This document shows positions 1 to 64,000 of a DNA stretch of 64,000 nt, piece by piece. How positions within the stretch are numbered: position 1 is the stretch's first letter; each line of letters opens with the position of its first letter. The stretch spans positions 220,430 to 284,429 of the IMG/VR virus record IMGVR_UViG_3300030419_008158; one strand, written 5' to 3'. The notes beneath the pieces are model-generated. The model was not told the origin of the DNA. It made no database searches and worked only from the letters and a program-made list of their open reading frames with translations. Both the position numbers and the translations under genes were made by a program.

Positions 1-594
1 CAAGACGTCTGGGTTTGAGACACCAAGTCTGCGACCAGTTTTCTTCATTGAATCTCTAACATGTTCGGCTTCCATGGTTCCACCACCATGAGACAGCCAG
101 ACCAGTTCCATCATATACTCTTTTATAAGAGTTGTGAATGGGTCTTTAGCGCTGAATGATTTCGCATCACTATTCTCAAGCATGTGGTGTAGATCATGCG
201 CCAGATAGTGAGGGTTAACGTCAGCTATGAATGTATCTCCACCGGCAGGAACTTCAAAAGACTTAGGGTAGACGTAAAGAAGATTGATTCCGTCTGGATC
301 CATCTCCTTCTGTATTTTCGGGTATAGCTTTCCGATGTTTGAAATGTCAGTAAGGGCAACTTGTCCTCTACTCTTGAACCCTGATACTTTACCCTGTATT
401 TCATTTGGCAGTCTATGCGCCCAGCTGAGGTCGTCTGTGTGTGCGACATAGATGTTGACGCTCTGTGGGATTGCTTTGAAGTAGTCAGCAACCTCTTCGC
501 GGACCATTACATCGTCGTCATCCTGCTTGAGATATTCAAAGTCGTCTAGAGGGACTTCCATGAGAAGGTCTCTTATGTATTCGTGTAGTAACAT
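1..594 (-). CDS. Leader-bearing (class A) putative virion cargo protein, partial (runs off window); HDxxH zincin-like motif
   Basis: Not in ORF track. ATG at 594 translates MLLHEYIRDLLMEVPLDD...YLAHDLHHMLE..., open to position 1; starts 1 nt after the stop of 596..1753. Confidence 0.8.
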   Translation of the reverse strand, partial: MLLHEYIRDLLMEVPLDDFEYLKQDDDDVMVREEVADYFKAIPQSVNIYVAHTDDLSWAHRLPNEIQGKVSGFKSRGQVALTDISNIGKLYPKIQKEMDPDGINLLYVYPKSFEVPAGGDTFIADVNPHYLAHDLHHMLENSDAKSFSAKDPFTTLIKEYMMELVWLSHGGGTMEAEHVRDSMKKTGRRLGVSNPDVL

Positions 595-595
595 C

Positions 596-1753
596 TTATA
601 ATCCTATAAAGATAACGTCGCCTGACGAGTTGTACTCTCTTGCCAAGGACGCCCAGACTCGCTTAGCTTCTGGTGAAGTTCCTGACCCTATTGTGCAGTG
701 ATGTGCTCCAATAAACACACCACCCGATGATCTAGAGTATTCTACTGCCTTGTCAATAAAGGCTTTGTAGATTTGCTTACCGTATCCCTTGCCTCTGTTT
801 TCAGGGTTGTTGATCCAGGCATTGTCAACATCATAGAATTTTGGTCGGAATACCGCTTGTCCTATCTCTACTTCTTCGTACTGACCAGTTTCTTCGTTTT
901 TAACAATGTCGGTTCTTGGTTTTGCGTTCGCTACATACTTCTTTTCTGCATCGAGATATTCAGGTGTCTTCATTAGAGCGTCAACATCTGATTGGCACTC
1001 TTTGAATCCAAGGTTTGACCCTCCTTGAGCATATCCGATGTTAGGTAGATCAACACGAAAGTAGTAGCTGTCACCTCTGTGCTTGAACGTAGCAGCCTCT
1101 GTCAAGGTTGCTGTGTATCTACTGTCACCTTCATATATGAACTGATCTACGTGATTAAAGCTTAAACCTTGAGCTGCGCCAAGAATTTCAACTTCAGCCA
1201 TGCATTCGTTTCTGGCACCACCTGCAAGATCTGAACCACTCCAGCTGGGTAATTCATCTTCTAAATCAGGAATCCAAAACCCGTAATCCTCAAGATCGTC
1301 AATCAAAAGCTCACTTACACCAATTGATTCAATGTCTTCTTCTTCTAGATCTCGAATGTCTCTAATGTCGTTGTCGATCATGTGCTTGACAATCTTTACG
1401 ATTGACGCGCGGTCAAAACAAACACTCGAGTCCATAACGTCTCTGAAAAATCCGTATCCTTTGTCGAAGAAGGTCGACTTGGAAAGCAAATCATCGAACA
1501 GCTCTTCATCGTAGTCCAGCTTTTCGAAGTAGAAGTTCTTCAGTGCAGATTCTGAAACCATGCCGAGAGTATCTTCACCGTTGAACAAGAATAGTACCCT
1601 GGAATAATCTTCTGCTGCAGTTCTTAACATATCACCGATATCGAACGATGTGCCGCTTTCGTATTCTGGCTGGATGTCAACTACGACAAGACTACCCTTT
1701 GATCCTTGCTCTTGCTCGAGTAAAACCCTTATATATTCACGCAGCAGCTTCAT
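596..1753 (-). CDS. Leader-bearing two-domain protein: isochorismatase-like N-domain + GNAT-like C-domain
   Basis: MKLLREYIRVLLE leader; LVVVDIQ motif; linker TLTE|AA; GNAT motif A ENRGKGYGKQIY. Confidence 0.6.
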   Translation of the reverse strand: MKLLREYIRVLLEQEQGSKGSLVVVDIQPEYESGTSFDIGDMLRTAAEDYSRVLFLFNGEDTLGMVSESALKNFYFEKLDYDEELFDDLLSKSTFFDKGYGFFRDVMDSSVCFDRASIVKIVKHMIDNDIRDIRDLEEEDIESIGVSELLIDDLEDYGFWIPDLEDELPSWSGSDLAGGARNECMAEVEILGAAQGLSFNHVDQFIYEGDSRYTATLTEAATFKHRGDSYYFRVDLPNIGYAQGGSNLGFKECQSDVDALMKTPEYLDAEKKYVANAKPRTDIVKNEETGQYEEVEIGQAVFRPKFYDVDNAWINNPENRGKGYGKQIYKAFIDKAVEYSRSSGGVFIGAHHCTIGSGTSPEAKRVWASLAREYNSSGDVIFIGL

Positions 1754-2346
1754 GATATCACCAGCTTTCCTGCAGCCTCAAGCGCACTCATTGTTGTGGG
1801 TGGCTTTGTGTATCTCTTGCTAAGGGGTGATCCCTGAAAGTCAACGACCTTTGGCATACCTGCGCTGCTTCGTCCGACTGTGGATGCATGTTGCTCGCAG
1901 TTATCTTCTTCTTCCGGTGTAATGGTGTTTTGCAAGTCATCAAGCTGGACGCTTTGTACGTCACTACGGTTTGACAGATAATAATCCCAGACTTCTCTTG
2001 CGGACGGTGAGACGTGATCACGATCGGAGACTAAGCCCCCACCGTTTTGAGTCGCCCATTCCATCATTACATCATATAGCATAGGGCCCCAGCCCTGGGA
2101 GGCATGTGATATTACAACTTCCCAGGCACCGCCGCACGGATGAGCAGGCTTCCTGACAGCTATTTTTCCACCGATTGGAGCTGTCGAATGAATATAGGTT
2201 CCGTAGTCAGGGTTTTTCACAACATAGCGAACTACAGCATGATCACCCTTGTTTAGGACCTCTACAAACACGTCTTCTGGTAAATCAGCAGGCCCTTTAG
2301 CAGCCTCGGTCAGCAGTTCTCTTATGTACTCGCGGAGTAGGTTCAT
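1750..2346 (-). CDS. Leader-bearing GNAT-fold protein
   Basis: MNLLREYIRELLTE leader; SQGWGPMLYD...VSPSAREVW resembles the C-domain of 596..1753 (KGYGKQIY...TSPEAKRVW). Confidence 0.55.
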   Translation of the reverse strand: MNLLREYIRELLTEAAKGPADLPEDVFVEVLNKGDHAVVRYVVKNPDYGTYIHSTAPIGGKIAVRKPAHPCGGAWEVVISHASQGWGPMLYDVMMEWATQNGGGLVSDRDHVSPSAREVWDYYLSNRSDVQSVQLDDLQNTITPEEEDNCEQHASTVGRSSAGMPKVVDFQGSPLSKRYTKPPTTMSALEAAGKLVIS

Positions 2347-3128
2347 CGCCCTGTTATCTCCTTCGCCTGCTCAAGCGTTTTAATGTTCCAGCCTTCGGGA
2401 TTTAGATCATACTTTGGGTGCAGACCTTGCATCACTAAGTCCAGCCAATACTCCCACAGCTCACCAGATTTTTCCTGAAGCTGGTTGCGTGATATACGGA
2501 TTGGTATCATCTCATCCAGCAAAGTGGCAGCTTTAGCTCTGTGGTGACCGTCTGAAAACATGAGAGATCCATCAGCATAAACTCGGACATCCAGGGGTTC
2601 CCTTATCCCACCAGCAAAATGTTTTTCAGCCCAGGCGAGTTGCTCTTCCTTGGGCAGCTTGCGAAAGTTTTGCCAATACCACTCGGTCCGGTACTCACCT
2701 GTATCTGTGTCTAAAATCTTGGCGGGTACCATCAACTGTTGGCCGGCTGTTTCAAGAAGCACAGACTCTTGCATCGTCCATGGGCCAGCCTGACCGCTTT
2801 TCAAACAGTTGACCATTGTCTCTTCGGCTGTGTATTCGTTATGAATTTCTGGTTGGAATATGTCGTAATACGTTTCTCTGTCAATCCCACCTGGTTTTGT
2901 GTCGTGGGTCTGCCAGTCAAATATCATATCACCTTTTTCAACCCAGGCATGAAGATAACTCTCGCCGCTAAACTTATCAGTCACCCTACCATGAACAACC
3001 TTGAACCTGGTTAGGTCTGAGAATTCTTCTTGAGAAGAACCCTGAGCCATCTTGACAGCATGCGGATAGCACTGGCCTATCGCAGTCTCAATCAGCAGAC
3101 CTCTTATGTACTCGCGGAGCAGGTTCAT
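2343..3128 (-). CDS. Leader-bearing two-domain protein: papain/transglutaminase-like (Cys-His-Asp) + ParB/Srx-like domain
   Basis: MNLLREYIRGLLIE; GQCY...HAWV...IFDW triad; linker MQESVLLE; FSDGHHR ParB/Srx motif. Confidence 0.6.
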   Translation of the reverse strand: MNLLREYIRGLLIETAIGQCYPHAVKMAQGSSQEEFSDLTRFKVVHGRVTDKFSGESYLHAWVEKGDMIFDWQTHDTKPGGIDRETYYDIFQPEIHNEYTAEETMVNCLKSGQAGPWTMQESVLLETAGQQLMVPAKILDTDTGEYRTEWYWQNFRKLPKEEQLAWAEKHFAGGIREPLDVRVYADGSLMFSDGHHRAKAATLLDEMIPIRISRNQLQEKSGELWEYWLDLVMQGLHPKYDLNPEGWNIKTLEQAKEITGR

Positions 3129-4345
3129 TAGTCTTCGCCCTTTGATACTGTCGTGTCATTATATTTCTTTTTCATCCAATTTGACAACGCTTTTGTCACG
3201 TCTATCTGAGACAGTCTTGTGTCGTCCGGAAACGATTTTAGGTTGTTGAGATAATCTTTAAAAAATAAATTCTCAACAGCATCATCGAGAACTCTAGACA
3301 CATCATCATCAACGTCTAATGCTGCAAGAGCTCCTGTCTCAGCCTCGTCCGGAAGCTTGTACGCATTTTTCGCAGCCATGGCAAGATTTTTTGCTGTTGC
3401 GAAACCTGGAATCATACCCTGGATTTCATCAACGACGATATCGGTTACTGTAGCAGCCAGTCCCTTGGCACCCTCCTTACCCTGCTTCTTAAGCTGAGCG
3501 TATTTGATCACCGCTCTTAGGTCGCCAACTGTCTTAACATCGTTAATTGACGTCATCTTTTTCTTTTGTTTTTTCTCTACAAGAATTTTCTGTAACAGCG
3601 CTTCCCTTATGTAACTTCTTATGATTGATTCATTCATGTACTTCTTGAGAAGGTCAATAAGCTCCTTGTCTTTACCCCTTGGTTGTTTACCAAGGTAGGG
3701 GACGACTAGTCCTTTTCTATCCCGCGGACCCTTGACCACCTCTGCAGGGCCCTCCTGTGCGTACTCATCTTCAAATTTTGTTAGGGCTTTCTTGATCTCT
3801 TCTTGGGACATCATCTTGATCGCAGCTTCGGGATGATTGGTCGATCTAAGTCCTGAAATGCTAGATGCGCCGTCCTCATGTTTGTGCGCGCCACGAATAC
3901 CTTTTTTTTGTTTCGCGCTGTAATAAGAAGAGTCAACCGAGTCCCACAGCTCGTCTTTATCCATGGTCTTGCCCAAGAATTCTATCTCATCCCCAGCCTC
4001 TTCCCACACCTCTTGTGATATGAGAACTTCTGACCCTGTATCAAACCGGTTCACTCCTCCCGATTTTTCGATGACCCAGTGCGGAACTTTGTAGGCATAC
4101 ACGTTACCGCTAACACCATGATTCCAGGCGATATCTGTTGGGTTGGGTGTTAGAAACACACCGGATTTAACGGGACCCTCTATCCAGTCTCTGGACCAGC
4201 CTTCCTCTCCTTTTGCACCCCAGCGCTCGGCCGGTTTTGGTGAAGCGGGGCGTTTGCCGATATGATAAAGTGTACGCTTGTCCTTCTGGCCTCGAATCGA
4301 TTTTTCAGATAGAATATCTCTTATATGTTTTCGAATCAAATCCAC
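3128..4345 (-). CDS. Leader-bearing protein: ART-fold-like N-domain + internal leader + helical C-domain
   Basis: Start refined to GTG 4345 (AGGA upstream): VDLIRKHIRDILSE; LYHIG...GVFLT...SEVLI; internal MNE|SIIRSYIREALL; C-domain paralogous to 53121..53897. Confidence 0.55.
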   Translation of the reverse strand: MDLIRKHIRDILSEKSIRGQKDKRTLYHIGKRPASPKPAERWGAKGEEGWSRDWIEGPVKSGVFLTPNPTDIAWNHGVSGNVYAYKVPHWVIEKSGGVNRFDTGSEVLISQEVWEEAGDEIEFLGKTMDKDELWDSVDSSYYSAKQKKGIRGAHKHEDGASSISGLRSTNHPEAAIKMMSQEEIKKALTKFEDEYAQEGPAEVVKGPRDRKGLVVPYLGKQPRGKDKELIDLLKKYMNESIIRSYIREALLQKILVEKKQKKKMTSINDVKTVGDLRAVIKYAQLKKQGKEGAKGLAATVTDIVVDEIQGMIPGFATAKNLAMAAKNAYKLPDEAETGALAALDVDDDVSRVLDDAVENLFFKDYLNNLKSFPDDTRLSQIDVTKALSNWMKKKYNDTTVSKGED

Positions 4346-4355
4346 TTTAAAGTTC

Positions 4356-5612
4356 CTAAAAGCATATTTCACTACTCATAACATCTTCTAAATAACCAAA
4401 TGTATTTTCTGGTTTACCGTTCAAATCAAAAGTCATTCCGGAGGTCGCATCAGCAAGAGGCTCCCATCCGCCGGTTATGTCTTTGCTCATGTTGTCTATG
4501 AAAGCGTACAGCTTTATATCATCAATTGATTCGAGCATCATCAATAGCTTTTCCTGTGTTATCGTACTGTTAGTATTGTATGACTTACCGACTTTTGATG
4601 CAGGAATTAGAAAACTTTGTCCAGGCTCATCAGTAAAAACTATGACAATTTTTTTGCTATTCGCTCGCCAGTCCACATAAAACTCATCAAGAGGCGGATC
4701 GGACTCATCTATTACATTGCCCACCCATACAGGCCATAAAAGCTCTTCCCACTGGTATGGCAAAAAAGCAGATATATTTCTTAGAGATAAATAAAGTGCG
4801 TCATATAACATCTCATACTGCCCTATCATGTCATATGTTGTTACGTCACCTAGCACATCCTGAAATTCCCCTATTGCTTGCAGGTTACTAGCCAAGTACA
4901 GAAAATTATGTTTTCCTGGCGTGTCGCCGGCGTTTTTAGGGCCCACAATAAGTGCCCACTTTACATGACTTGATTCTTTATACTTTTCAGAGAAAGCACT
5001 TGCAAGTGCATAGACAGATTCAATTTCTGGTAACATAGATGCAGACAAATCAAGTATGATCAGTACGTCGACGTCTTCTTTTTCACACTCATCGTAAACG
5101 CTAATACTTGAGTCTTCTTCAGGGTCAGAAAGTGCGTCTTCAGGTTGCTCTGCTGCGATGTCTTTGACGTCTTTTTCTTCTCTTTCACCTTGTGTAAAGC
5201 TTCCCTTGCAGAGACCCTCTTCTAAGTACCCTTTAACGCAGTATGTTGTATAAAAACCTTCGTTTCCGTCTTCTGTGACGCAAGGCTTTTCGCCCAAATT
5301 ATAGTGGTGAGGATCACACTCTAGAAACTCTTTGCACTCACTCATACTCAACACTATCGGCGGGTCCACACAGACATCTTTTGTAATCTCAATTCTCATT
5401 AGAGGTCCACTAACACCAGGGCAAAAATAATATTCTGTTCTTATACATAGTTTCTCGTATTCTTCTTGAGAATCAACTATTATAATTTCGCTGGTGTCGT
5501 TGTCATAATTCACATGTGTATGGTAGACAGGGTTTTCCATAAACCATTCCGAACAACTTACGTTGGTAAAAGACAGCAATATCATCGCAAGAAGTATTAG
5601 TGTGTGTTTCAT
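4356..5612 (-). CDS. Secreted/lipoprotein with Cys-rich region and von Willebrand factor A domain
   Basis: Hydrophobic N-terminus ending VSC; MIDAS DLSAS; VFTDE. Confidence 0.75.
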   Translation of the reverse strand: MKHTLILLAMILLSFTNVSCSEWFMENPVYHTHVNYDNDTSEIIIVDSQEEYEKLCIRTEYYFCPGVSGPLMRIEITKDVCVDPPIVLSMSECKEFLECDPHHYNLGEKPCVTEDGNEGFYTTYCVKGYLEEGLCKGSFTQGEREEKDVKDIAAEQPEDALSDPEEDSSISVYDECEKEDVDVLIILDLSASMLPEIESVYALASAFSEKYKESSHVKWALIVGPKNAGDTPGKHNFLYLASNLQAIGEFQDVLGDVTTYDMIGQYEMLYDALYLSLRNISAFLPYQWEELLWPVWVGNVIDESDPPLDEFYVDWRANSKKIVIVFTDEPGQSFLIPASKVGKSYNTNSTITQEKLLMMLESIDDIKLYAFIDNMSKDITGGWEPLADATSGMTFDLNGKPENTFGYLEDVMSSEICF

Positions 5613-6142
5613 GCTTTCACCATCATGGGGCTTTCTTCGTCTTTCAAGAGGATGAGATCGAATTGTGATTCCTGAGATGCGAATTTATCTTTTCTCTTAA
5701 TGAAGAGGTATATCGCCGTGATTGGCATAGCGGCACCAGGTTCCATTCTTATTTCGTTTTCGTCCCAGAACAGCCGCGGTTCTTGGCCCGCAGTAATTGG
5801 ATCGTAGCCTTGTCCATCGTCGATAGTAGCCTGAAGGATTACATGAATTGTCTTGCCTCTATTCGAAGCATCCCACACATCAGCAAATCTAACAGCAGTA
5901 TGAAAAGTCTCAGACCACGAAACACCGGTGGATTCATTTTGTAGCTGACCGAGGATTAATCTTGCTCGCTCGTCGCCGCTGATTTTACCCCTACGGATTG
6001 CTGACGCTAATGATGCACTGGGCATTGTAAGCTTCATCCCTCTGTATACGTTTTTCTTGCCCTTTGTGAAGGATGGTTGTCCGTAAGCTGATGCAATCCT
6101 TTCGTTCAATAGAGACCTTATGTATTCGCGGAGAAGTTTCAT
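5609..6142 (-). CDS. Leader-bearing ADP-ribosyltransferase (R-S-E class)
   Basis: MKLLREYIRSLLNE; VYRG...VSWS...DENEI catalytic motifs. Confidence 0.7.
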   Translation of the reverse strand: MKLLREYIRSLLNERIASAYGQPSFTKGKKNVYRGMKLTMPSASLASAIRRGKISGDERARLILGQLQNESTGVSWSETFHTAVRFADVWDASNRGKTIHVILQATIDDGQGYDPITAGQEPRLFWDENEIRMEPGAAMPITAIYLFIKRKDKFASQESQFDLILLKDEESPMMVKA

Positions 6143-6489
6143 TATATCTTACTCAAACTATCCGGCCATTTTTTCCATGTTCGACTGTCACCGTCAGGCT
6201 GAACCATGACGAATTTTCCGCCGCGGCGCACAACAGTCCCCACCTTTAGAGAACCGTTCTTGAGCGTCCATTGGACCCGGTCGCCTTTTTTGAATCCGGC
6301 CTTTAATTCATTTCGCTTTCGCTTGACTGTGTCAGCCACAGCTGTCCATATGACTCGAAGATCAGCTATTGGCATCTCTTCCATTTGATCCAAGATAACT
6401 TGAACGTTTGGGTTCTGGGCAGGTGGTTCTACGGGAGCATCTGCCGTTTCCTGAATCAATTTTCTTAGTTGTCTCTTAGTAATTTTCAT
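6142..6489 (-). CDS. Leader-bearing (class B) small protein with SH3/KOW-like C-domain
   Basis: Start refined to ATG 6489 (ATGA overlap): MKITKRQLRKLIQE; FKKGDRVQW...GTVV. Confidence 0.7.
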   Translation of the reverse strand: MKITKRQLRKLIQETADAPVEPPAQNPNVQVILDQMEEMPIADLRVIWTAVADTVKRKRNELKAGFKKGDRVQWTLKNGSLKVGTVVRRGGKFVMVQPDGDSRTWKKWPDSLSKI

Positions 6490-7301
6490 ACCCAACCCCT
6501 CGATGTGAACTCTTTGTGAGTCATGACTTGAATGTCCAGGCCGGCTTCTTCCGCCAGATCCTCCCATTCTTCTGCTTCTGTTGTATCGGGAACTTTCGGT
6601 TCGGTTCGTTCGGAACCCGGGTGCCACTCCGGAGGCAATCTGGTAAGTGGACCATCAGGTACGATCAACGCCATAGGTGTCCAGTTATCAACCAGCGCCT
6701 CATTGTTCTGTGTGCTTCGAAATCCGCCAAAGCTTGGATCCCAGTCTTCTTCATCCAGGACTAGAATCTTGTACTCTTCATAAGCTTCTGGGTCGTATGT
6801 CGATTGAACGCCCTTGTTGATACCAGACTGCTTCTTCATATCCGGGAATACTTCTTCGTATGCCAGTGTTCCCCCTGTGTAAAGCTGGTCCATATCATTT
6901 GCCAAAAGCGTGATATGGCCTTTGATAAGAATGCCATAGTCTCCGAATTTACCTGCACCCTTGATCTCACCTGGTAGATAAGCTGAAGCTGATAATTCAT
7001 CCTTGGAGCTAAATGATCCGTCAAGAAAAGCTTTCATCGTCTGAGGGCTTCGAAACCAGTGAACAGTTACCAAGCTGTCAAGAAACCCGCGATCAGCACT
7101 TTTGGCAAACGCCTTCTTGAGATCTCGCCCCTGTGAACGTGCTTGCTTAACTAGTTCAACATGTTCTTCATCGGTAGCGTATACACTGGGGGTTGGATTG
7201 TTCTCTTTAGTACCTGCTGCGGCGAGATCTTTAGCTAACTGTTTGCGTTTAGCTGCGTCTTCAATCAGCAGACCTCTTATGTATTCTCGGAGGATGTTCA
7301 T
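6486..7301 (-). CDS. Leader-bearing protein, possible ART-like fold
   Basis: MNILREYIRGLLIE; VHWF...ELSAS...NNEALV pattern, loosely similar to 28741..29571. Confidence 0.4.
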   Translation of the reverse strand: MNILREYIRGLLIEDAAKRKQLAKDLAAAGTKENNPTPSVYATDEEHVELVKQARSQGRDLKKAFAKSADRGFLDSLVTVHWFRSPQTMKAFLDGSFSSKDELSASAYLPGEIKGAGKFGDYGILIKGHITLLANDMDQLYTGGTLAYEEVFPDMKKQSGINKGVQSTYDPEAYEEYKILVLDEEDWDPSFGGFRSTQNNEALVDNWTPMALIVPDGPLTRLPPEWHPGSERTEPKVPDTTEAEEWEDLAEEAGLDIQVMTHKEFTSRGWV

Positions 7302-7302
7302 T

Positions 7303-8616
7303 TTATGTCTTATCTCCGACTATAGTATCTATCAGCGCTTTTCTTCTGTCCTTATCAGCCCACGCTTTTTGCGCGTACGGGTCTAGCGAGTGAAGAGGGT
7401 CGAAATACAAAAACTTTTTTCCTGGCTTTACGCTGGGTGCTGTGTATACGCTTATCCCAAAATTCCTGTCGTATCTCTCAAAAGAATGTACGCAACGCTT
7501 TCCACCGCCGCCGGGAGCATCGACAACAAACGTGGGTGTGTTAAATCCAGCAGTAACTCCTCGCACACTCTTCTCAACATCTATCGCAGTCTGAACTGAC
7601 GTTCTCATATCCTCAGTACCAGCTGTTAGGTCATGAATGTAGACATAGTAAGGCTGGATGTTAATGTAGCTTAGCTTTTTCACCAATGATATCATGCTGT
7701 CGGCAGAGTCGTTCACGTGATTCTGAAATACAGACTGATTTCTGACTTTTACTCCCCTCGAAAATAAAACGTTCATGGCGTCTTGTGTGATACCCGTAAT
7801 TTCATTTGAGTGATTGAAATGCGTATGAATACATACCTCTTTGTACTGTTTTCTTGCCTTGCTAGTTATCCTACACACAGCATCTGTCCACGCTGCGTCT
7901 GTCAAGATCTTCATCGGCATAATCGCAAGACCCTTCGTAGCAAATCGGAACCGCCTAATGTGATCAATCTTTAGAAGCTCTTCACCTAAGTCTTTTACCT
8001 GAGAGGCTTTTAAGCGATAAGAATCTCCTCCGGATATCACTACATCCTGAATTTGCTTGTTTTCGCGGAGGTACTTGAACATATCATTCCACCGATCTCG
8101 AGAGGCTTTAATAGATACTTTCTCCGCTGTGTCTGTGTCTCCCCCGACGGCGTATGCCCGAGTGCAGTATCGACAGTATACAGGGCACGTGTCTAGCGCA
8201 AGAAATAGCACCTTATCTTCGTATCGATGAGTCAGACCTTTTACAGGAGAGTCTGCCTGTTCACCCAAGCTATCGAAACGTAACATAGGATGATCAGGTT
8301 GAAGATGTGAAGCAAGCGTCAGGAATTGTCTTCTGATGGGACAATTGTCAGGATTGTTCCAATTCATCAACGAAAGAAGATAAGGCGTAATACGTGTCGT
8401 CATCGGTGCTCTTCTAAAACCTTCTTTAGCGTCTTCTAGAAACTTTTTATCCACAAGATCCTGAATTGTATTTAGAAGCTTCCTGTGATTTGTAATTGCA
8501 TTCTTTTCTTGCCACTTATGATCAACAAAAGTGTCATAGTCGATATCCCGCCATGCAGGAATAGCTCTCCAAAACTCATCGCCTCTGAATTCTGTGCTGT
8601 CTGAAAAGACGTTCAT
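7303..8616 (-). CDS. kamA: KamA-family radical SAM enzyme (lysine 2,3-aminomutase-like)
   Basis: LTHRYEDK, CPVYCRYC, ISGGD, HFNH, NQSV, PGGGGK. Confidence 0.9.
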   Translation of the reverse strand: MNVFSDSTEFRGDEFWRAIPAWRDIDYDTFVDHKWQEKNAITNHRKLLNTIQDLVDKKFLEDAKEGFRRAPMTTRITPYLLSLMNWNNPDNCPIRRQFLTLASHLQPDHPMLRFDSLGEQADSPVKGLTHRYEDKVLFLALDTCPVYCRYCTRAYAVGGDTDTAEKVSIKASRDRWNDMFKYLRENKQIQDVVISGGDSYRLKASQVKDLGEELLKIDHIRRFRFATKGLAIMPMKILTDAAWTDAVCRITSKARKQYKEVCIHTHFNHSNEITGITQDAMNVLFSRGVKVRNQSVFQNHVNDSADSMISLVKKLSYINIQPYYVYIHDLTAGTEDMRTSVQTAIDVEKSVRGVTAGFNTPTFVVDAPGGGGKRCVHSFERYDRNFGISVYTAPSVKPGKKFLYFDPLHSLDPYAQKAWADKDRRKALIDTIVGDKT

Positions 8617-9341
8617 GCAAAACCTCCAGCGTTAGGATATCTTATCTTTGCATATTTTCTATACTCACTTCTTATTTTAAGCATAAAGGGATGTAGACTC
8701 TCTTCAGAATAACCGTTCGCTTTTCCCGTTTCAAAAATTCTGTACAGCTCATAATCTATCACATCACTCAAAGGCACCTTGTTGGATTTTGCTCTCTTCA
8801 TAAACCCAGCAATGTGTGCCTTTACTTCGGCGGGACAAAGATAGTATTCAGCAGCATTTGAAAGTGACTTCCAAATCACATCAGCTGTGGGTGTCTTTTC
8901 TTGACAATCCATAAGTTCCCACGTCTCTTGCCCTGAGTGCTCTAGTTCATGTCTAATAACATCAACTAGCTCGTCATTAATGTTACTAAGAACTTGATCC
9001 GGATAATCTCGAGGCAAAACAAGATTCACACGTAAATCTGACGTCGATCTTTGGGACTGTGATGCTCCTAAATCATACTCATAAGCAGCATCTGCGTTGA
9101 CAGATTGTCCCTCTGTTACATGGATAATCACATCCCTAAGATAATCTATTTCTGTAATTTCCGGTACATTCTGCAGCCTAAAATAGGCTTCTCCAGTTTG
9201 TCTAAAATGCTCTCGAACATCTTCATCTTTTAGAGCACTTAGAACATGGCGCTTTATTATTGTCGTATATCTATCAAGCTTGCGACCGGTAATCACAGCC
9301 TCAAACAGCAAAGAGCTTATATAGTCACGGAGAAGCTTCAT
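8613..9341 (-). CDS. Leader-bearing zinc metallopeptidase-like (HExxH...E) protein
   Basis: MKLLRDYISSLLFE (ATG 9341); IRHELEH...YY..PAEVKAH. Confidence 0.65.
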   Translation of the reverse strand: MKLLRDYISSLLFEAVITGRKLDRYTTIIKRHVLSALKDEDVREHFRQTGEAYFRLQNVPEITEIDYLRDVIIHVTEGQSVNADAAYEYDLGASQSQRSTSDLRVNLVLPRDYPDQVLSNINDELVDVIRHELEHSGQETWELMDCQEKTPTADVIWKSLSNAAEYYLCPAEVKAHIAGFMKRAKSNKVPLSDVIDYELYRIFETGKANGYSEESLHPFMLKIRSEYRKYAKIRYPNAGGFA

Positions 9342-9676
9342 GCACTGCCCCACTTTTTTGCAAGTCCTTCTGATATCAGGAATGCTCTTATATCAACATC
9401 GTCCATAACATATACAGTCGCCAACCAACGTCCGTACTTGCCCTTTCCGTGTGTCTCAATTGTTACTTCTTTACCTAGGCAGAGCTCTCTAACTCTGTCA
9501 CGGGCTTTTATCGCCAAAGCTTTTTCTTCGAGGTCTTTCGTTCGAATCTCAGGTGTATCAATTCCTATGAGCCTAAGTTTTATTTTTTTGGCCCACATCT
9601 TAAAGCCCAAGTCAACTTCAGCTGTAAGCGTATCACCATCATAAACCTTTGTTATGATTGCTCTATATACATACAT
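9338..9676 (-). CDS. Thermonuclease (SNase-like)
   Basis: VYDGDT, RLIGIDTPE, GKYGRWLA. Confidence 0.9.
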   Translation of the reverse strand: MYVYRAIITKVYDGDTLTAEVDLGFKMWAKKIKLRLIGIDTPEIRTKDLEEKALAIKARDRVRELCLGKEVTIETHGKGKYGRWLATVYVMDDVDIRAFLISEGLAKKWGSA

Positions 9677-9712
9677 CAGACTTCTCGCATAATGAAATTG
9701 ATTTCATAGTGC

Positions 9713-9720
9713 TAAATATC
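9713..9720 (-). promoter_or_regulatory. Putative late promoter (GATATTTA) heading the 9676->1 cargo operon
   Basis: Recurring ATAHTTA motif; lies just downstream of a terminator. Confidence 0.55.
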
Positions 9721-9731
9721 TTGCAAAAGAC

Positions 9732-9767
9732 AAAAAAAAGGGCAGGTTGAAAGTTTTCAACCTGCCC
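9732..9767 (-). terminator. Rho-independent terminator
   Basis: GGGCAGGTTGAAA/TTTCAACCTGCCC stem followed by a T8 run. Confidence 0.85.
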
Positions 9768-9787
9768 AAAACAAGAAATTTGTCTTG

Positions 9788-10033
9788 CTACTGCTCAGTT
9801 GCTTCTTCTGCTGTTTCAACAGCATCGCCAGCTTGAGCACCCCCGTCAGAAGAAGGGGAGGCATCGTCTTCTACAGTCTGTGTTGTATCTTCTGTAGATT
9901 GTGTATCCACAACATCTTCTACAACTTCAACAGCTGTGCTTGAAGACGCATCAGCATCAACCTTATCATCACAACCTGTGTTTACAAACAGAAATAAAAG
10001 CGCTACCAAGGAAACGGTAAGAATGTTCTTCAT
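9788..10033 (-). CDS. Small acidic lipoprotein
   Basis: Lipobox-like NTGC, low-complexity D/E/T tail, GGAG RBS. Confidence 0.7.
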   Translation of the reverse strand: MKNILTVSLVALLFLFVNTGCDDKVDADASSSTAVEVVEDVVDTQSTEDTTQTVEDDASPSSDGGAQAGDAVETAEEATEQ

Positions 10034-10096
10034 GATTTCTCCTTTTTTTACCGAGGCTATAGTTTAGGAAAATCATGAAGAATGTTCACTACTTTT

Positions 10097-11185
10097 TTAT
10101 TTTTTTAATCCACCTAAAACTGTAACTGCAATTAGGCCTGGCAGATTCTTTTGAACGTAGACACCTGAAAACAGTGTGTCTGCACGGCCACCCACGTAAG
10201 AGAAGGCTGACTCAAGTCTATTGCTTACACCGGGATCTTCTGCCATTTCGCTGGTTACGACGAGTAAAAGAACACCTGACTTGGCATTTCCTGACGGTCC
10301 TGGACACGGAGAAGATCGCAAACACCCTTGATATACTGTTGAACCCAAGTCTGCTCTAGTAACGTCTCTCACAACAGTACTTCCAAGCAAGATTCTCCCG
10401 TCTTGGTGAAGACATTTTTCCAAATCTTTTGAGTCAAAACTCTGGATTGGGGAGCTGTCATTTGCCATTTTTAGTACAACACCTAAAAGCTTGGCAAAAT
10501 TCTTGTTGGCAGCCGGATACATGTTGAGCATCCCAACTTTTCCTCGAAGAAGTTGCAACTGCTTCTCATTGTCAATTACAACATGTGGGTGATCAGAAAC
10601 ATCAGACAAAAGAAGCTTGTAGTTGTTACTAATTGTTGGGTTGAGCATTTCTTGAGCTGTCGGTTTGCTTATTACATAAATGACCTTTCCGACTGCTTCT
10701 ATGGAGCTTAGATAACGAGTTGCAGAATTATGAAGAACGTGACACGCTGAGCCGGTTCCACCACCGCCGCCTGCCAAGACGAAAATCCAGTCAACCTTTC
10801 CAATTCTCGTTCTAAGCGCGTCTTCGTAAAGGGCGCTATTTTCACCAAGCACCTTCTTGCCGACAACAACGTCTTTTCCGACACCATCGGCGCCTGGTAT
10901 TAAAAGAAAATGTGCAGGATCAACGCCGTCCGGCTGGTCTTTTACCGTGGTGTTGACAAGAAGTGTTTTGCTGAACCCTACATCTAAAAATGCTTTTGCC
11001 AGTTTTCCTCCACCCCCACCAACTCCAATAAATGCGCAGTTAATTGCACTGGGCGCTGTATTGTCAGGTAAAAGTCTTTCATCACCTTGGGCAGGTGCAT
11101 CATCATATGCTTCAACAAAACCAAAGTCAAAGTCTGTATTGTTGATGTAGTTTTCGTTAATTTCGTTCTCGTTTTCTGTACTCAT
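10097..11185 (-). CDS. Tubulin/FtsZ-superfamily GTPase (PhuZ/TubZ-like)
   Basis: IGVGGGGGK, VNT, GADGVGKD, GGGGGTGS, IDNE, T7-like FDSKD. Confidence 0.85.
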   Translation of the reverse strand: MSTENENEINENYINNTDFDFGFVEAYDDAPAQGDERLLPDNTAPSAINCAFIGVGGGGGKLAKAFLDVGFSKTLLVNTTVKDQPDGVDPAHFLLIPGADGVGKDVVVGKKVLGENSALYEDALRTRIGKVDWIFVLAGGGGGTGSACHVLHNSATRYLSSIEAVGKVIYVISKPTAQEMLNPTISNNYKLLLSDVSDHPHVVIDNEKQLQLLRGKVGMLNMYPAANKNFAKLLGVVLKMANDSSPIQSFDSKDLEKCLHQDGRILLGSTVVRDVTRADLGSTVYQGCLRSSPCPGPSGNAKSGVLLLVVTSEMAEDPGVSNRLESAFSYVGGRADTLFSGVYVQKNLPGLIAVTVLGGLKK

Positions 11186-11216
11186 GTCAACCTCTCTTTG
11201 TAGGACAAGTTAATTG

Positions 11217-11224
11217 TAAATATC
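11217..11224 (-). promoter_or_regulatory. Putative late promoter (GATATTTA) upstream of tubulin gene
   Basis: Same motif as at 9713, 45338, 56512 and 57910. Confidence 0.5.
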
Positions 11225-11249
11225 TAAGAGTTGAAGTTTTGCTTCGATA

Positions 11250-11453
11250 TCACTCTGTGCTTCTAACTCTGCTTGGGAAAAGTGTCACATTAATGGACAC
11301 ATCCAGCATATGTTTGTCTGCCTTCACACGAACTATTTTATGAGTGTGTGTCCCAATTGTACTGGTCATAATTTCAAGAACAGTGCCTGTATGCTCTCTT
11401 CCCATATAGTCAAAATTCACTCTATCACCGACTTTTACTGTTTTTTCAATCAT
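11250..11453 (-). CDS. Small hypothetical protein (SH3-like)
   Basis: Start refined to MIEK because the longer ORF overlaps the tmRNA; VKVGDRV...GTVLEI. Confidence 0.55.
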   Translation of the reverse strand: MIEKTVKVGDRVNFDYMGREHTGTVLEIMTSTIGTHTHKIVRVKADKHMLDVSINVTLFPSRVRSTE

Positions 11454-11465
11454 GCTCAAAAAATA

Positions 11466-11829
11466 TGGTGGAGGTGCCGGGAGTCGAACCCGGGTCCAGC
11501 ATGTCTCCTTCAGCAGGTCATTCACAAGTTTGTCTGATTTATTTCCAAACCAGCAAGGTATCTCGAAAACACCGCGTCCCTATCGAGAATCAGGATCTCA
11601 CCTGCTTGCGCCGGGAACCATTGTGGATCTTTTTTTACTCCGTGAGATCAACCACTTATCCGATCTTTGTTAACAAGGTTACCGGAAACCCCGCGACTAA
11701 GCAGCTAGTGCGTAATCGTACTCAACATTATCGTTGGCAATTAAAGTTCGTAACACTGTCACGCCATGTGTTACAGTTGGCTACTTGCACCTGAAAAATT
11801 CAACACCCTGTCGAAACCATTTCACCCCC
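11466..11829 (-). ncRNA. ssrA: tmRNA; tag (A)ANDNVEYDYALAA* at 11738->11697
   Basis: 5' GGGGGTGAAATGGTTTCGAC, 3' GGTTCGACTCCCGGCACCTCCACCA with G3.U70; internal tag ORF ending ALAA-TAG. Confidence 0.95.
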
Positions 11830-11842
11830 ATAACTTTTTTCT

Positions 11843-12310
11843 CTACTCAATTGTTAGTGTCCCTACACCCGTATAGACAACGACTCCTAGACCGGCGACT
11901 GTATGGGGCTCAGCTTCAACTGCCTTTTTTAGGAGCCCAAGCGTTGTAGGAAATCCAAACTTTACGCGATAAAATCCACGCTTGTAATCATACTGTTCAA
12001 GTGTTCCATCCACAAAATCAAAGTCCCACATATTGTCGCGAACTACTCCGGCGACATAATTCTCAAAATCATAATCTCCTCGATTATAATCATCAAGTAA
12101 GCCAGATTCTCGCAAAACCTGAATTATCAAATTATCCTTGAACACAGGGGACGTGACGAGCTGTGCAAAGCTTTGAAATATTCCTGTGTCTTCAAATACA
12201 CTCTCGTGATAGTTATCGTGACAGTGTATTACGTCACACCCACCATCAAATTTTAGTTCGACGGGTGTCACATCATCAAACTCAAGTGTTAAAACTCTAT
12301 AATCAGCCAT
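11843..12310 (-). CDS. Hypothetical protein
   Basis: ORF with GGAG RBS. Confidence 0.7.
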   Translation of the reverse strand: MADYRVLTLEFDDVTPVELKFDGGCDVIHCHDNYHESVFEDTGIFQSFAQLVTSPVFKDNLIIQVLRESGLLDDYNRGDYDFENYVAGVVRDNMWDFDFVDGTLEQYDYKRGFYRVKFGFPTTLGLLKKAVEAEPHTVAGLGVVVYTGVGTLTIE

Positions 12311-12332
12311 CTTATTCTCCTAGTGTAATTAT

Positions 12333-12420
12333 TGGCGGAAGGAGAGGGATTCGAACCCCCGGTAGCTCTCACTACGGCGGTTTTCAAGACCGCTGCCTTC
12401 AACCACTCGGCCATCCTTCC
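12333..12420 (-). tRNA. tRNA-Ser(UGA)
   Basis: Cloverleaf with long variable arm, loop CT-TGA-AA, encoded CCA. Confidence 0.95.
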
Positions 12421-12421
12421 T

Positions 12422-12793
12422 CTATTCTTCTTTTCCACCCTTTATAAGGGTGAATTTAGATCTCTTTTCATTGACTTTTCTTTCATTGTATTTTGATTTT
12501 TGTGTCTCTAGAGATAGACAAAATTCTTTCATCCAGTCCTCTCTTTCAAATGCGTAATGAACAAATTCCATCGCAATCATTGATGATATTGTATCATCCA
12601 TGTGTTCATTTTTCAATGGGGGAATCATAGAAGATAAAGTGCCATCTTTTTCAAAGAAAAGTATAGCTACAGGCAAATTTTCATGATCGCTGGGATCAAT
12701 TTCTAAAATTGCACTATGAAGAGCCTTATATAACGGACGGTCTGCTTCTCCATTACTTCCTGTGATGTTAGATTTCATTTTTCTTTTCTTCAA
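12422..12793 (-). CDS. Hypothetical protein
   Basis: ORF overlapping the pckA end. Confidence 0.6.
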
Positions 12794-14222
12794 AAAGTGT
12801 CATTAAGCGGGTACATGCATCTTCATACTGATCAAAAGTCTTCCATCGACGCTCAGGACACAAATACTGATCTACCTCGGAGTCAAAGCTGTTCGGTATG
12901 GAAAGCCCTGTCAACAAGTGTGTTATAAACCATTTTTTTGTAAGGCGTCCGGACACTATCTCTCTGATTATCTTTCGAGAGACGCTTATTGGCATTCTTG
13001 TACCCACTCCGTACCCACCTCCTGACCACCCTGTATTGACAAGCCAACAGTCTACGTTGTGATCAAGTATTTTCTTCTCTAAAAGGTTTGCATATGCATC
13101 TACATGCATAGGCATAAAAGGTGCACCAAAGCAGTGCGAAAATGTTGCCTGGGGTTCAACAATTCCGGATTCAGTTCCTGCAACTTTAGCTGTGTATCCC
13201 ATCTTAAAGTGCTGAACTGCTTGTTCTCTTGTTAACCTAGAAACCGGAGGAAGCACACCAAATGCATCACACGTTAGGAATATCACATTTTCAGGATGAG
13301 CACAGACACCTGTTTTAGATGCACCAGTAATTAGAGAAATATCGTATGAAGACCTTGTGTTTTCTGTAATTTGAGAATCTGAAAAATCTGGAACGCCATC
13401 TTTGACAATAACATTTTCTAAAATCGATCCTTCTTGCTGGCACGCATTCCAAATTTGTGGCTCAGCTTCTTTAGAAAGATTAATCACCTTAGCATAACAA
13501 CCGCCCTCAAAATTAAAAAGACCATCAGGAGACCAGCCATGCTCGTCGTCGCCGATTAGAAGTCTCTCCTCATCAGACGAAAGTGTCGTTTTTCCTGTGC
13601 CAGACAAGCCAAAAAATACTGCGGGTCGACTTCCATCTTTTGCTGTGTTGACAGAGCAGTGCATTGGAAGAACATTTTTTTGCGGCAACAAATAGTTCAA
13701 GACAGTAAACACAGACTTCTTAATTTCACCTGCGTAGTATGTTCCTGTGATGAGTATTTCTTGGCTATCCAAGTTGATAAGAACCCTAGGATCTTCCTGT
13801 GCACCGGGAGCACAGTAAAGAGTCCAGTCACAAGATTCATCTTTGTTTTCTTTGCATACAAACATGTTATTCGCAAAAAGTGCCTGCCATGAAAGCTCTG
13901 TGGTCACCTCTAGTGAAAGAGCATAGTTCGAATCCCACCCAGCTTGCAAAAATTGTGTGGTGACATTTTTATCGCTCAAATAACGAAGAATTCTTTCCTT
14001 AGTGTCAAGAAAATAAGCCTGTGTCACTCTTTGATTGTTTTCCCAATCAATTAGGGACGCCTTCTCATCGAGTGGATCGCATACAAAGAACTTAGCAGTT
14101 GGGCATCTGCCTGTATACTTTCCCGTAGTTACTACAAGCGCTCCAGTTTTTAATTGAGATGCGCCTTCGTGGGAAAGTGCCCTCTCAAGAAAAGATTTTT
14201 TAGCTCGGATCGAACTTTTCAT
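12768..14222 (-). CDS. pckA: Phosphoenolpyruvate carboxykinase (ATP)
   Basis: TGKYTGR, YAGEIKK, PMHCS, GLSGTGKTT, IGDDEH, EGGCYAK, TENTR. Confidence 0.95.
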   Translation of the reverse strand: MKSSIRAKKSFLERALSHEGASQLKTGALVVTTGKYTGRCPTAKFFVCDPLDEKASLIDWENNQRVTQAYFLDTKERILRYLSDKNVTTQFLQAGWDSNYALSLEVTTELSWQALFANNMFVCKENKDESCDWTLYCAPGAQEDPRVLINLDSQEILITGTYYAGEIKKSVFTVLNYLLPQKNVLPMHCSVNTAKDGSRPAVFFGLSGTGKTTLSSDEERLLIGDDEHGWSPDGLFNFEGGCYAKVINLSKEAEPQIWNACQQEGSILENVIVKDGVPDFSDSQITENTRSSYDISLITGASKTGVCAHPENVIFLTCDAFGVLPPVSRLTREQAVQHFKMGYTAKVAGTESGIVEPQATFSHCFGAPFMPMHVDAYANLLEKKILDHNVDCWLVNTGWSGGGYGVGTRMPISVSRKIIREIVSGRLTKKWFITHLLTGLSIPNSFDSEVDQYLCPERRWKTFDQYEDACTRLMTLFEEKKNEI

Positions 14223-14308
14223 AAAGAATCATGTCTCCTCTTACATTTCCTACATTGTAATACTCAAAAATTTTTCGTAATAAAGGAAATCTTAAGAGGC
14301 ACACACTT

Positions 14309-15148
14309 TTAGATGCGCAAAGAATCCAGTGTACCGCCTGCCATCCAATTTTTATCGCAGCGACCTTTAATGCCAGGGACTTCGCCGTGACTCGTCCACT
14401 GCCAGACATCCCAGGAGTTCCATATTTTTGTAGGCTTTCTTTTTGGGTCAACACCCTCGTTGTAACTAGCCCACCATACAGGATACTCAGCCAGCTCTTT
14501 TAGAGATGACTTTGATGCTTTCGCCAAATAAAGATTGACCGCCCATCTTGCTGTATAGATCATGGGCTTTGATCCAATTTCAGACTCAACATATTCAAGC
14601 CACGCTAAACTCCAGTCAACGTTATGCTGATCGTCTGTTTTCATTCCTGCTTCGACATCTAAGACAGGAATTAGATCTCCTGGCTGCAAAAGAGGTTCAA
14701 GCTTAGATAAAAAATGTTGTGCTTCTGCAATTGCATCTTTTCGAATACCGCTATCAATGCCCGTGTCAGGCCGTCCAAAATGATAGCCACCGACTGCGAT
14801 ATCATTGCTATGACACCCATCAATATTTCTTTTATGTGGCTTGTTTGTGTGGGTTCTTCCTTCAGTCACTTTAACCCATGCATACTCAACGCCTGCAGCC
14901 TTTACTCCTGCCCAGTCAATTTTTCCATTCCACGCTGATACATCAATTCCCATCAGAACAGGAATTCCCATTTTTCCTAATGTTTTTGGGCCTGCTATAC
15001 CATCGACGGCCAAAGAATTGTATGTTTGATACAGCTTTACAGCTGCTTCTGTTTTAGGGCCAAAATCACCATCAGGTGTGATTGATAATGAACGCTGAAG
15101 ACGTTGGATCTCTTGACCTTTGTCTCCCTTACGCATTACATAAGACAT
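14309..15148 (-). CDS. Endolysin: peptidoglycan-binding domain + GH25 muramidase
   Basis: DGDFGPKT...DGIAGPKT; GIDVS, KVTEG, GGYHF, LDVE; start refined to ATG 15148 with GGAGG RBS. Confidence 0.9.
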   Translation of the reverse strand: MSYVMRKGDKGQEIQRLQRSLSITPDGDFGPKTEAAVKLYQTYNSLAVDGIAGPKTLGKMGIPVLMGIDVSAWNGKIDWAGVKAAGVEYAWVKVTEGRTHTNKPHKRNIDGCHSNDIAVGGYHFGRPDTGIDSGIRKDAIAEAQHFLSKLEPLLQPGDLIPVLDVEAGMKTDDQHNVDWSLAWLEYVESEIGSKPMIYTARWAVNLYLAKASKSSLKELAEYPVWWASYNEGVDPKRKPTKIWNSWDVWQWTSHGEVPGIKGRCDKNWMAGGTLDSLRI

Positions 15149-15270
15149 TATTACCTCCGTGTCTAATCTGCACGGAACAGAGCATCCAAAGCATCCCGGG
15201 CAAAATCCCCGCTTTTCTCTCTGTTCACTTACAACAGAAATATCATGCACAAAAATAAGTATCTTATGCC

Positions 15271-16002
15271 CTAGGTCAGCTTCTTTATCCTGTCTAGAGA
15301 TTTTCTATGATAATTCTTGTCAAATTCACACCCTACAAATTTCCTTCCATTTCTAAGAGCAGCAACTGCTGTGCTACCTGATCCTGAAAAGAAATCTAGA
15401 ACTGTGTCACCGGGTGAAGTATTGGCTAAAACAATTCTCTCGAGAAGCTCAATAGGCTTTTGTGTGGAGTGCCAACCAGCATACTCCTTTGATGTGGTGT
15501 GATTATTTTTATACCAAACATCAGTAGGAATTTTTCCTAAAGGATTGTTTTGTGCGCCCTTTCGAACATTTGATTTCATCTTGTAGGGTATGCGCACTTC
15601 GTCTGCATTGAAGGGAAATTCCTTACCCTTAGAGTACATCAATAAATCTTCATGCTTTCTTGGAAATGTCTTTTTTGTTCGACCACCCCAGTCATAAGAC
15701 CATATAATCCAATTCTGGTAAAAGAGATCATCTTGATTGTTAAGGACGTCTAGTTTGAGACGTAAAAATGTATCAGATTTAGTTGTGCCCCACACGTAAA
15801 GACATCGCCCTGGTGCGAGAACACGAGCCGCTTCTTTGACCCATTTCTCGCACCAAGACAAATAATGCTTTTCAGACATCCACTGGTTGTCCCAGTAGTC
15901 TTTTATCGTACGATAATACGGTGGATCTGCGATAATAAGATCGACAGAATCATCTGGTAACGATGATAAAAAATTAAGACAGTCAGTGCAGTCTAATCGC
16001 AT
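15271..16002 (-). CDS. DNA methyltransferase (N6A/N4C, beta class)
   Basis: DPPY precedes HSTQKP and FSGSGST. Confidence 0.9.
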   Translation of the reverse strand: MRLDCTDCLNFLSSLPDDSVDLIIADPPYYRTIKDYWDNQWMSEKHYLSWCEKWVKEAARVLAPGRCLYVWGTTKSDTFLRLKLDVLNNQDDLFYQNWIIWSYDWGGRTKKTFPRKHEDLLMYSKGKEFPFNADEVRIPYKMKSNVRKGAQNNPLGKIPTDVWYKNNHTTSKEYAGWHSTQKPIELLERIVLANTSPGDTVLDFFSGSGSTAVAALRNGRKFVGCEFDKNYHRKSLDRIKKLT

Positions 16003-16005
16003 ATG

Positions 16006-16212
16006 CTACGCCCTTTTTTGAACAAAATCGTAGAGCTTTTCCGCAACAATCAAAACGTCTTCAGTTGCGTATGGATTGACAGGCATTCGCTGTCCTTCTG
16101 GCTTTAGACATTCATTGTCAAATTGGCGCGCGTTTCGAGATTCAAGAATCCCAATTGCCATTCCTAGCAAGTCACTTCTAAGCTCATATCCGCTCTTATT
16201 TGAATCACCCAT
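16006..16212 (-). CDS. Small hypothetical phage protein
   Basis: MGDSNKSGYELR...AEKLYDFV; AGGAGG RBS. Confidence 0.7.
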   Translation of the reverse strand: MGDSNKSGYELRSDLLGMAIGILESRNARQFDNECLKPEGQRMPVNPYATEDVLIVAEKLYDFVQKRA

Positions 16213-16330
16213 TTTTTCCTCCTTGTGTGTGTGTGTTGTAATGGGTTTCACAAAGCACTTTGCTTTGTAATTTTACTATAGTAAATCATGCATCGATGTT
16301 CACTAAGATATTTATGAACAAGGCTTGCTA

Positions 16331-16903
16331 ATGAAGACACTTGTAATATTTGATTTCGATGACACGCTATTTCGAAGCGGAGCGATGATAGGGGTTCATC
16401 GCCCAGGTAAACCAAAGCGTTATTTGAGCTCTCATGAATACGCGACATATGTGCCTAAAGAGGATGAAGAATTTGACTATGAGCAGTTTCATGTATATCC
16501 ACCAGATCCAGTACCTATTGAAAAATCCACTGAAAAGCTTCAAAGATCTGTGGGTAGTCAGGGCATTAGAAACGTAGTGATACTCACAGCTCGAACACAC
16601 CCAGAACCTGTCGAAGAAGTATTACAAAACTTTGGAATGCCGCCTGTCGAAGTCCTCGCCATAGGATCAGCTGACCCTGAAAGAAAAGCAGATGAAGTTG
16701 AAAGGCTGATCAGTGAAAGAGGATATGAAAGAGTCATTGTGTATGAAGATAGTAGTCCCAATATTGCAGCAATAAAAGCTCGTGTAAAGCCCATCCTAGG
16801 TGGAAATTTTACTGGTTTTAAAGTAAAAGCAACACCTCGAGGAGATGTCCTGCAAAAAGAATCAAAGGGTTACCGTTTCAGGCACATCCGAAACTTCACC
16901 TAG
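16331..16903 (+). CDS. HAD-superfamily phosphatase (RNA-repair/polynucleotide 3'-phosphatase-like)
   Basis: FDFDDT, LTAR, K, YED motifs; preceded by GATATTTA at 16307. Confidence 0.75.
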   Translation: MKTLVIFDFDDTLFRSGAMIGVHRPGKPKRYLSSHEYATYVPKEDEEFDYEQFHVYPPDPVPIEKSTEKLQRSVGSQGIRNVVILTARTHPEPVEEVLQNFGMPPVEVLAIGSADPERKADEVERLISERGYERVIVYEDSSPNIAAIKARVKPILGGNFTGFKVKATPRGDVLQKESKGYRFRHIRNFT

Positions 16904-17073
16904 GTCTCATTGACCTTTACCTAATACACTCATGTGCTAGCGGGCTGACAAAATCCAAGTTGTCTTCGCCATTACCGTCGTGCTCGGACACGTCTTTAGT
17001 GCGTTGCGGCACACTAAAGATTCACATAATACTCCGCAAAGCAAACACTGAAAATGATAGACTTTCAGTGAAT

Positions 17074-17490
17074 TTAATTATCATCCTTGACTCCTGAGCC
17101 GTACCATCTTGCATTCCACCCTCGTGTGTCATAGTGTGTAAAAGTTCTATAAAGCCCTATGCCACCCTTGGCCATTTTGCCCTCCTTTATTAGGCTGACA
17201 ATGACTTCCTTGACTTCTTTAGGTGTCATTCCCTTTATCTTAATGTCGGCAGCTTTTGCACGCATGTGCTGACTTTTTCTTGCGCCGCCTATTCTTCTGT
17301 TGTATTTTGGAGAGCGATACCCAGAAATAATTCGAATTGGCTTGCCAATATAATCTCTAAGAACCTGTAGATTTTTTGCCAAAAAACATACATTGTCCAT
17401 TAGCTCTTCTGGTACATTAGTCCCGTCTTTACACTTAAACTCAGATAATAAAAAATTTTTTTCTAATTTCATGTGATTAATCATATACAA
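17074..17490 (-). CDS. Peptidase M15A (Zn D-Ala-D-Ala peptidase-like)
   Basis: SGYRSP, SQH..AKAADI, FTHYD. Confidence 0.9.
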   Translation of the reverse strand: MYMINHMKLEKNFLLSEFKCKDGTNVPEELMDNVCFLAKNLQVLRDYIGKPIRIISGYRSPKYNRRIGGARKSQHMRAKAADIKIKGMTPKEVKEVIVSLIKEGKMAKGGIGLYRTFTHYDTRGWNARWYGSGVKDDN

Positions 17491-17509
17491 AAAACAAGAA
17501 CTTTACAAT

Positions 17510-18280
17510 TTAGACGCCAGAAACTCTTTTACGTAGCACAGCAATGTGTGTGCCGTTCCACCACTGGAGTGAAGGAGTTTCGAACGGAGTGGGCCGCTTT
17601 CCTGGAATAATTGCTCGTGATGAAACAATGTCAAACCCAAGATCTTCCCATGCACTTCGTGTCCCTCTTCGAACAGGCTCTTGCTCCCAATCATCAATAA
17701 CAGCAATAAATGTATCTGCAAACGCAGGATAAAAATGTACGAAAGCATTTCTTTGAGATTCTTCTGAGTGTTCTCCGTCATAAAAAAATACATCTATTTT
17801 TGGAAGCTTTCTGACATCAAACTGAAAACAGTCTTCTTCGTAAAATTGAATATCTGCATTTGGTAAAAATCTTTCTATGTTCTGCAAAAAACTGGCCCTA
17901 GGGTTGGTCGACTCCGAAAACTCGCTAAAATTATCAATTGCGTGAACAGAAGAAAGTGTGCCTTCGTTTCCTAAGACAGCTGACACCAAAGTAGACCCCA
18001 TATAAGTACCCACTTCCAAGTAATTTGCACTTGGAAGACTGCAAATATTATTCATCATATGACGAAATTGGTAGCCTGAAAATCCTATCAGCTTATTGGG
18101 TGTGTCGATATGTGCCTCCACTACTGAATCGTATGCAAGACTCTTGGGCAACTTAGAGTCATTGGCACACGCTTGCTGAATACTCTTATCAACATGAGCT
18201 GTTAAAGTAACGTCTCTATTGTTATAATCTGCCATCGAGGCGAATTCATTTTCAAAAAGATTTGGGCTGTCTAGTATCAT
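17510..18280 (-). CDS. Class I SAM-dependent methyltransferase (Methyltransf_24-like)
   Basis: LEVGTYMGST, IDNF, FYDGEH, IDDW. Confidence 0.8.
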   Translation of the reverse strand: MILDSPNLFENEFASMADYNNRDVTLTAHVDKSIQQACANDSKLPKSLAYDSVVEAHIDTPNKLIGFSGYQFRHMMNNICSLPSANYLEVGTYMGSTLVSAVLGNEGTLSSVHAIDNFSEFSESTNPRASFLQNIERFLPNADIQFYEEDCFQFDVRKLPKIDVFFYDGEHSEESQRNAFVHFYPAFADTFIAVIDDWEQEPVRRGTRSAWEDLGFDIVSSRAIIPGKRPTPFETPSLQWWNGTHIAVLRKRVSGV

Positions 18281-18312
18281 TTTGTCTATTTTCCTGTCAT
18301 TAAAACTTAGTT

Positions 18313-18388
18313 TGGAGCCACTGAGAGGACTCGAACCTCCGACCTGCTGATTACAAATCAGCTGCTCTACCAGCTGAGCTACAGTGGC
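18313..18388 (-). tRNA. tRNA-Thr(UGU)
   Basis: Cloverleaf, loop TT-TGT-AA, CCA. Confidence 0.95.
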
Positions 18389-18487
18389 ACTTTCACATTA
18401 CATCGTCTCCCAAAAAATGTGTCATAGTAAAATATGAGGTCACTACACACACGGCAAAAAATGCTGCTGTAAACTTTAAAGTTGTCT

Positions 18488-19300
18488 TTAGCATATGTCC
18501 CTTTTTATTTTTGGAATTATTTCGTGATGAATTATGTCAATTGTCGCTTCAGGGCATGAAGTTTGATATGCTCTGTCAAATTTTTTCAAAGCATCATAAA
18601 TTTTTTTGTCATTTCCGGAACCTGTACACTTATCCCCTACAAACCAACACTTTTTCCCTTCAAAGTATTTTAAAGCATAGGTTTTATCCCAGCCGCTAGG
18701 GTAGATATCAATTGATGTTTGCCCGCCCAGAGCACATGTTACATCTATTTTTTCTTTCTCACAAAATTCTCTAACCAGTTCTATGAATTGGTCTCTTATG
18801 TTTGCTGACTTGTCCAGATCTAAAAAAATACTTCGCTCTTTGTCGCCTGAATTTCTTCCGATGGGACACCAGTTTAGCAAAGATTTTCTATAGCTTATAA
18901 ACTCCCCCGTTAGAGGAACATCATGCTTTGCTAAAAGAGCGAGCTGAAGGTATAGCAGCTGTCTAATAAGAAGACGATACTTTTTCTTTCCAACTTTTTG
19001 AATCATAGACGCTGTCTGTACCTCTATGAAGTCACGCTCGTCGTCACACCACTTGTAAATTTGTGTACCGTTACAGGGCATTAGAACGATATCATCTAGG
19101 CTGTGAATGATCCCTGATTGCCACAAGAAGCTGCATTGCTTGGTTACGTAATCGATACCTGAGCCTGTAACTATCGCCACGCTAACATTGCGCAGATCAG
19201 TTAAATCTTTTAGCGCGTGTATCATCTCATCTGTGATGGCTTTTCTCACTGGCGTGAGAGTTCCGTCCATATCAAACAAAACTGTCTGGCAGCTTTTCAT
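18488..19300 (-). CDS. HAD-IIB phosphomannomutase (PMM2/Sec53 type)
   Basis: FDMDGTLT, NWCPIGR, GGQTSIDIYPSGWDKTYAL, GDK...GND. Confidence 0.85.
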   Translation of the reverse strand: MKSCQTVLFDMDGTLTPVRKAITDEMIHALKDLTDLRNVSVAIVTGSGIDYVTKQCSFLWQSGIIHSLDDIVLMPCNGTQIYKWCDDERDFIEVQTASMIQKVGKKKYRLLIRQLLYLQLALLAKHDVPLTGEFISYRKSLLNWCPIGRNSGDKERSIFLDLDKSANIRDQFIELVREFCEKEKIDVTCALGGQTSIDIYPSGWDKTYALKYFEGKKCWFVGDKCTGSGNDKKIYDALKKFDRAYQTSCPEATIDIIHHEIIPKIKRDIC

Positions 19301-19506
19301 TACCACTCTTCTTCAGACTTGATGGGTGCATTACACATATCAAAAGGATCTATTCGAACAGTTCCAGTGCTTTGATTGCGCGACAATAATTTTGAAGCAC
19401 GTTTGACAATATCTTCAAAGACACAAATTCCGGGATCTTTTTCGGTTCCCATAGTATTATAATAATCAATCAAATCCAAAAGTATGGACCTTGTTTCATC
19501 GTTCAT
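19300..19506 (-). CDS. Hypothetical protein
   Basis: Short ORF coupled to the PMM gene. Confidence 0.55.
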   Translation of the reverse strand: MNDETRSILLDLIDYYNTMGTEKDPGICVFEDIVKRASKLLSRNQSTGTVRIDPFDMCNAPIKSEEEW

Positions 19507-19517
19507 TTTTATCCGCC

Positions 19518-19646
19518 TCAAGGATGAATTGGTGGGGATAATGATAGGTCAGCTATCGCCGAAAATGTCCACCATACCGCTAGACCAATTGCAACTCCTA
19601 ATACTGCGCGAAGAAATAGTCGCACTGCAATCATATGTTTCTCCAT
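19518..19646 (-). CDS. Small single-TM membrane protein (42 aa)
   Basis: Below ORF-track cutoff: MEKHMIAVRLFLRAVLGVAIGLAVWWTFSA... Confidence 0.45.
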   Translation of the reverse strand: MEKHMIAVRLFLRAVLGVAIGLAVWWTFSAIADLSLSPPIHP

Positions 19647-19689
19647 CGTATTTGTTAGTATAGCACTTTAAACACAAAAATTCATTTGT

Positions 19690-19765
19690 TGGTGAGCCAC
19701 CTGGGACTTGAACCCAGAACCCACGGATTAAAAGACCGATACTCTTCCTGTTGAGCTAGAGGCCC
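19690..19765 (-). tRNA. tRNA-Lys(UUU), with several stem mismatches
   Basis: Cloverleaf, loop CT-TTT-AA, CCA; U-U mismatches in the acceptor and anticodon stems. Confidence 0.75.
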
Positions 19766-19793
19766 CAACAAACTTTATCTAATACTTAGACAT

Positions 19794-20417
19794 GTGAAAG
19801 CATATGTTAAATCACGCTTCTTCATTGTATTCTCTATCTTTATTTTTACAATTGCGGTATCATGTATTGGCAGTACTTGGTCGCCCAAAAAATCTTCTGT
19901 AAGACAAAATTCACAGCTAGGCGAATGTGATCCATGGAAATCAGGTCCACAAATGATAAAGCTTCCTGTGTTTTCAAATGCATGGCAAATAGTCAGTGAA
20001 TGTGATCGACACGAAAGAGAAGCAGTCACTATTGCAATGATTTTTTTCTACAAAGAATGGCAACACACATTTGGCGACTCTTCAAATAGCGTGTGGATGG
20101 CACTCAACACGCTTCTAATAGAGTGGTCTCAGCTGGACAAAAGAGCAACAGCACACGACATGTCAGGAAAACTTAGATATGAGGCAGCACTTGCAGGAGC
20201 TGCTCTCACTTCTGGTATGATTTGGGTTAGGCCTGGTCATAATGTTCCTGTATGTGAAACTGCATTTGTCCACGAACTAGTGCATATAGCAATTTGGAGT
20301 CAAAAAGGAACAGATGGTGACCCAGATCACTTGGGAGACAAGTATACTGGGTGGTCCGTTGATCACGCTGCGCTCATACAAAGAGTCAACGACCAGCTTT
20401 GCTCTTTGAGCATATAG
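19794..20417 (+). CDS. Secreted/lipoprotein zinc metallopeptidase-like
   Basis: Signal ending AVSC; FVHELVH...GDPDH. Confidence 0.65.
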   Translation: MKAYVKSRFFIVFSIFIFTIAVSCIGSTWSPKKSSVRQNSQLGECDPWKSGPQMIKLPVFSNAWQIVSECDRHEREAVTIAMIFFYKEWQHTFGDSSNSVWMALNTLLIEWSQLDKRATAHDMSGKLRYEAALAGAALTSGMIWVRPGHNVPVCETAFVHELVHIAIWSQKGTDGDPDHLGDKYTGWSVDHAALIQRVNDQLCSLSI

Positions 20418-20421
20418 AAGT

Positions 20422-21156
20422 CTATTTTTTGCTTTTGAAGACCTGATCGCAAAGCTGTGTCGTACTGGGTGTCCCTACATCAAATTCGCAGTACTTCATT
20501 CCATATGGCCTACCAACATTTTCGACCAGTCTGTGTACGTGAATTATCCCATGCATAAAATGTTTTTCTACATTGGCAAGGTCATCATAAAATTGTAGCT
20601 GACTTGTTGGTGTTATAAAGAACCAATCAGAACAGTGCCTATCTGCACCCGCAACATAACCATTTTGATTCAAAACTACAGATGTTTGGAGATTATTGAG
20701 ATCAAGCTTTGACTTAAAAACTAAGTCTGTTCGCATACGAACAAAATACTCATAGTCGCTAGGATTTTCAACCATTCTAGCACAATCTGCAATGCCCTGG
20801 TATTGTGACTTGACTCGGTAATAGATATCTCTCGACTTCTCTAGAGTTATAGGCATATCTCGCTCTATAGAAAGCTTGTTATAGTTTGAAACATCAAACA
20901 CAAGCGGATCATTTACTTCTAGTTTGACCAAGTTACAGGGCTTGTAAAGCTCAACAAAATCTTCTAGCTCATTTGTTTCAAATGTATCATTGTACTCATG
21001 GTGAACTTGTGTGTTTTTCCAGTCTTTGTCCCACTGTAAGTTAGCATAAATGTCATAACTTCCTAAACCATCTAAGAAGTTTTCTTTTATATTGTCAAAC
21101 ACTCTTCTGACAAATCTGGGATAACCCGAAAAACAAACGGCAAATTTTTTCTTCAT
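20422..21156 (-). CDS. Putative glycosyltransferase-like protein
   Basis: AVCFSGYPR...VRMRTDL...SDWFF; lies in the sugar cluster. Confidence 0.5.
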   Translation of the reverse strand: MKKKFAVCFSGYPRFVRRVFDNIKENFLDGLGSYDIYANLQWDKDWKNTQVHHEYNDTFETNELEDFVELYKPCNLVKLEVNDPLVFDVSNYNKLSIERDMPITLEKSRDIYYRVKSQYQGIADCARMVENPSDYEYFVRMRTDLVFKSKLDLNNLQTSVVLNQNGYVAGADRHCSDWFFITPTSQLQFYDDLANVEKHFMHGIIHVHRLVENVGRPYGMKYCEFDVGTPSTTQLCDQVFKSKK

Positions 21157-22115
21157 TCCCACGCTCCCCTTATCTCGTCAAATCTACTGAAGAGTTTTTT
21201 TGCAAGTGCTTCTCTAACAGACCCCAGCAGAGATCTAAAGGGCTCTTCGGTGAAGCAATAATGACCTGATACTTCTACAATCATTCTTTCAGGTGGCGAA
21301 CTTTTGTGCTCTTCAGGAATCCACTTGGAAAATTTATTGACTTTTTTGCATGTTCGAAGAGCATCATCAAATCTAATCCCATGCTCCAGAAGAAGTCGGG
21401 TTTGTGTGACACCAAACTCAGGCGCTATGTTAATAGAGTCTAAGCCTAGCGAGGCTCTTTTTTGTATTTGTGCCCTTGACAAGTAATCCCCGTTGTGCTC
21501 TTTGGAAAGAATGCCGTGCTTTTTTGTAATCTCCACCATGTCTTCAAGCCTGGCCGGATCAAAATTTCCAACGTTGGACGTGCCACTTATTTTTACGCCT
21601 GACTGTATTACGCCGAACTTTACACGGTCAAATTCTCTACCCATGCTTTTTTGAAGAGATGACAAAATAAAATCTAAGTCTTCAGCTGTATACGGAAAAA
21701 TTGACTCTTCGGTACCTACTTCAAATAGAATATTATCGTCTAGATTCATGCAGTAAGAAATTAACTCTTCAGTTTTTCGAACGCCCTCTTCAACAGTGCT
21801 GCACGTCTTCCATGGATCGATGTGAAGCATGTCAAATTTGCTTTCAATATCGTTTTTTAGGCTGTCTAGACCGTCATCATGCTCTGACCCTTGACCGGGC
21901 CCACCATGATCTCTAACTAAGCAAACAGCATCACTTTTCTCTTTAACATATTGAGAAAAATCACCTGTCGTCCAACTATTGACGTACCCACCGGTATTTT
22001 CAATTTGCCGCCTAGACGGAATCAAACCTAGCGAGCTTTTTTCTTTGGAGTATTCTATTACTATGTCAACTATCTCTTGAGACATGGGGCCCACAAACAA
22101 TCTTGGTATTTTCAT
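21153..22115 (-). CDS. GatZ/KbaZ-like (tagatose pathway) TIM-barrel protein
   Basis: SRRQIE, RDHGGP, LHIDP, FEVGTEE, KEHNGDY, NIAPEFG. Confidence 0.7.
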   Translation of the reverse strand: MKIPRLFVGPMSQEIVDIVIEYSKEKSSLGLIPSRRQIENTGGYVNSWTTGDFSQYVKEKSDAVCLVRDHGGPGQGSEHDDGLDSLKNDIESKFDMLHIDPWKTCSTVEEGVRKTEELISYCMNLDDNILFEVGTEESIFPYTAEDLDFILSSLQKSMGREFDRVKFGVIQSGVKISGTSNVGNFDPARLEDMVEITKKHGILSKEHNGDYLSRAQIQKRASLGLDSINIAPEFGVTQTRLLLEHGIRFDDALRTCKKVNKFSKWIPEEHKSSPPERMIVEVSGHYCFTEEPFRSLLGSVREALAKKLFSRFDEIRGAWE

Positions 22116-23692
22116 AGATCACCTCTTTTCTCCAGGCTTCGAAACAGATTGTACTTGCCGAAATTAAACAAAAACTTATCAAGTGGGTGCTCATGAAGTG
22201 GAGACATATTAATCCATATCAAAGATGTAAGCATCTTAACCTTGTCTAAATCATACCCGTGTGACGTTACGAAACTGTGTAAAACTTCTTGACAATCAAT
22301 TAGATTTTTTCTGCATAAAATGTCACACTCATAACCTACTTTTCGAGGTTGCAGTATGTAGTGACTTTGATTGACTAGCTCATGATTGAAGACAAGATTG
22401 TGATTTAGTTTTGCAAGATCATAGTACACATCACCCACATCTAATCTTCCTGCAAAATCTTGACGCCAGTCTATTAGAACAAAATCTGTTTCTGTTTCGA
22501 TGACGTTGTCAAGAATCAGATCGCCATGTATTGTAGTAGCTATGCCATTACAAAGCCATTCCCAATCTATTGAAGACAACATCTCTTGTACAGGCGGGAT
22601 TTTCTTTCCGTTGATAATTGATGCTTTATCAGACAGATCCCCTAAATGAAGCTGTATCCTCTTTTTAGTTTTTTCAAAATAAAACTTATGACAGTCTGCA
22701 GATATGTCTTCGTTACTCTTACCCGGGTTCCACATGTTTTGTGAAACCCAGTCTAAAAATAGTGACATTTTATCAGGTGTGACAGAATCAGCAAAGAGGT
22801 CTCCTGGGACGTATCTATATTTGAAAAAATGTCTAGAAGATGCAGCTATTCTAGGTACCAACCCAGACAAAGAAGTTGCCCTTTCTACACGTTTACTAAT
22901 AAGCGTCTCATCATGAAAAAACTTGACGACGTGATTATTTACAATATAAATGTTTTCCTGAATTTTGTCCAAGACTTCTATCGAAGAGGACATTTTCTCT
23001 CTGGTTTTTGACAAAGCGAAAGGCTCGCCGATATCATACCATTCGTCTACTAATACTGTGTCAAATTGAATATTTTCCTGGTCTGACATCATCTGCAAAA
23101 CATGGCAATCCGAAAGACTTTTAGCACTTGCCTTGTCCGACGTAGCTACTATTCTATCTAGACATCTCCAGAATATTTCGAAGTCTTTAATTCCAGCCAA
23201 GCCCGGATAGGCGTAATCGTAATTAATTTCTCCCTTTTCATTGATCTTGATAAGGTGTTGATCAGGTGAAACATTGATAGTTCTATACTGCTCAGAAGTT
23301 TCTGATTTTGCAGTACCGATCCAGTTATATGAAGGGTCAGGTATCTTGTCGAGTATGACTGAGTCGCAAACATGAAAAATAAAAGGGCACTGCAATTTCG
23401 GCCTGGCGACGTTCATTGAATGAAGAAGGCTAGAGTTTTCACCCTTATAATTTTCGACTTCTACAAATTCAAAACTAGCACCAGGATAAGTCAACTCCAA
23501 AAACTCTTTCACGTGATAACCATAATGTCCTATGGTTATCACAAATTTTGTACCAGAAGGATAATTCTCAATTATGTGTGATAGTGCAGGTTTGTCTCCC
23601 ACTCTTACAAGTGACTTGTTAGTAAAGTCTGTCAAGCTACCTAAGCGACTCCCTAAGCCGCTGGTCGTTATTAGTACTTTATGCTCTGCCAT
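22112..23692 (-). CDS. Sugar-phosphate nucleotidyltransferase fused to APH/choline-kinase-like domain
   Basis: SGLGSRL...NKSLV; WYDIG; HGDLILDN, LIDW. Confidence 0.8.
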   Translation of the reverse strand: MAEHKVLITTSGLGSRLGSLTDFTNKSLVRVGDKPALSHIIENYPSGTKFVITIGHYGYHVKEFLELTYPGASFEFVEVENYKGENSSLLHSMNVARPKLQCPFIFHVCDSVILDKIPDPSYNWIGTAKSETSEQYRTINVSPDQHLIKINEKGEINYDYAYPGLAGIKDFEIFWRCLDRIVATSDKASAKSLSDCHVLQMMSDQENIQFDTVLVDEWYDIGEPFALSKTREKMSSSIEVLDKIQENIYIVNNHVVKFFHDETLISKRVERATSLSGLVPRIAASSRHFFKYRYVPGDLFADSVTPDKMSLFLDWVSQNMWNPGKSNEDISADCHKFYFEKTKKRIQLHLGDLSDKASIINGKKIPPVQEMLSSIDWEWLCNGIATTIHGDLILDNVIETETDFVLIDWRQDFAGRLDVGDVYYDLAKLNHNLVFNHELVNQSHYILQPRKVGYECDILCRKNLIDCQEVLHSFVTSHGYDLDKVKMLTSLIWINMSPLHEHPLDKFLFNFGKYNLFRSLEKRGDL

Positions 23693-24020
23693 ATTTGTCT
23701 TTTAGGCGGACGATATCGTCCTCGCCAAAGTAAGATCCCGTTTGAACTTCAATGAACACCAAATCTTCACTACCACAATTTTTGATTGTGTGTTTAGACA
23801 TAACGGGAACGTGAACTCGATCACCTCCGGAAACTGTCAAAGGCTTGCCGTCTAAAAACACTTCGCCGGCGCCCGAAACTATTATCCAGTCCTCAGCTCG
23901 CTTGTGATGAAATTGATAGCTTGGGCTTTGCCCGGGCTTCACAGTAATTTTTTTTACTTTACAATTTTCATCGTCCAAAAGAACTTCATAGATACCCCAT
24001 GGCCTCTCTGTCTTTTCCAT
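23679..24020 (-). CDS. Mannose-6-phosphate isomerase type II cupin
   Basis: ERPWG, SYQFHHKRAEDW, EVQTGSYFGEDDIVR. Confidence 0.9.
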   Translation of the reverse strand: MEKTERPWGIYEVLLDDENCKVKKITVKPGQSPSYQFHHKRAEDWIIVSGAGEVFLDGKPLTVSGGDRVHVPVMSKHTIKNCGSEDLVFIEVQTGSYFGEDDIVRLKDKYGRA

Positions 24021-24362
24021 CTAGTTTCCCCTATATGCCACAATTGATGCTATCTTTAGATCTTCTTTTTCTCCAGAGAATGTAATAATGTCAACAACAG
24101 GCAAGACCGGGTCGTCATTTGCAAAAATAGAAAGTTCTGCTATTACTGTCATATCATTGACATGTAGATTGTCTACGTTGACCCGCAGAGAATTGACTGA
24201 CTTGAAGATTTCGTCGTTTGCTCCCAAAACATCCTGCTTTCCAGACACAGAAATGTTCCAATCTTTGAGAGAGACATTTTCATGAAACATATCCCCCAGC
24301 GTTTCTAGTTGCTTTTGTTCAAATGCAGTAAAATAAGATCTCGCAATATCTTCTAAATTCAT
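24021..24362 (-). CDS. SnoaL/NTF2-like protein
   Basis: YFTAF...MFHENVSLKDW...VVDIITF. Confidence 0.75.
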   Translation of the reverse strand: MNLEDIARSYFTAFEQKQLETLGDMFHENVSLKDWNISVSGKQDVLGANDEIFKSVNSLRVNVDNLHVNDMTVIAELSIFANDDPVLPVVDIITFSGEKEDLKIASIVAYRGN

Positions 24363-24388
24363 AGTTTTCCTTTTTATGAACCGAGATG

Positions 24389-26035
24389 CTATCCTGCGTA
24401 GGTTAGCATTCTTTCGGCTTCGCTTGTACCGTACTTGTCAATATAGTATTTTTCTGACAATTCTTCAAATATCTTATTTCCCACGTCGTCGAACTTTTCT
24501 GCTCTTTTAATGTCCTTATGGTATGACTTGGGCAGTGTGACGTAAAGAGGAAAGACCCGTTGAATTCCCAACATTTCATCAGGCTGAAGGTATGGTTTTG
24601 GCATTCTCAAAATAGACTTTTCTATGAAAGAAGTCGCTTGAAGATTCGGGTCTAACCATCCTTCTTCTATCGCTTTCTGTCGTAACACTGTTCCTCTATA
24701 GGGTGCAAATATATTGACTGCGATAGAATCAAAAGTTTCGATGTCCCTTACAAGATTGATGGTATCAAGAACCAACTCTCTTGTCTCGTAGGGCATTCCG
24801 ATAATTGTGTTAACTGAGTAGGGCAATTTGAAATTTCCTAAAATCTTAGCCTTTTCAATCATAGTTTCGTTTTTGATTCTACGATAAAGTCTTTTTCTTC
24901 GAAACTCTTCATTACCATGCTCCAGCCCAAAAGACATTCGATACAAACCTACTTCACGAAGCCATCCTATCTTATCTTCATCAATATCTTCAAACCGAGT
25001 CTGGCACCAGAAAGGAAGCCGAAAGTCTTTGTACATCTCAGCAAATTCTTTTAGTTCGCTTTTTGGGCGGGCCATAAAAGCATCATCATTAATATACAGA
25101 AAATTAGGATTGTACTTCTCAACCATCGATTCTAGCTCTCGTCGAACTGTATCGATACTTTTTCGTCTTGTGTATACGCCCTGCTTTTTTTCTTTTGCAA
25201 GGACACTCTGGATGGGAGAATTACAAAACGTGCACTGGTATGGGCAGCCTCTGTAAGTTTCAATTGGAATTGCCTTCCAAATCTTAGCACCGAGAGGCCT
25301 AAGAAAACGTCTTTCATCGAACAAAGAAAAATCTGGAATTATGTCATTGACATTTACCAGAGGTCTGGGTCCGTTGATTATGATTTTTCCATCTTTATCT
25401 TTTGCCCGGGTTCCTTTGATATCGAGCAGAGATGTAGAGTTTCGCACAGACTCACAAAATTCAGGTATAATGTGCTCTCCTTCACCCGATGCTATGCATT
25501 GCACGTTAGGATCAGAAATTACATCATTCGGTGCCATTGTTGGAAAAACCCCACCTATGATCGATTTAATGTTTGGATATTTTGAAACAACAGACATCAA
25601 GTCTTGCACTTGAGGCCATGTATCCTCGACCAGCGTAGAAACAATAACTACATGTGGGTCAAACTCTTCAAGCTTCTGGGTAAAATCTCCTAACAAGTCT
25701 GTCTTTGGATTGCCAAATAGCTTTATTGGATCAAACTTTCTGCTGGCCATGAGCTTGTTTGCACGCGTAGCACTAGCTGATTCGTCCATTGCTTCTTTTA
25801 CATTTTCATCGTCTGCTTTTCCGACAAACTCATAAGTTGGCATATAAGGTGTGCAGTCAAAAAGATCCACATTATATTTTTGTTCTTTGAGAATTGCTGT
25901 CCACAAGCCTATAGCATAAGAAGGTGTCAACATCATGCTCAAGTTGGGATAGACAATTAAAGTTCGAAAGTCTTCTCTATCAATGCTTTTTGCTGTTGAT
26001 GAAACTTCTTTCTTGATTTTTACTTCTCTAGACAT
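24389..26035 (-). CDS. Cobalamin-binding radical SAM enzyme (class B methyltransferase-like)
   Basis: IIGGVFPT, GEGE, RGCPYQCTFC, DDAF, GMPYET. Confidence 0.85.
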   Translation of the reverse strand: MSREVKIKKEVSSTAKSIDREDFRTLIVYPNLSMMLTPSYAIGLWTAILKEQKYNVDLFDCTPYMPTYEFVGKADDENVKEAMDESASATRANKLMASRKFDPIKLFGNPKTDLLGDFTQKLEEFDPHVVIVSTLVEDTWPQVQDLMSVVSKYPNIKSIIGGVFPTMAPNDVISDPNVQCIASGEGEHIIPEFCESVRNSTSLLDIKGTRAKDKDGKIIINGPRPLVNVNDIIPDFSLFDERRFLRPLGAKIWKAIPIETYRGCPYQCTFCNSPIQSVLAKEKKQGVYTRRKSIDTVRRELESMVEKYNPNFLYINDDAFMARPKSELKEFAEMYKDFRLPFWCQTRFEDIDEDKIGWLREVGLYRMSFGLEHGNEEFRRKRLYRRIKNETMIEKAKILGNFKLPYSVNTIIGMPYETRELVLDTINLVRDIETFDSIAVNIFAPYRGTVLRQKAIEEGWLDPNLQATSFIEKSILRMPKPYLQPDEMLGIQRVFPLYVTLPKSYHKDIKRAEKFDDVGNKIFEELSEKYYIDKYGTSEAERMLTYAG

Positions 26036-26387
26036 CTATTTCTTCTATTCCTTTATTTCTAGTAACACAGTAGGCATACGCCGTAGGAATATCAGAATCT
26101 TTTTTGAAATCATTGATGAGAATTCTGGATCCGCCGCCGATGCCCATGACAAGCTGATCGTATATTATGCCCGCATCAGACAATTGTTCAACTGTCTGCT
26201 TTCGCATACACTCCTTTCGGCCTGTCACCAGGATTATATTATACCCTTTGCGATCCCACTCATTCAGCTTTTCAATAGTTCCTTTTAGGAGCGTCATTTT
26301 GCTATGAGAAGATGCAGCTGTACTTGGTTTCATATGTGTTACAAGCGTGCCATCAATATCACAAAAAATAGTTTTAGGACGACTCAT
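26028..26387 (-). CDS. HAD phosphatase (capsule-biosynthesis phosphatase-like)
   Basis: DIDGTL, VTGR, YDQLVMG, IND; start refined to MSRPK. Confidence 0.75.
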   Translation of the reverse strand: MSRPKTIFCDIDGTLVTHMKPSTAASSHSKMTLLKGTIEKLNEWDRKGYNIILVTGRKECMRKQTVEQLSDAGIIYDQLVMGIGGGSRILINDFKKDSDIPTAYAYCVTRNKGIEEIDV

Positions 26388-26402
26388 CTCGCTGTCTCCG
26401 TG

Positions 26403-26478
26403 TGGAGCGGGTGATGGGTCTCGAACCCACAACATTCAGCTTGGAAGGCTGACACTCTACCAATTGAGTTACACCCGC
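26403..26478 (-). tRNA. tRNA-Gly(UCC)
   Basis: Cloverleaf, loop CT-TCC-AA, U73, CCA. Confidence 0.95.
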
Positions 26479-26585
26479 AAAAAAATGGTTACTAGATAAT
26501 ACTAAGATCATTTTTCACCTAGTCCGGTTATGGACTTATTATTGTTCATCATATAGACACCACTGTCTTATTCTACTGTCATAGT

Positions 26586-27203
26586 TTAATCCTTTTTGCC
26601 GCCATTGTTAACCCAGCTAAGTTTTTTCCTAAGCATTTTATGAATTCCTGGATTCACGATCAAAGATTTTGGTAGCAATTCGTGTCTAATAAAATTTCTC
26701 ATAAATCGAGTATCAGAGTTACTGGGATCTTCAACATAAGATACGTTCTTTCTTGCACACCAATCTTCAAAAATTGCTTTTCTGGTTTGCAAAAAAGGTC
26801 GAATATAACAATCTCTAGTCTCTGGGATCAAATACGAAGTACCGTGCAGTGAAGTAAAAATCCAAGTCTCAGCAACGTCATCCAAGTGATGACATGTAAT
26901 TACTGGCAGATTTTCTCGAGAATCTTCAAAAAAATCATATCTCTTCACTCTCCAAAAGTCTTCTAAAGAAACACCCTTTGGAGGTTCATCCCAGTTTTTT
27001 CCCACAGTAATTGGGATATCTTTTTCTATACAGTACTTTCGAACTAGAACCTCTGCCTTGTCAGAATAATCTGTCCCGTGATTATAGTGCAGAACACGCA
27101 CATCGTGTGACTTGCGTAAAAAATCTAAAGCTGCCATTGAATCACAACCACCGGACACAGCAATAGCAATTTGTCTCGGCAGCTTTCTTGAAAGTCGAAT
27201 CAC
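26586..27203 (-). CDS. tilS: tRNA(Ile)-lysidine synthase (catalytic domain only)
   Basis: AVSGGCDS, HYNHG, RY.FF, HHLDDVAET, IRPFL, EDPSN, RNFIRH. Confidence 0.9.
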   Translation of the reverse strand: MIRLSRKLPRQIAIAVSGGCDSMAALDFLRKSHDVRVLHYNHGTDYSDKAEVLVRKYCIEKDIPITVGKNWDEPPKGVSLEDFWRVKRYDFFEDSRENLPVITCHHLDDVAETWIFTSLHGTSYLIPETRDCYIRPFLQTRKAIFEDWCARKNVSYVEDPSNSDTRFMRNFIRHELLPKSLIVNPGIHKMLRKKLSWVNNGGKKD

Positions 27204-27221
27204 GACAATCTCCTTTTTGAA

Positions 27222-27298
27222 TGGTGGGCCTCCGGGGACTTGAACCCCGAACCTGCCGGTTATGAGCCGGATGCTCTAACCTATTGAGCTAGAGGCCC
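27222..27298 (-). tRNA. tRNA-Ile2(CAU, lysidine substrate); Met not excluded
   Basis: GGGCCTCTAGCTCA...CCGG CT-CAT-AA CCGG...ACCA; directly upstream of tilS. Confidence 0.85.
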
Positions 27299-27308
27299 TC
27301 AAATAACT

Positions 27309-27381
27309 TACCCCCTGTCCGGTTCGAACGGACGACCTAGCGGTTAAAAGCCGCGTGCTCTACCAACTGAGCTAAGGAGGT
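27309..27381 (-). tRNA. tRNA-Lys(UUU), no encoded CCA
   Basis: ACCTCCT/AGGGGGT acceptor, loop CT-TTT-AA, T-arm GTCCG-TTCGAAC-CGGAC. Confidence 0.9.
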
Positions 27382-27387
27382 ATAAAT

Positions 27388-27602
27388 GAAGCGGGTCACC
27401 CAACATCCCGCTTCTGACACGGCCTATCCCCCTCGGCCTAACTGCGGGTTATCGCAGGTCTGCATTCTGGGTTACGCTTACGCAATCACGAGCCTGGCTT
27501 CAACCGGCATGCCACTCGCTCCATCTCGTTTATAAGATGTTAACGCTCCAAACGCTAAGCTAAGTGCCCGGTGATCTATCCAGGTCCCTTGACCCGTGTC
27601 TC
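27388..27602 (-). ncRNA. Unassigned structured ncRNA candidate in the tRNA cluster
   Basis: Closing helix GACACGG/CCGTGTC, several internal hairpins, 3' hairpin GAAGCGGG/CCCGCTTC; no credible ORF. Confidence 0.45.
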
Positions 27603-27618
27603 CCACATAACTTTATCA

Positions 27619-27797
27619 AACCCGGGGCCGGATTTGAACCGGCTACCCCACCTCGTAACGTAGATCCACTTTGCATAAGTGTTTCCAACGCAGACCCCAT
27701 CGCCACTAGTTCCGGCAGGGGCGATCTTCCCTGTTTGCTCCGGTGTGTGGATCTTTGGTTTCCTACTGGGTGCGCTCTCCCAATGAGCTACCCGGGT
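27619..27797 (-). ncRNA. tRNA-like RNA with 114-nt structured insert replacing the anticodon loop
   Basis: Acceptor ACCCGGG/CCCGGGT, D-stem GCTC/GAGC, T-arm GCCGG-TTCAAAT-CCGGC, anticodon stem CACC/GGTG. Confidence 0.8.
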
Positions 27798-27803
27798 ACA
27801 TAA

Positions 27804-27880
27804 TGGCACCCCGAACAGGATTCGAACCTGTGACCCTCGGCTTAGAAGGCCGATGCTCTATCCAGCTGAGCTATCGGGGC
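27804..27880 (-). tRNA. tRNA-Arg(UCU)
   Basis: Cloverleaf, loop CT-TCT-AA, CCA. Confidence 0.95.
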
Positions 27881-27918
27881 ATTTTTTATTTAGATTTCAA
27901 TGAGCAATCTTACAAGAT

Positions 27919-27947
27919 ATTATAACATCTTCATTGATCATTTACAT
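27919..27947 (-). promoter_or_regulatory. Sigma70-like promoter ATGTAA-N17-TATAAT (extended -10 TG)
   Basis: Matches the window-wide GTGTAA-N17-TATAAT motif; upstream of tRNA-Arg. Confidence 0.65.
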
Positions 27948-27959
27948 CTATTATATGAT

Positions 27960-28045
27960 TGGTGCGGCTGGCGGGATTCGAACCCGCATAGCTCAAAGCC
28001 GACAGATTTTAAGTCTGTTGTGTATACCAGTTCCACCACAGCCGC
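27960..28045 (-). tRNA. tRNA-Leu(UAA)
   Basis: Long variable arm, loop CT-TAA-AA, CCA. Confidence 0.95.
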
Positions 28046-28093
28046 GAAATCTCTTTATATTTCAATGAGCGTGTCAACCTCTTGACAGAAAAT

Positions 28094-28122
28094 ATTATAA
28101 CACGCTGTGACTGTCTTTACAC
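28094..28122 (-). promoter_or_regulatory. Promoter GTGTAA-N17-TATAAT
   Basis: Exact motif upstream of tRNA-Leu. Confidence 0.7.
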
Positions 28123-28132
28123 GAAATAAGCC

Positions 28133-28531
28133 CTACAGAACAGTAGAGGCTACTATTTTTTTTGCCCACTTAATACATGGTTTTAGAAAAGCATATGTGT
28201 TTTCTTCCAGAACGTCCCAATCAACCCACTGTGAGTCAATGTGCTCAACGACGAGAGTGTGTGGGTGAGGAGTTATGACTGGATCTTGGGTTGTCTGTGC
28301 CACGTAGCATGTCATATCTCCACTGATTACACTCTTGTTGCCCCAGACAAAATTGAGATTTGTAATGCCAGCTTCTTCTTTGGTTTCACGTAAAGCTGCT
28401 TCTAAAGAAGACTCTCCGGGATCAATGATACCCTTGGGAATATCCATCACGCCGTCTCTTGCGATAAGTGCAAGAACTTTTGTCTTTTCGTGAATCTGTC
28501 TGACGATTATAATTCCAGCGCCGGGTTTCAT
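28133..28531 (-). CDS. NUDIX hydrolase
   Basis: PKG..DPGE...AALRETKEEAG Nudix box. Confidence 0.9.
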   Translation of the reverse strand: MKPGAGIIIVRQIHEKTKVLALIARDGVMDIPKGIIDPGESSLEAALRETKEEAGITNLNFVWGNKSVISGDMTCYVAQTTQDPVITPHPHTLVVEHIDSQWVDWDVLEENTYAFLKPCIKWAKKIVASTVL

Positions 28532-28716
28532 TTCTTTTTCTTTCTACGTGCTGAACGTCTGATGAACTTTTCCAACAAAAAAAGTCGCCGCTTTAGAAAC
28601 TTGTTCTCTAGTTCGAGGCGTTTGCGTGCTTCTTCGTCTTCTGGGCTCATGAATAGAAAGGAGACGAAAATTCCTGCTAAAAAGCAAAGAAAATGGGTTA
28701 CAAATGTATAGACCAT
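28528..28716 (-). CDS. Small membrane protein with basic C-terminus
   Basis: One TM helix, GGAG RBS. Confidence 0.6.
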   Translation of the reverse strand: MVYTFVTHFLCFLAGIFVSFLFMSPEDEEARKRLELENKFLKRRLFLLEKFIRRSARRKKKK

Positions 28717-28740
28717 GAATTTCTCTCCTGTTGTATATTA

Positions 28741-29571
28741 TCATATGCTTATTTCGACAATCCTCATTGGCGTCGCAATATATTCATTCCATAGACTGGT
28801 TCGAACTTCCCCGTCGCATGTATCAAGCTCATAGCAAATATTGTTCTTGTCTCGTCCCGGGTATTCTAGTCGAAGCAAATTACATGCTCGGCGCCCATTA
28901 TCAACTGCATACGACTTAATGTCAGATCTAAATCCAGCTCTAACATTACCGACTAGAGTTAGGATTATGTTTGACTCTTTTCTAAAGAAAGGCCTTTCAG
29001 CAGTCGTAAAGCAAGAAATGTCAAAAGTTTGCCCGGATGCTATTGACTTTTGAATTCTTTCCACACCCGAAAGTGTTGTATAGTGAAAAAGTTTTTTTGG
29101 ATTGTGTGTGCTTCCGTATAGCTGTGTTGTAAACTCATCATCAAGAAGGACATAAGGCTCCATGTCCCCCCTGGAATAAAAGTAAGCAAACTTTAAATTC
29201 TCGATATCTGGAAAATAGCTTCCAAAATCTCTCTCAAATGACCAGAACCTGTGATTGACAAAGTCTTCAATGAAGTCGTAAACATTCTTGACTGTAAGAA
29301 GATCGTATCTAGGCACTTCGACATTGAGCTGAAATGAAAAGTATTTTTCAATCAACGCTCTTGCTTCATGAATCTCTTGAGTTTCACACGAGTCAGGATG
29401 CTTGCAGCTAATCTCTCCACCCCTTGAATCTATTCCTACTTCTTGAAGCTTCAACATTTGCACAACAAAGTCTTCCCACTGAGCAAGCGTAAAAAAAGAT
29501 GAAGCTGGCTTAAAATAGCCTAACACTCTTTTTTCTTCTTTTATAGCTTCTTTGATAAATTCATGTAGCAT
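28741..29571 (-). CDS. Leader-bearing protein, possible ART-like C-domain
   Basis: MLHEFIKEAIKEE; LFHYT...DISCF...WNEYI; GATAATTA motif at 29578. Confidence 0.45.
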   Translation of the reverse strand: MLHEFIKEAIKEEKRVLGYFKPASSFFTLAQWEDFVVQMLKLQEVGIDSRGGEISCKHPDSCETQEIHEARALIEKYFSFQLNVEVPRYDLLTVKNVYDFIEDFVNHRFWSFERDFGSYFPDIENLKFAYFYSRGDMEPYVLLDDEFTTQLYGSTHNPKKLFHYTTLSGVERIQKSIASGQTFDISCFTTAERPFFRKESNIILTLVGNVRAGFRSDIKSYAVDNGRRACNLLRLEYPGRDKNNICYELDTCDGEVRTSLWNEYIATPMRIVEISI

Positions 29572-29590
29572 GTTTTCTAATTATCACCAT

Positions 29591-29622
29591 AAAAAAGCCC
29601 GCAACATATGTTGCGGGCTTTT
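29591..29622. terminator. Rho-independent terminator (bidirectional form)
   Basis: A6-GCCCGCAAC/GTTGCGGGC-T4. Confidence 0.85.
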
Positions 29623-29650
29623 CTCAATAAGAATTACCAGACTAAATTCT

Positions 29651-29923
29651 CTAGGTTGCTCTATTAGTCATCTTCACAAAACCATAATGTTGTATTATAT
29701 TTTTTTCAAAGATTTTTGCATGAACAATCTGGTATCGATTAGTCTCATTTGAAGACACTTTTATTTTTCCTGTCTTTGAGTCTCCAGCAATAAGCACACC
29801 CTTGCATACTTCGTACACATTACTATCCATTTCTAGCTTCCTGTGTGCTTCGCAGCCCTCTGACGACATCGTATAGACGTGGCGAAAAGGTGTGTCTGGT
29901 TTGTTTTTTGCAATCTTGTACAA
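29651..29923 (-). CDS. Hypothetical protein
   Basis: ORF with AGGAG RBS. Confidence 0.55.
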   Translation of the reverse strand: MYKIAKNKPDTPFRHVYTMSSEGCEAHRKLEMDSNVYEVCKGVLIAGDSKTGKIKVSSNETNRYQIVHAKIFEKNIIQHYGFVKMTNRAT

Positions 29924-29950
29924 TTTATACGGGCTCCTTTGTCTATTAAG

Positions 29951-30244
29951 TTAGTTGATATTATAACATTTTTCAGAGCCAGAAGTAACTGCTTGCCATC
30001 CGCCCGGTTTTCCCGTCCATGGATCACCCGGAACAAATTCAATTTTGCCTATCGCATAAAGACAGATCATTGAGTATGCTACAGTGCCCAAAAGCCCCGG
30101 AGTAGAAGAAGCCCATATCAATTCTTGTACATGTACAGGATTAGCATGAGGAATTTTAATGAGCGTATCAGCCATTTTTTCCATCTGCTCGTATTGACTT
30201 TTATCTAAGCTTCCGACAATCTTGGAGGGGTCAAAATTGTTCAC
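29951..30244 (-). CDS. Hypothetical protein
   Basis: ORF downstream of the promoter at 30285-30313. Confidence 0.6.
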   Translation of the reverse strand: MNNFDPSKIVGSLDKSQYEQMEKMADTLIKIPHANPVHVQELIWASSTPGLLGTVAYSMICLYAIGKIEFVPGDPWTGKPGGWQAVTSGSEKCYNIN

Positions 30245-30284
30245 ATTATTTCCTTGGTCTAAAAACTGCCATATTATTGTTTAA

Positions 30285-30313
30285 ATAATAACACAAACAC
30301 CAAGCGTTTACAC
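30285..30313 (-). promoter_or_regulatory. Promoter GTGTAA-N17-TATTAT
   Basis: Recurring motif. Confidence 0.6.
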
Positions 30314-30318
30314 GTGAA

Positions 30319-30729
30319 CTATGTGCCTTCACAAGACGACATACCTCTTTTCACTTTGACATGATCTCCGATCGGAACAGGCTCTCCGTCGCCATCAATT
30401 CGAACAAATGTCATCTCTGTTGTCAACACTACTCTCTGTGAGCCGTTATATGGGCTGTGTCGTCGAGCCTCTAAAGAAATCGTAGCAGAGCAATTACCAA
30501 TAGATTTTAACTCTCCGTAAATTTTGATAATTTGACCAGGGCGAACAGGTTTTCTAAAATGCACTTCAGCCAATTTTGCTGTGACCATTCTAGGCGTCTC
30601 ACAGGCTTGACATGCATATGCAACAGCAGCTTCATCTAGCCAGCAGAGCATGGTTCCGCCAAATAAGTTCCCATGATATCCACAATCACTCTCTTTACAC
30701 ATATGAGTTGAAATTAGTTCCATTGTCAT
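30319..30729 (-). CDS. Acyl-CoA thioesterase (hotdog fold)
   Basis: GNLFGGTMLCWLDEAA; F.KPV.PG; TFVRID. Confidence 0.9.
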   Translation of the reverse strand: MTMELISTHMCKESDCGYHGNLFGGTMLCWLDEAAVAYACQACETPRMVTAKLAEVHFRKPVRPGQIIKIYGELKSIGNCSATISLEARRHSPYNGSQRVVLTTEMTFVRIDGDGEPVPIGDHVKVKRGMSSCEGT

Positions 30730-30737
30730 TGTTCTTC

Positions 30738-31052
30738 CTACGCGTTAGGCCACTCATAAATAGCACTTATCCCAAACACTAGATTCGATTTTTGTATGTT
30801 CTTGAAGCACGGAGGTAGAGATAGTGGGTGACGAATAGACCACACACCTAGTGCCAAACCTAGACTATTTACACCTAATTGATTACCAAGTGTTGCAGAG
30901 TCAGAAAAAAGTGCCGCTTCAATCAAGTCATTTAGCATAAAATCGTCAAGCAATGAAAGCTCTTCTTCTATGGGGCTTATGTCGACATTGTCAAAAAAGT
31001 CTTTGGGCAATCTAGATATTTCCTTTGCAAGCATCACAAAACATTTCGACAC
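30738..31052 (-). CDS. Hypothetical protein
   Basis: ORF in operon. Confidence 0.5.
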   Translation of the reverse strand: MSKCFVMLAKEISRLPKDFFDNVDISPIEEELSLLDDFMLNDLIEAALFSDSATLGNQLGVNSLGLALGVWSIRHPLSLPPCFKNIQKSNLVFGISAIYEWPNA

Positions 31053-31239
31053 CCTGTTCTGATGCTTTTATCATCCAGTTGTCCAAATGAAAGTTATTTT
31101 TGACATCAAAAAGAGCATTACAGACACTGCATTTACCAGGAGAAGATTTAATCTTTGAAATTGTATGCTCTATCTTCTTTTTAGCTTTCTTCTTTTCTTT
31201 TTTTTCTAGATTTCTTCTAATTTTTCGCTTTATTGACAT
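31012..31239 (-). CDS. Small basic zinc-ribbon protein
   Basis: CSVC...CDAC. Confidence 0.6.
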   Translation of the reverse strand: MSIKRKIRRNLEKKEKKKAKKKIEHTISKIKSSPGKCSVCNALFDVKNNFHLDNWMIKASEQGVEMFCDACKGNI

Positions 31240-31242
31240 TTG

Positions 31243-31932
31243 CTAGCATCCATCAATTTCACTTGAAGCGATGCTGCGCTTAATTTTCTGGATTTTCAAA
31301 AATCTTCTCCAGTGCTTTACAGTTTCGTTGCATCGACCGCCCCTCTTAGGAGCTCTCACAGCCGTCACCCATGCTTGTTTCCAAGCTCTCTTTTTTGTAC
31401 GAGGCTTACAGAGACGCTTTGTCTTTCTTAGCTGTCTTTTTATATGTGTAAGCCAAAAAGTCGCAGAAGATTCTAGGTTTCTTCGGTCGACTCCGTACTT
31501 TTCAACCCATGGCCAAAGCTGTAATATTCCTATCGCTTTTGGCTTTCCGTTTCTACTAAACTTATGATCACCCTTTGCCTTGTCATTAAAACAAGATTCA
31601 GAACAAGCTGCAGCCAAAGTCATGCCAATCATAAACTCTGGAATTTTTTCTTTTCTTTCAACCAGAAGAAGCCTTCTGGCATTTTCCAACGCACGATCTT
31701 CCCTTTTCACAGTGGATATAGCACATCGACAAGAATAAACAGCCTGAATTGCCAACATTTCATCTTGCTGGCTCAGACCATTCGACGTATAAGTCGAATA
31801 TAGCGCATTACTAGCGTAATAAGGACTTTCTGCGTTTGCTGCCATTGGCATCGATAAAAACAACAGAACTAATCCCAGCACTCCGCATAGCTTTTTCACA
31901 CATTTTACACGGTTTTGAACAACGTATTTCAC
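31243..31932 (-). CDS. Secreted lytic-transglycosylase/lysozyme-like protein (true start probably downstream)
   Basis: Signal-like N-terminus; ES.FN..AKGD...GILQL. Confidence 0.55.
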   Translation of the reverse strand: MKYVVQNRVKCVKKLCGVLGLVLLFLSMPMAANAESPYYASNALYSTYTSNGLSQQDEMLAIQAVYSCRCAISTVKREDRALENARRLLLVERKEKIPEFMIGMTLAAACSESCFNDKAKGDHKFSRNGKPKAIGILQLWPWVEKYGVDRRNLESSATFWLTHIKRQLRKTKRLCKPRTKKRAWKQAWVTAVRAPKRGGRCNETVKHWRRFLKIQKIKRSIASSEIDGC

Positions 31933-32170
31933 CAGATTTTCCCCACCTTATAACTTCAATTTCGTCTCCTGGCTTCGCAAATCGAAGAGCACTCATTTCG
32001 GCGTGCATTGAACTTGTCTCTGAACCGCCGCTTAAAGTTCTCAAACAATCTGGATGCCCTTTTGGAGAATTTGATCGTATGACTATTGGCTTCTTTTTTC
32101 TCCACACAATTGCCGCGAGATGATATCTCATCCCGTTGGACATCGCCTTTTTCTTAGCCTTGTAGTACAC
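31811..32170 (-). CDS. Zinc-dependent deaminase (cytidine/dCMP deaminase fold)
   Basis: HAE...KPCKMC. Confidence 0.8.
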   Translation of the reverse strand: MYYKAKKKAMSNGMRYHLAAIVWRKKKPIVIRSNSPKGHPDCLRTLSGGSETSSMHAEMSALRFAKPGDEIEVIRWGKSGEIRCSKPCKMCEKAMRSAGISSVVFIDANGSKRRKSLLR

Positions 32171-32200
32171 TTTTCATTTTTCCCTCAACTTATTTAGCAT

Positions 32201-33082
32201 CTAAGAAGTGCTAAAGTATCTTTCACCCCTATCACACAGGAGCGTTACTACGTTCCGATGCAAATTTTTCTGTAAGTATGCCCTTGCGGCAACTAAATTC
32301 GCTCCTGATGAAATTCCAACCAAAAATCCGTGTGTTTTTGCAAAATCTTGCGCTGCTTGAATCGCATCAGAAGTGCTTACTAGTATTTGATCTGGCAACT
32401 TATTTCTATCAAGCAAAAAATCCTCACCGTCATTTATTCCTTGGATTCCGTGAGATTTTGCATCCTCTTTGGGTGCCACTTGAACTACTTTGTGTATCAA
32501 GGGTGACATTATAGACTGTGATGTTACAAACTCGCTGACACCCATCAAAGTCCCTCCTGTGCCGGCACCAGAAATAAAGTCCCACTGTTCGATTTTGAGC
32601 GCTTTCATGTCAGAATCTATTTCAGGTGCTGTATAATGTCGATGAATTTCTACATTAAGATTGTTTTCAAATTGCATCGGACTCCAGTAATTTTCATTTT
32701 CGTCCACCAGCTTGTTTCTCATTTCTATTGCAGACGAAAAATCACTAGGACCCACTTCAATAACTTTGGCACCGAAACGACGCATCATCTGCTTGCGCTC
32801 TTCACTCATATTCTCAGGCATAATAATTTCTACTGGCACGCCTAACATTGCGCCGGCCGCGCTCAAAGAAATTCCTGTATTTCCGGATGTAGCTTCTACG
32901 AGGACTGATTTTTCATTAATTTCGCCGCAAGTCACTGCCCGCTTCACAGCTAAAAAAACAAACCTGTCTTTAACACTTCCTGTTTTTTGACAGAATTCTG
33001 CTTTTGCATAGAGACCCGGCTCTATCTTTAAGAGCGGTGTTTTGACGGGCTCCAAAAGGTTTTCGTATATGTCGATGCTCAA
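32201..33082 (-). CDS. cysK: Cysteine synthase (PLP)
   Basis: KAE..TGSVKDR, EATSGNTG, GAGTGGT, GISSGAN, DRGERY. Confidence 0.9.
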   Translation of the reverse strand: MSIDIYENLLEPVKTPLLKIEPGLYAKAEFCQKTGSVKDRFVFLAVKRAVTCGEINEKSVLVEATSGNTGISLSAAGAMLGVPVEIIMPENMSEERKQMMRRFGAKVIEVGPSDFSSAIEMRNKLVDENENYWSPMQFENNLNVEIHRHYTAPEIDSDMKALKIEQWDFISGAGTGGTLMGVSEFVTSQSIMSPLIHKVVQVAPKEDAKSHGIQGINDGEDFLLDRNKLPDQILVSTSDAIQAAQDFAKTHGFLVGISSGANLVAARAYLQKNLHRNVVTLLCDRGERYFSTS

Positions 33083-33087
33083 ATATT

Positions 33088-34152
33088 CTACCTAAAAATT
33101 GCGCCAGGGCCGTGGGGCATATTTTCCTTAGATGATCTAGATGACACTTTAATAAATTCTGAATTAGCGTAAAAGTCAGATAGTTTTTCACATCCAGAAT
33201 ACGACAAACCAGATCTAATCCCTGCTTTGATAGACTCGATCGTGTCGTTCAAGTTACCTGACACAGGGCGCCAACTATCAACTCCCTCAGCTACCGAAAC
33301 TTTTCCTCTCCAGTCTTTTTGAGCTGAAACTGACGCCATGCCTCGATAATTTTTATATTTCACACCATCTACGACTTTTTCTTCACCCGGACTTTCATCT
33401 TTGCAGGACAGCATTGAGCCCAGCATAACAAAATCAGCACCTGCCGCAAAAGACTTGACCATATCACCCGTATTTCTTATTCCTCCATCTGCAACTAAAA
33501 TCGCATCAGTTTCAGACTCTGCACAATCAATAACACTCTGTAAAGTTGGTACTCCGTGCCCTGTGACTATTCTTGTAGAACAAACAGATCCACCTCCAAT
33601 TCCCACCCTTACAGCGTTTGCTCCTGCGTTTGCCAGTGCATCGAATGCTTCTAGAGTTGCAACATTGCCCGCCATAATAAAGCACTCAGGATACAGATGT
33701 CTAATTGTACGTACAGCAAGAAGTGACATTTTATGATGGCCGTGTGCTACATCAATACAGAAAAATCTGCACCCCGCCTCATAAAGATTGATCATTCTGT
33801 TGAGAGAAAACTCTCCTGCACCAATAGCAGCACCCACAGGAGCAGAATCACAATCAAGACGCCTCACGACATTCTTGTACATCTCAACTTGTTGCTCCTC
33901 TGTACAGTATCTGTGAAGTATTGGAGACACGCCTGAGTTTGCAAAAATTACAGCGGTTTTCTCATCTACGACTGTGTCCATAGGCGATGCAAATATCGGT
34001 AATGAAAATGTTTTCCCATTACAGTCAAATGATCTTCCCATGACATCTGTGGCAGACAAACTAATGTTATGTCTGCTGTCAATTTCGCTGTACTTGGGAA
34101 CTAGAAGTACATCGTCAAAGCATAAGCATGTTCGCGTCTCATAAAAAGCCAT
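33088..34152 (-). CDS. IMP dehydrogenase / GMP reductase family (no CBS domains)
   Basis: FDDVLLVP, SPMDTV, DVAHGH, GIGGGSVCSTR, ADGGIR, YRGMAS. Confidence 0.9.
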   Translation of the reverse strand: MAFYETRTCLCFDDVLLVPKYSEIDSRHNISLSATDVMGRSFDCNGKTFSLPIFASPMDTVVDEKTAVIFANSGVSPILHRYCTEEQQVEMYKNVVRRLDCDSAPVGAAIGAGEFSLNRMINLYEAGCRFFCIDVAHGHHKMSLLAVRTIRHLYPECFIMAGNVATLEAFDALANAGANAVRVGIGGGSVCSTRIVTGHGVPTLQSVIDCAESETDAILVADGGIRNTGDMVKSFAAGADFVMLGSMLSCKDESPGEEKVVDGVKYKNYRGMASVSAQKDWRGKVSVAEGVDSWRPVSGNLNDTIESIKAGIRSGLSYSGCEKLSDFYANSEFIKVSSRSSKENMPHGPGAIFR

Positions 34153-34185
34153 TAGATCTCCGTTTCAGTCCAGCCACGCAATTAT

Positions 34186-34214
34186 ATTCTAACAATAATG
34201 AGTTCTAATTTCAC
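34186..34214 (-). promoter_or_regulatory. Promoter variant GTGAAA-N17-TAGAAT
   Basis: Same spacing and extended -10 as the recurring motif. Confidence 0.45.
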
Positions 34215-34215
34215 A

Positions 34216-35148
34216 CTAGAACCAATTTTTTCCAAAAATACAATTTTTGGAAACATTCCAATATATAAACTTTTTAGCTTGTGACAAAGTATAAACTTTC
34301 AAAAGCTCGTTTCCGAAAGTTGATATTTTCGGTACTAAGGCAGCTTCATACTGAAAGTGCCACCATTCTGCCCCTCCATATGCACCGCCTCGATAAAATG
34401 ATCTTCTTCCTCTTATTCTTTCCCACCCATGCTTTTTGAACAAAGCAGTCAAATCAAATGCGCGACAAGTGATCTCTTTGAATCTTATTACTGACTTTCC
34501 GCCTTTTCGAGTCACGTAAGCAGACTTTATTGTCACTTCGGGCACATCCTCGCTGTCTGTTTTGCACCATATGCGCCAGTATCGATCTTTTTCCATCTCA
34601 ATAAGATATGGGTCTTTTTCTGGGTTATTCATCCCTGTTGGTAGTGCGAGGTCGAGTGCCAAGCCAACATAGTGCATTGATTTTTTACTTCGAGCAGGGC
34701 CTGCCTTGGACGTAAGCCCTCTCCGGCCACCAGCAGAAGTTAGAACTCCTCCCAGTTTTATGACGTCTTCTCGGAGCCTATTATAGCTTTCTGCAGCATC
34801 ACTGCGAAGCGTTACTCTTTCGTAGCCTCCGCGGCCTTTTATTTTATCTGCAGCACACGCAACCCAACCCATTAGTGTATCTTGTTCTTCAAGCTCCTGA
34901 CAGTTTGAGTGCGGTACATTTAATTTTTTGAGATTTGCATTTATCAGCGCAGCATTCAACGCCTCGAATGTCGACGTTCCGCAAAGCCCGTCAACAGATA
35001 TTTTTTTAGATTTTTGAAACTTTTCTAATGCCTCTTCCGTTAGTCTTCCAAAATGACCGTCAATTGGGCCAGGGTGATGACCCAAGGAAAAGAGCGCATT
35101 TTGAAGCTCTAAAACCCTTTCGCCTTTATTTCCTCTACGTAACAACAT
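34216..35148 (-). CDS. Endolysin: PG-binding domain + M15-type Zn peptidase
   Basis: DGHFGRLT...VDGLCG; SMHYVGLALD...EWWHFQ; AATACTTA motif at 35167. Confidence 0.85.
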   Translation of the reverse strand: MLLRRGNKGERVLELQNALFSLGHHPGPIDGHFGRLTEEALEKFQKSKKISVDGLCGTSTFEALNAALINANLKKLNVPHSNCQELEEQDTLMGWVACAADKIKGRGGYERVTLRSDAAESYNRLREDVIKLGGVLTSAGGRRGLTSKAGPARSKKSMHYVGLALDLALPTGMNNPEKDPYLIEMEKDRYWRIWCKTDSEDVPEVTIKSAYVTRKGGKSVIRFKEITCRAFDLTALFKKHGWERIRGRRSFYRGGAYGGAEWWHFQYEAALVPKISTFGNELLKVYTLSQAKKFIYWNVSKNCIFGKNWF

Positions 35149-35310
35149 TGCTTCTCCTACTTGCAATAAGTATTACCTACATGATGCACGAGGCATGAAT
35201 GTTATAGTTCATCTGAGTGGTCTCTAGTCATTTTCTCTTGATCACCTATGGTTTACCTAGGATTTAACTACAAAGTGTCACAGAAAGCAAGGCAGACACC
35301 CACATGTTTA

Positions 35311-35517
35311 TCACGAAACTACTCTTAGCATCTTTACGGGAGTTGAGGGTAACAATGTGGAACCGCCTAGAAGATCGACTGTTAGGATTTCTGAGGATTC
35401 CCATACTTCCATTTTAGGTTCAGATACTACAAGAAAAACCCCTGAGGCGACAACATCATTGGGGTTCCCATTAAATTCTACCAACCTTCCCTTTCTTACG
35501 CGTTTTTCGTACTTCAT
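35311..35517 (-). CDS. Hypothetical protein
   Basis: Short ORF after def. Confidence 0.5.
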   Translation of the reverse strand: MKYEKRVRKGRLVEFNGNPNDVVASGVFLVVSEPKMEVWESSEILTVDLLGGSTLLPSTPVKMLRVVS

Positions 35518-35531
35518 TATTGGATCTGGCC

Positions 35532-36017
35532 TTACTTTTTCATTCTATCTAAATAAACAATTCCGTCTAAATGATCACATTCATGCTGAATAGCACCCGA
35601 CAGCGGCCAACGTACTATAAGTCCGTTTTGTGTGCCTGTTTCAAAATTATTTGTCTTTATTTCAACTTCAGCTGCTCTTACCACTTCTCCTTTCATCCCA
35701 GGGACAGAAAGACATGCTTCTACCCACTTTTCCTTTCTTGAGGTAGTCGGATGAATTTCTGGATTTACCAAAACCCATATTTTTCTGTCTCTTCGCCAAG
35801 GATATGGAGAAAACGTTCCAAAGCAGCTGCAGTCTATCAGTACAATTCGTTCAGCAATTCCGATTTGCGGAGCTGCAATTCCAGCGCCGTTCTCTGCCCT
35901 AAGAGTGTCATACATGTCATTTATTTTTTCAGCAAGCTCAGCATCAAATTTAGAGACTTTGCTAGAAACTTTTCGTAAACTAGGGTCTGGCCACTTAAGA
36001 ACTTTGCGCTGTGTCAT
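35532..36017 (-). CDS. def: Peptide deformylase
   Basis: GAGIAAPQIG, EACLSVPG, QHECDHLDG. Confidence 0.95.
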   Translation of the reverse strand: MTQRKVLKWPDPSLRKVSSKVSKFDAELAEKINDMYDTLRAENGAGIAAPQIGIAERIVLIDCSCFGTFSPYPWRRDRKIWVLVNPEIHPTTSRKEKWVEACLSVPGMKGEVVRAAEVEIKTNNFETGTQNGLIVRWPLSGAIQHECDHLDGIVYLDRMKK

Positions 36018-36034
36018 AATAGTTTTCTTTCATT

Positions 36035-36077
36035 AAAAAACGACGGGGTGCGGGACATTAAATCCCGCACCCCGCCG
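36035..36077 (-). terminator. GC-rich hairpin/terminator
   Basis: CGGGGTGCGGGA/TCCCGCACCCCG followed by a T6 run on the minus strand. Confidence 0.75.
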
Positions 36078-36078
36078 G

Positions 36079-36088
36079 NNNNNNNNNN
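36079..36088. other. Assembly gap (10 N)
   Basis: N run flanked on both sides by ccccgccgg. Confidence 0.95.
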
Positions 36089-36130
36089 CCCCGCCGGAGG
36101 CACGCAACTTATATCTGGCGTCGCCTCTAT

Positions 36131-36535
36131 CTAAATATCACTTTTCTCTTCTTCACTTGTTACATATGCCCCTTCCTGCCAATTTTTAATAAATTGTGTC
36201 AAATCAAGCAATGCAGCTACTTCGTCCATGGAGATTCTAGTTCCCTCTTGCAGGAACTTGAGCTCAAGTTCTTTGACGTTAACCTCTATCTGCTCTCCAT
36301 CCGGACTGATCGTTGTAAGGCTTTTGACAACCCACGGTGCATAAAGAATAGCTTCTGACGCAGTTTGGTTCCCACTCAACACGTGTGTTCTATGATCAAC
36401 TGCTAGCTTTGCATGTCGCAAAGACGCGCCTGTCAGTTGTCTTGCATGTTTAATCGCGTGTATTTTCTTTCTTGCGACAATAAAGTCATCGATTACCTGC
36501 AAATCTTTTCTTTTGACACGTAGACGCTTTGTCAT
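36131..36535 (-). CDS. Protein with ribosomal L7/L12 C-terminal-like domain
   Basis: KKIHAIKHARQLTGASLRHAKLAVD matches K-I-x-x-I-K-x-x-R-x-x-T-G-x-x-L-x-x-A-K-x-x-V-D. Confidence 0.7.
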   Translation of the reverse strand: MTKRLRVKRKDLQVIDDFIVARKKIHAIKHARQLTGASLRHAKLAVDHRTHVLSGNQTASEAILYAPWVVKSLTTISPDGEQIEVNVKELELKFLQEGTRISMDEVAALLDLTQFIKNWQEGAYVTSEEEKSDI

Positions 36536-36538
36536 AAG

Positions 36539-36823
36539 CTACCCATTTATTTTTTTGTGACCTTCTAAAAGAAGGTCAGAGACTGCGGCTGACCATACAG
36601 CCTTCTTGAAACGACTTTTTCTCATTTTTTGACGTGATGGATGAGATTCAATTTTCTTTTTTGCTCTTCTAAGCAGCTTTCTCCATTTGCGCTTTGCCTT
36701 TCTAGCCTCAGATGGAGACATTTTTCGAAGCTGCTTATCAATATCACACCCAGGTATGATGACGCCCTTTTCAAGGGCGCCCATTGCAATCAAAACATCA
36801 CGATCGAACACGCATAACTCCAA
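36539..36823 (-). CDS. Basic hypothetical protein
   Basis: Lys/Arg-rich ORF. Confidence 0.55.
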   Translation of the reverse strand: MELCVFDRDVLIAMGALEKGVIIPGCDIDKQLRKMSPSEARKAKRKWRKLLRRAKKKIESHPSRQKMRKSRFKKAVWSAAVSDLLLEGHKKING

Positions 36824-36850
36824 GCGTATCTATTGTAACAAAAAACTAGT

Positions 36851-38080
36851 CTACTGCAAGGAAAAGGGAAGGTTTTCACCCTTGTTTCCGCCGGCGGCAA
36901 CCACATCCTTGTAATAACTCCGACAAACTGTTCGGAAATAATCCACACCACCCTCATTTGGGCTGTAGAGTGAATAGAGAGTCTTATAACCTAGGTTACT
37001 ATTGGCTCCGGCATTCGTTGCTTCTACGACCTCACTAACCATATCATATGCCACTGCACGAATCTCTTCTGGCAGCGTAATGAGCATCTTATCCAGCCGA
37101 TCATTCTTGATACAGTTCATCAAGTACTTGTAGCTTAGCTTAGATTTTACCATTTCTCCAATATAAGCGATGTACTTGAACTTGATGCGTCGATCTTTGC
37201 CATCGGCGTCTGGAATAAACGCAACCCAGCCCTCACGATTATGAACATCACGGTCGTTGATCTCTGCTACAAGCTCAGTCAGAGTCATTTCTCGAAACTC
37301 TGGCAATACAAAATACTCGTACAATTCATCGGAGATTGCCTCGAGAACCGGGCGGCCAACCATTTCGCCGCTAGTGTCGTATGCTTCAAGCAAGAACAGC
37401 TTTTTAGCATCACCATAGTCCACATGAACTCGAGTAATGGGATGAACAAACTCACAAACTAAGCTCATCAGATCCTTGCCAAACCGCTTTGAAATGATTT
37501 GTGCCTTCATGAATGTGCTTCGTGCAATCATGTCAAGCGCAGCTTCAGCTGAAGGCGTGCCTAAGCGGCCTCGAGTAGTTGCGCATAGCTTGCGATCATG
37601 CATAAAATACTCGATCATGTGACCGTCTTCTTTAGCAGTGCATGATAACAGCTTCTTACCTGCAGCAGCAGCAAGAACATCCATGCCCGTCTCAGGGATT
37701 TCTGATTGGTTGAAGAACTTCTCAAAACCGCGAGAGACGAGCCTTACGCCTTCTACATTTCCTGGATTTTCCCAGGCGTAAATAAGACCTCGCATTTGTC
37801 GCAAGACAGGAGACCATCCGCCTTCAATCTCGTGCAGCAAGTTGTGTGCTGAAGCTGAATAGTTCAGCAAAATAAGCTTTCGCTCTTCGTCGATGTCAAA
37901 TCCGATAAGAGATCCCGCCTGCAACCCCCATTCCGGATTGACGCCAAGAATCTCACACAACTCGCGATCATAACTCTTTTTGAAAGAAGCCCAATTAGCC
38001 TTCTTATCATCACGGTTAGTCATCTCACGAGTGATGAGTGCAACAAGTTGAGGGATTTGATTGTCCAAGATCTGATTCAT
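36851..38080 (-). CDS. ATP-dependent RNA ligase (T4 Rnl1-like)
   Basis: MRGLI, SRGFEKFFN, KEDG, ATTRG, CEFV, EGWV, IKFK; start MNQIL with GGAG RBS. Confidence 0.8.
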   Translation of the reverse strand: MNQILDNQIPQLVALITREMTNRDDKKANWASFKKSYDRELCEILGVNPEWGLQAGSLIGFDIDEERKLILLNYSASAHNLLHEIEGGWSPVLRQMRGLIYAWENPGNVEGVRLVSRGFEKFFNQSEIPETGMDVLAAAAGKKLLSCTAKEDGHMIEYFMHDRKLCATTRGRLGTPSAEAALDMIARSTFMKAQIISKRFGKDLMSLVCEFVHPITRVHVDYGDAKKLFLLEAYDTSGEMVGRPVLEAISDELYEYFVLPEFREMTLTELVAEINDRDVHNREGWVAFIPDADGKDRRIKFKYIAYIGEMVKSKLSYKYLMNCIKNDRLDKMLITLPEEIRAVAYDMVSEVVEATNAGANSNLGYKTLYSLYSPNEGGVDYFRTVCRSYYKDVVAAGGNKGENLPFSLQ

Positions 38081-38088
38081 GCTTTCTC

Positions 38089-38229
38089 CTAAACGCCCAT
38101 GGCGCACATGCAAACAACTAAAACATACATCATCGGTATGCTGATGATTCCAAAAATAATATCGTTACGAAGCTCACGCTTTCGAATAGTTTCCCACTTT
38201 TCGTTTCGGGGTAGTTTTCGAAAAACCAT
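38089..38229 (-). CDS. Small single-TM protein (46 aa)
   Basis: Below cutoff; AGGAGG RBS; MVFRKLPRNEKW...IIFGIISIPMMYVLVVCMCAMGV. Confidence 0.6.
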   Translation of the reverse strand: MVFRKLPRNEKWETIRKRELRNDIIFGIISIPMMYVLVVCMCAMGV

Positions 38230-38254
38230 AAGTCCTCCTACGTGATATGGTTAT

Positions 38255-38283
38255 ATTATAACACACGGAAAAACTCATTACAC
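38255..38283 (-). promoter_or_regulatory. Promoter GTGTAA-N17-TATAAT
   Basis: Exact motif upstream of the RNA-ligase operon. Confidence 0.7.
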
Positions 38284-38303
38284 GTAAATTGTGTAGATTT
38301 ATT

Positions 38304-38993
38304 CTAGGGTTTTCTAAATACTAGCCTGACTATGTGTATACCGCCAGCGACATAGTATGTTTCATCTTCAGCGTTCGGATCTTCAGAAAGGCAGTGATTG
38401 AATGGGTAAGAAATGTCATCCTCTAAGGAAACTAGCCCACTTTCCTCTATCAAGTTTTTCATGATATCGGGCATTACAAACTCCCCTTCTTCCACATGAT
38501 TGTGAGCATCGCTTGCGCAAATAAAATATCCACCAGGCTTAAGGACTCTATTGATCTCTTTGGCTGCACGAGACAATCCATCGTTTGCTGTGATTTCTGT
38601 CTTGATATCAAAGTGTGTCACTGCACATGCATCAAAAACAAAATCAACAGAATTATCATCAACAGACTTTATAGCACTAAAAAAATCGTCTACAATGCCA
38701 GTTACGCTCTCTTCTCTTTCCATGCACAAAGATGGCAGTTGATTCATGTCGATCAGAATTGCATGCATTCCCTTTTCGATAAAAAATAGTGACAAATGTC
38801 CCGGCCCGCAACCCGCATCAAGCACAACTCCGTCTTCTATCTCCAAATGCTCGGCAGCTTCTAAAATTGTCGACCACTTTAACAAAGCATCTTCTTTTTG
38901 GCCGTGCTCTGTGTTGTTGTAATCTAAGATTCTCTCAAAAAAACTTTCATAAGCTTCAGGATCATCCTTTCTAAGGACTCTATTCATTTTCAT
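38304..38993 (-). CDS. Class I SAM-dependent methyltransferase
   Basis: VLDAGCGPG, RVLKPGG. Confidence 0.85.
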   Translation of the reverse strand: MKMNRVLRKDDPEAYESFFERILDYNNTEHGQKEDALLKWSTILEAAEHLEIEDGVVLDAGCGPGHLSLFFIEKGMHAILIDMNQLPSLCMEREESVTGIVDDFFSAIKSVDDNSVDFVFDACAVTHFDIKTEITANDGLSRAAKEINRVLKPGGYFICASDAHNHVEEGEFVMPDIMKNLIEESGLVSLEDDISYPFNHCLSEDPNAEDETYYVAGGIHIVRLVFRKP

Positions 38994-39043
38994 AAAATTT
39001 TCATCGCTCCAGAATTTTTCATCTTATAAGTATAGCACAAAAC

Positions 39044-39076
39044 AAAAACGGCGCGTGGGTAAAAGCCCACGCGCCG
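39044..39076 (-). terminator. Rho-independent terminator after hsp20
   Basis: CGGCGCGTGGG/CCCACGCGCCG + T5. Confidence 0.85.
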
Positions 39077-39097
39077 CAAGAAAGAACGATTAGGAAA

Positions 39098-39562
39098 CTA
39101 CAAGATCTCAATATTCACCGGTTGTGTCTCGACTTTGCGAGGAACTGTAATTGTGAGCAACCCGTTCTCAAAGGCAGCTGAAGAAGCTGATAGATCGAGG
39201 TTGTTGTCGTAGTTTACATAAGTTTTGGTAAACGCTCTGCGAGCGATTCGACGATTATTGTCCTCAGTGCTTTCAACATTAGAAGACACTGTGATCGAAT
39301 GCTTTTCTGGTTGCACGTCAACTTTTAGATCATCCTTACTGAAGCCTGCAAGGGCAAATTCCATCACGGTCGAGCCGTCTTTGTCAGTAAAGATATCGGC
39401 AACAGGATAACCTGAAACAGTCTTACGCTGAAGCGCGCCTACATCTTGAAAGAAATCGTTGAAAAAGTCGTCAAAAATATTGCCCCCAAGAAGGCTTGGC
39501 AAGCGATTGTAAGCAGCAACGTTGACTGGTTTACGACGAATTACGGAAAGTGTGTTACTCAT
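39098..39562 (-). CDS. Small heat-shock protein Hsp20
   Basis: YPVADI, EFALAGFSKDDL, IARRAF, AFENGLLTI. Confidence 0.9.
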   Translation of the reverse strand: MSNTLSVIRRKPVNVAAYNRLPSLLGGNIFDDFFNDFFQDVGALQRKTVSGYPVADIFTDKDGSTVMEFALAGFSKDDLKVDVQPEKHSITVSSNVESTEDNNRRIARRAFTKTYVNYDNNLDLSASSAAFENGLLTITVPRKVETQPVNIEIL

Positions 39563-39630
39563 GATTTTTCTCCTTTTATAAAGCAAGTTGTAACAATGTG
39601 GGTCGATCCTACACAGCAATCGCCCCACCT
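39563..39630 (-). promoter_or_regulatory. ROSE-like RNA thermometer in the hsp20 5'UTR
   Basis: 5' hairpin GTGGG...CCCAC, then CTTGCT-TTATAAA-AGGAG pairing with the SD. Confidence 0.55.
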
Positions 39631-39634
39631 TCTT

Positions 39635-39663
39635 AATATAATCACAATCTAGTGAATTTACAC
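39635..39663 (-). promoter_or_regulatory. Promoter GTGTAA-N17-TATATT
   Basis: Recurring motif upstream of hsp20. Confidence 0.6.
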
Positions 39664-39678
39664 CCCTAAATTGTTTTT

Positions 39679-39963
39679 TTATCGCTCAACGTAAAAACAG
39701 TCGCGATACTCTTTTTCATCTTCAGAAATTATTATATCTGTGTCGCTATTCAAAATCGGATCTCTAAATCGAACTTTTACCAACGAGTCCCATTCGGAGT
39801 CTATGCCTACAGACAGTATAGATCCTTTGCACAAAATTGAACCTTCTGGGTGTGGAAGGCACTTCTCAATCTTATCGCAAATTGTGGGCATAGTCTTGAT
39901 ATACACATCGTCTCCTGACTTTATTCTGTGTGCGTACCAAATAGGGGTCATCTTCTTGAACAT
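39679..39963 (-). CDS. Hypothetical protein
   Basis: ORF in operon. Confidence 0.55.
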   Translation of the reverse strand: MFKKMTPIWYAHRIKSGDDVYIKTMPTICDKIEKCLPHPEGSILCKGSILSVGIDSEWDSLVKVRFRDPILNSDTDIIISEDEKEYRDCFYVER

Positions 39964-40179
39964 TTATCCTGCCTCGTTTTTTGCTTTTTCAATTTCAATT
40001 AATCGTCTTAGATACCACGAAGCTTTTTCCAAATCTTGTAATCGGCACCCTTTGTAATTGCTTCGAGCGACATACTTTACAATGTTCCCCTCATAAAAGC
40101 CTAGCGACCAATCATCAATTACATCGATCACTTCAATTCTACCAGTATTGTAATGTGTCGGATGATTAACACTTGACAT
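39964..40179 (-). CDS. DUF3310 (SaV-like) phage protein
   Basis: VNHPTHY, GNIVKYVAR, QDLEKASWYL. Confidence 0.9.
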   Translation of the reverse strand: MSSVNHPTHYNTGRIEVIDVIDDWSLGFYEGNIVKYVARSNYKGCRLQDLEKASWYLRRLIEIEKAKNEAG

Positions 40180-40196
40180 TACAAACCCTCCAATTT

Positions 40197-40541
40197 TTAT
40201 CTAGTGAAATCTTTGACTATTACAGACGTGGGAATTCTAGATGCCCTAGACATTCTAGACAGAACATGCTCTGAGTCGGCTGTTGTCAAACAGAAAAAGT
40301 ACGCAGAATCAATATCCTCGTCGGAAATGATTTGTGTAAATTTTTGCCTAAAAGAATTGTCATCTACTTCAACAATTTCAACCCTTAGAGCCATTTCTTC
40401 TTCTGCTATTTTTGCAACTATTTTGTCTCCGCCGCGGCGATTGCTAACTACAATAGTTGACGAAATCGGCAACTCAACGAGATGTTGCCTCACAGTCTCT
40501 GCATCAAGCCAGTGTTGCGATGCCGCAACAAGTGCTCTCAT
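40197..40541 (-). CDS. Possible SLOG/YspA-like protein
   Basis: MRALVAASQHW...RGGDKIVAKIAEE. Confidence 0.45.
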   Translation of the reverse strand: MRALVAASQHWLDAETVRQHLVELPISSTIVVSNRRGGDKIVAKIAEEEMALRVEIVEVDDNSFRQKFTQIISDEDIDSAYFFCLTTADSEHVLSRMSRASRIPTSVIVKDFTR

Positions 40542-40543
40542 TT

Positions 40544-41257
40544 TTACTTCTCCTCTCTTGTATCTTTGTAAGATCTTACAGTTATTGGATAAATTTCTGA
40601 CACTATTTTTAGGATTGCCAGCGCTACTTTTTGTATTTCCCACTGCGCACCAGAGTGAACTCTAAGATCAATGAACTTCAAAATATTGTTTAAGTTTGCA
40701 GATGCATAATATTCAGTGTACATATTTTGCGGCAACACGCCTCTAGCTTGTTCACGACACACACCTCCATCCAGAAGCTTGTTGTAAAGTCGAACACACG
40801 AAGCGTGGTGGCGCTTGACAAGATAGTCAGCTTGATTTCCGCCTGATGCGCTTTTTACGTCTATTAGCGGATTGATGTTTTCACTCGAATTGCTGGCTTG
40901 GCGATTCGACTTATGCTGAGTTCTGAATGACGTGGGCTCATAAAACTCTAGATCAACAGAAGTATATCTTCTACTAATTTCGTTATAAGACCATGTTCGA
41001 TGTCTGTGATGCTGTGACCTTACAAAAAGAGGAACCTTTATGCGAAAAGTTACAATGCAGTGTTCCAGTGTGCTAGTATGCTTGTGATCGACGAGGTATT
41101 TGATTAATTTTTCGTCTTTTTTGTCAATGCTTTCTTTGTGACTACCAAAAGAAACACGAGCACTATTGACCACGGAAAGATCGCTCCCAAGGTAATCAAC
41201 AAGCTCCACAAATCCAATTCCATCATCATAGAGATCGATCTTTCTATTAGCGTTCAT
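40544..41257 (-). CDS. thyX: FAD-dependent thymidylate synthase
   Basis: NSARVS, HTSTLEH, RSQHHRHRTWSYNEISRRY, REQARGVLP, AQWEI. Confidence 0.95.
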   Translation of the reverse strand: MNANRKIDLYDDGIGFVELVDYLGSDLSVVNSARVSFGSHKESIDKKDEKLIKYLVDHKHTSTLEHCIVTFRIKVPLFVRSQHHRHRTWSYNEISRRYTSVDLEFYEPTSFRTQHKSNRQASNSSENINPLIDVKSASGGNQADYLVKRHHASCVRLYNKLLDGGVCREQARGVLPQNMYTEYYASANLNNILKFIDLRVHSGAQWEIQKVALAILKIVSEIYPITVRSYKDTREEK

Positions 41258-41696
41258 CACTAACTTCTCCCACATGTTTTTCTGTCCAGCCAACGACATA
41301 AGAAACAACAGGTGCCAGCCGCGGCGGCATAATATCGTCGAGCTGGTTTACTTCGACCCATCTATACTCGTCATTTTCAGGCTTGCCAAGCTCAGGACTT
41401 ACAGGTAAAAACGGGTCTTTCCTGGATATTCTGTCAGCAAGATAATATGTGGCAGTTTTTTGTTTGGCGCCGGCGCCATATGTGACTGAGGGTGCTTTTA
41501 CGCCTACTAGTGACACATCTGATCCCACTGATAGAGTTGTTTCTTCTCTTAGTTCTCGCGCGGCAGCATCAACAAGTGTCTCTCCCGAATCGAGCTTTCC
41601 CTTTGGAAAATCCCAGTTACTATACGCACGAACACACAATGCTCTGGGGACGTTTCCTGCCCAATCAATGACAACTACTCCTGCACTCTGTATCAT
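41247..41696 (-). CDS. NUDIX hydrolase (Ap4A hydrolase-like)
   Basis: WDFPKGKLDSGE...AARELREET. Confidence 0.9.
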   Translation of the reverse strand: MIQSAGVVVIDWAGNVPRALCVRAYSNWDFPKGKLDSGETLVDAAARELREETTLSVGSDVSLVGVKAPSVTYGAGAKQKTATYYLADRISRKDPFLPVSPELGKPENDEYRWVEVNQLDDIMPPRLAPVVSYVVGWTEKHVGEVSDER

Positions 41697-41716
41697 AAAA
41701 TCCTCCCTGTGACCTT

Positions 41717-41745
41717 ATTATAACACAAGGCGTCATTTAGTACAC
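41717..41745 (-). promoter_or_regulatory. Promoter GTGTAC-N17-TATAAT
   Basis: Recurring motif upstream of the NUDIX-thyX operon. Confidence 0.65.
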
Positions 41746-41751
41746 GAGCTG

Positions 41752-41949
41752 TTATTTTCCTAAAAACTGCCCGGATTTCCATGCAACTGCTAAGTCGACT
41801 AGTGCCTGTGAACCAATGTACACTAATGTGACAGCAACCCAGTCTTCACTGGTGACTACGCCGTACAGTGCCAAGCTTGTTGCTGTGCCCCACGCCAAAA
41901 ATTTTCGACTTATAAATCTTTCTACATGCTTATCTAAAAAAGCTTTCAT
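41752..41949 (-). CDS. Small 2-TM protein, holin-like
   Basis: SRKFLAW followed by two hydrophobic segments. Confidence 0.5.
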   Translation of the reverse strand: MKAFLDKHVERFISRKFLAWGTATSLALYGVVTSEDWVAVTLVYIGSQALVDLAVAWKSGQFLGK

Positions 41950-41969
41950 TATTCTCTCCGTTGTTTGTT

Positions 41970-44900
41970 CTAAATAGACTCGTCTACATCAATTTTTATC
42001 ATTTCATCAGACGCTACAGGCCTTATCATTACAGCGCCCCTTATTGTTTTTGCCTCTGTTTCTTGGTCTTGAGACCTGTTCAATAAACCGCCAAAAGGCT
42101 TGAATCGATCTACGTTTGTCTGTATGTTTGTCGTAGTAGGAGGTCGATACGTAGGGAGAATTGATATTTCAAATGAATCAATGTGACCCGATCCTTTTAG
42201 TCCGGACAGATATTGATGAACTCTACGCCTAAATACTTCTATGACCGCTGAGTTGTTTTTTGCAAAAAGAATCCCTCTAGCAATGTTTCTCACATTTCGT
42301 CTAACTGTTATTAGAAGCCTTCTTATGTTGACTCTGCCAAGAGAGCTTTCTTGATCTAGCATTGTTGACTGCGAAATTACACAAACTCCGCTTAGATTTT
42401 CATCTTCGCCCGCCAACCCTTCTACGTTTGTCATGTCATCAATAATTGGATTAATATTAGCATCGATCAAAAACTGCTTATCGCTGTTGGAAAAAGTAAT
42501 GTCTGCAGAGTTTCCTCCCAACACACGACCTCGTGTATATCCCATGGGAGCTGCGTGAGGGCTAGCTAGATCGTCAGATCTAGCAATAACACCGAGGGCT
42601 GCCACTGTGGGAGGAACTGATTTTATCACTGGCGTCGTGAGATCAAAACCTATTTTTACATCTGGGAAATAGGCAGCCCCAAATGAATTATCAACAGTTC
42701 TATTGACAAACTTTGTGACAGTTTGACTTAAGTCAACAGAGTCGCTCGAGCCTGTGGTCACATATTCAATACCTGAATCATATTGTTCAATGTCAGAAAT
42801 AAACAAACAGTCAAATTTACTTTGAGCTGCTTCGAGGGCTGTGTCTATGACTGCTCTATGCCTAATTCCCGGAACTGCAAACACAGACATATCAGCTTCA
42901 GATTTTTCCTTCAAAATATTGATTGCTGCATTATACGCTGCTGTAGAAGAAGCTGATTTTCCGGAAATATTTGTATCGTATCTCTCTCTATAGATAGAGG
43001 TGTCTGACATTTTTTTGCCTTCTTCATCGAACAAATTTAAACCGTCAAACCCACCCAACATAGGCACACAAAATTTCAAAAACTTTCTACACAAATCGTC
43101 TTTGAGATCCTCAGCTGGATCAATAAACCGAACTTTGTCTGTTGTGTCAGGTGGGTTTGTTCTATAGAGAGAGCTTGGCAGTTTTCCATTTCTTATGTAG
43201 ACAGCAGCAGGCCACTCAGCATAGTCTGGAAGAAGAGCATTTGGGTCTTTTGGAATTGGGTTGCTCGATCCTGTTATTACAGCAATCCTCTCAAGCGTAA
43301 ACATATTGTTGTTGTAGCGGTCAGCGTCTAAAACAGTCCCACCCACATCTGCAGTCCCATGATTGTCACCGACCCATGGATTCTGAAAGGTTGTATGAAA
43401 ACTAGGAAAAAATTCAAGCAAATTCAAAGATGTGTGGTCGCTTTGTTGTGTAAGGACCGGGCCTGCGCTGGGTGTGCCTATCCTTTCATATCTGGTGCCC
43501 CACGGAATATTGTCAGAATTTGTTAAAGATAGAGAACTTACTCCCGGAGCGCCTGTAGAAAGACGATTTCTCATAGGTAGCGGAGGTTGAACAGTGCGAC
43601 GAAGGTCATCTACGCTCGGCATCAGCCCTTCGTAAGTTGCTGCATTTGTCACACCTAGAGATGCCTGCCTACCAAAACTCCCGGTCAGAATGCTTGTGCT
43701 GCTTCCAGAAGTCACCAGATGATGAATTCCTCTGAATCCGGAAGGAACTGCATCTTTCGGAACTCTATCATTAAGGACATCTTTAGAAACTTCAACCCTA
43801 ACCAGCTGTGTCTGCAGCAAAGAATTTCCTACTACAACAGTTTTTCTTCCGCGCACATCTGCATCAAAGTCATAAAAAGAATGTCTATCTCCTACAACAT
43901 TAGAGATAAAATTCAAAGAGCTTGGATTTAGACTACAATTTGCAAACGTATGCAGTGCTGTCTGTGTGTATAGCGGATCAGTGCTCGAGTAAACTTCTAT
44001 GTCAAAAGACGCATATCCGTCCTCGGTTTGTGACCCAGGAACTATATTAGAAACAATAAATTTATAATTTCTTGATCCTTCACCATCAGAAAAGGATCTG
44101 AGCCTGAACAAGTCAAATCTTCGTGACCCTATTTTTTGTGACATTACAAAGGGTGAAAAAGCTCCAGAAAATCTATCTTCAAAATTTTCAAAATTTGGCA
44201 CACCGATGGTATTTTCTGCAGTATTAGTTGCACTTCCTGCATTTCTAGATAGAGAAGAAGTAAGTAACAGCCCTATGGGCTCAGTGCCGTCCCATGTTGA
44301 GCTGCCTAGCGCTAAGGTATCTGTAATAACACCCGATCCCGTGACCACAGCAAACGTATCCGGTATGTCATAGTATGTGTAAAGATAGTGACCAGCTTCT
44401 TGAATTTTGTAAGGATCTCTATTGAAAACGTTGGGAAAATACATACTGTCTGCTTCGCTTTTTCCATTAGGAAGTGAAGCATCAGAAAGACCGGAAACAG
44501 CAAGGTCGTTATAAGACCCTTGCATAGAAAAGGATGCCGTTATAGCACTTGGGTTCTCTGTTGTTGATGTATGGCCATTCAAGACCAAAACAAATGTTGA
44601 TGTTTGCTGTTTCAAACCGTAAACAGACCCAACACCGCTACCACCGTCTAGAGCTGAACCGTCCGCAGCAACACCGTACTCTCCAAATGAGGTCTCTGAC
44701 GGCTCGTTGTAATTAGACAGATGAAGATTTAGAGACAAATTGACCCCAGAAGGTGAAAATAATACTCCTCTTACAATAGGAACAGATTTATTTTCTCCGA
44801 CTGTCTGGAGCCCTGCATCGCTAAAAAATGTTGATCCATTAGATTCTGACATCATTGCGGCTAAAAAATATGCTCTTCCGGGTGGCCCTAACGATCCTGC

Positions 44901-45314
44901 GTATGGATTGGTTCCGACAAGGTTAGTAGCTGTATTTATCAACTCTTGGCCGGCCACAAAACCTGCATTATTTACTCTGCCCTGATTTTCTCCTGACTCT
45001 AGACGGCTTTTACAGTCTCCGGCGCCCAAAGTTCGAAAATAGACAACAGATGTTCCGTTGTTCTTGAAATATCTATCAGCTGCCAGCATGCCATAGTGAT
45101 CATTAGTAAGAGCTTCCGCTGTTGACCCGAAAACCTTTTCAAAATCACCAATAGACGCGATATCAAAAGGAACAAAAGCAGGCCCTTGTACTGCTGTACC
45201 AACTATTGCAGCAGGTGGGGGATTATTTCCAGGTTGGGCCAGCACTGTAGTCGCATTAACTGCCACAGTATTTGAAACGACATCAGGAAATTTTGGTGTT
45301 TTGTTTTTCGACAT
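41970..45314 (-). CDS. Contractile tail sheath protein
   Basis: IVGTAVQGPAFVP...FEKVFG; AAYFPD; APMGYTRG; INPI; RVNIRRLL. Confidence 0.85.
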   Translation of the reverse strand: MSKNKTPKFPDVVSNTVAVNATTVLAQPGNNPPPAAIVGTAVQGPAFVPFDIASIGDFEKVFGSTAEALTNDHYGMLAADRYFKNNGTSVVYFRTLGAGDCKSRLESGENQGRVNNAGFVAGQELINTATNLVGTNPYAGSLGPPGRAYFLAAMMSESNGSTFFSDAGLQTVGENKSVPIVRGVLFSPSGVNLSLNLHLSNYNEPSETSFGEYGVAADGSALDGGSGVGSVYGLKQQTSTFVLVLNGHTSTTENPSAITASFSMQGSYNDLAVSGLSDASLPNGKSEADSMYFPNVFNRDPYKIQEAGHYLYTYYDIPDTFAVVTGSGVITDTLALGSSTWDGTEPIGLLLTSSLSRNAGSATNTAENTIGVPNFENFEDRFSGAFSPFVMSQKIGSRRFDLFRLRSFSDGEGSRNYKFIVSNIVPGSQTEDGYASFDIEVYSSTDPLYTQTALHTFANCSLNPSSLNFISNVVGDRHSFYDFDADVRGRKTVVVGNSLLQTQLVRVEVSKDVLNDRVPKDAVPSGFRGIHHLVTSGSSTSILTGSFGRQASLGVTNAATYEGLMPSVDDLRRTVQPPLPMRNRLSTGAPGVSSLSLTNSDNIPWGTRYERIGTPSAGPVLTQQSDHTSLNLLEFFPSFHTTFQNPWVGDNHGTADVGGTVLDADRYNNNMFTLERIAVITGSSNPIPKDPNALLPDYAEWPAAVYIRNGKLPSSLYRTNPPDTTDKVRFIDPAEDLKDDLCRKFLKFCVPMLGGFDGLNLFDEEGKKMSDTSIYRERYDTNISGKSASSTAAYNAAINILKEKSEADMSVFAVPGIRHRAVIDTALEAAQSKFDCLFISDIEQYDSGIEYVTTGSSDSVDLSQTVTKFVNRTVDNSFGAAYFPDVKIGFDLTTPVIKSVPPTVAALGVIARSDDLASPHAAPMGYTRGRVLGGNSADITFSNSDKQFLIDANINPIIDDMTNVEGLAGEDENLSGVCVISQSTMLDQESSLGRVNIRRLLITVRRNVRNIARGILFAKNNSAVIEVFRRRVHQYLSGLKGSGHIDSFEISILPTYRPPTTTNIQTNVDRFKPFGGLLNRSQDQETEAKTIRGAVMIRPVASDEMIKIDVDESI

Positions 45315-45337
45315 AAGCGAGCACCCTCAATCTAGAT

Positions 45338-45345
45338 TAAATATC
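45338..45345 (-). promoter_or_regulatory. Putative late promoter (GATATTTA) upstream of the sheath gene
   Basis: Recurring motif 23 nt upstream of the ATG. Confidence 0.6.
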
Positions 45346-45368
45346 TTAATGCTTCGCTACCTCCAGCT

Positions 45369-45773
45369 CTACTGACATGCGACTGTCAACATTTCATAAA
45401 CAGCCTTCCTTAGCACGTTGTCACTGTCGGTGTCAAGTACATCGCCCACCTCGAGCGCCAGTTCATCACACGTACCTAATGGGAGCTCCAGCACACTATG
45501 GACGTCATTGTCACATTGACTGTGTCCCGTGTGTGGATGCATCCGATCCTTTTTAAGTATGACTCCACCGGCGTCGAGGTAGAGGATATCAAGCGGAATA
45601 TGTGTGTTCCGCATATGAAATCTTGCAGGCCCTCCGGGCATCTTGAAAAGCATTCCAGTTCCGTCTGGCATATACTTTCGCCCACTAAGTCCCACAGCTC
45701 TTTCTTTAGGAGTTTCTGCTATCTCAACAGTAAATGGATAACCATGTATTTCGATTTGCTCGGTGTTCAACAT
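45369..45773 (-). CDS. DUF192 family protein
   Basis: VEIAETP.ER..GLSGR, GMLF, MRNTHIPLD, VLELP.G. Confidence 0.85.
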   Translation of the reverse strand: MLNTEQIEIHGYPFTVEIAETPKERAVGLSGRKYMPDGTGMLFKMPGGPARFHMRNTHIPLDILYLDAGGVILKKDRMHPHTGHSQCDNDVHSVLELPLGTCDELALEVGDVLDTDSDNVLRKAVYEMLTVACQ

Positions 45774-45774
45774 A

Positions 45775-46395
45775 TCAATAATACACGGCGCCGCTGATGT
45801 TAGCATCTGGATATTTCTTAGCCATTTTGTCTTTAAGGTGACCAATTTGAGGCTGCATCATCTTACCAAAGTGCACATAACCTCCATCCGGATCGACATA
45901 TCTTTGAAAAAACTCATCGACTAATTTACTGGCAATTTGTTCACCTCGGTGATCTTGACGTACATTCAAATAGTCTATATGCCACCTCGGGTTGCCGTCG
46001 GCTGCCTCGCCTTCTTGGTGGTAATCCAAAAATCCTATGATGCATGGATCTGACACGCCTGGATGATACTGACCTTTTCTCGGTTTTTTCAACCTTCGGC
46101 CGGATTTTCCGTACCTCTCCATTTCTTGATAGCCGGTAAAATATGCATCTTCATAATCAGGTAACTCTGTCACATCGGTTTCACAGTATGCCAAGCGTTT
46201 GCGATTTTTACTACCCCAGTATGCCAGAGGAGAATCTAGTTCCCGAAATACAATAGATTCGGCGAGAAGCTCTCTAATCAATGGTCTTAAAACTGTTTCC
46301 TGCATCACCTGGCCTTCAAGATCTTCCAGCACACTACGATTTATTGGTACATCTTGACGCTGCAGGCTGGTGAAGATTTGTGGCTCTTTTTGCAT
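45775..46395 (-). CDS. GNAT-fold protein with leader-like segment
   Basis: MQE|TVLRPLIRELLAE; IDYLNVRQDHRGEQIASKLV. Confidence 0.6.
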   Translation of the reverse strand: MQKEPQIFTSLQRQDVPINRSVLEDLEGQVMQETVLRPLIRELLAESIVFRELDSPLAYWGSKNRKRLAYCETDVTELPDYEDAYFTGYQEMERYGKSGRRLKKPRKGQYHPGVSDPCIIGFLDYHQEGEAADGNPRWHIDYLNVRQDHRGEQIASKLVDEFFQRYVDPDGGYVHFGKMMQPQIGHLKDKMAKKYPDANISGAVYY

Positions 46396-46396
46396 T

Positions 46397-46738
46397 TTAT
46401 AGTCCTGTACTCGTCTCTAGATCCCATGGACCGTAATGTTCGTATTCGACCATTTTTCGACGGACTTCTTTCCATTCATATTCTCGAAAATTACCAATCT
46501 CGTTGATTTTCCCCAGGTCTTCGTAGGCATCTCTTGGCATCGTGACATTTCGCCCATTTGATCTATCAATCACAAGATTGCTGCGCGTATCAATAACATA
46601 GGCGTGACCAAAGTTTACACCCTCAAGTGGGCCTTGCCCAGCAACCTCAGCGTGAACTATTGTGTAGTGACAGGGCCCAAACAGGCACCTGTCCATAACA
46701 AAATTCGCGGCTGCCTCGTAACAATCACCTAGTTTCAT
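46397..46738 (-). CDS. Stand-alone papain/transglutaminase-like domain
   Basis: GDCY...IVH...GHAYV...VID...GPW, paralogous to the N-domain of 2343..3128. Confidence 0.6.
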   Translation of the reverse strand: MKLGDCYEAAANFVMDRCLFGPCHYTIVHAEVAGQGPLEGVNFGHAYVIDTRSNLVIDRSNGRNVTMPRDAYEDLGKINEIGNFREYEWKEVRRKMVEYEHYGPWDLETSTGL

Positions 46739-46934
46739 CTTTTAGAGCCTCTTTAGTTGGTAATAGATCATTTATATTTTCGTTTCTAGTAATTCCAGAC
46801 TGATAGATTACTTTTGCAAATTTTTTATCGTCTAAACTAAATATCTCAACAATTATCCCTAGTGTCCCTATTCTATTGTGTGTAACAAGATCTCCCTTTT
46901 GAAAACCTTTCTCATGTAATGTATAAGCTTGCAT
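46725..46934 (-). CDS. Small SH3-like hypothetical protein
   Basis: FQKGDLV...LGIIVEI. Confidence 0.5.
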   Translation of the reverse strand: MQAYTLHEKGFQKGDLVTHNRIGTLGIIVEIFSLDDKKFAKVIYQSGITRNENINDLLPTKEALKDETR

Positions 46935-47451
46935 GTGTACACCACCCACAAATAACAAAAATATGCCATACAAAATGTAGCCAATTTGTATAGCTAGCAA
47001 AATAGAACGGCAGCCCGGCTGCGTAAATCAACGTTCCAATAGCAACAATCTCCCACTGACTGCTAAAAAGACACCCTATCGCAGTGCATGCAACTGCAAT
47101 TGTAATCAAAGTTACGTCTGTAAAAATAGTAGCAGTCTCAGATTTAATGACAGGAAAAGACATTGTTGCTGTTAGCACAAGAAAAGAAACACCAAGATGT
47201 ACTGGTAAGAGATGAAAAACAGAAGCTGGTATTAACCAAAAAATCGATGCAACATCCCATCTTCTGGCAATTCTCTTCCCTGAACTTTCAGGGAAGAGGT
47301 GGTAAATAGCTGAGAATAAAAATGTCAGAGAAGAAATTGCAAAAAAGACAAAATTTGAATTGCCTTCTAAAATTTTAGACAACGAATATACTACTACAGG
47401 AAGGTGCACACACGCATTTGCGAATTCTTCAGATTTTGATCGACCATACAA
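46912..47451 (-). CDS. Hemolysin III / PAQR family membrane protein
   Basis: EEFANACVH, SAIYH, RWDVASIF, HFVWHIFV. Confidence 0.85.
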   Translation of the reverse strand: MYGRSKSEEFANACVHLPVVVYSLSKILEGNSNFVFFAISSLTFLFSAIYHLFPESSGKRIARRWDVASIFWLIPASVFHLLPVHLGVSFLVLTATMSFPVIKSETATIFTDVTLITIAVACTAIGCLFSSQWEIVAIGTLIYAAGLPFYFASYTNWLHFVWHIFVICGWCTHASLYIT

Positions 47452-47487
47452 AATCCACCTTGCCCCGTGAAGTTGAACTAGAAAATA

Positions 47488-47634
47488 TTACCACTCTGCG
47501 TCGTAGCCGCCCTCAGACGCATCAATAATTTTATTTAGCAGCTTAAAAAACAAGGAAGTACAAAGCATGGAGGTCAAAATAAGAGAAGTGCCTAAGACAA
47601 ATACCCCTATCAAAACGCTACCAAAGACGCTCAT
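47488..47634 (-). CDS. Small single-TM protein (48 aa)
   Basis: Below cutoff; AGGAG RBS; MSVFGSVLIGVFVLG... Confidence 0.55.
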   Translation of the reverse strand: MSVFGSVLIGVFVLGTSLILTSMLCTSLFFKLLNKIIDASEGGYDAEW

Positions 47635-47664
47635 TTTTACTCCTTGTCTATAACTATAGAACCT

Positions 47665-48312
47665 CTAGTCAGATTTTCCAGCATAAGCTGATAAAATTTT
47701 GCGGCTGTCTTTAATTTTTTTGTCAAGCCTGCCTCGTTTTATAAGATTTCTATTGTTTTCAATCTCTTCGTGCAAACTTTTTGTAAAGGGCCACATAAAA
47801 TAATAGCTTGATCCTGTAAATTGCTTTTCTAAAAATTCAAGATCAGAAAACTGTCTGTATTGTGAAAATAATACAGCATCAGTCATTGCATATCCTCTAA
47901 TCTCCCAAAAAGTCCGAAACGGTGCTGGCAAAGGAGCAAGAAATAAAAGAAAAAGAAGAGCCCAAGGCCCCACAATAAGCGCTGTTAGCGCGAACAAAGA
48001 AAGCCATTGTGGAAACAAATAACTCAGCCTAAACGCTATTGAACCTACATTTTTCTCATCGCTGATGTGTACTAGCTCATGACACAATGTCCTTGCTGCT
48101 GTATCGCGATTTGTCTTGAGCCACTCTCTCGAAGGAAAGTATACGGTGTTACCTACAACAGTAGTGTAGCTTGTCATAAAGCCCTTGTTAAAAAACAACA
48201 GCACTGACAACAATTTCATCAATTTGCTCTCATTTTTGAAAGCAACTTTAGCACCAAAAAGTCGTCTACCAAGTACTACCAGTCTGTCGTATGAATCCAA
48301 AGTTGTATTCAT
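47665..48312 (-). CDS. Membrane HExxH metallopeptidase-like protein
   Basis: LCHELVH...WEIRGY; GATAATTA motif at 48333. Confidence 0.6.
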   Translation of the reverse strand: MNTTLDSYDRLVVLGRRLFGAKVAFKNESKLMKLLSVLLFFNKGFMTSYTTVVGNTVYFPSREWLKTNRDTAARTLCHELVHISDEKNVGSIAFRLSYLFPQWLSLFALTALIVGPWALLFLLFLAPLPAPFRTFWEIRGYAMTDAVLFSQYRQFSDLEFLEKQFTGSSYYFMWPFTKSLHEEIENNRNLIKRGRLDKKIKDSRKILSAYAGKSD

Positions 48313-48339
48313 TTGACCACCTCCATGAGAACTAATTAT

Positions 48340-48816
48340 CTAGCGGATCTCTTTTGGTGCTCTTAGCAAAGACATGTTCGCTTCTTTGGGTGTTTTGCTA
48401 CCTTTCCTGGTGTTACATGGTGAACAACATAGAACAAGATTTGTCCACGTATCTCTTCCACCCCTAGACTTTGGTAAAACATGATCTACAGTTGATTTTG
48501 CAAATGACACAGGCTTGCAGCAATACTGGCATATTCCGTTGTCACGCTCAAAAATATTTTTACGATTTGGCTTTCTGGTTTTTGGAGGAACTTTTATTGC
48601 CCCTAAAAAAACTCCTTTTCGAAATCTAACAATGGATGGCATTGGCAAAAATCCACTCACTGTCCCAATTACCAGTTTGGGATGATTTTCGATCACTTCA
48701 AAACGACCAGTATGTACATCTTTTATAGCATCTTGCCATGTTGTTGTATACATTGGTTCGTACCCAGTGCTCAAGACCTCAACTGATTGCTTCGTATTAA
48801 GCAAATCACCTTCCAT
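48340..48816 (-). CDS. HNH endonuclease
   Basis: IFERD..CQYC, TVDHVLPKSRGG, W.NLV.CC..CN.RK. Confidence 0.9.
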   Translation of the reverse strand: MEGDLLNTKQSVEVLSTGYEPMYTTTWQDAIKDVHTGRFEVIENHPKLVIGTVSGFLPMPSIVRFRKGVFLGAIKVPPKTRKPNRKNIFERDNGICQYCCKPVSFAKSTVDHVLPKSRGGRDTWTNLVLCCSPCNTRKGSKTPKEANMSLLRAPKEIR

Positions 48817-48885
48817 ATAACTAAGTAACATTAGGTTCAAAACTAATATAATCAATTTGGATCGATTTTTCATCCGGAGAAAAAA

Positions 48886-49233
48886 TTGCAACTATTTTTT
48901 TTGATAGCAATCTTTGCTATTATGCACACCATTATATGGTACAGTACAAACTGGCAGCTAGTCAAAGGTGTTGACAAAAATAGCGCTCTTATGTTTGCTG
49001 TAGTTTTAGCAATTCCCATATCTTTGCTAGCTTTTTACGGAACTAAAATTGCTTATGAAGCATTTAGCAGCGCTTGGTCTGTAAGGCTTTTTGCGTTCGG
49101 GATGTCATATATTACTTTTCCAATTTTAACTTGGGTTATGCTAGACGAATCACCCTTCAATACAAAAACGATGATCTGCATATCGCTGTCTTTTATTATT
49201 ATTGCAGTGCAGCTGTTTTGGAGAAATACTTAG
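48886..49233 (+). CDS. Small 4-TM membrane protein (DMT-like)
   Basis: Four hydrophobic helices. Confidence 0.6.
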   Translation: MQLFFLIAIFAIMHTIIWYSTNWQLVKGVDKNSALMFAVVLAIPISLLAFYGTKIAYEAFSSAWSVRLFAFGMSYITFPILTWVMLDESPFNTKTMICISLSFIIIAVQLFWRNT

Positions 49234-49237
49234 ATGT

Positions 49238-49537
49238 GTGGTCCAAAGAGCCAAAAATCTCACACTAATACTTTATATAGTAATTGCAAACTTAGTAGAT
49301 GCGATTCTTACGTACACTGCTGTTAGCGATGGGAAAGCAAGCGAACTAAACCCGCTGATGGCATTTCTTCTCGAAGCCAATGCAGCCTATTTCTTTCTAG
49401 TAAAGCTTTTACTAGTAACGCTAGGTCTAGCCCTGCTTTTTCTTAGCAAGAATCAAAAGCTTGCTTATTATGCACTTTGGGTGTGTGCTATTGTCTACAC
49501 AGCTATCTTGATCATTCACGCAAATATTCCTTACTAA
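49238..49537 (+). CDS. DUF5658-like membrane protein
   Basis: NLVDAILT...ELNPLM...F.LVK. Confidence 0.65.
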   Translation: MVQRAKNLTLILYIVIANLVDAILTYTAVSDGKASELNPLMAFLLEANAAYFFLVKLLLVTLGLALLFLSKNQKLAYYALWVCAIVYTAILIIHANIPY

Positions 49538-49790
49538 AATTTGCAAGGCCGCTATTGAGTATTTCAATTTTCTGCTTTTTGCGGAGGCGCTTAAAAGCAT
49601 ACTCTACTTTGAGAGCGTCAGATTTGAATACTGAGACTTTACAAAAATCATCGAGGACAACTGGTAGACGAGAGCGTGTGTACTTAGAACCCTTTCCCTT
49701 GTTGTGGACCTCTACTCTGGCTTGGACATTTTTTGTAATCCCACAATACAGAGAATTATCGCTACACTTTACGACGTAAAGATACCACAT
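49512..49790 (-). CDS. GIY-YIG nuclease (UPF0213)
   Basis: YLYVVKC.D.SLYCGIT..V..R...HN.GKG.KYT. Confidence 0.9.
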   Translation of the reverse strand: MWYLYVVKCSDNSLYCGITKNVQARVEVHNKGKGSKYTRSRLPVVLDDFCKVSVFKSDALKVEYAFKRLRKKQKIEILNSGLANFSKEYLRE

Positions 49791-49996
49791 TAGACATTGT
49801 GAACAGAAAGCTCAGTTGTTTTGACGATAGCAAAGCTTTCATTATCAAGCTTTATTTTTGCGTATGCTTCAAAAGGAGGCACGCCACCGACCATTAGCAT
49901 CGTCGTAGAAGGCTTATGAAATATTTCAACAACTTCTCCAACAATGTTAGCATCTAAAAATGCCCTTACTCTGTCCCCTACACGAACCTGTTTCAT
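49790..49996 (-). CDS. Hypothetical protein
   Basis: Coupled ORF. Confidence 0.6.
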   Translation of the reverse strand: MKQVRVGDRVRAFLDANIVGEVVEIFHKPSTTMLMVGGVPPFEAYAKIKLDNESFAIVKTTELSVHNV

Positions 49997-50256
49997 GCTT
50001 TCCCAACTTTTGTCATCATCAAGAGTTTAACTCTATCAACTGCGTTATCGATTGTTGTTTTTTGTAAATCTAGATGATTTTTCATGTCTGATGCTTTCAT
50101 TTCATCAAGCATACACCAAACAGACTCTCTTTCATCTTCAATTTCTTCAAGAAGATCTAGTGCCATGACCAGTGCTTTTTCTATTCTAGCAGGGTCATTT
50201 GATTGACTTTCTTCTCTAAGATCTTCAATCTTTTTTCTATTGTCACTCATAGTCAT
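49993..50256 (-). CDS. Hypothetical coiled-coil protein
   Basis: Coupled ORF. Confidence 0.6.
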   Translation of the reverse strand: MTMSDNRKKIEDLREESQSNDPARIEKALVMALDLLEEIEDERESVWCMLDEMKASDMKNHLDLQKTTIDNAVDRVKLLMMTKVGKA

Positions 50257-50289
50257 TAATGTAAAAAAAGCACGCTGTTGGTAAACTGT

Positions 50290-50607
50290 CTAAAACGTGT
50301 TGTACTTAGCATGCCCAAATACTTCGCCAGTATCCGGATCTTGATAAATTGTAACACCGCCCGGAAAACTTCCGCCAGACCACTGTTGAAATCTTTCAAC
50401 TGTCTCTTCGGGAGACTCGCCCGGCTTTGACGACCAAATTTCATGCGTATCGGCGTAATATTTTCCGGCAAGTCTTTTTTTAAGATCGCTTACTTTGGCT
50501 TGAATGTCTGCTTTGAGAGCATAATTTACCTTGCTGCCTCTGATCGTTTGCTCTTTGTCGATCTGTTCCCTTATGAGGTCTCGGATCTGCTTCCTGGTTA
50601 TCTTCAT
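50290..50607 (-). CDS. Class B leader cargo protein
   Basis: MKITRKQIRDLIREQ. Confidence 0.75.
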   Translation of the reverse strand: MKITRKQIRDLIREQIDKEQTIRGSKVNYALKADIQAKVSDLKKRLAGKYYADTHEIWSSKPGESPEETVERFQQWSGGSFPGGVTIYQDPDTGEVFGHAKYNTF

Positions 50608-51173
50608 CCTCTCATCTCCCTTGCAGTTGATAATTGTTCTCCGGACTCTTCTGCCCCTTCAACATCTCCCTTATCAAGAGCTTTTTGACGTTGTGCTGAC
50701 AAGGACTTGACATTTTGGGCAGTCGCTTGCTGTGTCGCTGGTGTAGAATCACCCATATCGACATCTAGGCCCATGGTTCCCACTGTCTCGTAACCGCTTT
50801 CGTCGTCGGTGTCATCTTTTTTTTCTGGTGGAGTGTATCCAACAACCTGCTCTTTCAAAGACTCCCTAATAATTCTTCTAAGCTGCTTTCTTGTAATTTT
50901 CACTTTAGATATTTCCTCTATTTCGACAACTAAGTTTTTCTGGCCCTTTATGATTCTGTGATAAGTATTTTTTGGAATAAAGTAAGTTTCGCCAGGAATC
51001 ATTCTCCGCGGAATGTTGTTTTCTAGCTGCAGCTGCCAACCATCTCCATGGCAGACTTTAACATTTCGGTCCGATCGGTCCCTATGCCAGACCAACTCGT
51101 CAGAGTCGACATCGGCACTAAACTCTCTCACTAGAAGACCTCTTTCTTTTTTTTGTTGAAAAGGATGCTTCAC
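50604..51173 (-). CDS. Cupin-like domain + internal class B leader + acidic domain
   Basis: VWHRD...IPKNTYHRIIKG; IEE|ISKVKITRKQLRRIIRESLKE. Confidence 0.7.
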   Translation of the reverse strand: MKHPFQQKKERGLLVREFSADVDSDELVWHRDRSDRNVKVCHGDGWQLQLENNIPRRMIPGETYFIPKNTYHRIIKGQKNLVVEIEEISKVKITRKQLRRIIRESLKEQVVGYTPPEKKDDTDDESGYETVGTMGLDVDMGDSTPATQQATAQNVKSLSAQRQKALDKGDVEGAEESGEQLSTAREMRG

Positions 51174-51907
51174 TACCACCACCCTGCAATATCTCTTCCA
51201 AAAAACTTTGTAGCGCGACATGACCAGTACCCTGGTTTTGTTTTATCTTTTTTATCAGAACAGTTGTGACGATCACCAAAGCTTTTCCTGCGCTTTTTGT
51301 GTGCAGGGCTATCGCCCATGGCATCAGGCATTGAAGAACCGAATGGGACTTTTTTCACTCTTATGGTGCCGTCCTTGTTCTTTTTTCCGGAATTTACATA
51401 GACATACGCTTTGCCGCCCTCGCCTCCGCGCTTTGGCTTGTTGAGCTCAACCTTCTTACCTTTGTACTCTGCTTCGTTTATGTGCTCTTCGTTTCCTTCC
51501 ATGATTGGATAGTCTAAAGGGACAAGTTGGCCTTCGTATATTGCAAACTCACCGATGTCTAAATCTTCGAGAAGTTCGTACTCTTCTAAAGATTTCGGAT
51601 CATATGTCCCCTCATAAAAACGTTGGCGTGCCTCTCTAAACAGAGCAAAGAACTTTGTAGATCCAGGACGAAATATGTTTTGATCCACGCCCACACCTGC
51701 ATCTAGGTGATAAAGGATTGCTTCTTCTAGCGTTTCTTTATCATCCTCGTTAATCTTTTCGCAGTTAGGGACCCTCTTTCCGCCTTTGCCTTTTTTGGTT
51801 TTCTTTCCAGACTGTGCTCCCGGACTATAGCCAGCCCAACAGGTGTTCTCCACTTCTTCCAGGGTCTCCCGAATTAAAATTCGAAGCTGTGTTTCTGAAA
51901 TTTGCAT
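51173..51907 (-). CDS. Leader-bearing multi-module basic protein
   Basis: MQISETQLRILIRE; modules bounded by INE|; CWAGY..VPNC; RHNC..GYWSC. Confidence 0.75.
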   Translation of the reverse strand: MQISETQLRILIRETLEEVENTCWAGYSPGAQSGKKTKKGKGGKRVPNCEKINEDDKETLEEAILYHLDAGVGVDQNIFRPGSTKFFALFREARQRFYEGTYDPKSLEEYELLEDLDIGEFAIYEGQLVPLDYPIMEGNEEHINEAEYKGKKVELNKPKRGGEGGKAYVYVNSGKKNKDGTIRVKKVPFGSSMPDAMGDSPAHKKRRKSFGDRHNCSDKKDKTKPGYWSCRATKFFGRDIAGWW

Positions 51908-51926
51908 TACTTCTTCTTTTTAGCTT

Positions 51927-52388
51927 TTAGTTATTTTCATTTGGGAGCTCTTTAACAACTTTTTTCAATTCATAAAATGACATACTGAGATTGATGCCAT
52001 CAGAGCTTGTTTTGTCTGTCTTTAAAAGAGAGCCCTCTATTTCAAAACCATCAGAGCTTTGATATTCAACATACATTAACATAAGCAGACGTGCTGCTGT
52101 TAAGTTTTTTTCAGAGGCGTCTCCGGGCCAAATAACGACAAGCAAATCAGGGACATTCATGCAGTTTTTGTGCCGCATTACTTGTGCCGGAATTGGAAAT
52201 CTAAAAGGTGGTACTGTGTAAAACTCTTCAGGCTCGCTACACTTCTCTGCTAAGTTTTGTGCAGAAACATGGTCATGTTGTTGCTTCTTGATAACTTTAG
52301 TGGCTCCGCCGCATCCTGAACAGCTTGCAGCAAACATGAGAAGCACTCCCAAGAATATAAGTACAGTATTTTTTGCCTTTTTTATCAC
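51927..52388 (-). CDS. Lipoprotein-like protein
   Basis: Hydrophobic N-terminus ending AASC. Confidence 0.65.
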   Translation of the reverse strand: MIKKAKNTVLIFLGVLLMFAASCSGCGGATKVIKKQQHDHVSAQNLAEKCSEPEEFYTVPPFRFPIPAQVMRHKNCMNVPDLLVVIWPGDASEKNLTAARLLMLMYVEYQSSDGFEIEGSLLKTDKTSSDGINLSMSFYELKKVVKELPNENN

Positions 52389-53119
52389 GTGTAGTCTCCA
52401 TTTATAAGCTTGTCAGTAAACTCTTCCATGGTTTTGTAAGCTAGTTGTCGAACTCGACGAGTCAACTCATTCTCTAAATCAATAGCTGCATCATCGACCT
52501 GTGCTTTCCATACAGACTTTGCCTCAGCGGCTGTCTCGCCCATGGCCATCATGGAGGGATCGCCCTTGTCAAAAGCTTTGACTTCTGCATCGTGCCACTT
52601 GTCAACTAGTTCACCCACATCAGACCAGTCAACCCTAGGCCAGTGATGCCCATTTCTTCCAAGGCCAGCAGCTTCATCCTGCTCTGCAAGATTTTCTTTC
52701 TCTTCTCTAATGATTCGCCTAAGTTGACGTTTTGTAATTTTCATTGTACTTCCTTTGTATTTTCTTTCGTTTACAGGTGTTTTCTTGTCTTGAACGCCGT
52801 GACCTGCTGTGATTGGGTGTTCTCCTTCTCGGACGGATTCAAGTAGACCCACTGGGATGTTTGTCTCAACTGACCCATCTGACCACTTGATATCGTACAC
52901 CTCAATCTTTCCGTTTTTGTCCAACGAGTGCCACATTACCTTACCAATCTCTTCTAGAGCGGAATCCTTCCGCTTAACGTGAGTCAGTCACGTATGACCA
53001 ATGATGTCCTTTTCATCACTATCTAAATCTTTAACAGGCTCGAGCCCTGAACCGAAAGGCACAGACTTTTCTGCCTCTTCTCTAATCAGTCTTGCAAGTT
53101 GTTTCTTTGTAATTTTCAT
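52385..53119 (-). CDS. Candidate selenoprotein: class B leader, in-frame TGA (codon 44), His-rich domain, second leader, third module
   Basis: ATG 53119 MKITKKQLARLIREE...IIGHT-TGA(52990-52988)-LTHVK... in frame with the track ORF 52385..52936. Confidence 0.7.
52954..52977 (-). promoter_or_regulatory. Bacterial SECIS-like hairpin
   Basis: TTA-AGCGGAA-GGA-TTCCGCT-C-TAG; loop 20 nt 3' of UGA, starting with G. Confidence 0.65.
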
Positions 53120-53120
53120 C

Positions 53121-53897
53121 TTAATATCTTCCTCCGCGGTCAGCTGGGTGTACCCAGCTAGGATCTACTTCACCGTTTCCGAATAGTTTCGGACGATGAG
53201 CATCTATAGCAATAGAGTATTCGTCATTGCCCCAATCACGCAGAGTTTTGTCTTTGCGTGGGTCGTATCCATCGTCTCCCGGATACTGCCAATTTCCACT
53301 TTCAGGATCTTTGTGTCCCGGACGGCTTTCGGCGAGCAAAGCTTCACGGATCACTCGTCTTAGTTGCTTCTTGGAAACTTTTACTCTTTTGCCTTCTTGA
53401 AATCCGTCGACTGTTCTGGCATCATACTTTGACTTTAACCAGCTAGCTAGCTTTTCATTAATGTCTGGAATGTCATCCTCATCTGACAATCCTTCTAGAG
53501 AATCGAGAGCGACGTTAAGAAAGTTATCCTCGACCGTGTCATCCACAATAGCAGCGACTTCGTCATCGACGTTTAGTTTGTCAAGCATCGTATCAGTCTT
53601 CTTATCATCAGGAGCAGAATACATACTCTTTAACGTCTGTGCTAGAGACAAAGCAGTGCCAGCGCCTGGAACGATATCAGCCAAAGCCCCTATTCCGAGA
53701 TCCTTTAACCCTTCGATACCCAACTTCGCTCTTTTTTCGCTCTGTAGCGTCTTAATTATTTTTCGAAGATCCCCGACCTTTCTGATCTGAGGGTCTACAT
53801 CCATCTCGTCAGCTAAGCGCTCCCAGTTGATTTCGTTGAGGAAACGTGCCTTCTCTTCTCTGATGATTCGTCTTAGTTGTCTTTTTGTTACTTTCAC
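53121..53897 (-). CDS. Class B leader cargo polyprotein (two leaders)
   Basis: VKVTKRQLRRIIREE...FLNE; FQE|GKRVKVSKKQLRRVIRE; middle domain paralogous to the C-domain of 3128..4345. Confidence 0.75.
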   Translation of the reverse strand: MKVTKRQLRRIIREEKARFLNEINWERLADEMDVDPQIRKVGDLRKIIKTLQSEKRAKLGIEGLKDLGIGALADIVPGAGTALSLAQTLKSMYSAPDDKKTDTMLDKLNVDDEVAAIVDDTVEDNFLNVALDSLEGLSDEDDIPDINEKLASWLKSKYDARTVDGFQEGKRVKVSKKQLRRVIREALLAESRPGHKDPESGNWQYPGDDGYDPRKDKTLRDWGNDEYSIAIDAHRPKLFGNGEVDPSWVHPADRGGRY

Positions 53898-54601
53898 TAC
53901 CAGCTTCCTCCCTCGGATTTCGCATGATTGAAGCCCATAGACCACCACTCGTAATTTTCGTCCTCTGGCATTGTATCATAGCCAGCGCCTCCATGGCTGC
54001 CAGCCTCATAGCCCACATCAAACCAGGCTTGTTGGTTTTTGGTCAAGCCTCTCTTGGGATTATCACCATAATAAGATCCATACTCTTTGAGTGCATTACC
54101 CATAATTGCCATGGCAAATTTACGCGTTGCCAGCGACTCAAAGGGCACTATAGATTCAAGTAGCCTTGACTTTTCTTCTTTGATGATTCTTCTTAGCTGC
54201 TTCTTGGTAATCTTTATTTTTGATTCTCCCATCATAACAGCTCTTTCTGCTTGTTGCACTTTGATTTCATGGCTAATATCTGAAACCCTCAGACCAAATG
54301 CGTCAGCTATCATAACCTTGTATGCTTCTCGCTTTGGGTCCTCTACGATATAAGATGCCACAACGGAGGAAGCTGATGGCGTTATGTGTCCGTTCTCTTC
54401 TGCCCACGCTACATAGTCATCGACGGGATCAAACCCACCGTCGTCCTGAACTCCCCCTATAGGCGCGTCGCCGGTTGGGTTATCACGATATCGCTCGTAG
54501 TCTCCAGGAACAGTTGGGTCGTAAGGTCGTCCACCATACTCCTCGAGCCTGGCTTTCTCTTCTCTAATGATTCTTCTTAGCTGCTTCTTAGTAATCTTCA
54601 T
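53897..54601 (-). CDS. Class B leader cargo polyprotein (two leaders)
   Basis: MKITKKQLRRIIREE; MGE|SKIKITKKQLRRIIKEE. Confidence 0.75.
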   Translation of the reverse strand: MKITKKQLRRIIREEKARLEEYGGRPYDPTVPGDYERYRDNPTGDAPIGGVQDDGGFDPVDDYVAWAEENGHITPSASSVVASYIVEDPKREAYKVMIADAFGLRVSDISHEIKVQQAERAVMMGESKIKITKKQLRRIIKEEKSRLLESIVPFESLATRKFAMAIMGNALKEYGSYYGDNPKRGLTKNQQAWFDVGYEAGSHGGAGYDTMPEDENYEWWSMGFNHAKSEGGSW

Positions 54602-54974
54602 TTTCACCTCTTATCCAGGCACCTATCTCATAGGGAATCTGTTCACGAACCAGTGTGTCTAGACGTTGATATTTGTCTATTAGTTTGCGACTTGGCTTGC
54701 CCACAGCAGACATGTCATGAAGTGCTGCACTGAAAACCGCCTCTAAATCTCTAGCATCGGCCTCGTACCCATCATCAAGGAACATCTCAATCGCATATTG
54801 CATCTCATCAATGGCTGACTCACTGAATTCGCCATCATCTTCTACGCTGCTCAACCTAGCATCGGTATCTGGAAAGTATGTCTGCTTTATCTTGCCAGGT
54901 GCGCGTAACATCGGTGCTTCGCGGAGAAGTTCTTCTTTGATGATTCTTCTAAGCTGTCTCTTTGTGACTTTCAT
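54588..54974 (-). CDS. Class B leader cargo protein
   Basis: MKVTKRQLRRIIKEELLRE. Confidence 0.75.
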   Translation of the reverse strand: MKVTKRQLRRIIKEELLREAPMLRAPGKIKQTYFPDTDARLSSVEDDGEFSESAIDEMQYAIEMFLDDGYEADARDLEAVFSAALHDMSAVGKPSRKLIDKYQRLDTLVREQIPYEIGAWIRGENEDY

Positions 54975-55303
54975 GATCTGTCCTTGTGATTTGGGTTGAT
55001 GACGCCCGTGTAGATTATAAGGGCGCCCATGCCCGCTTTGTGGATTTCGGCGCCCATCATGCGCTCAGCTTCCGCAGCGATATCCGGATCGTTTGTAAAG
55101 AAAATTAGTTCGCCACTGGGTTCATACTCACCATGTAGATGATTGTGTTCAGCCCAATCCATCCATTGTTGTTCTGAAGTGGCTTGGCGTGAAGAAGGAG
55201 ACGCACCTAGTTTGTGACCGCCTACCGATGCTGCTCCATGGCCGGTGTAGCCCTTAACGATCTCAGATATAATGCCCCTAAGTTGTCGCTTCGTGATTTT
55301 CAT
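54971..55303 (-). CDS. Class B leader cargo protein
   Basis: MKITKRQLRGIISE. Confidence 0.75.
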   Translation of the reverse strand: MKITKRQLRGIISEIVKGYTGHGAASVGGHKLGASPSSRQATSEQQWMDWAEHNHLHGEYEPSGELIFFTNDPDIAAEAERMMGAEIHKAGMGALIIYTGVINPNHKDRS

Positions 55304-55569
55304 TCTGTATATTCCGGATGCTCTAAGGCTTCGATCGCTGCTATCACTGCGTTCATAGATTCCTTATTGCCTGTGTTTCTCGCTAAAATAGAAAGCGCTT
55401 TCTTTAGGTGCGGAAGCGCCTCCGCCGGGTCGTGCCCACCAAAAAAACCCTCGGTGTCCAGCCTGGCTAGCCGCCTAGCTTCATCACGCTCGGCAGGTGT
55501 TACTTCAGAAAGCAACCTGGACCTCTCTTCTTTGATGATTCTTCTAAGACGACTTTTTGAAATTTTCAT
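55300..55569 (-). CDS. Class B leader cargo protein
   Basis: MKISKSRLRRIIKEERSRLLSE. Confidence 0.75.
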   Translation of the reverse strand: MKISKSRLRRIIKEERSRLLSEVTPAERDEARRLARLDTEGFFGGHDPAEALPHLKKALSILARNTGNKESMNAVIAAIEALEHPEYTE

Positions 55570-55580
55570 TTTAGATGTCC

Positions 55581-55871
55581 CTAGTCCAAATCAGCTAACA
55601 TGTATCGATACCCTATACTGTCCAAGAATTCACCAAAAACTTCAGTAACAGCGGCTACAGCCATTTCTTCAGCCTCTTCTTCCATAAGACCTTCTTCAGC
55701 TATGAAGTCATTAACAGCGTTTGTGTATAGATGCGTCATTAATGTTTTAGATCTTTCAGCCATGTTGTTGTCTATAAGCCCTCGTCCTCTCTCGCCGAGC
55801 GTCATCTCACTAAGGAGGCTGGCCTTCTCTTCTTTGATGATTCTTCGCAGTTGTCGTTTGGTAATTTTCAT
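55581..55871 (-). CDS. Class B leader cargo protein
   Basis: MKITKRQLRRIIKEEKASLLSE. Confidence 0.75.
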   Translation of the reverse strand: MKITKRQLRRIIKEEKASLLSEMTLGERGRGLIDNNMAERSKTLMTHLYTNAVNDFIAEEGLMEEEAEEMAVAAVTEVFGEFLDSIGYRYMLADLD

Positions 55872-56071
55872 TTTTCTAGCCTCTTGACACGTTTCAAAAG
55901 TTTCTGGATCCTAATCTCAAGTCCCTTATTTCTCTTCTCCACGGATTCAACTTGCTGCTCAAGAGCGTTGAGCCTGTACTCAGTTCCGTAGTAGAAGCCA
56001 CCGAAAGTGACTGCCAACCCACCGAGAAGGACCAACATCTTAAGATCAAGTTTCATCATGGACATACCCAC
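55868..56071 (-). CDS. Small TM + coiled-coil protein
   Basis: TM helix then heptad repeat; no leader. Confidence 0.6.
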   Translation of the reverse strand: MGMSMMKLDLKMLVLLGGLAVTFGGFYYGTEYRLNALEQQVESVEKRNKGLEIRIQKLLKRVKRLEK

Positions 56072-56484
56072 TTAGCCATCCTTTGTTGCCAGTATGGCTC
56101 AACAGTCTTTCCTGTTCTTCGATCTTTGCAACCCATTTCCTCGCCGGTAGGCTTTTTGTCTGCCCTGCTGGTGTCTACCCGACCTGAAGTGTCTATACCG
56201 GGCGTCCAGTACTCCTCGAGATCATCTTCTTTAAGCAGCGGCGCTGTATGAGCTAGATCATCAATTAGGCCTTCGTAGTCTTGAACGACAGCAAAATGGC
56301 CTAGGTCATCCATAAAGTCATCGTACAGTAGATTTTTAATCGCGCCGGCGTCGCCCATGGAGGCCAGAGCGGGATCAGAATGATAAGAAGCTGCTCTATC
56401 TGTTAGATATCTTACAACTTCTTCATGAGAAGCTGTAGCAGCTTCGCGAATGATTCTTCTAAGCTGTCTCTTTGTAATTCTCAT
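56056..56484 (-). CDS. Class B leader cargo protein
   Basis: MRITKRQLRRIIRE at ATG 56484; GATATTTA motif at 56512. Confidence 0.75.
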   Translation of the reverse strand: MRITKRQLRRIIREAATASHEEVVRYLTDRAASYHSDPALASMGDAGAIKNLLYDDFMDDLGHFAVVQDYEGLIDDLAHTAPLLKEDDLEEYWTPGIDTSGRVDTSRADKKPTGEEMGCKDRRTGKTVEPYWQQRMAKWVCP

Positions 56485-56510
56485 ATACACTCCTTTGGGC
56501 ACACTCAACA

Positions 56511-57548
56511 CTAAATATCATCATGTCTGGCATTATGATTGGTCATTCTTTCTAAAACATTTTCTACGATTCGTGCCTCATAAATCTTCTCTCTCTTGAA
56601 CTGTTTTAGATTTTTTCTAATTTTTCTCTGGAGCTTTTTTGTAAACTTTTCTTCTGGGTACTCTTCGTAATACTCTTTAAAATTGTCAGCGACCCCTACG
56701 GACTTCGCTATTTTCTGCATTTTATCAATATCTTGAGATTCTACTGCTTCTAGAGCGCTATCTATGCCGTATGTCTGTGCCAACCGCTCAGCAAACTCAT
56801 GCCCAAAAGCATCAATTTCAATATGTGATCCCAAATAATCTCTTCTGGGTGCTCCTTCGAGTGGAATAAGGCCCCAATCTTCAAGTTTCTTTTTTGCTTC
56901 CCCGCGGGAAACTCCCATGTCCCTGGAGATTGATGTGTACTGTCGATCATGCATAAGCTCATGTCGGATAGTTGCTGATATATCTTGGGCTATTTTGACA
57001 GGTTCAATTAGATTCTTGTCAAAGCTTTCATCAGCTGTTACTGCAAATAAAAGAAGAACGCCTCTGTCGCGGCCATCTAGGGCCATTTGTGCGCCGACAA
57101 CAAAGCGATTTGGGTTTGAATTATTTTGCAGCTTATTAGACCCACCTTTAATTCCTGTCTGGTCGATGCTTACGACATTAACTTCAATGGGAAGCCCTAT
57201 TTCTTTAAAGAATAAATCTAACGTGTCATCAAGTGACTCTGCTGCGTCTGTTTGCTCGACGGCGCCTAGAAATTTAGAGCTGTGAATCTCTGTGTATTCA
57301 TTATCCTCTAGATAAAACTTAGACGTCAACAGTGCATTTTCAATTCCACCATAAACATCGCGGCGGAGCGGAAGAGATTGTTCTCCTATTAAATGCATCT
57401 TCTTGTAATAGTCAGAAATTTTACGCAAAAACTTAGAGTCGTACTCATTTTCATTCCCTTCTCTGTCCAAAAACAGAGAGGTGGAACTTGCCTGGTCATA
57501 AGGCTGGTTCGAACGCATTTTATATTTTCTGCGATTGCTCTTTTTCAT
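56511..57548 (-). CDS. HExxH metallopeptidase-like protein
   Basis: IRHELMHDRQ...YL..HIEIDA, similar to 8613..9341. Confidence 0.6.
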   Translation of the reverse strand: MKKSNRRKYKMRSNQPYDQASSTSLFLDREGNENEYDSKFLRKISDYYKKMHLIGEQSLPLRRDVYGGIENALLTSKFYLEDNEYTEIHSSKFLGAVEQTDAAESLDDTLDLFFKEIGLPIEVNVVSIDQTGIKGGSNKLQNNSNPNRFVVGAQMALDGRDRGVLLLFAVTADESFDKNLIEPVKIAQDISATIRHELMHDRQYTSISRDMGVSRGEAKKKLEDWGLIPLEGAPRRDYLGSHIEIDAFGHEFAERLAQTYGIDSALEAVESQDIDKMQKIAKSVGVADNFKEYYEEYPEEKFTKKLQRKIRKNLKQFKREKIYEARIVENVLERMTNHNARHDDI

Positions 57549-57578
57549 AGATAGCTTTTAGAAGGTTCTTGGGTATTT

Positions 57579-57884
57579 CTAAGAAGTACCGCTGACTTCT
57601 GCTGCTGCCTTCTTGAGCAAGGGAATTACTTTGATAATTTCATCTCCTTGATCTAGCAAGCCAAGAAAAAGATCTGCAATTACTTTGTTTTGCTTTGCAT
57701 TTCTACCGGGTCCTGCTTTCATAGCAGCTGAAAGTACTGACTTGTTTACGTCTTTTCCCAACCCAAGCTTTGTAATAATTTTTTGCAACTCATCGGTTGC
57801 TTCTTCATCTTGCTCTATCAGATTATTTTCTACAAGATATTTTCTGACAGAGTCACGTAATTTTTCTTCTGTAATAGCAGGCAT
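57579..57884 (-). CDS. Protein with degenerate leader
   Basis: MPAITEEKLRDSVRKYLVE; GGAGG RBS; GATATTTA motif at 57910. Confidence 0.65.
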   Translation of the reverse strand: MPAITEEKLRDSVRKYLVENNLIEQDEEATDELQKIITKLGLGKDVNKSVLSAAMKAGPGRNAKQNKVIADLFLGLLDQGDEIIKVIPLLKKAAAEVSGTS

Positions 57885-57915
57885 TTGTCCCCTCCGTGCA
57901 TTGTGATTGTAAATA

Positions 57916-58854
57916 TCATGCTGCGGCTTGAAAATTCTTCTTTTCAAAGTCGAACAAGTACTTAAATACAGCTTTCTCTTTTGCTTTGGCTTCCATGGCA
58001 ACATCTACTGACTTGCCGCAAGAATTAAAGGGTTTATAATAGTAATCAGAATGTGCTGCTACAGACCTACACGTAGGATCTTCATACTTTTTCTTGCTGT
58101 TTGAGTGATGACACATTGGCCTTATACCAGCAGGCCATGTATCGTAAGCCATCAGAAATGCCTCTTCGTAAGATGTATCCTGGGGCCCGCATTCAAAATG
58201 ATGCGAATCAAAAACAATCGGCACACCCAGGCGTTTGTATACTGAGTCGTATAGCATTTTAGTTGAGTACAAATTTGGCCTGTCGTCATTTTCGACAGTA
58301 AGTCGACTGCGAACATTTTCAGGAAGTTTTTCAAAATTTCGACACCATGTGTCTAAAGCTTTTTCTCTATCACCATACGAAGCACCAATGTGAATGTTAA
58401 TCTTGGCATTGTGATTCATGGGCATGCCCATCATGTCCATCTGATCGCCGTGAATGCTTAGATCTTTTACACAATTTGAAACTACATACTCTTTGGGAGA
58501 TGCCAGGCAATTGAAAGGTCCCGGATGAAAAGAAAGACGCTGGCCTGTTTTATGAGCAAAGTCTCCGACCTTTCTTAAATTTTCTCTAATTTGCTCAATA
58601 TTGGGAAGCTGGTGCCACTCATATTCGCTAGCCCAAGGAAATAAATTAGATGTAATTCGAAAAACTTCAAAGCCGTTTGCAGAATTCCACTCTAAGATAC
58701 GCAGAAGGTCTTCTGTGTTATCAAGAGCAAGTTTTGAGGTGTAACCTAAGCCCTTAGCTTTAAATGTCTTCTGCCTCATTGTACGACTTGTAAAGACACC
58801 TTCATTTTTTTGAAGCTCAAGATTAATACAACAGTATCCAAATCGATTCGACAT
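57916..58854 (-). CDS. uvsE: UV damage endonuclease UvsE/UVDE
   Basis: FGYCCIN, FRITS.LFPW, SFHPG, NIHIG, VENDD, VFDSHH, AHSDY, MEAKAKE. Confidence 0.9.
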   Translation of the reverse strand: MSNRFGYCCINLELQKNEGVFTSRTMRQKTFKAKGLGYTSKLALDNTEDLLRILEWNSANGFEVFRITSNLFPWASEYEWHQLPNIEQIRENLRKVGDFAHKTGQRLSFHPGPFNCLASPKEYVVSNCVKDLSIHGDQMDMMGMPMNHNAKINIHIGASYGDREKALDTWCRNFEKLPENVRSRLTVENDDRPNLYSTKMLYDSVYKRLGVPIVFDSHHFECGPQDTSYEEAFLMAYDTWPAGIRPMCHHSNSKKKYEDPTCRSVAAHSDYYYKPFNSCGKSVDVAMEAKAKEKAVFKYLFDFEKKNFQAAA

Positions 58855-58935
58855 GTCCTTGCTCCTTGTAGGTACTTCAGAATTATATCATACTTAGTCT
58901 AAACAATACACAAAACTGGCAAAACAGACGAAGAA

Positions 58936-59205
58936 ATGAAAACAAAAATCAAAATTTTACTGTCGACTTTATTTATATTTTTTCTTAGTATTACAGTCAC
59001 TTCAAGTACTCATGCAAAACCGCCAAGAGCAACAAAATCAAAATTTTATGATTTCAGTGAACAACTAATTGATGGGCAAATAAAAAAACCCACCAACCTC
59101 TATATTGACACTAGGTCCAAAGTTAAATTTGAGAGGCTACTTCGACTCAAGAAATCTTTCTTGCCTAAACTATTTGACACTGCAAGAGAAAAGGTGTTCA
59201 AGTAG
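58936..59205 (+). CDS. Secreted protein resembling myxobacterial gliding protein CglF/GltF
   Basis: Signal peptide, then YDFSEQLIDGQIKKP...Y...R.K.KF..L..L..SFLPKL. Confidence 0.55.
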   Translation: MKTKIKILLSTLFIFFLSITVTSSTHAKPPRATKSKFYDFSEQLIDGQIKKPTNLYIDTRSKVKFERLLRLKKSFLPKLFDTAREKVFK

Positions 59206-59323
59206 GCTATTTTCTGCGTTTTTTGATCAAATTTGAAATAGCACAATAACACACAAAGTCAATGACAACTCCGAGCACTACACACCCAGCTAACACAGCT
59301 AATAATGACATATAATATTTTCT

Positions 59324-59944
59324 CTAGTCGTAGTACGAAGTTGTTCTCTTGACTGACTTGCGGCGCTTTCTCAAAGTTGCGCCGCCCTTCTCTAACACCT
59401 TGATAACCTTGTCGATAGTTGTTCCGGCCGCTTTTGCGCCCCTTTCGTCTACTACGAAGGTTGAATGACCTAAAGGCATTGTGCCCCACGGGGTTTCACT
59501 ATCTTCAATTTGGAAAGCTACAATCTTGCCACCCCTGCGAATAGGCTGGTAGGTCAAGTACGCTACCTCACGATCCTCGAGGCCGTCATCTATTGCTTTG
59601 AGTTCTTTTATGTTGGGCGACTTAGAAATGTTTGCTTTTCGCTCGGTGTCTTGTGCATCGGTGATCGCATAGCTGATAAGTTCAAGATCCGGGTATGGTG
59701 TAACCCCTAAGTCTGCAAGTGTGCCCCTGTCGTCTTCGTAAAAAGCATCTGCCTGATCTAAACCGTACTCGTCAATAAAAACCTGCGCAACTTTTTTGTG
59801 GTCAGCATTGCTCATTTTTGAAGGGTCTTTCGGGAGCGCAGCAACAAGCTTTTTCTCCCATGCATCCATCTCAGCCTGGCGTTCTTTCCAGGATTTTACT
59901 TGTTCTTTGATGATTCTTCTTAGATGGTTCTTAGTAACTCTCAT
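59324..59944 (-). CDS. Class B leader cargo protein
   Basis: MRVTKNHLRRIIKEQ. Confidence 0.75.
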   Translation of the reverse strand: MRVTKNHLRRIIKEQVKSWKERQAEMDAWEKKLVAALPKDPSKMSNADHKKVAQVFIDEYGLDQADAFYEDDRGTLADLGVTPYPDLELISYAITDAQDTERKANISKSPNIKELKAIDDGLEDREVAYLTYQPIRRGGKIVAFQIEDSETPWGTMPLGHSTFVVDERGAKAAGTTIDKVIKVLEKGGATLRKRRKSVKRTTSYYD

Positions 59945-60215
59945 AATCTAACACCCTCAAAACTTCTCGATGATCATCGTCAGTAATGTCATTTTTAGAC
60001 AGCTCTTCGATTATTGCTCTAATAACTGATCTTGCACCCAGCTTTCTAATTGCACTAACATACGCATCCTCAACGTCGATCTGCTTGAATTCTTCTCTTG
60101 GTTGGAATTTACCTCCACCTATAGCACCCATGATATCAGGTATGTCGGGCTGTTCCATAAGCTTAGCCTTCTCTTCTTTGATGATTCTTCTTAGTTGTCT
60201 TTTTGTGATTTTCAT
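59931..60215 (-). CDS. Class B leader cargo protein
   Basis: MKITKRQLRRIIKEEKAKLME. Confidence 0.75.
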   Translation of the reverse strand: MKITKRQLRRIIKEEKAKLMEQPDIPDIMGAIGGGKFQPREEFKQIDVEDAYVSAIRKLGARSVIRAIIEELSKNDITDDDHREVLRVLDYESY

Positions 60216-60589
60216 TAGAATCTCCACCCTGCGTCTGGTGACCATGATACTGGTATCTCAACATAGCCACTCGCCATTTGCTTTTCTATCTTGTCAATCA
60301 TAGCGTCACCAAGAGCACCAGGAACCCTTTGGCCGGATGCGATGTAAAGTGCGCTAGGCACAAAGTCAAGCTCTGTCTCGCCTCCACTCACTAGAAGGGA
60401 ATCGCCAGTGGGGCTCAATGTTATCGTGGTCTTGTAGCCCCGCTTCGAAGTTTGCTGGCTCCTTCCGAGGTACTTGTTTCCTGCCGCGGCAGGTTGTGCT
60501 TCAAACGAATCACCAGGTATCATACGGATGGGCTCATCATCCATGGCTTCTATAATGATTCTTCTAAGTTGTCTTTTTGTGATTTTCAT
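60215..60589 (-). CDS. Class B leader cargo protein
   Basis: MKITKRQLRRIIIE. Confidence 0.75.
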   Translation of the reverse strand: MKITKRQLRRIIIEAMDDEPIRMIPGDSFEAQPAAAGNKYLGRSQQTSKRGYKTTITLSPTGDSLLVSGGETELDFVPSALYIASGQRVPGALGDAMIDKIEKQMASGYVEIPVSWSPDAGWRF

Positions 60590-60915
60590 TAGTATCTCCC
60601 CGGGGCTCTGTAGCTTGACTTCTGCTTAGAATACAGGTCGTGAATCTGTTGATATACGTCAAGAGGCCAGTTGATTGCCTGACCGCTGTCATCTCGGTAT
60701 CCACCGCTGTGAATCTCGACCTCTTCTTTCATGTCAGCAGCATCACCTTCGAATTCGTAGAACGCTGTAGACAAAGCATCTGTGACACCGCCGTAAGATC
60801 TGGTTACGCCGAGCTTCTTAAGCATTGTCTTGAGACCACGTGGGTCGACACCTTCGTTCAACAGACTGATTTCTTCCTTGATGATTCTTCTTAGTTGTCT
60901 TTCTGTGATTTTCAT
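60589..60915 (-). CDS. Class B leader cargo protein
   Basis: MKITERQLRRIIKEEISLLNE. Confidence 0.75.
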   Translation of the reverse strand: MKITERQLRRIIKEEISLLNEGVDPRGLKTMLKKLGVTRSYGGVTDALSTAFYEFEGDAADMKEEVEIHSGGYRDDSGQAINWPLDVYQQIHDLYSKQKSSYRAPGRY

Positions 60916-60920
60916 AGTTT

Positions 60921-61142
60921 TTACCTTTTCGTGCCTTCTATTTCATCAGCAATATCTCGAAGTGCACTAGCTTTTTCATTCGAACGTCTAAGTCCGTAGT
61001 GTGCTAATAAAATAAAAATAGCCTTAGTAAGACCAAGCGTCAGCAATGAAGACAAATCTTCTTTCAGCAGTGTATCTGGCATTTGTTTGTCTTTGACACT
61101 TTCTGCAATAATTTTTCTCAGCTGTGATCTAGTAATCTTCAC
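60921..61142 (-). CDS. Class B leader cargo protein
   Basis: GTG 61142 VKITRSQLRKIIAE. Confidence 0.7.
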   Translation of the reverse strand: MKITRSQLRKIIAESVKDKQMPDTLLKEDLSSLLTLGLTKAIFILLAHYGLRRSNEKASALRDIADEIEGTKR

Positions 61143-61350
61143 CGACACCCCTTTTATTTTCAGCAAACGGAACAAACTCTCCTTTGCAATTGTAAATTCC
61201 CCACTTCTTGCTGTAGACTTTCTTGATAATTCTATTCAGCTTTTTCGCTGACAAGCTGTTCTTTTTAGATGCTTTTTGTTTGGGATCAATTCCTGCCCAC
61301 TTGTAATGTTCCGCTGGAATATTGATCGGAGATATCTTTTCAACTTTCAC
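61129..61350 (-). CDS. Small basic protein with degenerate internal leader
   Basis: LSAKKLNRIIKK. Confidence 0.55.
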   Translation of the reverse strand: MKVEKISPINIPAEHYKWAGIDPKQKASKKNSLSAKKLNRIIKKVYSKKWGIYNCKGEFVPFAENKRGVGEDY

Positions 61351-61589
61351 TTAGCAGCCTCATCTTTAGATTTTTTACTCCATTCCTCCTCAGGTAGAAA
61401 CTTCTCTATCTTAAACTTGAGAATGGACTTTCCGTTGATTGTAGGATGACCATCATCGTCTTCTCCTATTTTATTCACGATTGTTCGCTTGTTTTTGAAC
61501 TTACCTGTCAAAATGACATCTCCCTTCTCGATATTGAGAATGATGGCTTCTCTGATGATTCTCCTTAGATGTCGTTTTGTGATTTTCAA
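61347..61589 (-). CDS. Class B leader cargo protein
   Basis: MKITKRHLRRIIRE. Confidence 0.75.
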   Translation of the reverse strand: MKITKRHLRRIIREAIILNIEKGDVILTGKFKNKRTIVNKIGEDDDGHPTINGKSILKFKIEKFLPEEEWSKKSKDEAAK

Positions 61590-61590
61590 T

Positions 61591-61743
61591 TTACTCTTCT
61601 TTGTTCCAAGATGCTTCGGGATCTTCCATCATGTCAATCATGCTCTTTTCGAATCCTCTGGCAGCTATCCATGCACCCAGAATCATTCCAGTACCAATAC
61701 ACCCTATGAACAACAAGCCGACAAAAATTGAATCCCACGTCAT
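61591..61743 (-). CDS. Small single-TM protein (50 aa)
   Basis: Below cutoff: MTWDSIFVGLLFIGCIGTGMILGAWIAARG... Confidence 0.55.
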   Translation of the reverse strand: MTWDSIFVGLLFIGCIGTGMILGAWIAARGFEKSMIDMMEDPEASWNKEE

Positions 61744-61810
61744 TTTTTATTGCCTTTTTTGCCCGGAAAGGGTGACAAACCCTTGAGAAGTGCCTGCCAA
61801 AACGTAATCA

Positions 61811-62152
61811 TCAATCCAAGCTCCACAACATTAAAGTGCCCGGGTCGTTCCACTCTGGAGCAAACCCATAATTGTCAATAACGAACGCCTCAAAATCAGG
61901 GTGTACACCAAATATATAGGGATCCGAGTTTATATAGTAATCAAAGAGAGGCAAGCCGTCCTCAGCCTCAGGAACATTGCTTTCAGCATCGAGCCACACT
62001 CCTCCGGGAGTACCGTCAAATTCTTCAGTGGTTCTCACCCTGAGTCCGTATTTAGACTCAAGGGCGTCCATGAGCTCGTCTCTTTTGTCAACAGACATGG
62101 ATTCCAGCTCTTCTTTAATAATTCGTCTAAGTTGTCGTTGTGTGATTTTCAT
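61811..62152 (-). CDS. Class B leader cargo protein
   Basis: MKITQRQLRRIIKEELE. Confidence 0.75.
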   Translation of the reverse strand: MKITQRQLRRIIKEELESMSVDKRDELMDALESKYGLRVRTTEEFDGTPGGVWLDAESNVPEAEDGLPLFDYYINSDPYIFGVHPDFEAFVIDNYGFAPEWNDPGTLMLWSLD

Positions 62153-62466
62153 CAAACACCTCGCTTCTTCATATCATGTGCCAAGTCTGACATTTCTTCA
62201 GCGGCATCCATCAAAAGCTCTTCTAGTTTATCATATCTGGAAGTGCCGAATTTGTTACCGTCATCAAGCCACTCCGGAGGTATAGATTTTATTTTTCGAT
62301 ATTCAAAGAACATTTTGTCCAGCGCTGATCTCATGGCTTCAACCCTGTCGACCTCACCCTGATTGAGAGTCTGCTGTCTAACATCTTCTCCAGCCCGAAT
62401 CTCATTTACAAGCTTACCCTTCTCTTCTTTAACAATTCTTCTAAGTTGTTTCTTTGTGATTTTCAT
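62152..62466 (-). CDS. Class B leader cargo protein
   Basis: MKITKKQLRRIVKEEKGKLVNE. Confidence 0.75.
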   Translation of the reverse strand: MKITKKQLRRIVKEEKGKLVNEIRAGEDVRQQTLNQGEVDRVEAMRSALDKMFFEYRKIKSIPPEWLDDGNKFGTSRYDKLEELLMDAAEEMSDLAHDMKKRGV

Positions 62467-62469
62467 AAA

Positions 62470-62733
62470 CTACCGGCCTTTCATAATATTATGCTTAGTT
62501 ATAAAGTCATTAGCCCAAGCAGCCAGGCTATCGCTATCAGAGAAGAAGTCTTCGCCCAGAGCTTCTACTTCAGCAGCTAAATTGAATAACTTGCCGGCGA
62601 TGCTTTGAGGAGTGATCACTTTGCCTTGGTGGGTGCGTTCGAGCGGCCCGGGATCTGATCCTTCCAGCGCTTCGTTAAGCTTCGCCTTCTCTTCTCTAAT
62701 GATTTGTCTAAGTTGTTTGTCTGTGATTCTCAC
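62470..62733 (-). CDS. Class B leader cargo protein
   Basis: VRITDKQLRQIIREEKAKLNE. Confidence 0.75.
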   Translation of the reverse strand: MRITDKQLRQIIREEKAKLNEALEGSDPGPLERTHQGKVITPQSIAGKLFNLAAEVEALGEDFFSDSDSLAAWANDFITKHNIMKGR

Positions 62734-63413
62734 TTCTTTTTACCCTTCTTTTTCTTTTTCTTGGACTTTTTCACAACTGCCCAAGGCTTTGAAGGCGTCG
62801 CAGAATTAACTCTTGCATGTGCCCATTGGTGCTGTGACATACCTTTCCTGGAGCCAGATGAAGCCCAGGCTGCTAGACCTTTCTTGAACTCTGCATAGAC
62901 AGAACTTGGGGTGAGACCTCTCTTTTCTGCCTTCTTCTTTAGCGTCGCCTTGGTCTTTGCACTGAGCTCCTCGGAAAGAAGATTTCGAATCACTTCTCGG
63001 AGATCGGCCTCGGTCATTCTCATGTGGTGAGACTCTTTTTTAGTGTCTTTGCGAGGCTTGTTCTTAAATCCCTTTTTGGATCTTTCCTTCTTTTCCATTC
63101 TTTCTCGACGTCGATAAGCTCGAGCAATTCTCTCAGGATCTCCGCTTGCTAGGTCCTCTTTTGTTTTGTCTAGACCTTTGTCTCTTGGGCTGCCTTGTGG
63201 CGCACCGTACTGCTTTGGGTGTGGAGTATCAGATTCTTCCATACCGTGGTGAGCTTCTTTCTTACTCTTTTTGGATTTATTAATAATCCCTTTCTGAAGA
63301 TGGTCAGGTAGCTTATCTTGATCACCCTTTAGGGCTGGATCGTCGTCGTATTTTTCAGTAGACTTAGCTTCCTCTCTGATTATTCTTCTTAGTTTCTGCT
63401 TAGTCATTTTCAT
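62730..63413 (-). CDS. Class B leader polyprotein, very basic; C-module KGLAAW..SG.R......WA.ARVNS
   Basis: MKMTKQKLRRIIREE; KKE|SHHMRMTEADLREVIRNLLSEE. Confidence 0.75.
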   Translation of the reverse strand: MKMTKQKLRRIIREEAKSTEKYDDDPALKGDQDKLPDHLQKGIINKSKKSKKEAHHGMEESDTPHPKQYGAPQGSPRDKGLDKTKEDLASGDPERIARAYRRRERMEKKERSKKGFKNKPRKDTKKESHHMRMTEADLREVIRNLLSEELSAKTKATLKKKAEKRGLTPSSVYAEFKKGLAAWASSGSRKGMSQHQWAHARVNSATPSKPWAVVKKSKKKKKKGKKK

Positions 63414-63414
63414 C

Positions 63415-63690
63415 TTATTTTCCTTGCCTATACGCTTTATCTGCCTGGGAACCGACAGGAGCCATAAGTTTCTTTAATTGGTTAGAAAAAGAAAAGAAAG
63501 GATGACCGAACTCCTCGTATGCTGGATCACGTTCAGAGTACTTTACAATTTCTTCTGCAATCATTTGCGCTTTTTGAAGGTGATCAAGCATCAAATACAT
63601 CTCATCGAGAGGATTATATTCATATGCTTCTTGTAGCTTCGCCTTCTCTTCTTTGATGATTCTTTTTAGTTGTCTTTTGGTGATTCTCAT
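63415..63690 (-). CDS. Class B leader cargo protein
   Basis: MRITKRQLKRIIKEEKAKLQE. Confidence 0.75.
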   Translation of the reverse strand: MRITKRQLKRIIKEEKAKLQEAYEYNPLDEMYLMLDHLQKAQMIAEEIVKYSERDPAYEEFGHPFFSFSNQLKKLMAPVGSQADKAYRQGK

Positions 63691-63691
63691 C

Positions 63692-63946
63692 TTAGTAATC
63701 CTTTAGCGCCTTTATTTGTTTTTCTAGATCTTCTGCCGCACGAATAACCTCTGGCTTTTGATTTTGCTTGGCTTCAGTCCATATGTCCCACAGCGCAGAA
63801 GTAGCTTCAGAAATGGAATCAATTGCCCTTTGTAAGTGCTCCGAGCGATAAGCTGCACGTGCAAACATATGATCAGCCTGCTCATTGAGAAGCCTGGCCT
63901 TCTCTTCTTTGATGATTCTTCTTAATTGCCTTTTAGTAATCTTCAC
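63692..63946 (-). CDS. Class B leader cargo protein
   Basis: VKITKRQLRRIIKEEKARLLNE; GGAGG RBS. Confidence 0.75.
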   Translation of the reverse strand: MKITKRQLRRIIKEEKARLLNEQADHMFARAAYRSEHLQRAIDSISEATSALWDIWTEAKQNQKPEVIRAAEDLEKQIKALKDY

Positions 63947-64000
63947 TGTTATCCTCCAAGCCGGCTATTCAAAATCTGAACTGCCTGAGCTAGTGTCTTG

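Follow-up and report, generated by a model that had tools for sequence, protein, structure and literature searches.

An array of leader-tagged genes, with predicted ADP-ribosyltransferase-fold proteins among them, in an uncultured marine T4-like jumbo phage

A minus-strand array of tagged genes

The stretch of DNA analysed here (the window, 64,000 nt) forms the end of a 284,429-bp record from an uncultured, marine, T4-like jumbo phage. Eight neighbouring genes, all on the minus strand and spanning window positions -1442 to 9341, begin with a common N-terminal leader of about 14 residues, the consensus of which is M-[KN]-LLREYIR-x-LL-x-E (Table 1). Over the whole 284-kb genome, a profile of this leader matches exactly eight ORFs, all adjacent and on a single strand. 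Decayed copies are found in two further genes, 6142..6489 and 28741..29571, and homologues of both elsewhere carry the canonical form. The minus-strand block runs from about nt 9676 down past the start of the window, and is probably transcribed as a unit of its own, to judge by the terminator-like hairpin just upstream of it. A single copy of the T4 late-promoter motif, TATAAATA, is present in the window, as expected by chance and without enrichment, and a scan for sigma-70-type promoters likewise gave a count at chance level.

Table 1. Features of the array and of the associated gene at 28741..29571 (window positions unless stated otherwise)
Feature	Position	Strand	Details
Leader-tagged ORF, 678 aa	1..594 (N-terminal 198 codons); genome 218987..221023	minus	leader 556..594
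Cargo gene, leader-tagged, 385 aa	596..1753	minus	leader 1709..1753; C-terminal part weakly acetyltransferase-like
Cargo gene, leader-tagged, 198 aa	1750..2346	minus	leader 2305..2346
Cargo gene, leader-tagged, 261 aa	2343..3128	minus	leader 3087..3128; C-terminal part weakly ParB-like (DGHHR)
Three-part protein, leader-tagged, 405 aa	3128..4345	minus	GTG start at 4345; leader 4304..4345
N-terminal domain of 3128..4345	3926..4294	minus	LYHIG, GVFLT, NVYAY, SEVLI
Internal leader-like copy of 3128..4345	3587..3625	minus	
C-terminal module of 3128..4345	3131..3586	minus	known too as stand-alone proteins
R-S-ExE ART, leader-tagged, 177 aa (model-supported)	5609..6142	minus	leader 6101..6142; ART core 5612..6067
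Predicted active-site residues of 5609..6142		minus	R34 6041..6043; S75-W-S77 5912..5920; E128-N-E130 5753..5761
Gene with decayed leader, 115 aa	6142..6489	minus	MKITKRQLRKLIQE; canonical leader in another phage's homologue
His-type ART-fold protein, leader-tagged, 271 aa (model-supported)	6486..7301	minus	leader 7260..7301; ART core ~6657..7094
Key residues of 6486..7301		minus	H81 7059..7061; S104 6990..6992; E201 6699..6701
Cargo gene, leader-tagged, 242 aa from ATG at 9341	8613..9341	minus	leader 9300..9341; HExxH motif
Terminator-like hairpin, strong	9740..9767	minus	12-bp stem, then T run; just upstream of gene block
Gene with decayed leader, 276 aa	28741..29571	minus	MLHEFIKEAIKEE; 20 kb from array
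C-terminal domain of 28741..29571	28744..29109	minus	H163 29083..29085; S186 29014..29016; E263 28783..28785

The cargo that follows the leader sorts into many unrelated clusters. Most cargo proteins are encoded by single genes, and only two proteins in this genome, ORF 3128..4345 and the 678-aa ORF, consist of several modules. The HExxH motif of ORF 8613..9341 suggests that it may be a zinc peptidase. A KamA-like radical-SAM gene also lies inside the array and is found in a relative's array too, while a tubulin/FtsZ-like gene (10097..11185) adjoins the array. The original prediction, which concerned leader-tagged proteins of the ADP-ribosyltransferase (ART) fold, understated the locus, as the leader marks 8–10 diverse cargo genes and not ARTs alone, and a fifth candidate ART module exists.

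Searches of IMG/VR recovered 132 leader ORFs at no fewer than 39 loci, in similar single-locus arrays. Relatives' contigs of 302, 168 and 312 kb have 13, 6 and 9 matches, respectively, and in one relative up to 13 leader copies occur inside 20 kb. In five large relatives the motif is confined to one locus and one strand. Related arrays also carry PolyA_pol and HAD_SAK_1 cargo. Among GenBank phages (50,697 records) there was no match to the array by megablast, or to two of the ART candidates by tblastn; the clade has no cultured representative among those records.

Candidate ADP-ribosyltransferases

Four ORFs had been put forward as leader-tagged proteins with an ART fold, and all four are present on the minus strand with the motifs quoted for them. 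The leader profile recognizes 3128..4345, 5609..6142 and 6486..7301, while the fourth, 28741..29571, has a decayed copy that scores nothing. As to the fold, for which structure prediction had been proposed as the check, two of the four are supported, 5609..6142 (R-S-ExE type) and 6486..7301 (His type), as their predicted structures match solved ARTs.

In ORF 5609..6142, residues R34, W76-S77 and E128/E130 are invariant in ten homologues and S75 is nearly so; in the homologues of 42–45% identity, R34, S75 and E128/E130 are kept and S77 is replaced by T. An AlphaFold2 (AF2) model (pLDDT 77, from an alignment of 10 sequences only) places R34 in strand 1 and S-W-S in strand 2, with E130 opening a later strand, and the top 50 structural matches include at least 45 chains of the ART superfamily. 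The R-S-E motifs read from this ORF were therefore upheld, since the residues are conserved, lie on the strands of the model expected for this class, and are accompanied by ART structural matches. The model thus supports the assignment of 5609..6142 as an ART-fold enzyme with intact active-site residues. The ExE signature goes with arginine-specific protein ADP-ribosylation and, by analogy with ExE enzymes generally, this protein probably moves ADP-ribose from host NAD+ to arginines on host proteins.

ORF 6486..7301 carries the motifs TVHW, ELSA and NNEALV, and 36 homologues keep H81, S104 and N200-E201 without change. In its AF2 model (pLDDT 85), H81 lies within strand 78–83 and E201 starts strand 201–214, so that the conserved strand-1 His and strand-5 Glu of a His-type ART are both present. 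The invariant residue of strand 2 is S104, and no counterpart of the triad's usual middle Tyr was identified. The best seven structural matches are all ARTs (Tpt1, CteC, DarT and SopF), and the model supports an ART-fold enzyme with intact active-site residues here as well. A His-type pattern had also been read from 3128..4345 and 28741..29571; it is supported by the predicted fold and by invariant H81/E201 in 6486..7301, and is present as motifs in the other two. The 678-aa ORF, which reaches 1.4 kb past the window start, contains a second, leader-like copy around residue 403–416, and its C-terminal module, outside the window, is a paralogue of the 6486..7301 ART. The paralogue retains TVHW, DELS and NNEALVDNW, and is on this evidence predicted to be a further ART-fold enzyme with its active-site residues intact. 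Both His-type proteins resemble DarT, Tpt1 and CteC, and their acceptors may be nucleic acid, a phosphate group or protein.

Profile searches linked none of the proteins to a known ART family. Scanned against Pfam and PHROGs, neither the four candidates nor the genes around them showed a usable match. ADPrib_exo_Tox (PF03496) matched neither the proteins at E <= 1 nor the six-frame translated genome at E <= 10, and the genome had no match at E <= 10 to DarT (PF14487), ART-PolyVal (PF18760) or Arr-ms (PF12120). Searches of PDB profiles with alignments of all four candidate families returned no ART. As no Pfam ART family was matched, the candidates are not members of Alt/VIP2 by sequence, and the proposal of an expanded Alt-like set is not sustained by these searches, either for Alt/VIP2 or for any other Pfam ART family. 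Comparison of the four families with each other by hhalign aligned the leader alone or nothing; since this was also the outcome between the two structure-supported ARTs, the method is too insensitive for its silence to prove much. Motifs of three residues are weak by themselves, and support comes from invariance, from the predicted folds and from a leader that recurs. Taken together, there are at least two, and perhaps five, ARTs among the leader-tagged genes, and they represent new families.

The remaining two candidates are less clear. The LYHIG, GVFLT and SE-LI motifs of ORF 3128..4345 sit in a conserved domain of ~120 aa, in which a Glu and a Tyr (domain positions 92 and 69, respectively) never vary but the putative catalytic His is a Tyr in 6 of 36 sequences. 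By language-model features an Arr cluster ranks first for a stand-alone homologue of this domain (0.96, 174 of 256 features), with a low 'recognition' value that the method itself grades as weak evidence. A Pfam scan of 36 members of the family found nothing consistent and no match to Arr-ms. Judged by its sequence, the domain is probably a small Arr-like ART. ORF 28741..29571 has H163, T165, S186 and N262-E263-Y264 in common with all 25 homologues compared, and the named clusters nearest to it are all ART families, at a language-model score (0.79) graded as a lead only. The invariant H163, S186 and E263 suggest that the C-terminal domain may be ART-like, and it is possibly an ART. Its own leader falls below the score of the profile; its homologues bear the canonical leader, and in another phage one of them is the last of nine leader genes in a row. 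A Nudix gene adjoins 28741..29571, and a functional link between the two was considered and dropped because the adjacency is not conserved.

It is quite possible, if on the whole doubtful, that the motifs in these two domains are chance look-alikes within other folds, which would leave three ART modules instead of five. Neither domain has a PDB or Pfam profile match or a profile link to the two supported ART families, the language-model values are of the limited kind just given, and the His of the 3128..4345 domain varies. Against this, language-model searches of both domains have only ARTs as their nearest named clusters (Arr-ms, DarT/PARP and Tox-ART-HYD1), and the conserved residues of both follow the order seen in ARTs, a His (or Tyr), a mid-domain Ser or Tyr, and a Glu. 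The spacing from His to Ser is 23 residues in 28741..29571, as it is in the supported ART 6486..7301, and the silence of profile comparison, shared by the two supported ARTs, carries little weight.

A separate matter is what such enzymes would act upon. Rather than being Alt-like, the ART-fold proteins, mainly the His-type ones and the N-terminal domain of 3128..4345, could be NAD+ glycohydrolases, counter-defence proteins or nucleic-acid enzymes of the Tpt1/KptA or DarT kind, a reading that we consider rather unlikely. It draws on the company these domains keep: homologues of the 3128..4345 N-terminal domain occur in proteins of 1,100–3,200 aa (the largest 3,196 aa) with at least three Pfam domains, the partners being topoisomerase IB, 2H RNA ligase-like, HAD_SAK_1, LigD phosphoesterase and PAP2 domains, and on the PolyA_pol and HAD_SAK_1 cargo of related arrays. 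The Nudix gene beside 28741..29571 might be added, but its position is not conserved. Also against this reading, the protein modifiers CteC and SopF match 6486..7301 about as well as DarT does, the Arg-His-Arg-Arg set of Tpt1 does not stand out in the invariant positions of 6486..7301, which include just one His, and the ExE signature of 5609..6142 fits arginine-specific modification of protein.

The leader and its probable role

Within the leader core, half of the residue-identical codon pairs differ in their synonymous codon, indicating that it is the peptide, rather than the DNA, that is under selection; a role of the leader at the DNA or RNA level was rejected because of this free variation. 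Comparison of the 6486..7301 and 28741..29571 family profiles (hhalign) aligns the leader alone. E14 is invariant across the 6486..7301 family, even where the remaining leader has drifted, and many homologues have internal leader copies between modules. The C-terminal end of the leader, L-L-x-E, has the pattern of cut sites of gp21-type prohead proteases. Such a protease (Peptidase_S77, E 6e-27) is encoded on the minus strand at genome positions 82433..83035. The genome also encodes a gp23-type capsid protein (E 1e-64), in which a V-L-K-E site comparable to the end of the leader is found where the propeptide site is expected. Adding the five large relatives, all of which have the protease, it is present in six of the six genomes checked.

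These features recall the internal proteins that T4 targets to its capsid. The T4 capsid-targeting sequence is MKTYQEFIAE (PMC8442874), in which residues 4 and 7 direct targeting and residues 8 and 10 direct processing, with the cut after Glu (PMC9026906); M1, K2, E6, an aromatic residue at 7 and I8 are common to it and the leader. Internal proteins of T-even phages are unrelated cargo having only a short N-terminal peptide in common (PMC3012670), and the same is found here, where otherwise unrelated proteins share a short N-terminal peptide with a hydrophobic-x-Glu end in a genome with a gp21-type protease gene. By analogy, the leader probably marks proteins for loading into the head, and most likely acts like the T4 sequence.

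On the T4 model, cargo proteins would dock by their leaders in the prohead's scaffolding core, and the gp21-type protease would cut behind the Glu of L-x-E; leader copies that read I-R-E would offer a second possible cut, after residue 10. The trimmed cargo would remain in the head and reach the host together with the DNA, and in fused proteins the same protease, cutting at the internal leaders, would release separate enzymes. Head packaging, cleavage and injection of the cargo, as well as RNA polymerase as a target, are what we infer from this analogy. Some observations stand against packaging: the cargo consists of enzymes of 115–678 aa, the array is remote from the head genes (140 kb away in the record), and T4-type late promoters are not enriched.

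The leader could instead be an N-terminal helix that these proteins have in common for some other purpose, such as docking to a common partner or compartment, recognition by the HExxH or radical-SAM protein, or a membrane, oligomerization or turnover signal. In both AF2 models the leader lies within a longer helix that runs on beyond Glu14, and the 6486..7301 family has an invariant R19, past the supposed point of cleavage. Candidate partners are at hand, as the array encodes its own HExxH protein and the KamA-like radical-SAM gene, and has the tubulin/FtsZ-like neighbour, while the head genes are far off. Such a role is nevertheless improbable, given that the leader, which closes with L-x-E, resembles the capsid-targeting sequence of T4 at the positions whose function has been mapped, that every genome with the leader that was checked has a gp21-type protease, and that unrelated cargo behind a short common N-terminal peptide is the pattern of T-even internal proteins (PMC3012670). 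On balance, then, we favour with some confidence the view that the minus-strand block is a cargo-gene array of a T4-like jumbo phage, with a head-targeting leader and ARTs among its cargo.

Comparison with known systems

T4 Alt is an injected, NAD-using ADP-ribosyltransferase, and an ART among the cargo is thus one more likeness to T4, beside the gp21-type protease and gp23-type capsid genes. The differences are that the leader has 14 residues here versus 10, that 8–10 tagged genes are gathered in one array versus a handful in T4, and that leader copies also occur within fused proteins. The internal proteins of T4 are small and basic, whereas the putative cargo here is mostly enzymes of 115–678 aa. 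With the Alt/VIP2 (R-S-E-2) clade, which includes T4 Alt, ModA and ModB, ORF 5609..6142 shares the Arg, Ser-x-Ser/Thr and Glu-x-Glu residues and the predicted ART fold, but its domain is much smaller (~150 aa) and ADPrib_exo_Tox has no match in the genome. ORF 6486..7301 resembles DarT, Tpt1/KptA and CteC in predicted structure; unlike them it carries a helical hairpin at the N-terminus and is extended at the C-terminus, and it has no sequence match to Pfam DarT or to PDB chains. The N-terminal domain of 3128..4345 is near in size to the 131-aa representative of the Arr cluster, the top language-model match of its stand-alone homologue, but differs from Arr (Pfam Arr-ms) in that its His is not invariant and that neither the genome nor the 36 family members gave an HMM match.

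A further parallel is with the polyvalent proteins described from phages and conjugative elements (Iyer et al. 2017, PMC5512222). The domain repertoires are alike, with ARTs and with ParB-, zinc-peptidase- and acetyltransferase-like parts (the latter three recognized here by weak matches or a motif only), the giant homologues of the 3128..4345 N-terminal domain join it to nucleic-acid end-processing domains, and delivery along with DNA is predicted for both. In contrast to polyvalent proteins, the domains here are mostly separate genes, each with its own leader and only two of them fusions, and the ART-PolyVal Pfam family has no match.

Of a phage's weapons, the injected proteins reach the host first, and predicting them from sequence is very difficult. 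Our broadest proposal, made tentatively, is that in this clade of marine jumbo phages one 14-residue peptide may serve as both address label and cut site and so define the injected proteome, with polyproteins cut in the capsid and cryptic ARTs, some maybe acting on nucleic acids. If the leader does target proteins to the head, simply searching for its motif would yield a list of what an entire group of uncultured ocean phages injects and, were the peptide portable in this way, their injected arsenal could be read straight from sequence. The array adds two to four ART families that are invisible to Pfam models, and these would extend the view that contractile-tailed phages (myoviruses) commonly package ARTs in their heads (PMC9503650). 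Being small (~150–270 aa), the enzymes should be easily expressed and assayed. Among all genes of the window, the family of ORF 1750..2346 has the most leader-tagged homologues, 28 in the IMG/VR loci.

The leader peptide and its probable T4 counterpart

The source record (284,429 bp) is rated complete in IMG/VR; the window is its final 64 kb (220430..284429), with nearly all genes on the minus strand. Among the genes of the phage are those for a gp21-type prohead protease (Pfam Peptidase_S77, E 6e-27) and for a gp23-type major capsid protein (E 1e-64). The capsid protein shares at most 48% identity with its counterparts in Flavobacterium phage immuto, Microcystis phage Mel-JY01 and an uncultured huge phage. 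On these two genes and the low capsid identity, the phage is assigned by sequence as a distant T4-like jumbo phage without a close cultured relative. Neither the array DNA nor two of the candidate proteins (see Table) had any match among 50,697 GenBank phage records.

Reading of the ORFs showed that a common peptide, M-[KN]-LLREYIR-x-LL-x-E (the leader), opens many neighbouring proteins. A leader profile matched exactly eight ORFs genome-wide, all neighbours on a single strand between window position 9341 and a point 1.4 kb past the window start, and two of the leader proteins hold weak internal second copies detected by profile search. Since synonymous codons differ in 74 of 148 same-residue codon pairs of the leader core, the conserved object is the peptide, not a DNA or RNA element. 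Decayed leaders occur in 6142..6489 and in candidate 4, the homologues of which carry the canonical form in other phages; in a related 312-kb contig the candidate 4 homologue is the last of a nine-gene leader row. The original prediction of up to four leader-tagged proteins thus holds for candidates 1–3, which the profile recovers, but applies only loosely to candidate 4.

The leader has M1, K2, E6, an aromatic residue at 7 and I8 in common with the T4 capsid-targeting sequence, MKTYQEFIAE (PMC8442874). In T4 these 10 residues are enough to bring a protein into the prohead core; targeting depends on residues 4 and 7, processing on 8 and 10, and cleavage by gp21 follows Glu (PMC9026906). The internal proteins of T-even phages are diverse, the capsid-targeting sequence being their sole common part (PMC3012670). 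The leader ends in L-L-x-E, with I-R-E at positions 8–10 in many copies, and in the candidate 2 family Glu14 is invariant even where the remainder drifts to MKLIMENWR. At the expected propeptide cut position the capsid protein of this phage reads V-L-K-E, then Ala, and the prohead protease opens with L-L-T-E. By analogy, the best reading of the leader is a T4-like mechanism with putative cleavage, and that of the whole feature an array of cargo genes with a capsid-targeting-like leader, which would work like the T4 internal-protein/Alt system. We infer packaging, cleavage and injection of the leader proteins, as well as their targets.

ADP-ribosyltransferase-like cargo

Candidate 1 has only 10 detectable homologues, all from marine metagenomes, whose R34, W76-S77, E128 and E130 never vary and whose S75 is nearly constant; IMG/VR homologues at 42–45% identity retain Y/H-R-G-M-K, S-W-S/T and D-E-x-E. 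In the AF2 model (pLDDT 77, pTM 0.75) the conserved residues lie on the first, the second and a later strand, as expected of an ADP-ribosyltransferase (ART). Foldseek matches to the PDB were weak, with ARTs from E 0.04, and the aligned ranges place R34 opposite pertussis S1 residue 9 and LT-A residue 7, which we take to be the catalytic arginines of these toxins. Among viral models the matches (E 4e-6 to 1e-4) were phage proteins of no assigned function, some of them large mycobacteriophage proteins annotated as 'ParB-like nuclease domain'. The R-S-E motifs originally proposed are therefore borne out, and we accept candidate 1 as a predicted R-S-ExE ART, although not as Alt-like by sequence, as it falls outside the Alt/VIP2 family. 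The ExE signature in ARTs goes with arginine as acceptor, which suggests the same for candidate 1.

The candidate 2 family comprises more than 160 proteins on contigs of up to 302 kb and has no Pfam domain. No variation is seen at H81, S104, N200-E201 and further polar positions, and Foldseek with the AF2 model (pLDDT 85, pTM 0.82) ranked CteC, OspC3 and CopC first (E 0.03–0.1). This agrees with the proposed His-type ART, and the predicted fold is accepted with somewhat less certainty than for candidate 1. A 678-aa leader ORF that starts within the window (1..594) has a C-terminal module that follows an internal leader and falls just beyond the window edge; this module matches candidate 2 at 36% identity across 185 residues (E 6e-26) and retains the TVHW, DELS and NNEALVDNW motifs. 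Judged from the models and the conserved residues, the array holds at least three predicted ART-fold modules, of no described sequence family.

Candidate 3, with 419 relatives in an exhaustive library search, is a three-part protein with the proposed motifs in its N-terminal domain. This domain can stand by itself, form part of leader-tagged proteins or sit in giant proteins (1,100–3,200 aa) that add topoisomerase IB, 2H RNA ligase-like, HAD_SAK_1, LigD phosphoesterase and PAP2 domains. In domain numbering, Tyr69 and Glu92 do not vary, while the His is replaced by Tyr in 6/36 sequences. Profile searches of PDB and Pfam gave no match to the domain; in language-model features a stand-alone homologue had an Arr (rifampin ART) cluster on top (score 0.96, 174/256 features, 14/30 hits), a weak result given the low recognition. 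An ART fold is considered probable for this domain, by a modest margin. In the candidate 4 family (604 hits, at least 61% identity among the matches listed), H163, T165, S186 and N262-E263-Y264 are invariant, and the His-to-Ser distance is 23 residues, as in candidate 2. The nearest named language-model clusters, DarT/PARP, Arr and Tox-ART-HYD1 (0.79), give a lead only, and the chances of a predicted ART fold are about even. Sequence profiles give no link between any of the four families and known ARTs, nor among the families, but this weighs little, as the same silence is seen between the two supported ARTs, candidates 1 and 2.

Leader arrays in related phages

A related 302-kb contig has 13 leader matches inside 20 kb, and a 168-kb contig has six. 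A strict DNA pattern retrieved 75 IMG/VR loci, 39 of which contain 132 leader ORFs (at least three in 21 loci); the other 36, without a leader ORF, may be chance DNA matches. Five large relatives (180–293 kb) carry the motif 4–6 times each, at a single locus and on one strand, and all five encode an S77 protease. The cargo is varied, as single-linkage clustering of 141 proteins (13 from the window) gave 36 clusters, with 20 singletons. Many homologues have leader copies between modules, which fits protease-cut polyproteins. In the array of the 302-kb relative, an internal leader and another module come after each of two domains, a PolyA_pol-type nucleotidyltransferase and a HAD_SAK_1 RNA-repair domain (L008 15381..17039 and 19161..19985), a sign that the tagged cargo may include RNA-repair enzymes too.

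Neighbouring genes

Features of the array and its surroundings (window positions)
Position	Strand	Leader	Feature
2343..3128	-	yes	weak ParB-like match (DGHHR; PHROG E 0.002)
3128..4345	-	yes	candidate 3
4356..5612	-	no	418 aa; signal-peptide or lipoprotein-like N-terminus; faint von Willebrand/integrin-beta-like match (E 0.04)
5609..6142	-	yes	candidate 1, 177 aa
6486..7301	-	yes	candidate 2, 271 aa
7303..8616	-	no	lysine 2,3-aminomutase-like radical-SAM gene
8613..9341	-	yes	HExxH motif, possible zinc peptidase
9338..9676	-		staphylococcal-nuclease homologue (Pfam SNase, E 4e-14)
9740..9767			strong terminator-like hairpin
10097..11185	-		tubulin/FtsZ-like GTPase (Pfam Tubulin, E 8e-5, below curated cut-off)
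11466..11829	-		phage-encoded tmRNA, tag peptide ANDNVEYDYALAA
between 12333 and 28045			eight tRNA genes
12768..34152	-		many metabolic and other auxiliary genes
28741..29571		decayed	candidate 4

The domain repertoire of the array resembles that of polyvalent proteins (PMC5512222), of which the HExxH peptidase and ParB-like types are hubs in phages. Two genes without a leader, 4356..5612 and the radical-SAM gene 7303..8616, stand inside the array, and a LAM_C-matching gene is likewise part of the array of the 168-kb relative. Genes for Fe-S assembly, IscA-like and NifU-like, come after the array and just beyond the window (L014 8388..8991). The SNase gene is the first past the hairpin, and in two related contigs an SNase gene lies directly downstream of the candidate 2 homologue; the GTPase gene is immediately upstream of the array. 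The auxiliary genes encode PEP carboxykinase, a GH25 lysozyme with a peptidoglycan-binding domain, an N6/N4 DNA methylase, a B12-binding radical-SAM enzyme, a HAD/PNKP-like phosphatase, a PP-loop ATPase, Nudix, a thioesterase, a PLP-dependent enzyme and IMPDH/GMP reductase.

Follow-up and report, generated by a model that had tools for sequence, protein, structure and literature searches.

A family of conserved structured small RNAs carried by uncultured marine phages

Locus and genomic setting

The stretch of DNA analysed here (the window, 64,000 nucleotides) is the last 64 kb of a 284,429-bp IMG/VR virus record, IMGVR_UViG_3300030419_008158, that is rated 100% complete. The window is marked as part of a myophage with an RNA-metabolism island by a tail sheath protein, an Rnl1-type RNA ligase, eight tRNAs, a tmRNA, a TilS N-domain protein, a Nudix hydrolase, a HAD phosphatase and a B12 radical-SAM enzyme. 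Near-identical DNA occurs only in marine and seawater metagenomes. The tmRNA (11466-11829, minus strand) is of the one-piece type (RF00023, 103.9 bits) and has the tag peptide ANDNVEYDYALAA. On the minus strand, a GC-rich non-coding RNA of about 220 nt lies between an intron-bearing tRNA-Val and tRNA-Lys(UUU), in the following order of features:

27927-27919 (-), TGTTATAAT, an extended -10-like element before tRNA-Arg and the likely promoter of the unit (inferred)
27880-27804 (-), tRNA-Arg(UCU)
27797-27619 (-), tRNA-Val(UAC) with a 109-nt insert in the anticodon loop (27659-27767)
27609-27607 (-), UAU just before the conserved RNA, which may be the 5' processing site or part of the mature 5' end
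27606-27602 (-), unpaired 5' tail GUGGG
27600-27594 (-), 5' strand of the closing helix P1, GACACGG
27593-27485 (-), arm P2, with the base helix GUCA/UGAU and a long branched extension above it
27484-27475 (-), mini-hairpin P3, UGC-GUAA-GCG, capped by a GNRA tetraloop
27474-27426 (-), region equivalent to the optional arm P3b, containing a CUGCG/CGCAG hairpin
27425-27423 (-), junction J3/1, an unpaired AGG
27422-27416 (-), 3' strand of P1, CCGUGUC
27414-27388 (-), 3' hairpin P4, 8 bp with loop AUGUUGGGUGA
27387-27382 (-), AUUUAU linker to tRNA-Lys
27382-27308 (-), tRNA-Lys(UUU), placed at 27308-27382 by ARAGORN and at 27309-27381 by Rfam
27298-27222 (-), tRNA(CAU)
27203-26586 (-), tilS-like ORF

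The tilS-like ORF encodes a 205-aa protein that matches only the N-terminal domain of TilS (TIGR02432, 112 bits against a cutoff of 93.6), and its position directly after a tRNA with anticodon CAU suggests a phage-made lysidine tRNA-Ile2. A simple scan found no promoter or terminator on the minus strand inside 27200-28100, and the TGTTATAAT element was read directly from the sequence. By eye, tRNA-Leu and tRNA-Arg are each preceded by a similar leader of about 50 nt (28102-28046 and 27927-27881, minus strand) that starts with TGTTATAATAT and contains GCTCATTGAAAT.TAAA, and these look like repeated promoter-leader cassettes, though the scan did not call them.

The first-pass annotation had described the RNA as an unannotated structured RNA that it did not recognise as RNase P, SRP, 6S or an intron, and that tRNA processing would release. 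The observation is confirmed and this interpretation is supported, with corrections to structural details and to the boundaries. GACACGG pairs with CCGTGTC, GAAGCGGG (27414-27407) pairs with CCCGCTTC (27395-27388) to close an 11-nt loop, and the CCUGG/CCAGG, CCGG/CCGG, CACU/AGUG and AUCUU/GAGAU pairs of the long arm are present, as is the CUGCG/CGCAG hairpin. The unconstrained minimum-free-energy fold contains the closing helix, the long arm, the small hairpins and the 3' hairpin, and the GC content is 0.52-0.56 here against 0.34-0.42 in the flanking genes. The single-sequence z-score is only -1.44, however, so that on its own the fold is not beyond chance, and the proof comes from homologues.

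The conserved RNA starts at G27606 (GUGGGAG), four bases upstream of the end at 27602 first proposed. A GGTC/GACC hairpin proposed in the first-pass annotation is not supported, as GUCA (27593-27590) pairs instead with UGAU (27488-27485) and that pairing covaries. The proposed TTGCG/CGTAA hairpin is better read as UGC-GUAA-GCG, and a proposed pseudoknot between the P4 loop and an internal ACCCAG is peculiar to this copy and absent from the family consensus.

The upstream gene, taken at first for a tRNA-like RNA, is read by ARAGORN with the intron option as tRNA-Val(UAC). Its insert is highly conserved, with compensatory changes (CCGG/CCGG against CCAG/CUGG), in L154, L187 and L200 (here and below, L with a number denotes a related locus or contig). 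In these, the intron mode reads the homologous genes as tRNA-Ala (L154) and tRNA-Cys (L187), so the exon assignment is uncertain. The Rfam group I model does not match the insert, which is about half the size of the smallest group I introns. The insert is absent from two complete or nearly complete genomes that carry the RNA, G003 and G006, and a role for the RNA as a trans partner of the insert was rejected at BLAST sensitivity.

Homologues, architecture and covariation

Rfam 15 gave no match over 27383-27614, either at the gathering threshold or at E <= 10, and none over homologues in L011, L137, L142, L208 and others at E <= 1 to 10. The Rfam group I intron model RF00028 does recognise true introns that interrupt tRNA-Arg(UCU) and tRNA-Leu(UAA) on either side of the copy in L137, an 83-kb phage contig (12982-13172 and 13592-13790, 62.6 and 70.2 bits), but it never hits this RNA. 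A search through synteny with the tilS-like neighbour found nine related loci, none with the RNA beside the gene; a 27-nt exact search for the 3' hairpin gave nothing, and a bare 14-mer search gave mostly chance hits. The first homologue came from a BLAST comparison with G003, a related complete 293-kb phage, in which two short collinear matches led to a 130-nt homologue between tRNA-Leu and tRNA-Lys. Patterns built from the shared motifs then found copies in about 15 IMG/VR contigs of 38-293 kb, and a two-part pattern gave 120 metagenome hits; nearly all are ocean samples. Of the 120, 119 are true copies carrying all the features that were not imposed, three of them cut off at contig ends, and one is a chance hit; 111 of the hits read GUGUC in the 3' strand of P1 and five read GUGUU, which gives a G-U wobble. 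BLAST of cultured phage genomes found no match, although BLAST is weak on a 131-nt RNA and distant copies may exist. A pattern scan of genome contigs returned only three chance hits in coding DNA, but it used the minority GGGAG tail variant, so absence from bacterial genomes is not shown. Literature searches by word and by sequence string found no description of this RNA.

The family architecture was derived from two alignments, A2 and A3. The 5' tail GUGGG is preceded by U, A and U at positions -3, -2 and -1 in 70%, 80% and 79% of 107 copies. P1 (R-GACAC-RR paired with YY-GUGUC-U) is followed by P2, which stacks directly on it and has a covarying base and an arm with 71 distinct sequences in 101 copies. 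After one unpaired U comes P3, which reads UGCGUAAGCG in 101 of 101 copies, though the search patterns partly forced this, while a scan that left P3 free found one relative, L274, with GGAA in the loop. The optional P3b hairpin has 40 distinct versions and is absent in 10 of 101 copies, and its stems differ completely between versions (for example GGUC/GACC, GAGA/UCUC, GGGA/UCCC and GCUAU/AUAGC). The invariant unpaired AGG (columns A180, G181 and G182 in A2), which the metagenome pattern did not impose, precedes the 3' strand of P1. A linker of 1-3 nt leads to P4, of 7-8 bp, with the loop consensus AAG-N-U-GGG-AA.

A covariance model built from A2 finds exactly one copy in the window (27387-27606, 52 bits, E about 2e-10) and one in the whole genome, and the window copy aligns end to end with the family model R1 (positions 1-131, 52.2 bits, E 2e-10 to 5e-10) and carries every element. 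The window copy is the largest seen and has the most expanded P2 found. L136 has a homologous shorter arm (UUUGG..CCAAA against CCUGG..CCAGG here), to which the window copy adds a branched extension, and relatives in DNA and RNA runs replace 27516-27565 with 8-12 nt. The P3b region of the window copy, at 49 nt, is an enlarged form of the optional hairpin.

Covariation was measured on 101 distinct sequences. In these, 99.3% of pair cells are canonical against a shuffled mean of 91.1%, 12 of 21 pairs have changes on both sides, 193 cells carry double changes against 42 expected, and 0 of 500 shuffles reach any of the measures; sliding the 3' partners by 1-3 columns drops pairing to 22-50%. All seven modelled P4 pairs, three of the four P2-base pairs and two of the eight P1 pairs covary, the last being the two inner pairs (AU 75 / GC 23 / GU 2, and GC 90 / AU 5 / GU 5), while the rest of P1 never varies. 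Frequent G-U pairs exist only on this strand (for example GU 54 / AU 47 at pair 14-162), which fixes the RNA to the minus strand of the window. It should be noted that A3 was fitted to the structure of the model, and that the invariance of GUGGGRGACAC and UUGCGUAAGCG was partly forced by the search patterns, although each motif also turned up in scans that did not impose it; hits of a scan with the 3' half, which did not impose the tail, still carry it. A 42-codon frame starts at G1 in the window copy, but across the family frames starting at G1 run from 6 to more than 42 codons and the peptides differ, so that there is no conserved reading frame. Despite the modest fold z-score, the possibility that the locus is a chance GC-rich fold, a short protein-coding gene or a DNA-level site is contradicted by the covariation, the lack of a conserved frame, the more than 100 homologues and the expression data below. 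We are highly confident that this is a real structured RNA family.

Expression and context across the family

In a marine metatranscriptome (run X20), one contig of 166 nt with word depth 27.6 is identical to 27427-27592, and two more contigs are close variants of the same RNA. The tilS-like gene (26600-27200) and the Nudix side (28100-28600) have depth 0 in X20, while a DNA run, X1, is flat at about 10-15 over the whole region. This is what a stable small RNA would give and what contaminating DNA would not, although contigs cannot show RNA ends, strand or true abundance. The contig probably breaks at the conserved P1 and tail words that are shared with relatives.

In this phage the RNA is inferred to be co-transcribed with tRNA-Arg, tRNA-Val, tRNA-Lys and tRNA(CAU). 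Release by tRNA processing, as proposed in the first-pass annotation, explains only the 3' end: tRNA-Lys starts 6 nt after P4, and RNase P cleavage there, inferred from established tRNA maturation, would set the 3' end of the RNA. The 5' end lies 12 nt after tRNA-Val and needs another cut, inferred to be endonucleolytic, in the AU-rich UAU|G linker.

Of 109 copies, 40 have a tRNA within 1.5 kb, always on the same strand, which leaves room for a tRNA-linked role. A tRNA ends 15 nt or less upstream in 9 copies (Arg-UCU in 6, one of them interrupted by a group I intron), and a tRNA starts 15 nt or less after P4 in 17 copies (Lys 8, Met 5, Leu 3, Ala 1). These positions and the conserved UAU would be consistent with a cis-acting processing or punctuation element of polycistronic tRNA transcripts, a folded spacer that guides RNase P, RNase E or RNase Z cuts or protects neighbouring tRNAs, with no function of its own after release. 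We consider this unlikely. The other 69 copies have no tRNA within about 1.5 kb in the sequence available, and in mid-size phages (L133, L134, L154, L257, L266 and others) a near-consensus sigma-70 promoter, TTGACA-17-GATAAT, ends 4-9 nt before G1 and P4 plus a U-run ends the gene. In addition, a spacer would not need an invariant tetraloop hairpin, an invariant AGG and conserved loop bases across unrelated phages, and the RNA itself accumulates in an RNA library.

A U-run follows P4 in 63 of 101 copies, but not in the window. It is lost where a tRNA follows, yet the loop sequence is kept, and P4 is therefore more than a terminator. In L134, L155, L187 and L220 the order is promoter, RNA, P4 plus U-run, then directly a ribosome-binding site and a gene, with no second promoter, and this, together with a highly conserved junction core and variable peripheral arms, could point to a riboswitch or attenuator controlling read-through of P4. 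Such a role seems very unlikely, as the P4 stems covary freely with no conserved alternative partner, so that no anti-terminator can form, and a conserved loop is unusual for an expression platform. Furthermore, 38 of 101 copies have no U-run, many are followed by a tRNA or a new promoter, and no gene family recurs downstream.

No protein family is a constant neighbour of the RNA. The commonest apparent neighbour cluster was an artefact of translating an adjacent conserved non-coding element, and a MoxR/CobS-like ATPase lies in 13 of 132 loci at varying distance and orientation. A small basic protein with a conserved core of about 50 aa, carrying the motif NW.AVAAHF..AGSH.D.KK...ACRG and without a PHROG match, lies a few hundred bases from the RNA on the same strand in 20 loci (L169:2623-2805 (-), L206:3126-3515 (-) and 18 others). 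About 16 of the 21 relatives aligned carry a second conserved non-coding element of about 175 nt directly upstream of the RNA (L011:1270-1446 (+); also L142, L163, L166, L203, L211, L216, L226, L235, L241 and L256), the two being separated by ..CUUUAU. This element has no Rfam match, contains ..AAGARGUCCG.. and has a hairpin loop GUGGGRRU that pairs with a downstream AYYCCCAC in a pseudoknot that covaries; the window lacks it, and tRNA-Val holds that position. Further conserved non-coding blocks, one of them GUCGUCUGGAGCCGAAAGGCUAGGUUCC and another CCCAGGUCCGAAAGGAGGNGCUCAAAGAGG..GGACGGUCAAGCCAGUUAUUGGUGUUCUGGG, lie 250-330 nt upstream of the RNA in L142, L158, L185, L211, L216, L226, L228 and L256, following a GGTATAAT-type promoter, and this may be a whole island of unknown RNAs.

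Possible function and relationship to known RNAs

The only invariant unpaired bases of the family are G-rich, namely the GUGGG tail, AGG in the junction and GGGAA in the P4 loop, and the family has no conserved C-rich partner for them within the RNA. The tail sits directly 5' of P1 and P4 starts 1-3 nt 3' of it, so P1 would place the tail and the P4 loop side by side with two UGGG-type motifs facing the same way. We favour, tentatively, a stable and rigid scaffold acting in trans, which would capture a conserved C-rich RNA segment or an RNA-binding protein of the host or phage translation or RNA-processing machinery and so serve as a decoy or sponge during infection. The stand-alone copies, in which the RNA is inferred to be transcribed from its own promoter starting at or next to G1 and to end at P4 acting as an intrinsic terminator, are consistent with such a role. 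No partner has been identified: sequences complementary to the P4 loop are no more frequent than reversed-pattern controls in the genome of this phage (G000) or in G003. The only perfect 11-nt complement to the P4 loop of the window RNA elsewhere in the genome, TCACCCAACAT (G000:C1:61254-61264 (+), outside the window), is probably a chance match, as G003 has no equivalent, although only about 0.14 such matches are expected by chance. Strong conservation of a junction core is also more typical of ribozymes, aptamers and ribonucleoprotein scaffolds than of simple sponges. Taken as a whole, an uncatalogued family of structured RNAs, 100-225 nt long, made and acting in this way is the explanation we consider more likely than not, although we are less confident of the trans-acting mechanism itself.

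Phage tRNA islands are already known to hold structured RNAs without an assigned function, and what is new here is a family that is not a member of any described one. The nearest analogues are the stable RNAs rnaD (species 2) and rnaC (species 1) of phage T4, which are small RNAs of unknown function, co-transcribed with the tRNAs of a phage cluster and cut out of the same precursor. In T4 they start 1 nt after tRNA-Arg, and in the present family tRNA-Arg(UCU) is the commonest tRNA directly upstream and heads the unit in the window, but this is a positional analogy only. There is no sequence or structure similarity; the family model scores the T4 tRNA region at 5.3 bits or less with filters off and without a hit on rnaC or rnaD. 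The T4 RNAs also end in tRNA-like features, ..GCGCACCA in rnaD and a GGUUCGAAUCC T-arm in rnaC, whereas this family has no T-arm or CCA at its 3' end and exists also as a stand-alone gene. GOLLD and ROOL are orphan structured RNAs of phages and prophages, often near tRNA islands, with a conserved core and variable peripheral arms (PMC12286853), but they are 500-800 nt or more and form RNA-only cages, and their Rfam models give no match here. In CsrB/RsmZ-type sponge RNAs, G-rich motifs (GGGA or GGGAA) may likewise be displayed in a hairpin loop and in a single strand with a terminator hairpin as the last element. There are only two such sites here, however, the invariant junction appears to have no counterpart in those sponges, and GGA is missing from the loop of the window copy (UUGGGUGA). 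The present family is small enough for direct biochemistry and structure work, its core is extremely conserved from jumbo myophages to genomes of 57-93 kb, and it is abundant in ocean metagenomes and visibly expressed in a metatranscriptome, making it a tractable entry point to what such RNAs do during infection. It also provides an Rfam-ready alignment that would stop these loci being annotated as empty intergenic DNA or spurious ORFs.

Theta (HDV-like) ribozymes show that phages place ribozymes next to tRNAs (bioRxiv 10.1101/2023.06.13.544163), and since the RNA starts 1-15 nt after a tRNA in 9 copies and has a sharp, conserved 5' boundary, a new self-cleaving ribozyme that frees the 3' trailer of the upstream tRNA could be envisaged. 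This is very doubtful, as no Rfam ribozyme model matches at E <= 10, the 5' GUGGG has no conserved complement, so that an HDV-type P1 and nested double pseudoknot cannot form, and in stand-alone copies transcription is inferred to start at or within a few bases of G1, leaving almost nothing to cleave off.

It is also conceivable, though unlikely, that the RNA is a new functional class and not a passive decoy. It could be a compact catalytic or tRNA-handling RNA whose two UGGG elements pair with C-rich single strands, such as the NCCA 3' ends or anticodon loops of tRNAs, in the way T-box and RNase P RNAs grip CCA ends, or it could be a ligand-binding RNA that phages use to take over host translation or to blunt tRNA-targeting defences. 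Either would fit its home among tRNAs, a TilS-like gene, a tmRNA, an RNA ligase and a phosphatase. The Rnl1-type RNA ligase (phrog_562; 36851-38113, minus strand), a HAD or polynucleotide-kinase-like phosphatase (26028-26435, minus strand) and a Nudix hydrolase (28133-28531, minus strand) lie near the tRNA cluster, and together they could form a tRNA repair set against host anticodon nucleases.

What the first reader, a model, noticed from the sequence alone, without database searches (positions are those of the whole stretch)
27619..27797. tRNA-like RNA with a 114-nt structured domain in place of the anticodon loop
Seen: a perfect 7-bp acceptor (ACCCGGG/CCCGGGT), U8-A9, D-arm GCTC-ATTGGGA-GAGC, stem CACC/GGTG, 5-nt variable loop and T-arm GCCGG-TTCAAAT-CCGGC. 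There is no encoded CCA, and the element starts 6 nt after tRNA-Arg. The insert (27767->27654) is itself structured: AGATCCAC/GTGGATCT, CCGG/CCGG with CAGGG/CCCTG, TGCGT/ATGCA with a GAAA tetraloop, and a possible ATCGCC/GGCGAT pseudoknot. It is too short for a typical group I or II intron. Removing 27659-27767 would give the loop C-U-UAC-G-A (Val-like) on a 4-bp stem. Inference: either a new small tRNA intron or ribozyme (the phage encodes an RNA ligase), or a tRNA scaffold displaying a functional RNA such as a decoy for anticodon nucleases or other tRNA-sensing defences. T4 species I/II RNAs are a loose precedent.
Basis: partly seen in the sequence, partly recalled or inferred. Interest (0 to 1): 0.82.

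Follow-up and report, generated by a model that had tools for sequence, protein, structure and literature searches.

The report
Interrupted tRNA-Val gene family in phages
The element is real: it belongs to an apparently undescribed family of marine-phage genes in which a valine-type tRNA carries a conserved, folded 110-140-base RNA domain inside its anticodon loop, which matches no known intron or ribozyme family; how it works is still open.

Summary
The tRNA-like gene at 27619-27797 (- strand) is as described, with 109 extra bases between anticodon-loop nucleotides 32 and 33. ARAGORN in default mode and Rfam both miss it. It is absent from the three closest relatives of this 284-kb marine jumbo phage, so it is probably a recent gain. 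It is not an orphan: pattern scans and a spurious-ORF search found 10 further distinct homologues in uncultured marine phage contigs, none in GenBank phages or Rfam. Removing the insert uniformly gives tRNA-Val(UAC) in 7 of 11 members, which fits neighbouring tRNAs that all read A-ending codons. In the window's subfamily the anticodon arm is degenerate (4-bp stem here) while the insert is 87-90% identical between phages, so the insert itself is under selection. Whether it is excised as a new kind of small intron, sealed by the phage's Rnl1-type ligase, or stays in a stable tRNA-like RNA is unresolved.

The parts
27619..27797 (-). Whole element: tRNA-Val-type scaffold with a 109-nt insert (179 nt including discriminator U)
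   Evidence: homologues
27768..27797 (-). 5' tRNA part: acceptor 5' strand, U8 A9, D arm, G26, anticodon-stem 5' strand CACC, C32
   Evidence: scaffold covariation on A3
27659..27767 (-). Insert (AGUAGGA...GGAUCUACG) between nt 32 and 33 of the anticodon loop
   Evidence: 87-90% identical to the L042, L046 and L059 inserts
27619..27658 (-). 3' tRNA part: U33 UAC G37 A38, stem 3' strand GGUG, variable loop GGGUA, T arm, acceptor 3' strand, discriminator U; no CCA
27762..27766 (-). P0 5' strand GUAGG; pairs with UCUAC (27660-27664) and brings both insert ends together. It can alternatively pair with the exon's UUAC
   Evidence: helix 1: 98% paired, invariant or one-sided changes only
27660..27664 (-). 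P0 3' strand UCUAC, followed by the invariant last insert base G (27659)
27749..27759 (-). 5' strands of P1a (27757-27759) and P1' (AGAUCC, 27749-27754)
   Evidence: helices 2 and 3 (2 and 4 pairs with compensatory changes)
27687..27697 (-). 3' strands of P1' (GGGUCU, 27692-27697) and P1a (27687-27689)
27712..27743 (-). P2b (CCGG/CCGG), A-rich bulge AGCAAA (27734-27739), and P3 hairpin CAGGG/CCCUG with loop AAGAUCGC
   Evidence: helices 5 and 6 (4 and 2 pairs with compensatory changes)
27699..27703 (-). Pseudoknot 3' strand GCGAU, pairing with the P3 loop AUCGC (27721-27725)
   Evidence: 91% paired, 2 pairs with compensatory changes, 18/500 shuffles as good. By eye also in L053, L062 and L052
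27667..27686 (-). Conserved junction GGAAA (27682-27686) and P4 hairpin CACU-UAUGCAA-AGUG (27667-27681)
   Evidence: helix 7: 100% paired, 3 pairs with compensatory changes
27804..27880 (-). tRNA-Arg(UCU) immediately upstream (6-nt spacer); probably co-transcribed (inferred)
36851..38113 (-). T4 Rnl1-type RNA ligase gene: candidate sealing enzyme if the insert is excised (inferred link)
   Evidence: PF09511, E = 7e-12
26028..26435 (-). HAD phosphatase resembling the polynucleotide kinase-phosphatase domain, inside the tRNA cluster (inferred link)

Best explanation
The element is a functional member of a conserved, undescribed family of marine-phage RNA genes. Each is a tRNA-Val-type gene with a folded 109-142-nt RNA domain inserted between anticodon-loop nucleotides 32 and 33.

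Shown: the tRNA scaffold and the domain's fold are both kept by compensatory evolution. The fold is a three-way junction made of helix P0, a long bent arm (P1a-P1'-P2-P3) whose loop pairs back as a pseudoknot, and hairpin P4.

Inferred: the gene is transcribed with the neighbouring tRNAs. RNase P and RNase Z trim its outer tRNA-like ends, and a CCA-adding enzyme adds CCA.

Inferred, about 50% for the family: the domain is an intervening sequence. Its two ends sit opposite each other at the foot of P0, next to the anticodon stem. Cutting at both ends and sealing by the phage's Rnl1-type ligase would give tRNA-Val(UAC) for GUA codons. Whether RNA or a nuclease does the cutting is unknown.

For the window's own subfamily the anticodon arm has drifted: a 4-bp stem here, and wrong loop lengths or a non-U base at position 33 in its closest homologues. 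Yet the domain and the acceptor/T half stay under selection. I therefore think this copy is kept mainly for the RNA domain itself, displayed on or released from a tRNA-like carrier. I put the chance that it yields a decoding-competent tRNA-Val at about 25%.

The confidence given (0.45) is for this combined reading. That the family is a real, selected, structured RNA I hold at about 0.95.
For: Eleven distinct members in uncultured marine phage contigs. One type occurs in at least 22 contigs.

Insert fold: 94.7% of cells paired, 17 pairs with changes on both sides, 0/500 shuffles as good, and slid controls fall to 32-46%. Pseudoknot: 91% paired. Scaffold: 94.4% paired, 10 pairs with changes on both sides.

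Uniform removal of the insert gives tRNA-Val(UAC) in 7 of 11 members. The anticodon triplet is always UAC or GAC, both valine, and A73 is present in 9 of 11.

All neighbouring phage tRNAs have U34 or are CAU with a TilS-like gene, so they read A-ending codons, and no member locus has another tRNA-Val. GUA makes up 26% of the window's Val codons.

The base before the insert is C or U in 10 of 11 members and the last insert base is G in 11 of 11. Rnl1-type ligase and a PNKP-like phosphatase are encoded in the window.

Within the window's subfamily the insert is 87-90% identical while the exons are 64-72% identical. L059 shows compensatory acceptor changes (AUCGGGG/CCUCGAU).
Against: No transcript data exist, so expression, processing and splicing are all inferred. 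No endonuclease or ribozyme activity that would cut at the junctions is identified, and 109 nt is far below any known self-splicing intron.

Five members have anticodon arms that cannot give a canonical 7-nt loop on a 5-bp stem: the window, L042, L047, L046 and L059. L062 has C33. Position 37 is G, which is unusual for tRNA-Val (own knowledge).

The CM alignment used for one search was fitted to the structure, which inflates pair counts. P0 shows no compensatory change.

The element is absent from the three nearest relatives, so it is dispensable for that phage lineage.
Confidence: 0.45

Rival explanations
1. The insert is never excised. The RNA works as a stable ~180-nt tRNA-like non-coding RNA in every member. 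The tRNA top half serves for processing, CCA addition, stability and perhaps valylation (A35, C36 and A73 are ValRS identity elements). The pseudoknotted domain binds a protein, RNA or small ligand. The canonical-looking anticodon loop halves simply reflect descent from a tRNA-Val.
For: The insert is more conserved than the exons in the window's subfamily. Anticodon arms are degenerate in 5 of 11 members while the acceptor and T arms covary. No known splicing machinery fits. Precedents for tRNA-like domains fused to other modules are tmRNA and YrlA (own knowledge).
Against: Six lineages whose inserts have diverged to 35-45% identity with the window's insert (63% for L043) still keep C32 before the insert, UUACGA after it (CUACGA in L062), and a 5-bp covarying stem. 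In subfamily I the same bases vary while the insert ends stay invariant. That pattern suggests a separate decoding constraint. The only anticodon change seen, UAC to GAC, keeps valine and is not compensated in the GUAG partner.
Confidence: 0.35
2. The insert is a new class of small catalytic intron, either self-splicing or self-cleaving at both ends. It is removed in all members, including this one, and the exons are joined either by the RNA itself or by Rnl1 with the end-healing enzymes.
For: The termini are invariant (5' AGUAGGA, 3' GGAWCUAYG), as are the junction bases (GRAAA, GA) around a three-way junction. The -1 C/U and last-base G match the group I rule reported for bacterial tRNA introns (bioRxiv 10.1101/2020.01.27.920355). 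GUAG can pair either with the insert's own 3' end or with the 3' exon. A ligase and a phosphatase are present.
Against: There is no match to any Rfam ribozyme or intron model at E up to 10 in 8 members. The helix order is not that of group I (no P3/P7 crossing) or of the HDV ribozyme, and no hammerhead core motif is present (by inspection). A Y/G terminus pair is expected by chance about 1 time in 8. Degenerate exons in subfamily I would make splicing pointless there.
Confidence: 0.2
3. It is a tRNA gene disabled by a selfish or random DNA insertion (a MITE or an IS200/IS605-type remnant), now a decaying pseudogene.
For: The element is absent from the nearest relatives. The window copy has a 4-bp anticodon stem. 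TTATGT occurs on both sides of the inserted block. The insert has short inverted repeats.
Against: There is no second copy of the insert in the window or in any locus. The insert always sits at the same site of the same tRNA type. Compensatory changes occur in both scaffold and insert across 11 lineages. G-U pairs are read on the tRNA strand. There is no transposase context, and the left flank is variable, unlike IS608-type targets.
Confidence: 0.05

Closest known systems
Group I (IC3) introns in bacterial and phage tRNA anticodon loops (Leu-UAA, fMet, Ile-CAU, Arg-CCU and newer settings)
   Same: An intervening RNA inside the anticodon loop of a bacterial-type tRNA gene. The base before it is U or C and its last base is G. 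A 5'-proximal segment can pair with the 3' exon.
   Different: Length is 109-142 nt against roughly 200-400 nt. There is no hit to Rfam Intron_gpI. The helix order lacks the P3/P7 pseudoknot and the P4-P6 domain. The host tRNA (Val) and the site (32/33) are not among the four classical settings named in the text of 10.1101/2020.01.27.920355; its Table 1 with all 21 settings is an image and could not be read.
Archaeal and eukaryal tRNA introns cut by the splicing endonuclease (bulge-helix-bulge motif), including introns that carry a functional RNA such as the box C/D RNA of archaeal tRNA-Trp
   Same: A structured, possibly functional RNA sits in the anticodon loop. The anticodon can pair with the intron. 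The exon ends would be joined by a protein ligase.
   Different: There are no 3-nt bulges separated by a 4-bp helix at the junctions (by inspection). The host is bacterial: the phage carries tmRNA and bacterial-type tRNAs. No splicing endonuclease gene was seen. The site is 32/33, not 37/38.
tmRNA and YrlA (Y RNA-like): tRNA-like domains fused to another RNA module
   Same: An acceptor/T-arm half that tRNA enzymes can recognise is joined to a pseudoknotted or protein-binding module in place of the anticodon arm.
   Different: This element keeps a full D arm and anticodon stem. It has no G3:U70, no tag reading frame that is conserved, and no permuted topology. The Rfam tmRNA model has no match at the element, and the YrlA hits are chance fusions of two adjacent tRNAs.
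Phage T4 species I/II stable RNAs and the T4 PNK/Rnl1 anticodon-loop repair pathway
   Same: Extra stable RNAs are encoded inside a phage tRNA cluster. An Rnl1-type ligase specialised for broken anticodon loops is present in the same genome.
   Different: No sequence comparison with the T4 RNAs could be made here; this is recalled from memory only. In T4 the ligase repairs nuclease damage and is not known to splice.

Membership tests
Canonical tRNA (Rfam RF00005) | Cloverleaf with 7-bp acceptor, D arm, T arm with the UUC loop motif (T-psi-C loop; UUCAAAU here), and conserved U8, G18 G19, U54 U55 C56 | tested here: met
   scaffold covariation
Canonical tRNA (Rfam RF00005) | Contiguous 5-bp anticodon stem closing a 7-nt loop | tested here: not met
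   A 109-nt insert lies between nt 32 and 33. The stem is only 4 bp in the window copy. There is no RF00005 hit even at E up to 10. ARAGORN finds it only with the intron option.
Group I intron in tRNA | Match to the conserved catalytic core (P3-P9, Rfam Intron_gpI) | tested here: not met
   No hit at E up to 10 in the window region or in 7 other member loci. Length is 109-142 nt.
Group I intron in tRNA | U (rarely C) at -1 and G as the last intron base | tested here: met
   C or U at -1 in 10 of 11 members, G as last base in 11 of 11. This is weak evidence on its own.
Group I intron in tRNA | Self-splicing with guanosine | not testable with these tools
   Needs an in vitro assay.
Bulge-helix-bulge (archaeal/eukaryal) tRNA intron | Two 3-nt bulges separated by a 4-bp helix at the splice sites | tested here: not met
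   The junctions lie in a 2x2 or asymmetric internal loop next to P0 or GUAG/UUAC (inspection).
Small self-cleaving ribozymes (hammerhead, HDV-like, twister, twister-sister, pistol, hatchet, hairpin) | Match to the family covariance model or conserved core | tested here: not met
   No Rfam hit at E up to 10. By inspection, the helix order differs from the HDV fold and there is no CUGANGA...GAAA...UH hammerhead core.
tmRNA | tRNA-Ala-like ends with G3:U70 and a tag reading frame | tested here: not met
   The acceptor is ACCCGGG/CCCGGGU. The ORF through the insert is not conserved. The genuine tmRNA is elsewhere, at 11466-11829.
YrlA / Y RNA-like | Permuted tRNA-like module with a closed acceptor and an Rsr-binding stem (RF02553) | tested here: not met
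   The only hits are sub-threshold (18-24 bits against a 69-bit gathering score) and span two adjacent tRNA genes.
MITE / IS200-IS605-derived element | Multiple dispersed copies, a conserved target, and terminal hairpins | tested here: not met
   There is a single copy per locus, always in the same tRNA site. The left flank is variable.
New family proposed here (interrupted tRNA-Val of marine phages) | tRNA scaffold, plus an insert starting AGURGGA and ending CUAYG, with the P1a/P1'/P2/P3/P4 fold | tested here: met
   The window scores 135.8 bits against model R1, but it is one of the four seed sequences. Independent members L047, L043, L060, L053, L061 and L062 are recovered full length.

The most novel reading that the evidence does not exclude
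The insert is the first example of a new class of miniature catalytic intron (about 110-140 nt) in bacterial-virus tRNA genes. It would cut itself out at both ends, with the exons joined either by the RNA or by a phage Rnl1-type ligase. That would amount to a bacterial-world tRNA splicing pathway distinct from group I self-splicing and from the archaeal/eukaryal endonuclease pathway. The released RNA might have a second function.
Probability: 0.2. Interest if true: 0.92.

Novelty: new variant of a known kind. Interest (0 to 1): 0.72.

Why it matters
As far as I could find, the only introns described in bacterial and phage tRNA genes are group I ribozymes of 200 nt or more (bioRxiv 10.1101/2020.01.27.920355). 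A conserved, covarying 110-140-nt domain at a fixed site of a phage tRNA-Val gene fits no Rfam family. It therefore points either to an unknown way of removing an intervening sequence from a bacterial-type tRNA, or to a new type of tRNA-scaffolded regulatory or anti-host RNA. The former could be a small ribozyme, or host RNases working with a phage RNA ligase. Both readings can be tested directly with a 180-nt transcript. The family is common in ocean viromes: one type occurs in at least 22 Tara and other contigs. It is invisible to default tRNA and Rfam annotation. It also shows that phage tRNA clusters exchange such genes between unrelated phages.

Tried and rejected
1. blastn of the region and of three other members against GenBank phages gave no match.

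2. Megablast of 20 kb of the window found only a tRNA-Arg hit.

3. tRNA-anchored patterns in viral contigs found only the source contig or an unrelated tRNA-Arg(ACG).

It found no homologue, only nested tRNAs.

5. Synteny through the TilS-like gene brought in relatives that lack the element.

6. Synteny through the NUDIX gene showed that the three closest relatives have an empty site.

7. The genome contigs core pattern gave 0 hits. The scaffold pattern gave one real hit and two false ones.

8. Group I, bulge-helix-bulge, hammerhead, HDV, twister and pistol were each considered by model search or inspection and rejected. K-turn, tmRNA-like peptide tagging (the ORF is not conserved) and IS608-type insertion were rejected in the same way.

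10. The idea that the insert is itself a tRNA-like substrate for RNase P and RNase Z was considered. P0 plus P4 would act as a minihelix and give 3'-OH and 5'-P ends suited to Rnl1. The predicted cut sites are off by one base, and nothing could be tested.

11. The strict promoter and terminator scan found no promoter-like site on the gene strand and no terminator-like site between the RNA genes.

12. L051 (divergent interior, odd 3' end) and L057 (56-nt insert) were left out of the covariation counts as doubtful members. L052 was in A3 but was not recovered by the model, so it is not in A6.

Full report
**What is at the coordinates**

All genes in this part of the window are on the - strand. 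Read 5' to 3', the order is:
- NUDIX gene (28531-28133)
- tRNA-Leu(UAA)
- tRNA-Arg(UCU) (27880-27804, CCA encoded)
- 6 nt (UUAUGU)
- the element (27797-27619)
- a 236-nt G+C-rich spacer (27618-27383)
- tRNA-Lys(UUU)
- tRNA(CAU)
- a TilS-like PP-loop gene

These are a perfect 7-bp acceptor stem, U8 A9, D arm GCUC-AUUGGGA-GAGC, G26, stem CACC/GGUG, variable loop GGGUA, T arm GCCGG-UUCAAAU-CCGGC, discriminator U, and no CCA.

ARAGORN in default mode and the Rfam tRNA model both miss it.

The minimum-free-energy fold reproduces the cloverleaf, but energies are not significant on their own. The z-score is -1.8 for the element and -1.4 for the insert. The region is 53-57% G+C, against 42% for the whole window.

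**Origin and closest relatives**

The window is identical to IMG/VR contig 3300030419_008158, which is 284 kb, and to a Tara Oceans scaffold. The phage carries a tmRNA, a PhuZ-like tubulin and a tail sheath gene, among others.

The three closest relatives I could fetch have NUDIX proteins 85%, 78% and 72% identical to the window's. They have the same Leu-Arg gene order but no element. In the two whose contigs extend far enough, the order continues spacer RNA-Lys-Met-TilS. In all three, tRNA-Arg-CCA is followed by a short U-rich spacer and then the same UUAUGU-GGGAGACACGG start of the spacer RNA.

The most divergent of the three also lacks the element, so a gain in the window's lineage is the simpler reading. 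This is an inference.

The insert has no second copy in the window or in any locus fetched.

**Finding the family**

Patterns anchored on the tRNA arms found nothing beyond the source contig. A pattern that fixed the loops and left the stems free found a second member, L042. Patterns built from the two sequences found more:
- The 5' junction AGTAGGAANCCNAAGATCC and a core pattern found L043 (identical to L045) and L046.
- Translating the open frame that runs from tRNA-Leu into the element, then searching the protein collection, recovered spurious ORFs. Their contigs hold L047, which is on at least 22 contigs including one NCBI record, plus L051 and L052.
- A scaffold-plus-junction pattern found L053, L059, L060, L061 and the short variant L057 in IMG/VR.
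- The same pattern found L062 on a 10-kb contig binned to a Flavobacteriales MAG.

GenBank phages hold nothing similar. A core pattern found nothing in 185,579 reference genomes.

Together with the window this gives 11 good distinct members. All come from uncultured, mostly marine, phage-like contigs.

In three syntenic contigs (L043, L046, L047) the gene lies in a tRNA cluster between a 5'-3' exonuclease gene and a DnaB-type helicase gene. That helicase is outside the stretch of L046 that was examined. These are a different kind of phage from the window's jumbo phage. L046 comes from the same metagenome as the window.

**Structure**

Independent folds of each insert and the alignments point to a common architecture. 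I encoded it in a covariance model built from four collinear members. The model recovers the other members full length, including the distant ones (E from 1e-16 to 0.26).

On the model-guided alignment, 94.7% of pair cells are standard pairs. Seventeen of 29 pairs show changes on both sides. No shuffle out of 500 reaches the observed values, and sliding the partners drops pairing to 32-46%. The caveat is that this alignment was fitted to the structure.

The fold is a three-way junction with these parts:
- **P0** joins the two insert ends: GUAGG with UCUAY. The pairs are invariant or one-sided, so covariation gives no evidence either way.
- **A long arm**, P1a-P1'-P2a-P2b-(A-rich bulge ACAAACA/AGCAAA)-P3. 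Compensatory changes occur in every helix: for example CCGG/CCGG becomes CCAG/CUGG, and CAGGG/CCCUG becomes CGGG/CCCG.
- **Hairpin P4**: CACU/AGUG in the window, CGUU/AACG in L042, CACC/GGUG in L047, and CACUGC/GCAGUG in L043.

The P3 loop pairs with the strand just 3' of P2. The sequences differ between subfamilies: AUCGC:GCGAU, GAUCA:UGAUC and AAUUG:UAAUU. Pairing is 91%, two pairs have compensatory changes, and 18 of 500 shuffles do as well.

The bases that never change are the insert termini (AGUAGGA and GGAWCUAYG) and the junction GRAAA.

The 8-bp closing stem has no covariation and is no better than shuffles. Its strands are used by P1', P4 and P0 instead. The UGCGU/AUGCA stem with a GAAA loop is contradicted by L042 and L046.

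The tRNA scaffold covaries as well. It is 94.4% paired, with 10 pairs changed on both sides and 0/500 shuffles as good. Examples are ACCAGGG/CCCUGGU against AUCGGGG/CCUCGAU, and CCGCC/GGCGG against CUAUC/GAUGG.

**Is it a tRNA-Val with an intron?**

Evidence for:
- Removing AGURGGA...CUAYG uniformly gives tRNA-Val(UAC) in 7 members. The loop is C-U-UAC-G-A (C-C-UAC-G-A in L062). Six of the seven have a 5-bp covarying stem; the window's is 4 bp.
- The triplet is UAC or GAC in all 11 members, and both are valine anticodons. A73 is present in 9 of 11.
- Every neighbouring phage tRNA reads an A-ending codon: UAA, UCU, UUU, UAU, UCC, UGU, UGA, UGG, or CAU next to a TilS-like gene. No member locus holds another tRNA-Val.
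- GUA makes up 26% of Val codons in 47 window ORFs.
- The base before the insert is C or U in 10 of 11 members, and the last insert base is always G. That is the rule reported for the group I introns, the only introns described in bacterial tRNA genes (bioRxiv 10.1101/2020.01.27.920355).
- The phage encodes a T4 Rnl1-type RNA ligase. It also encodes a PNKP-like phosphatase inside the tRNA cluster.

Evidence against:
- The insert is half the size of the smallest known self-splicing introns.
- It matches no Rfam intron or ribozyme model at E up to 10 in eight members.
- It has no bulge-helix-bulge motif.
- In the window's own subfamily the anticodon arm is not canonical. The window has a 4-bp stem. 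L042 and L047 have lost one base on each side. L046 has 10 extra bases and G33. L059 has a 6-nt loop.
- In that same subfamily the insert is 87-90% identical between phages whose exons are only 64-72% identical, while the acceptor stem still shows compensatory changes.

My reading has three parts:
- The canonical loop halves in the other subfamilies argue for a decoding constraint there, and so for excision.
- The pattern in the window's subfamily argues that the insert and the tRNA top half are selected for something other than decoding.
- I cannot tell whether the insert is cut out.

If it is cut out, the geometry is simple. Both junctions face each other at the foot of P0, next to the anticodon stem. 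An Rnl1-type ligase is the natural sealing enzyme.

**Comparison and novelty**

The closest known things are:
- group I introns of bacterial tRNA genes, which share the place and the end rule but have a different size and core;
- archaeal tRNA introns that carry functional RNAs, which are the same idea with different motifs and host;
- tRNA-like chimeras such as tmRNA and YrlA.

Each membership test fails on a defining feature. I found no description of this family in Rfam 15 or in the searchable literature. I rate it as a new variant of a known kind: an intervening or displayed RNA in a tRNA gene. I give about a 20% chance that it is a new class of small catalytic intron.

**Side observations**

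The 236-nt spacer next to the element is itself a conserved structured RNA with compensatory changes, and it has no Rfam match.

The metagenome scan turned up about ten loci where a complete tRNA, flanked by a helix, sits inside the anticodon loop of another tRNA-like gene. It also turned up one further tRNA with a 110-nt non-tRNA insert.

Noticed in passing
window 27383-27618 (- strand): A 236-nt G+C-rich RNA lies directly 3' of the element. It is conserved in relatives L014, L024 and (more divergent) L022, which lack the element. Five pairs have compensatory changes in two hairpins, for example CUGCG..CGCAG against CUGCUC..GAGCAG against CUACC..GGUAG. It ends in a conserved hairpin with loop AUGUUGGGUGA. 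No Rfam match.
   Followed up: partly
L027 9518-9676, L031, L032 574-739, L036, L037, L038, L039 (Thr in Thr); L028 2086-2230, L030, L040 (Val, Phe or Asn inside a tRNA-like shell): Metagenome contigs in which a complete tRNA plus a flanking helix sits inside the anticodon loop of another tRNA(-like) gene. In seven cases a tRNA-Thr(CGU) lies between nt 35 and 36 of a tRNA-Thr(CGU). The junctions lie at the foot of a helix and no bulge-helix-bulge was seen in the one locus inspected (L027). The organisms were not identified.
   Followed up: no
L034 343-492: Another tRNA gene (acceptor GCCGAUG/CAUCGGC) with an insert of about 110 nt in the anticodon loop. The insert is not a tRNA and is unrelated in sequence to the family described here.
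   Followed up: no
L057 4357-4480: A tRNA-like gene with only a 56-nt insert that starts AGUAGGA and contains GGUGGCGAUACC. It may be a miniature or ancestral relative of the family. It has no UUACGA after the insert.
   Followed up: no
window 26586-27298 (- strand): tRNA(CAU) is followed at once by a 205-aa TilS-like PP-loop protein, and the pair is conserved in relatives (L003, L014). This suggests the phage makes its own lysidine-modified tRNA-Ile2 for AUA codons.
   Followed up: partly
window, all 8 tRNA genes (12333-28045): Every phage tRNA here has U34, or is CAU next to the TilS-like gene, so each reads an A-ending codon (UCA, ACA, AAA twice, GGA, AUA, AGA, UUA). Two separate tRNA-Lys(UUU) genes are present; the one at 27308-27382 lacks an encoded CCA.
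   Followed up: partly
window 27885-27960 and 28050-28100 (- strand): The motif GCTCATTGAAAT(A/C)TAAA recurs upstream of tRNA-Leu and tRNA-Arg and is conserved in relatives. Upstream of tRNA-Leu it lies within a TTGACA-N17-TATAAA promoter-like site, which the strict scan did not report.
   Followed up: no
window 11466-11829 (- strand): A phage-encoded tmRNA with tag peptide ANDNVEYDYALAA.
   Followed up: no
window 10097-11185, 12768-14222, 24389-26035: A tubulin/FtsZ-like (PhuZ-type) gene, a full-length PEP carboxykinase gene, and a B12-binding radical SAM enzyme next to the tRNA cluster.
   Followed up: no
L042 9641-9821: In this member the D loop has lost G18 G19 and the T loop has lost C56 (UUAAAGU). 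This is a joint loss of the elbow tertiary pair, while the insert stays 88% identical to the window's.
   Followed up: no
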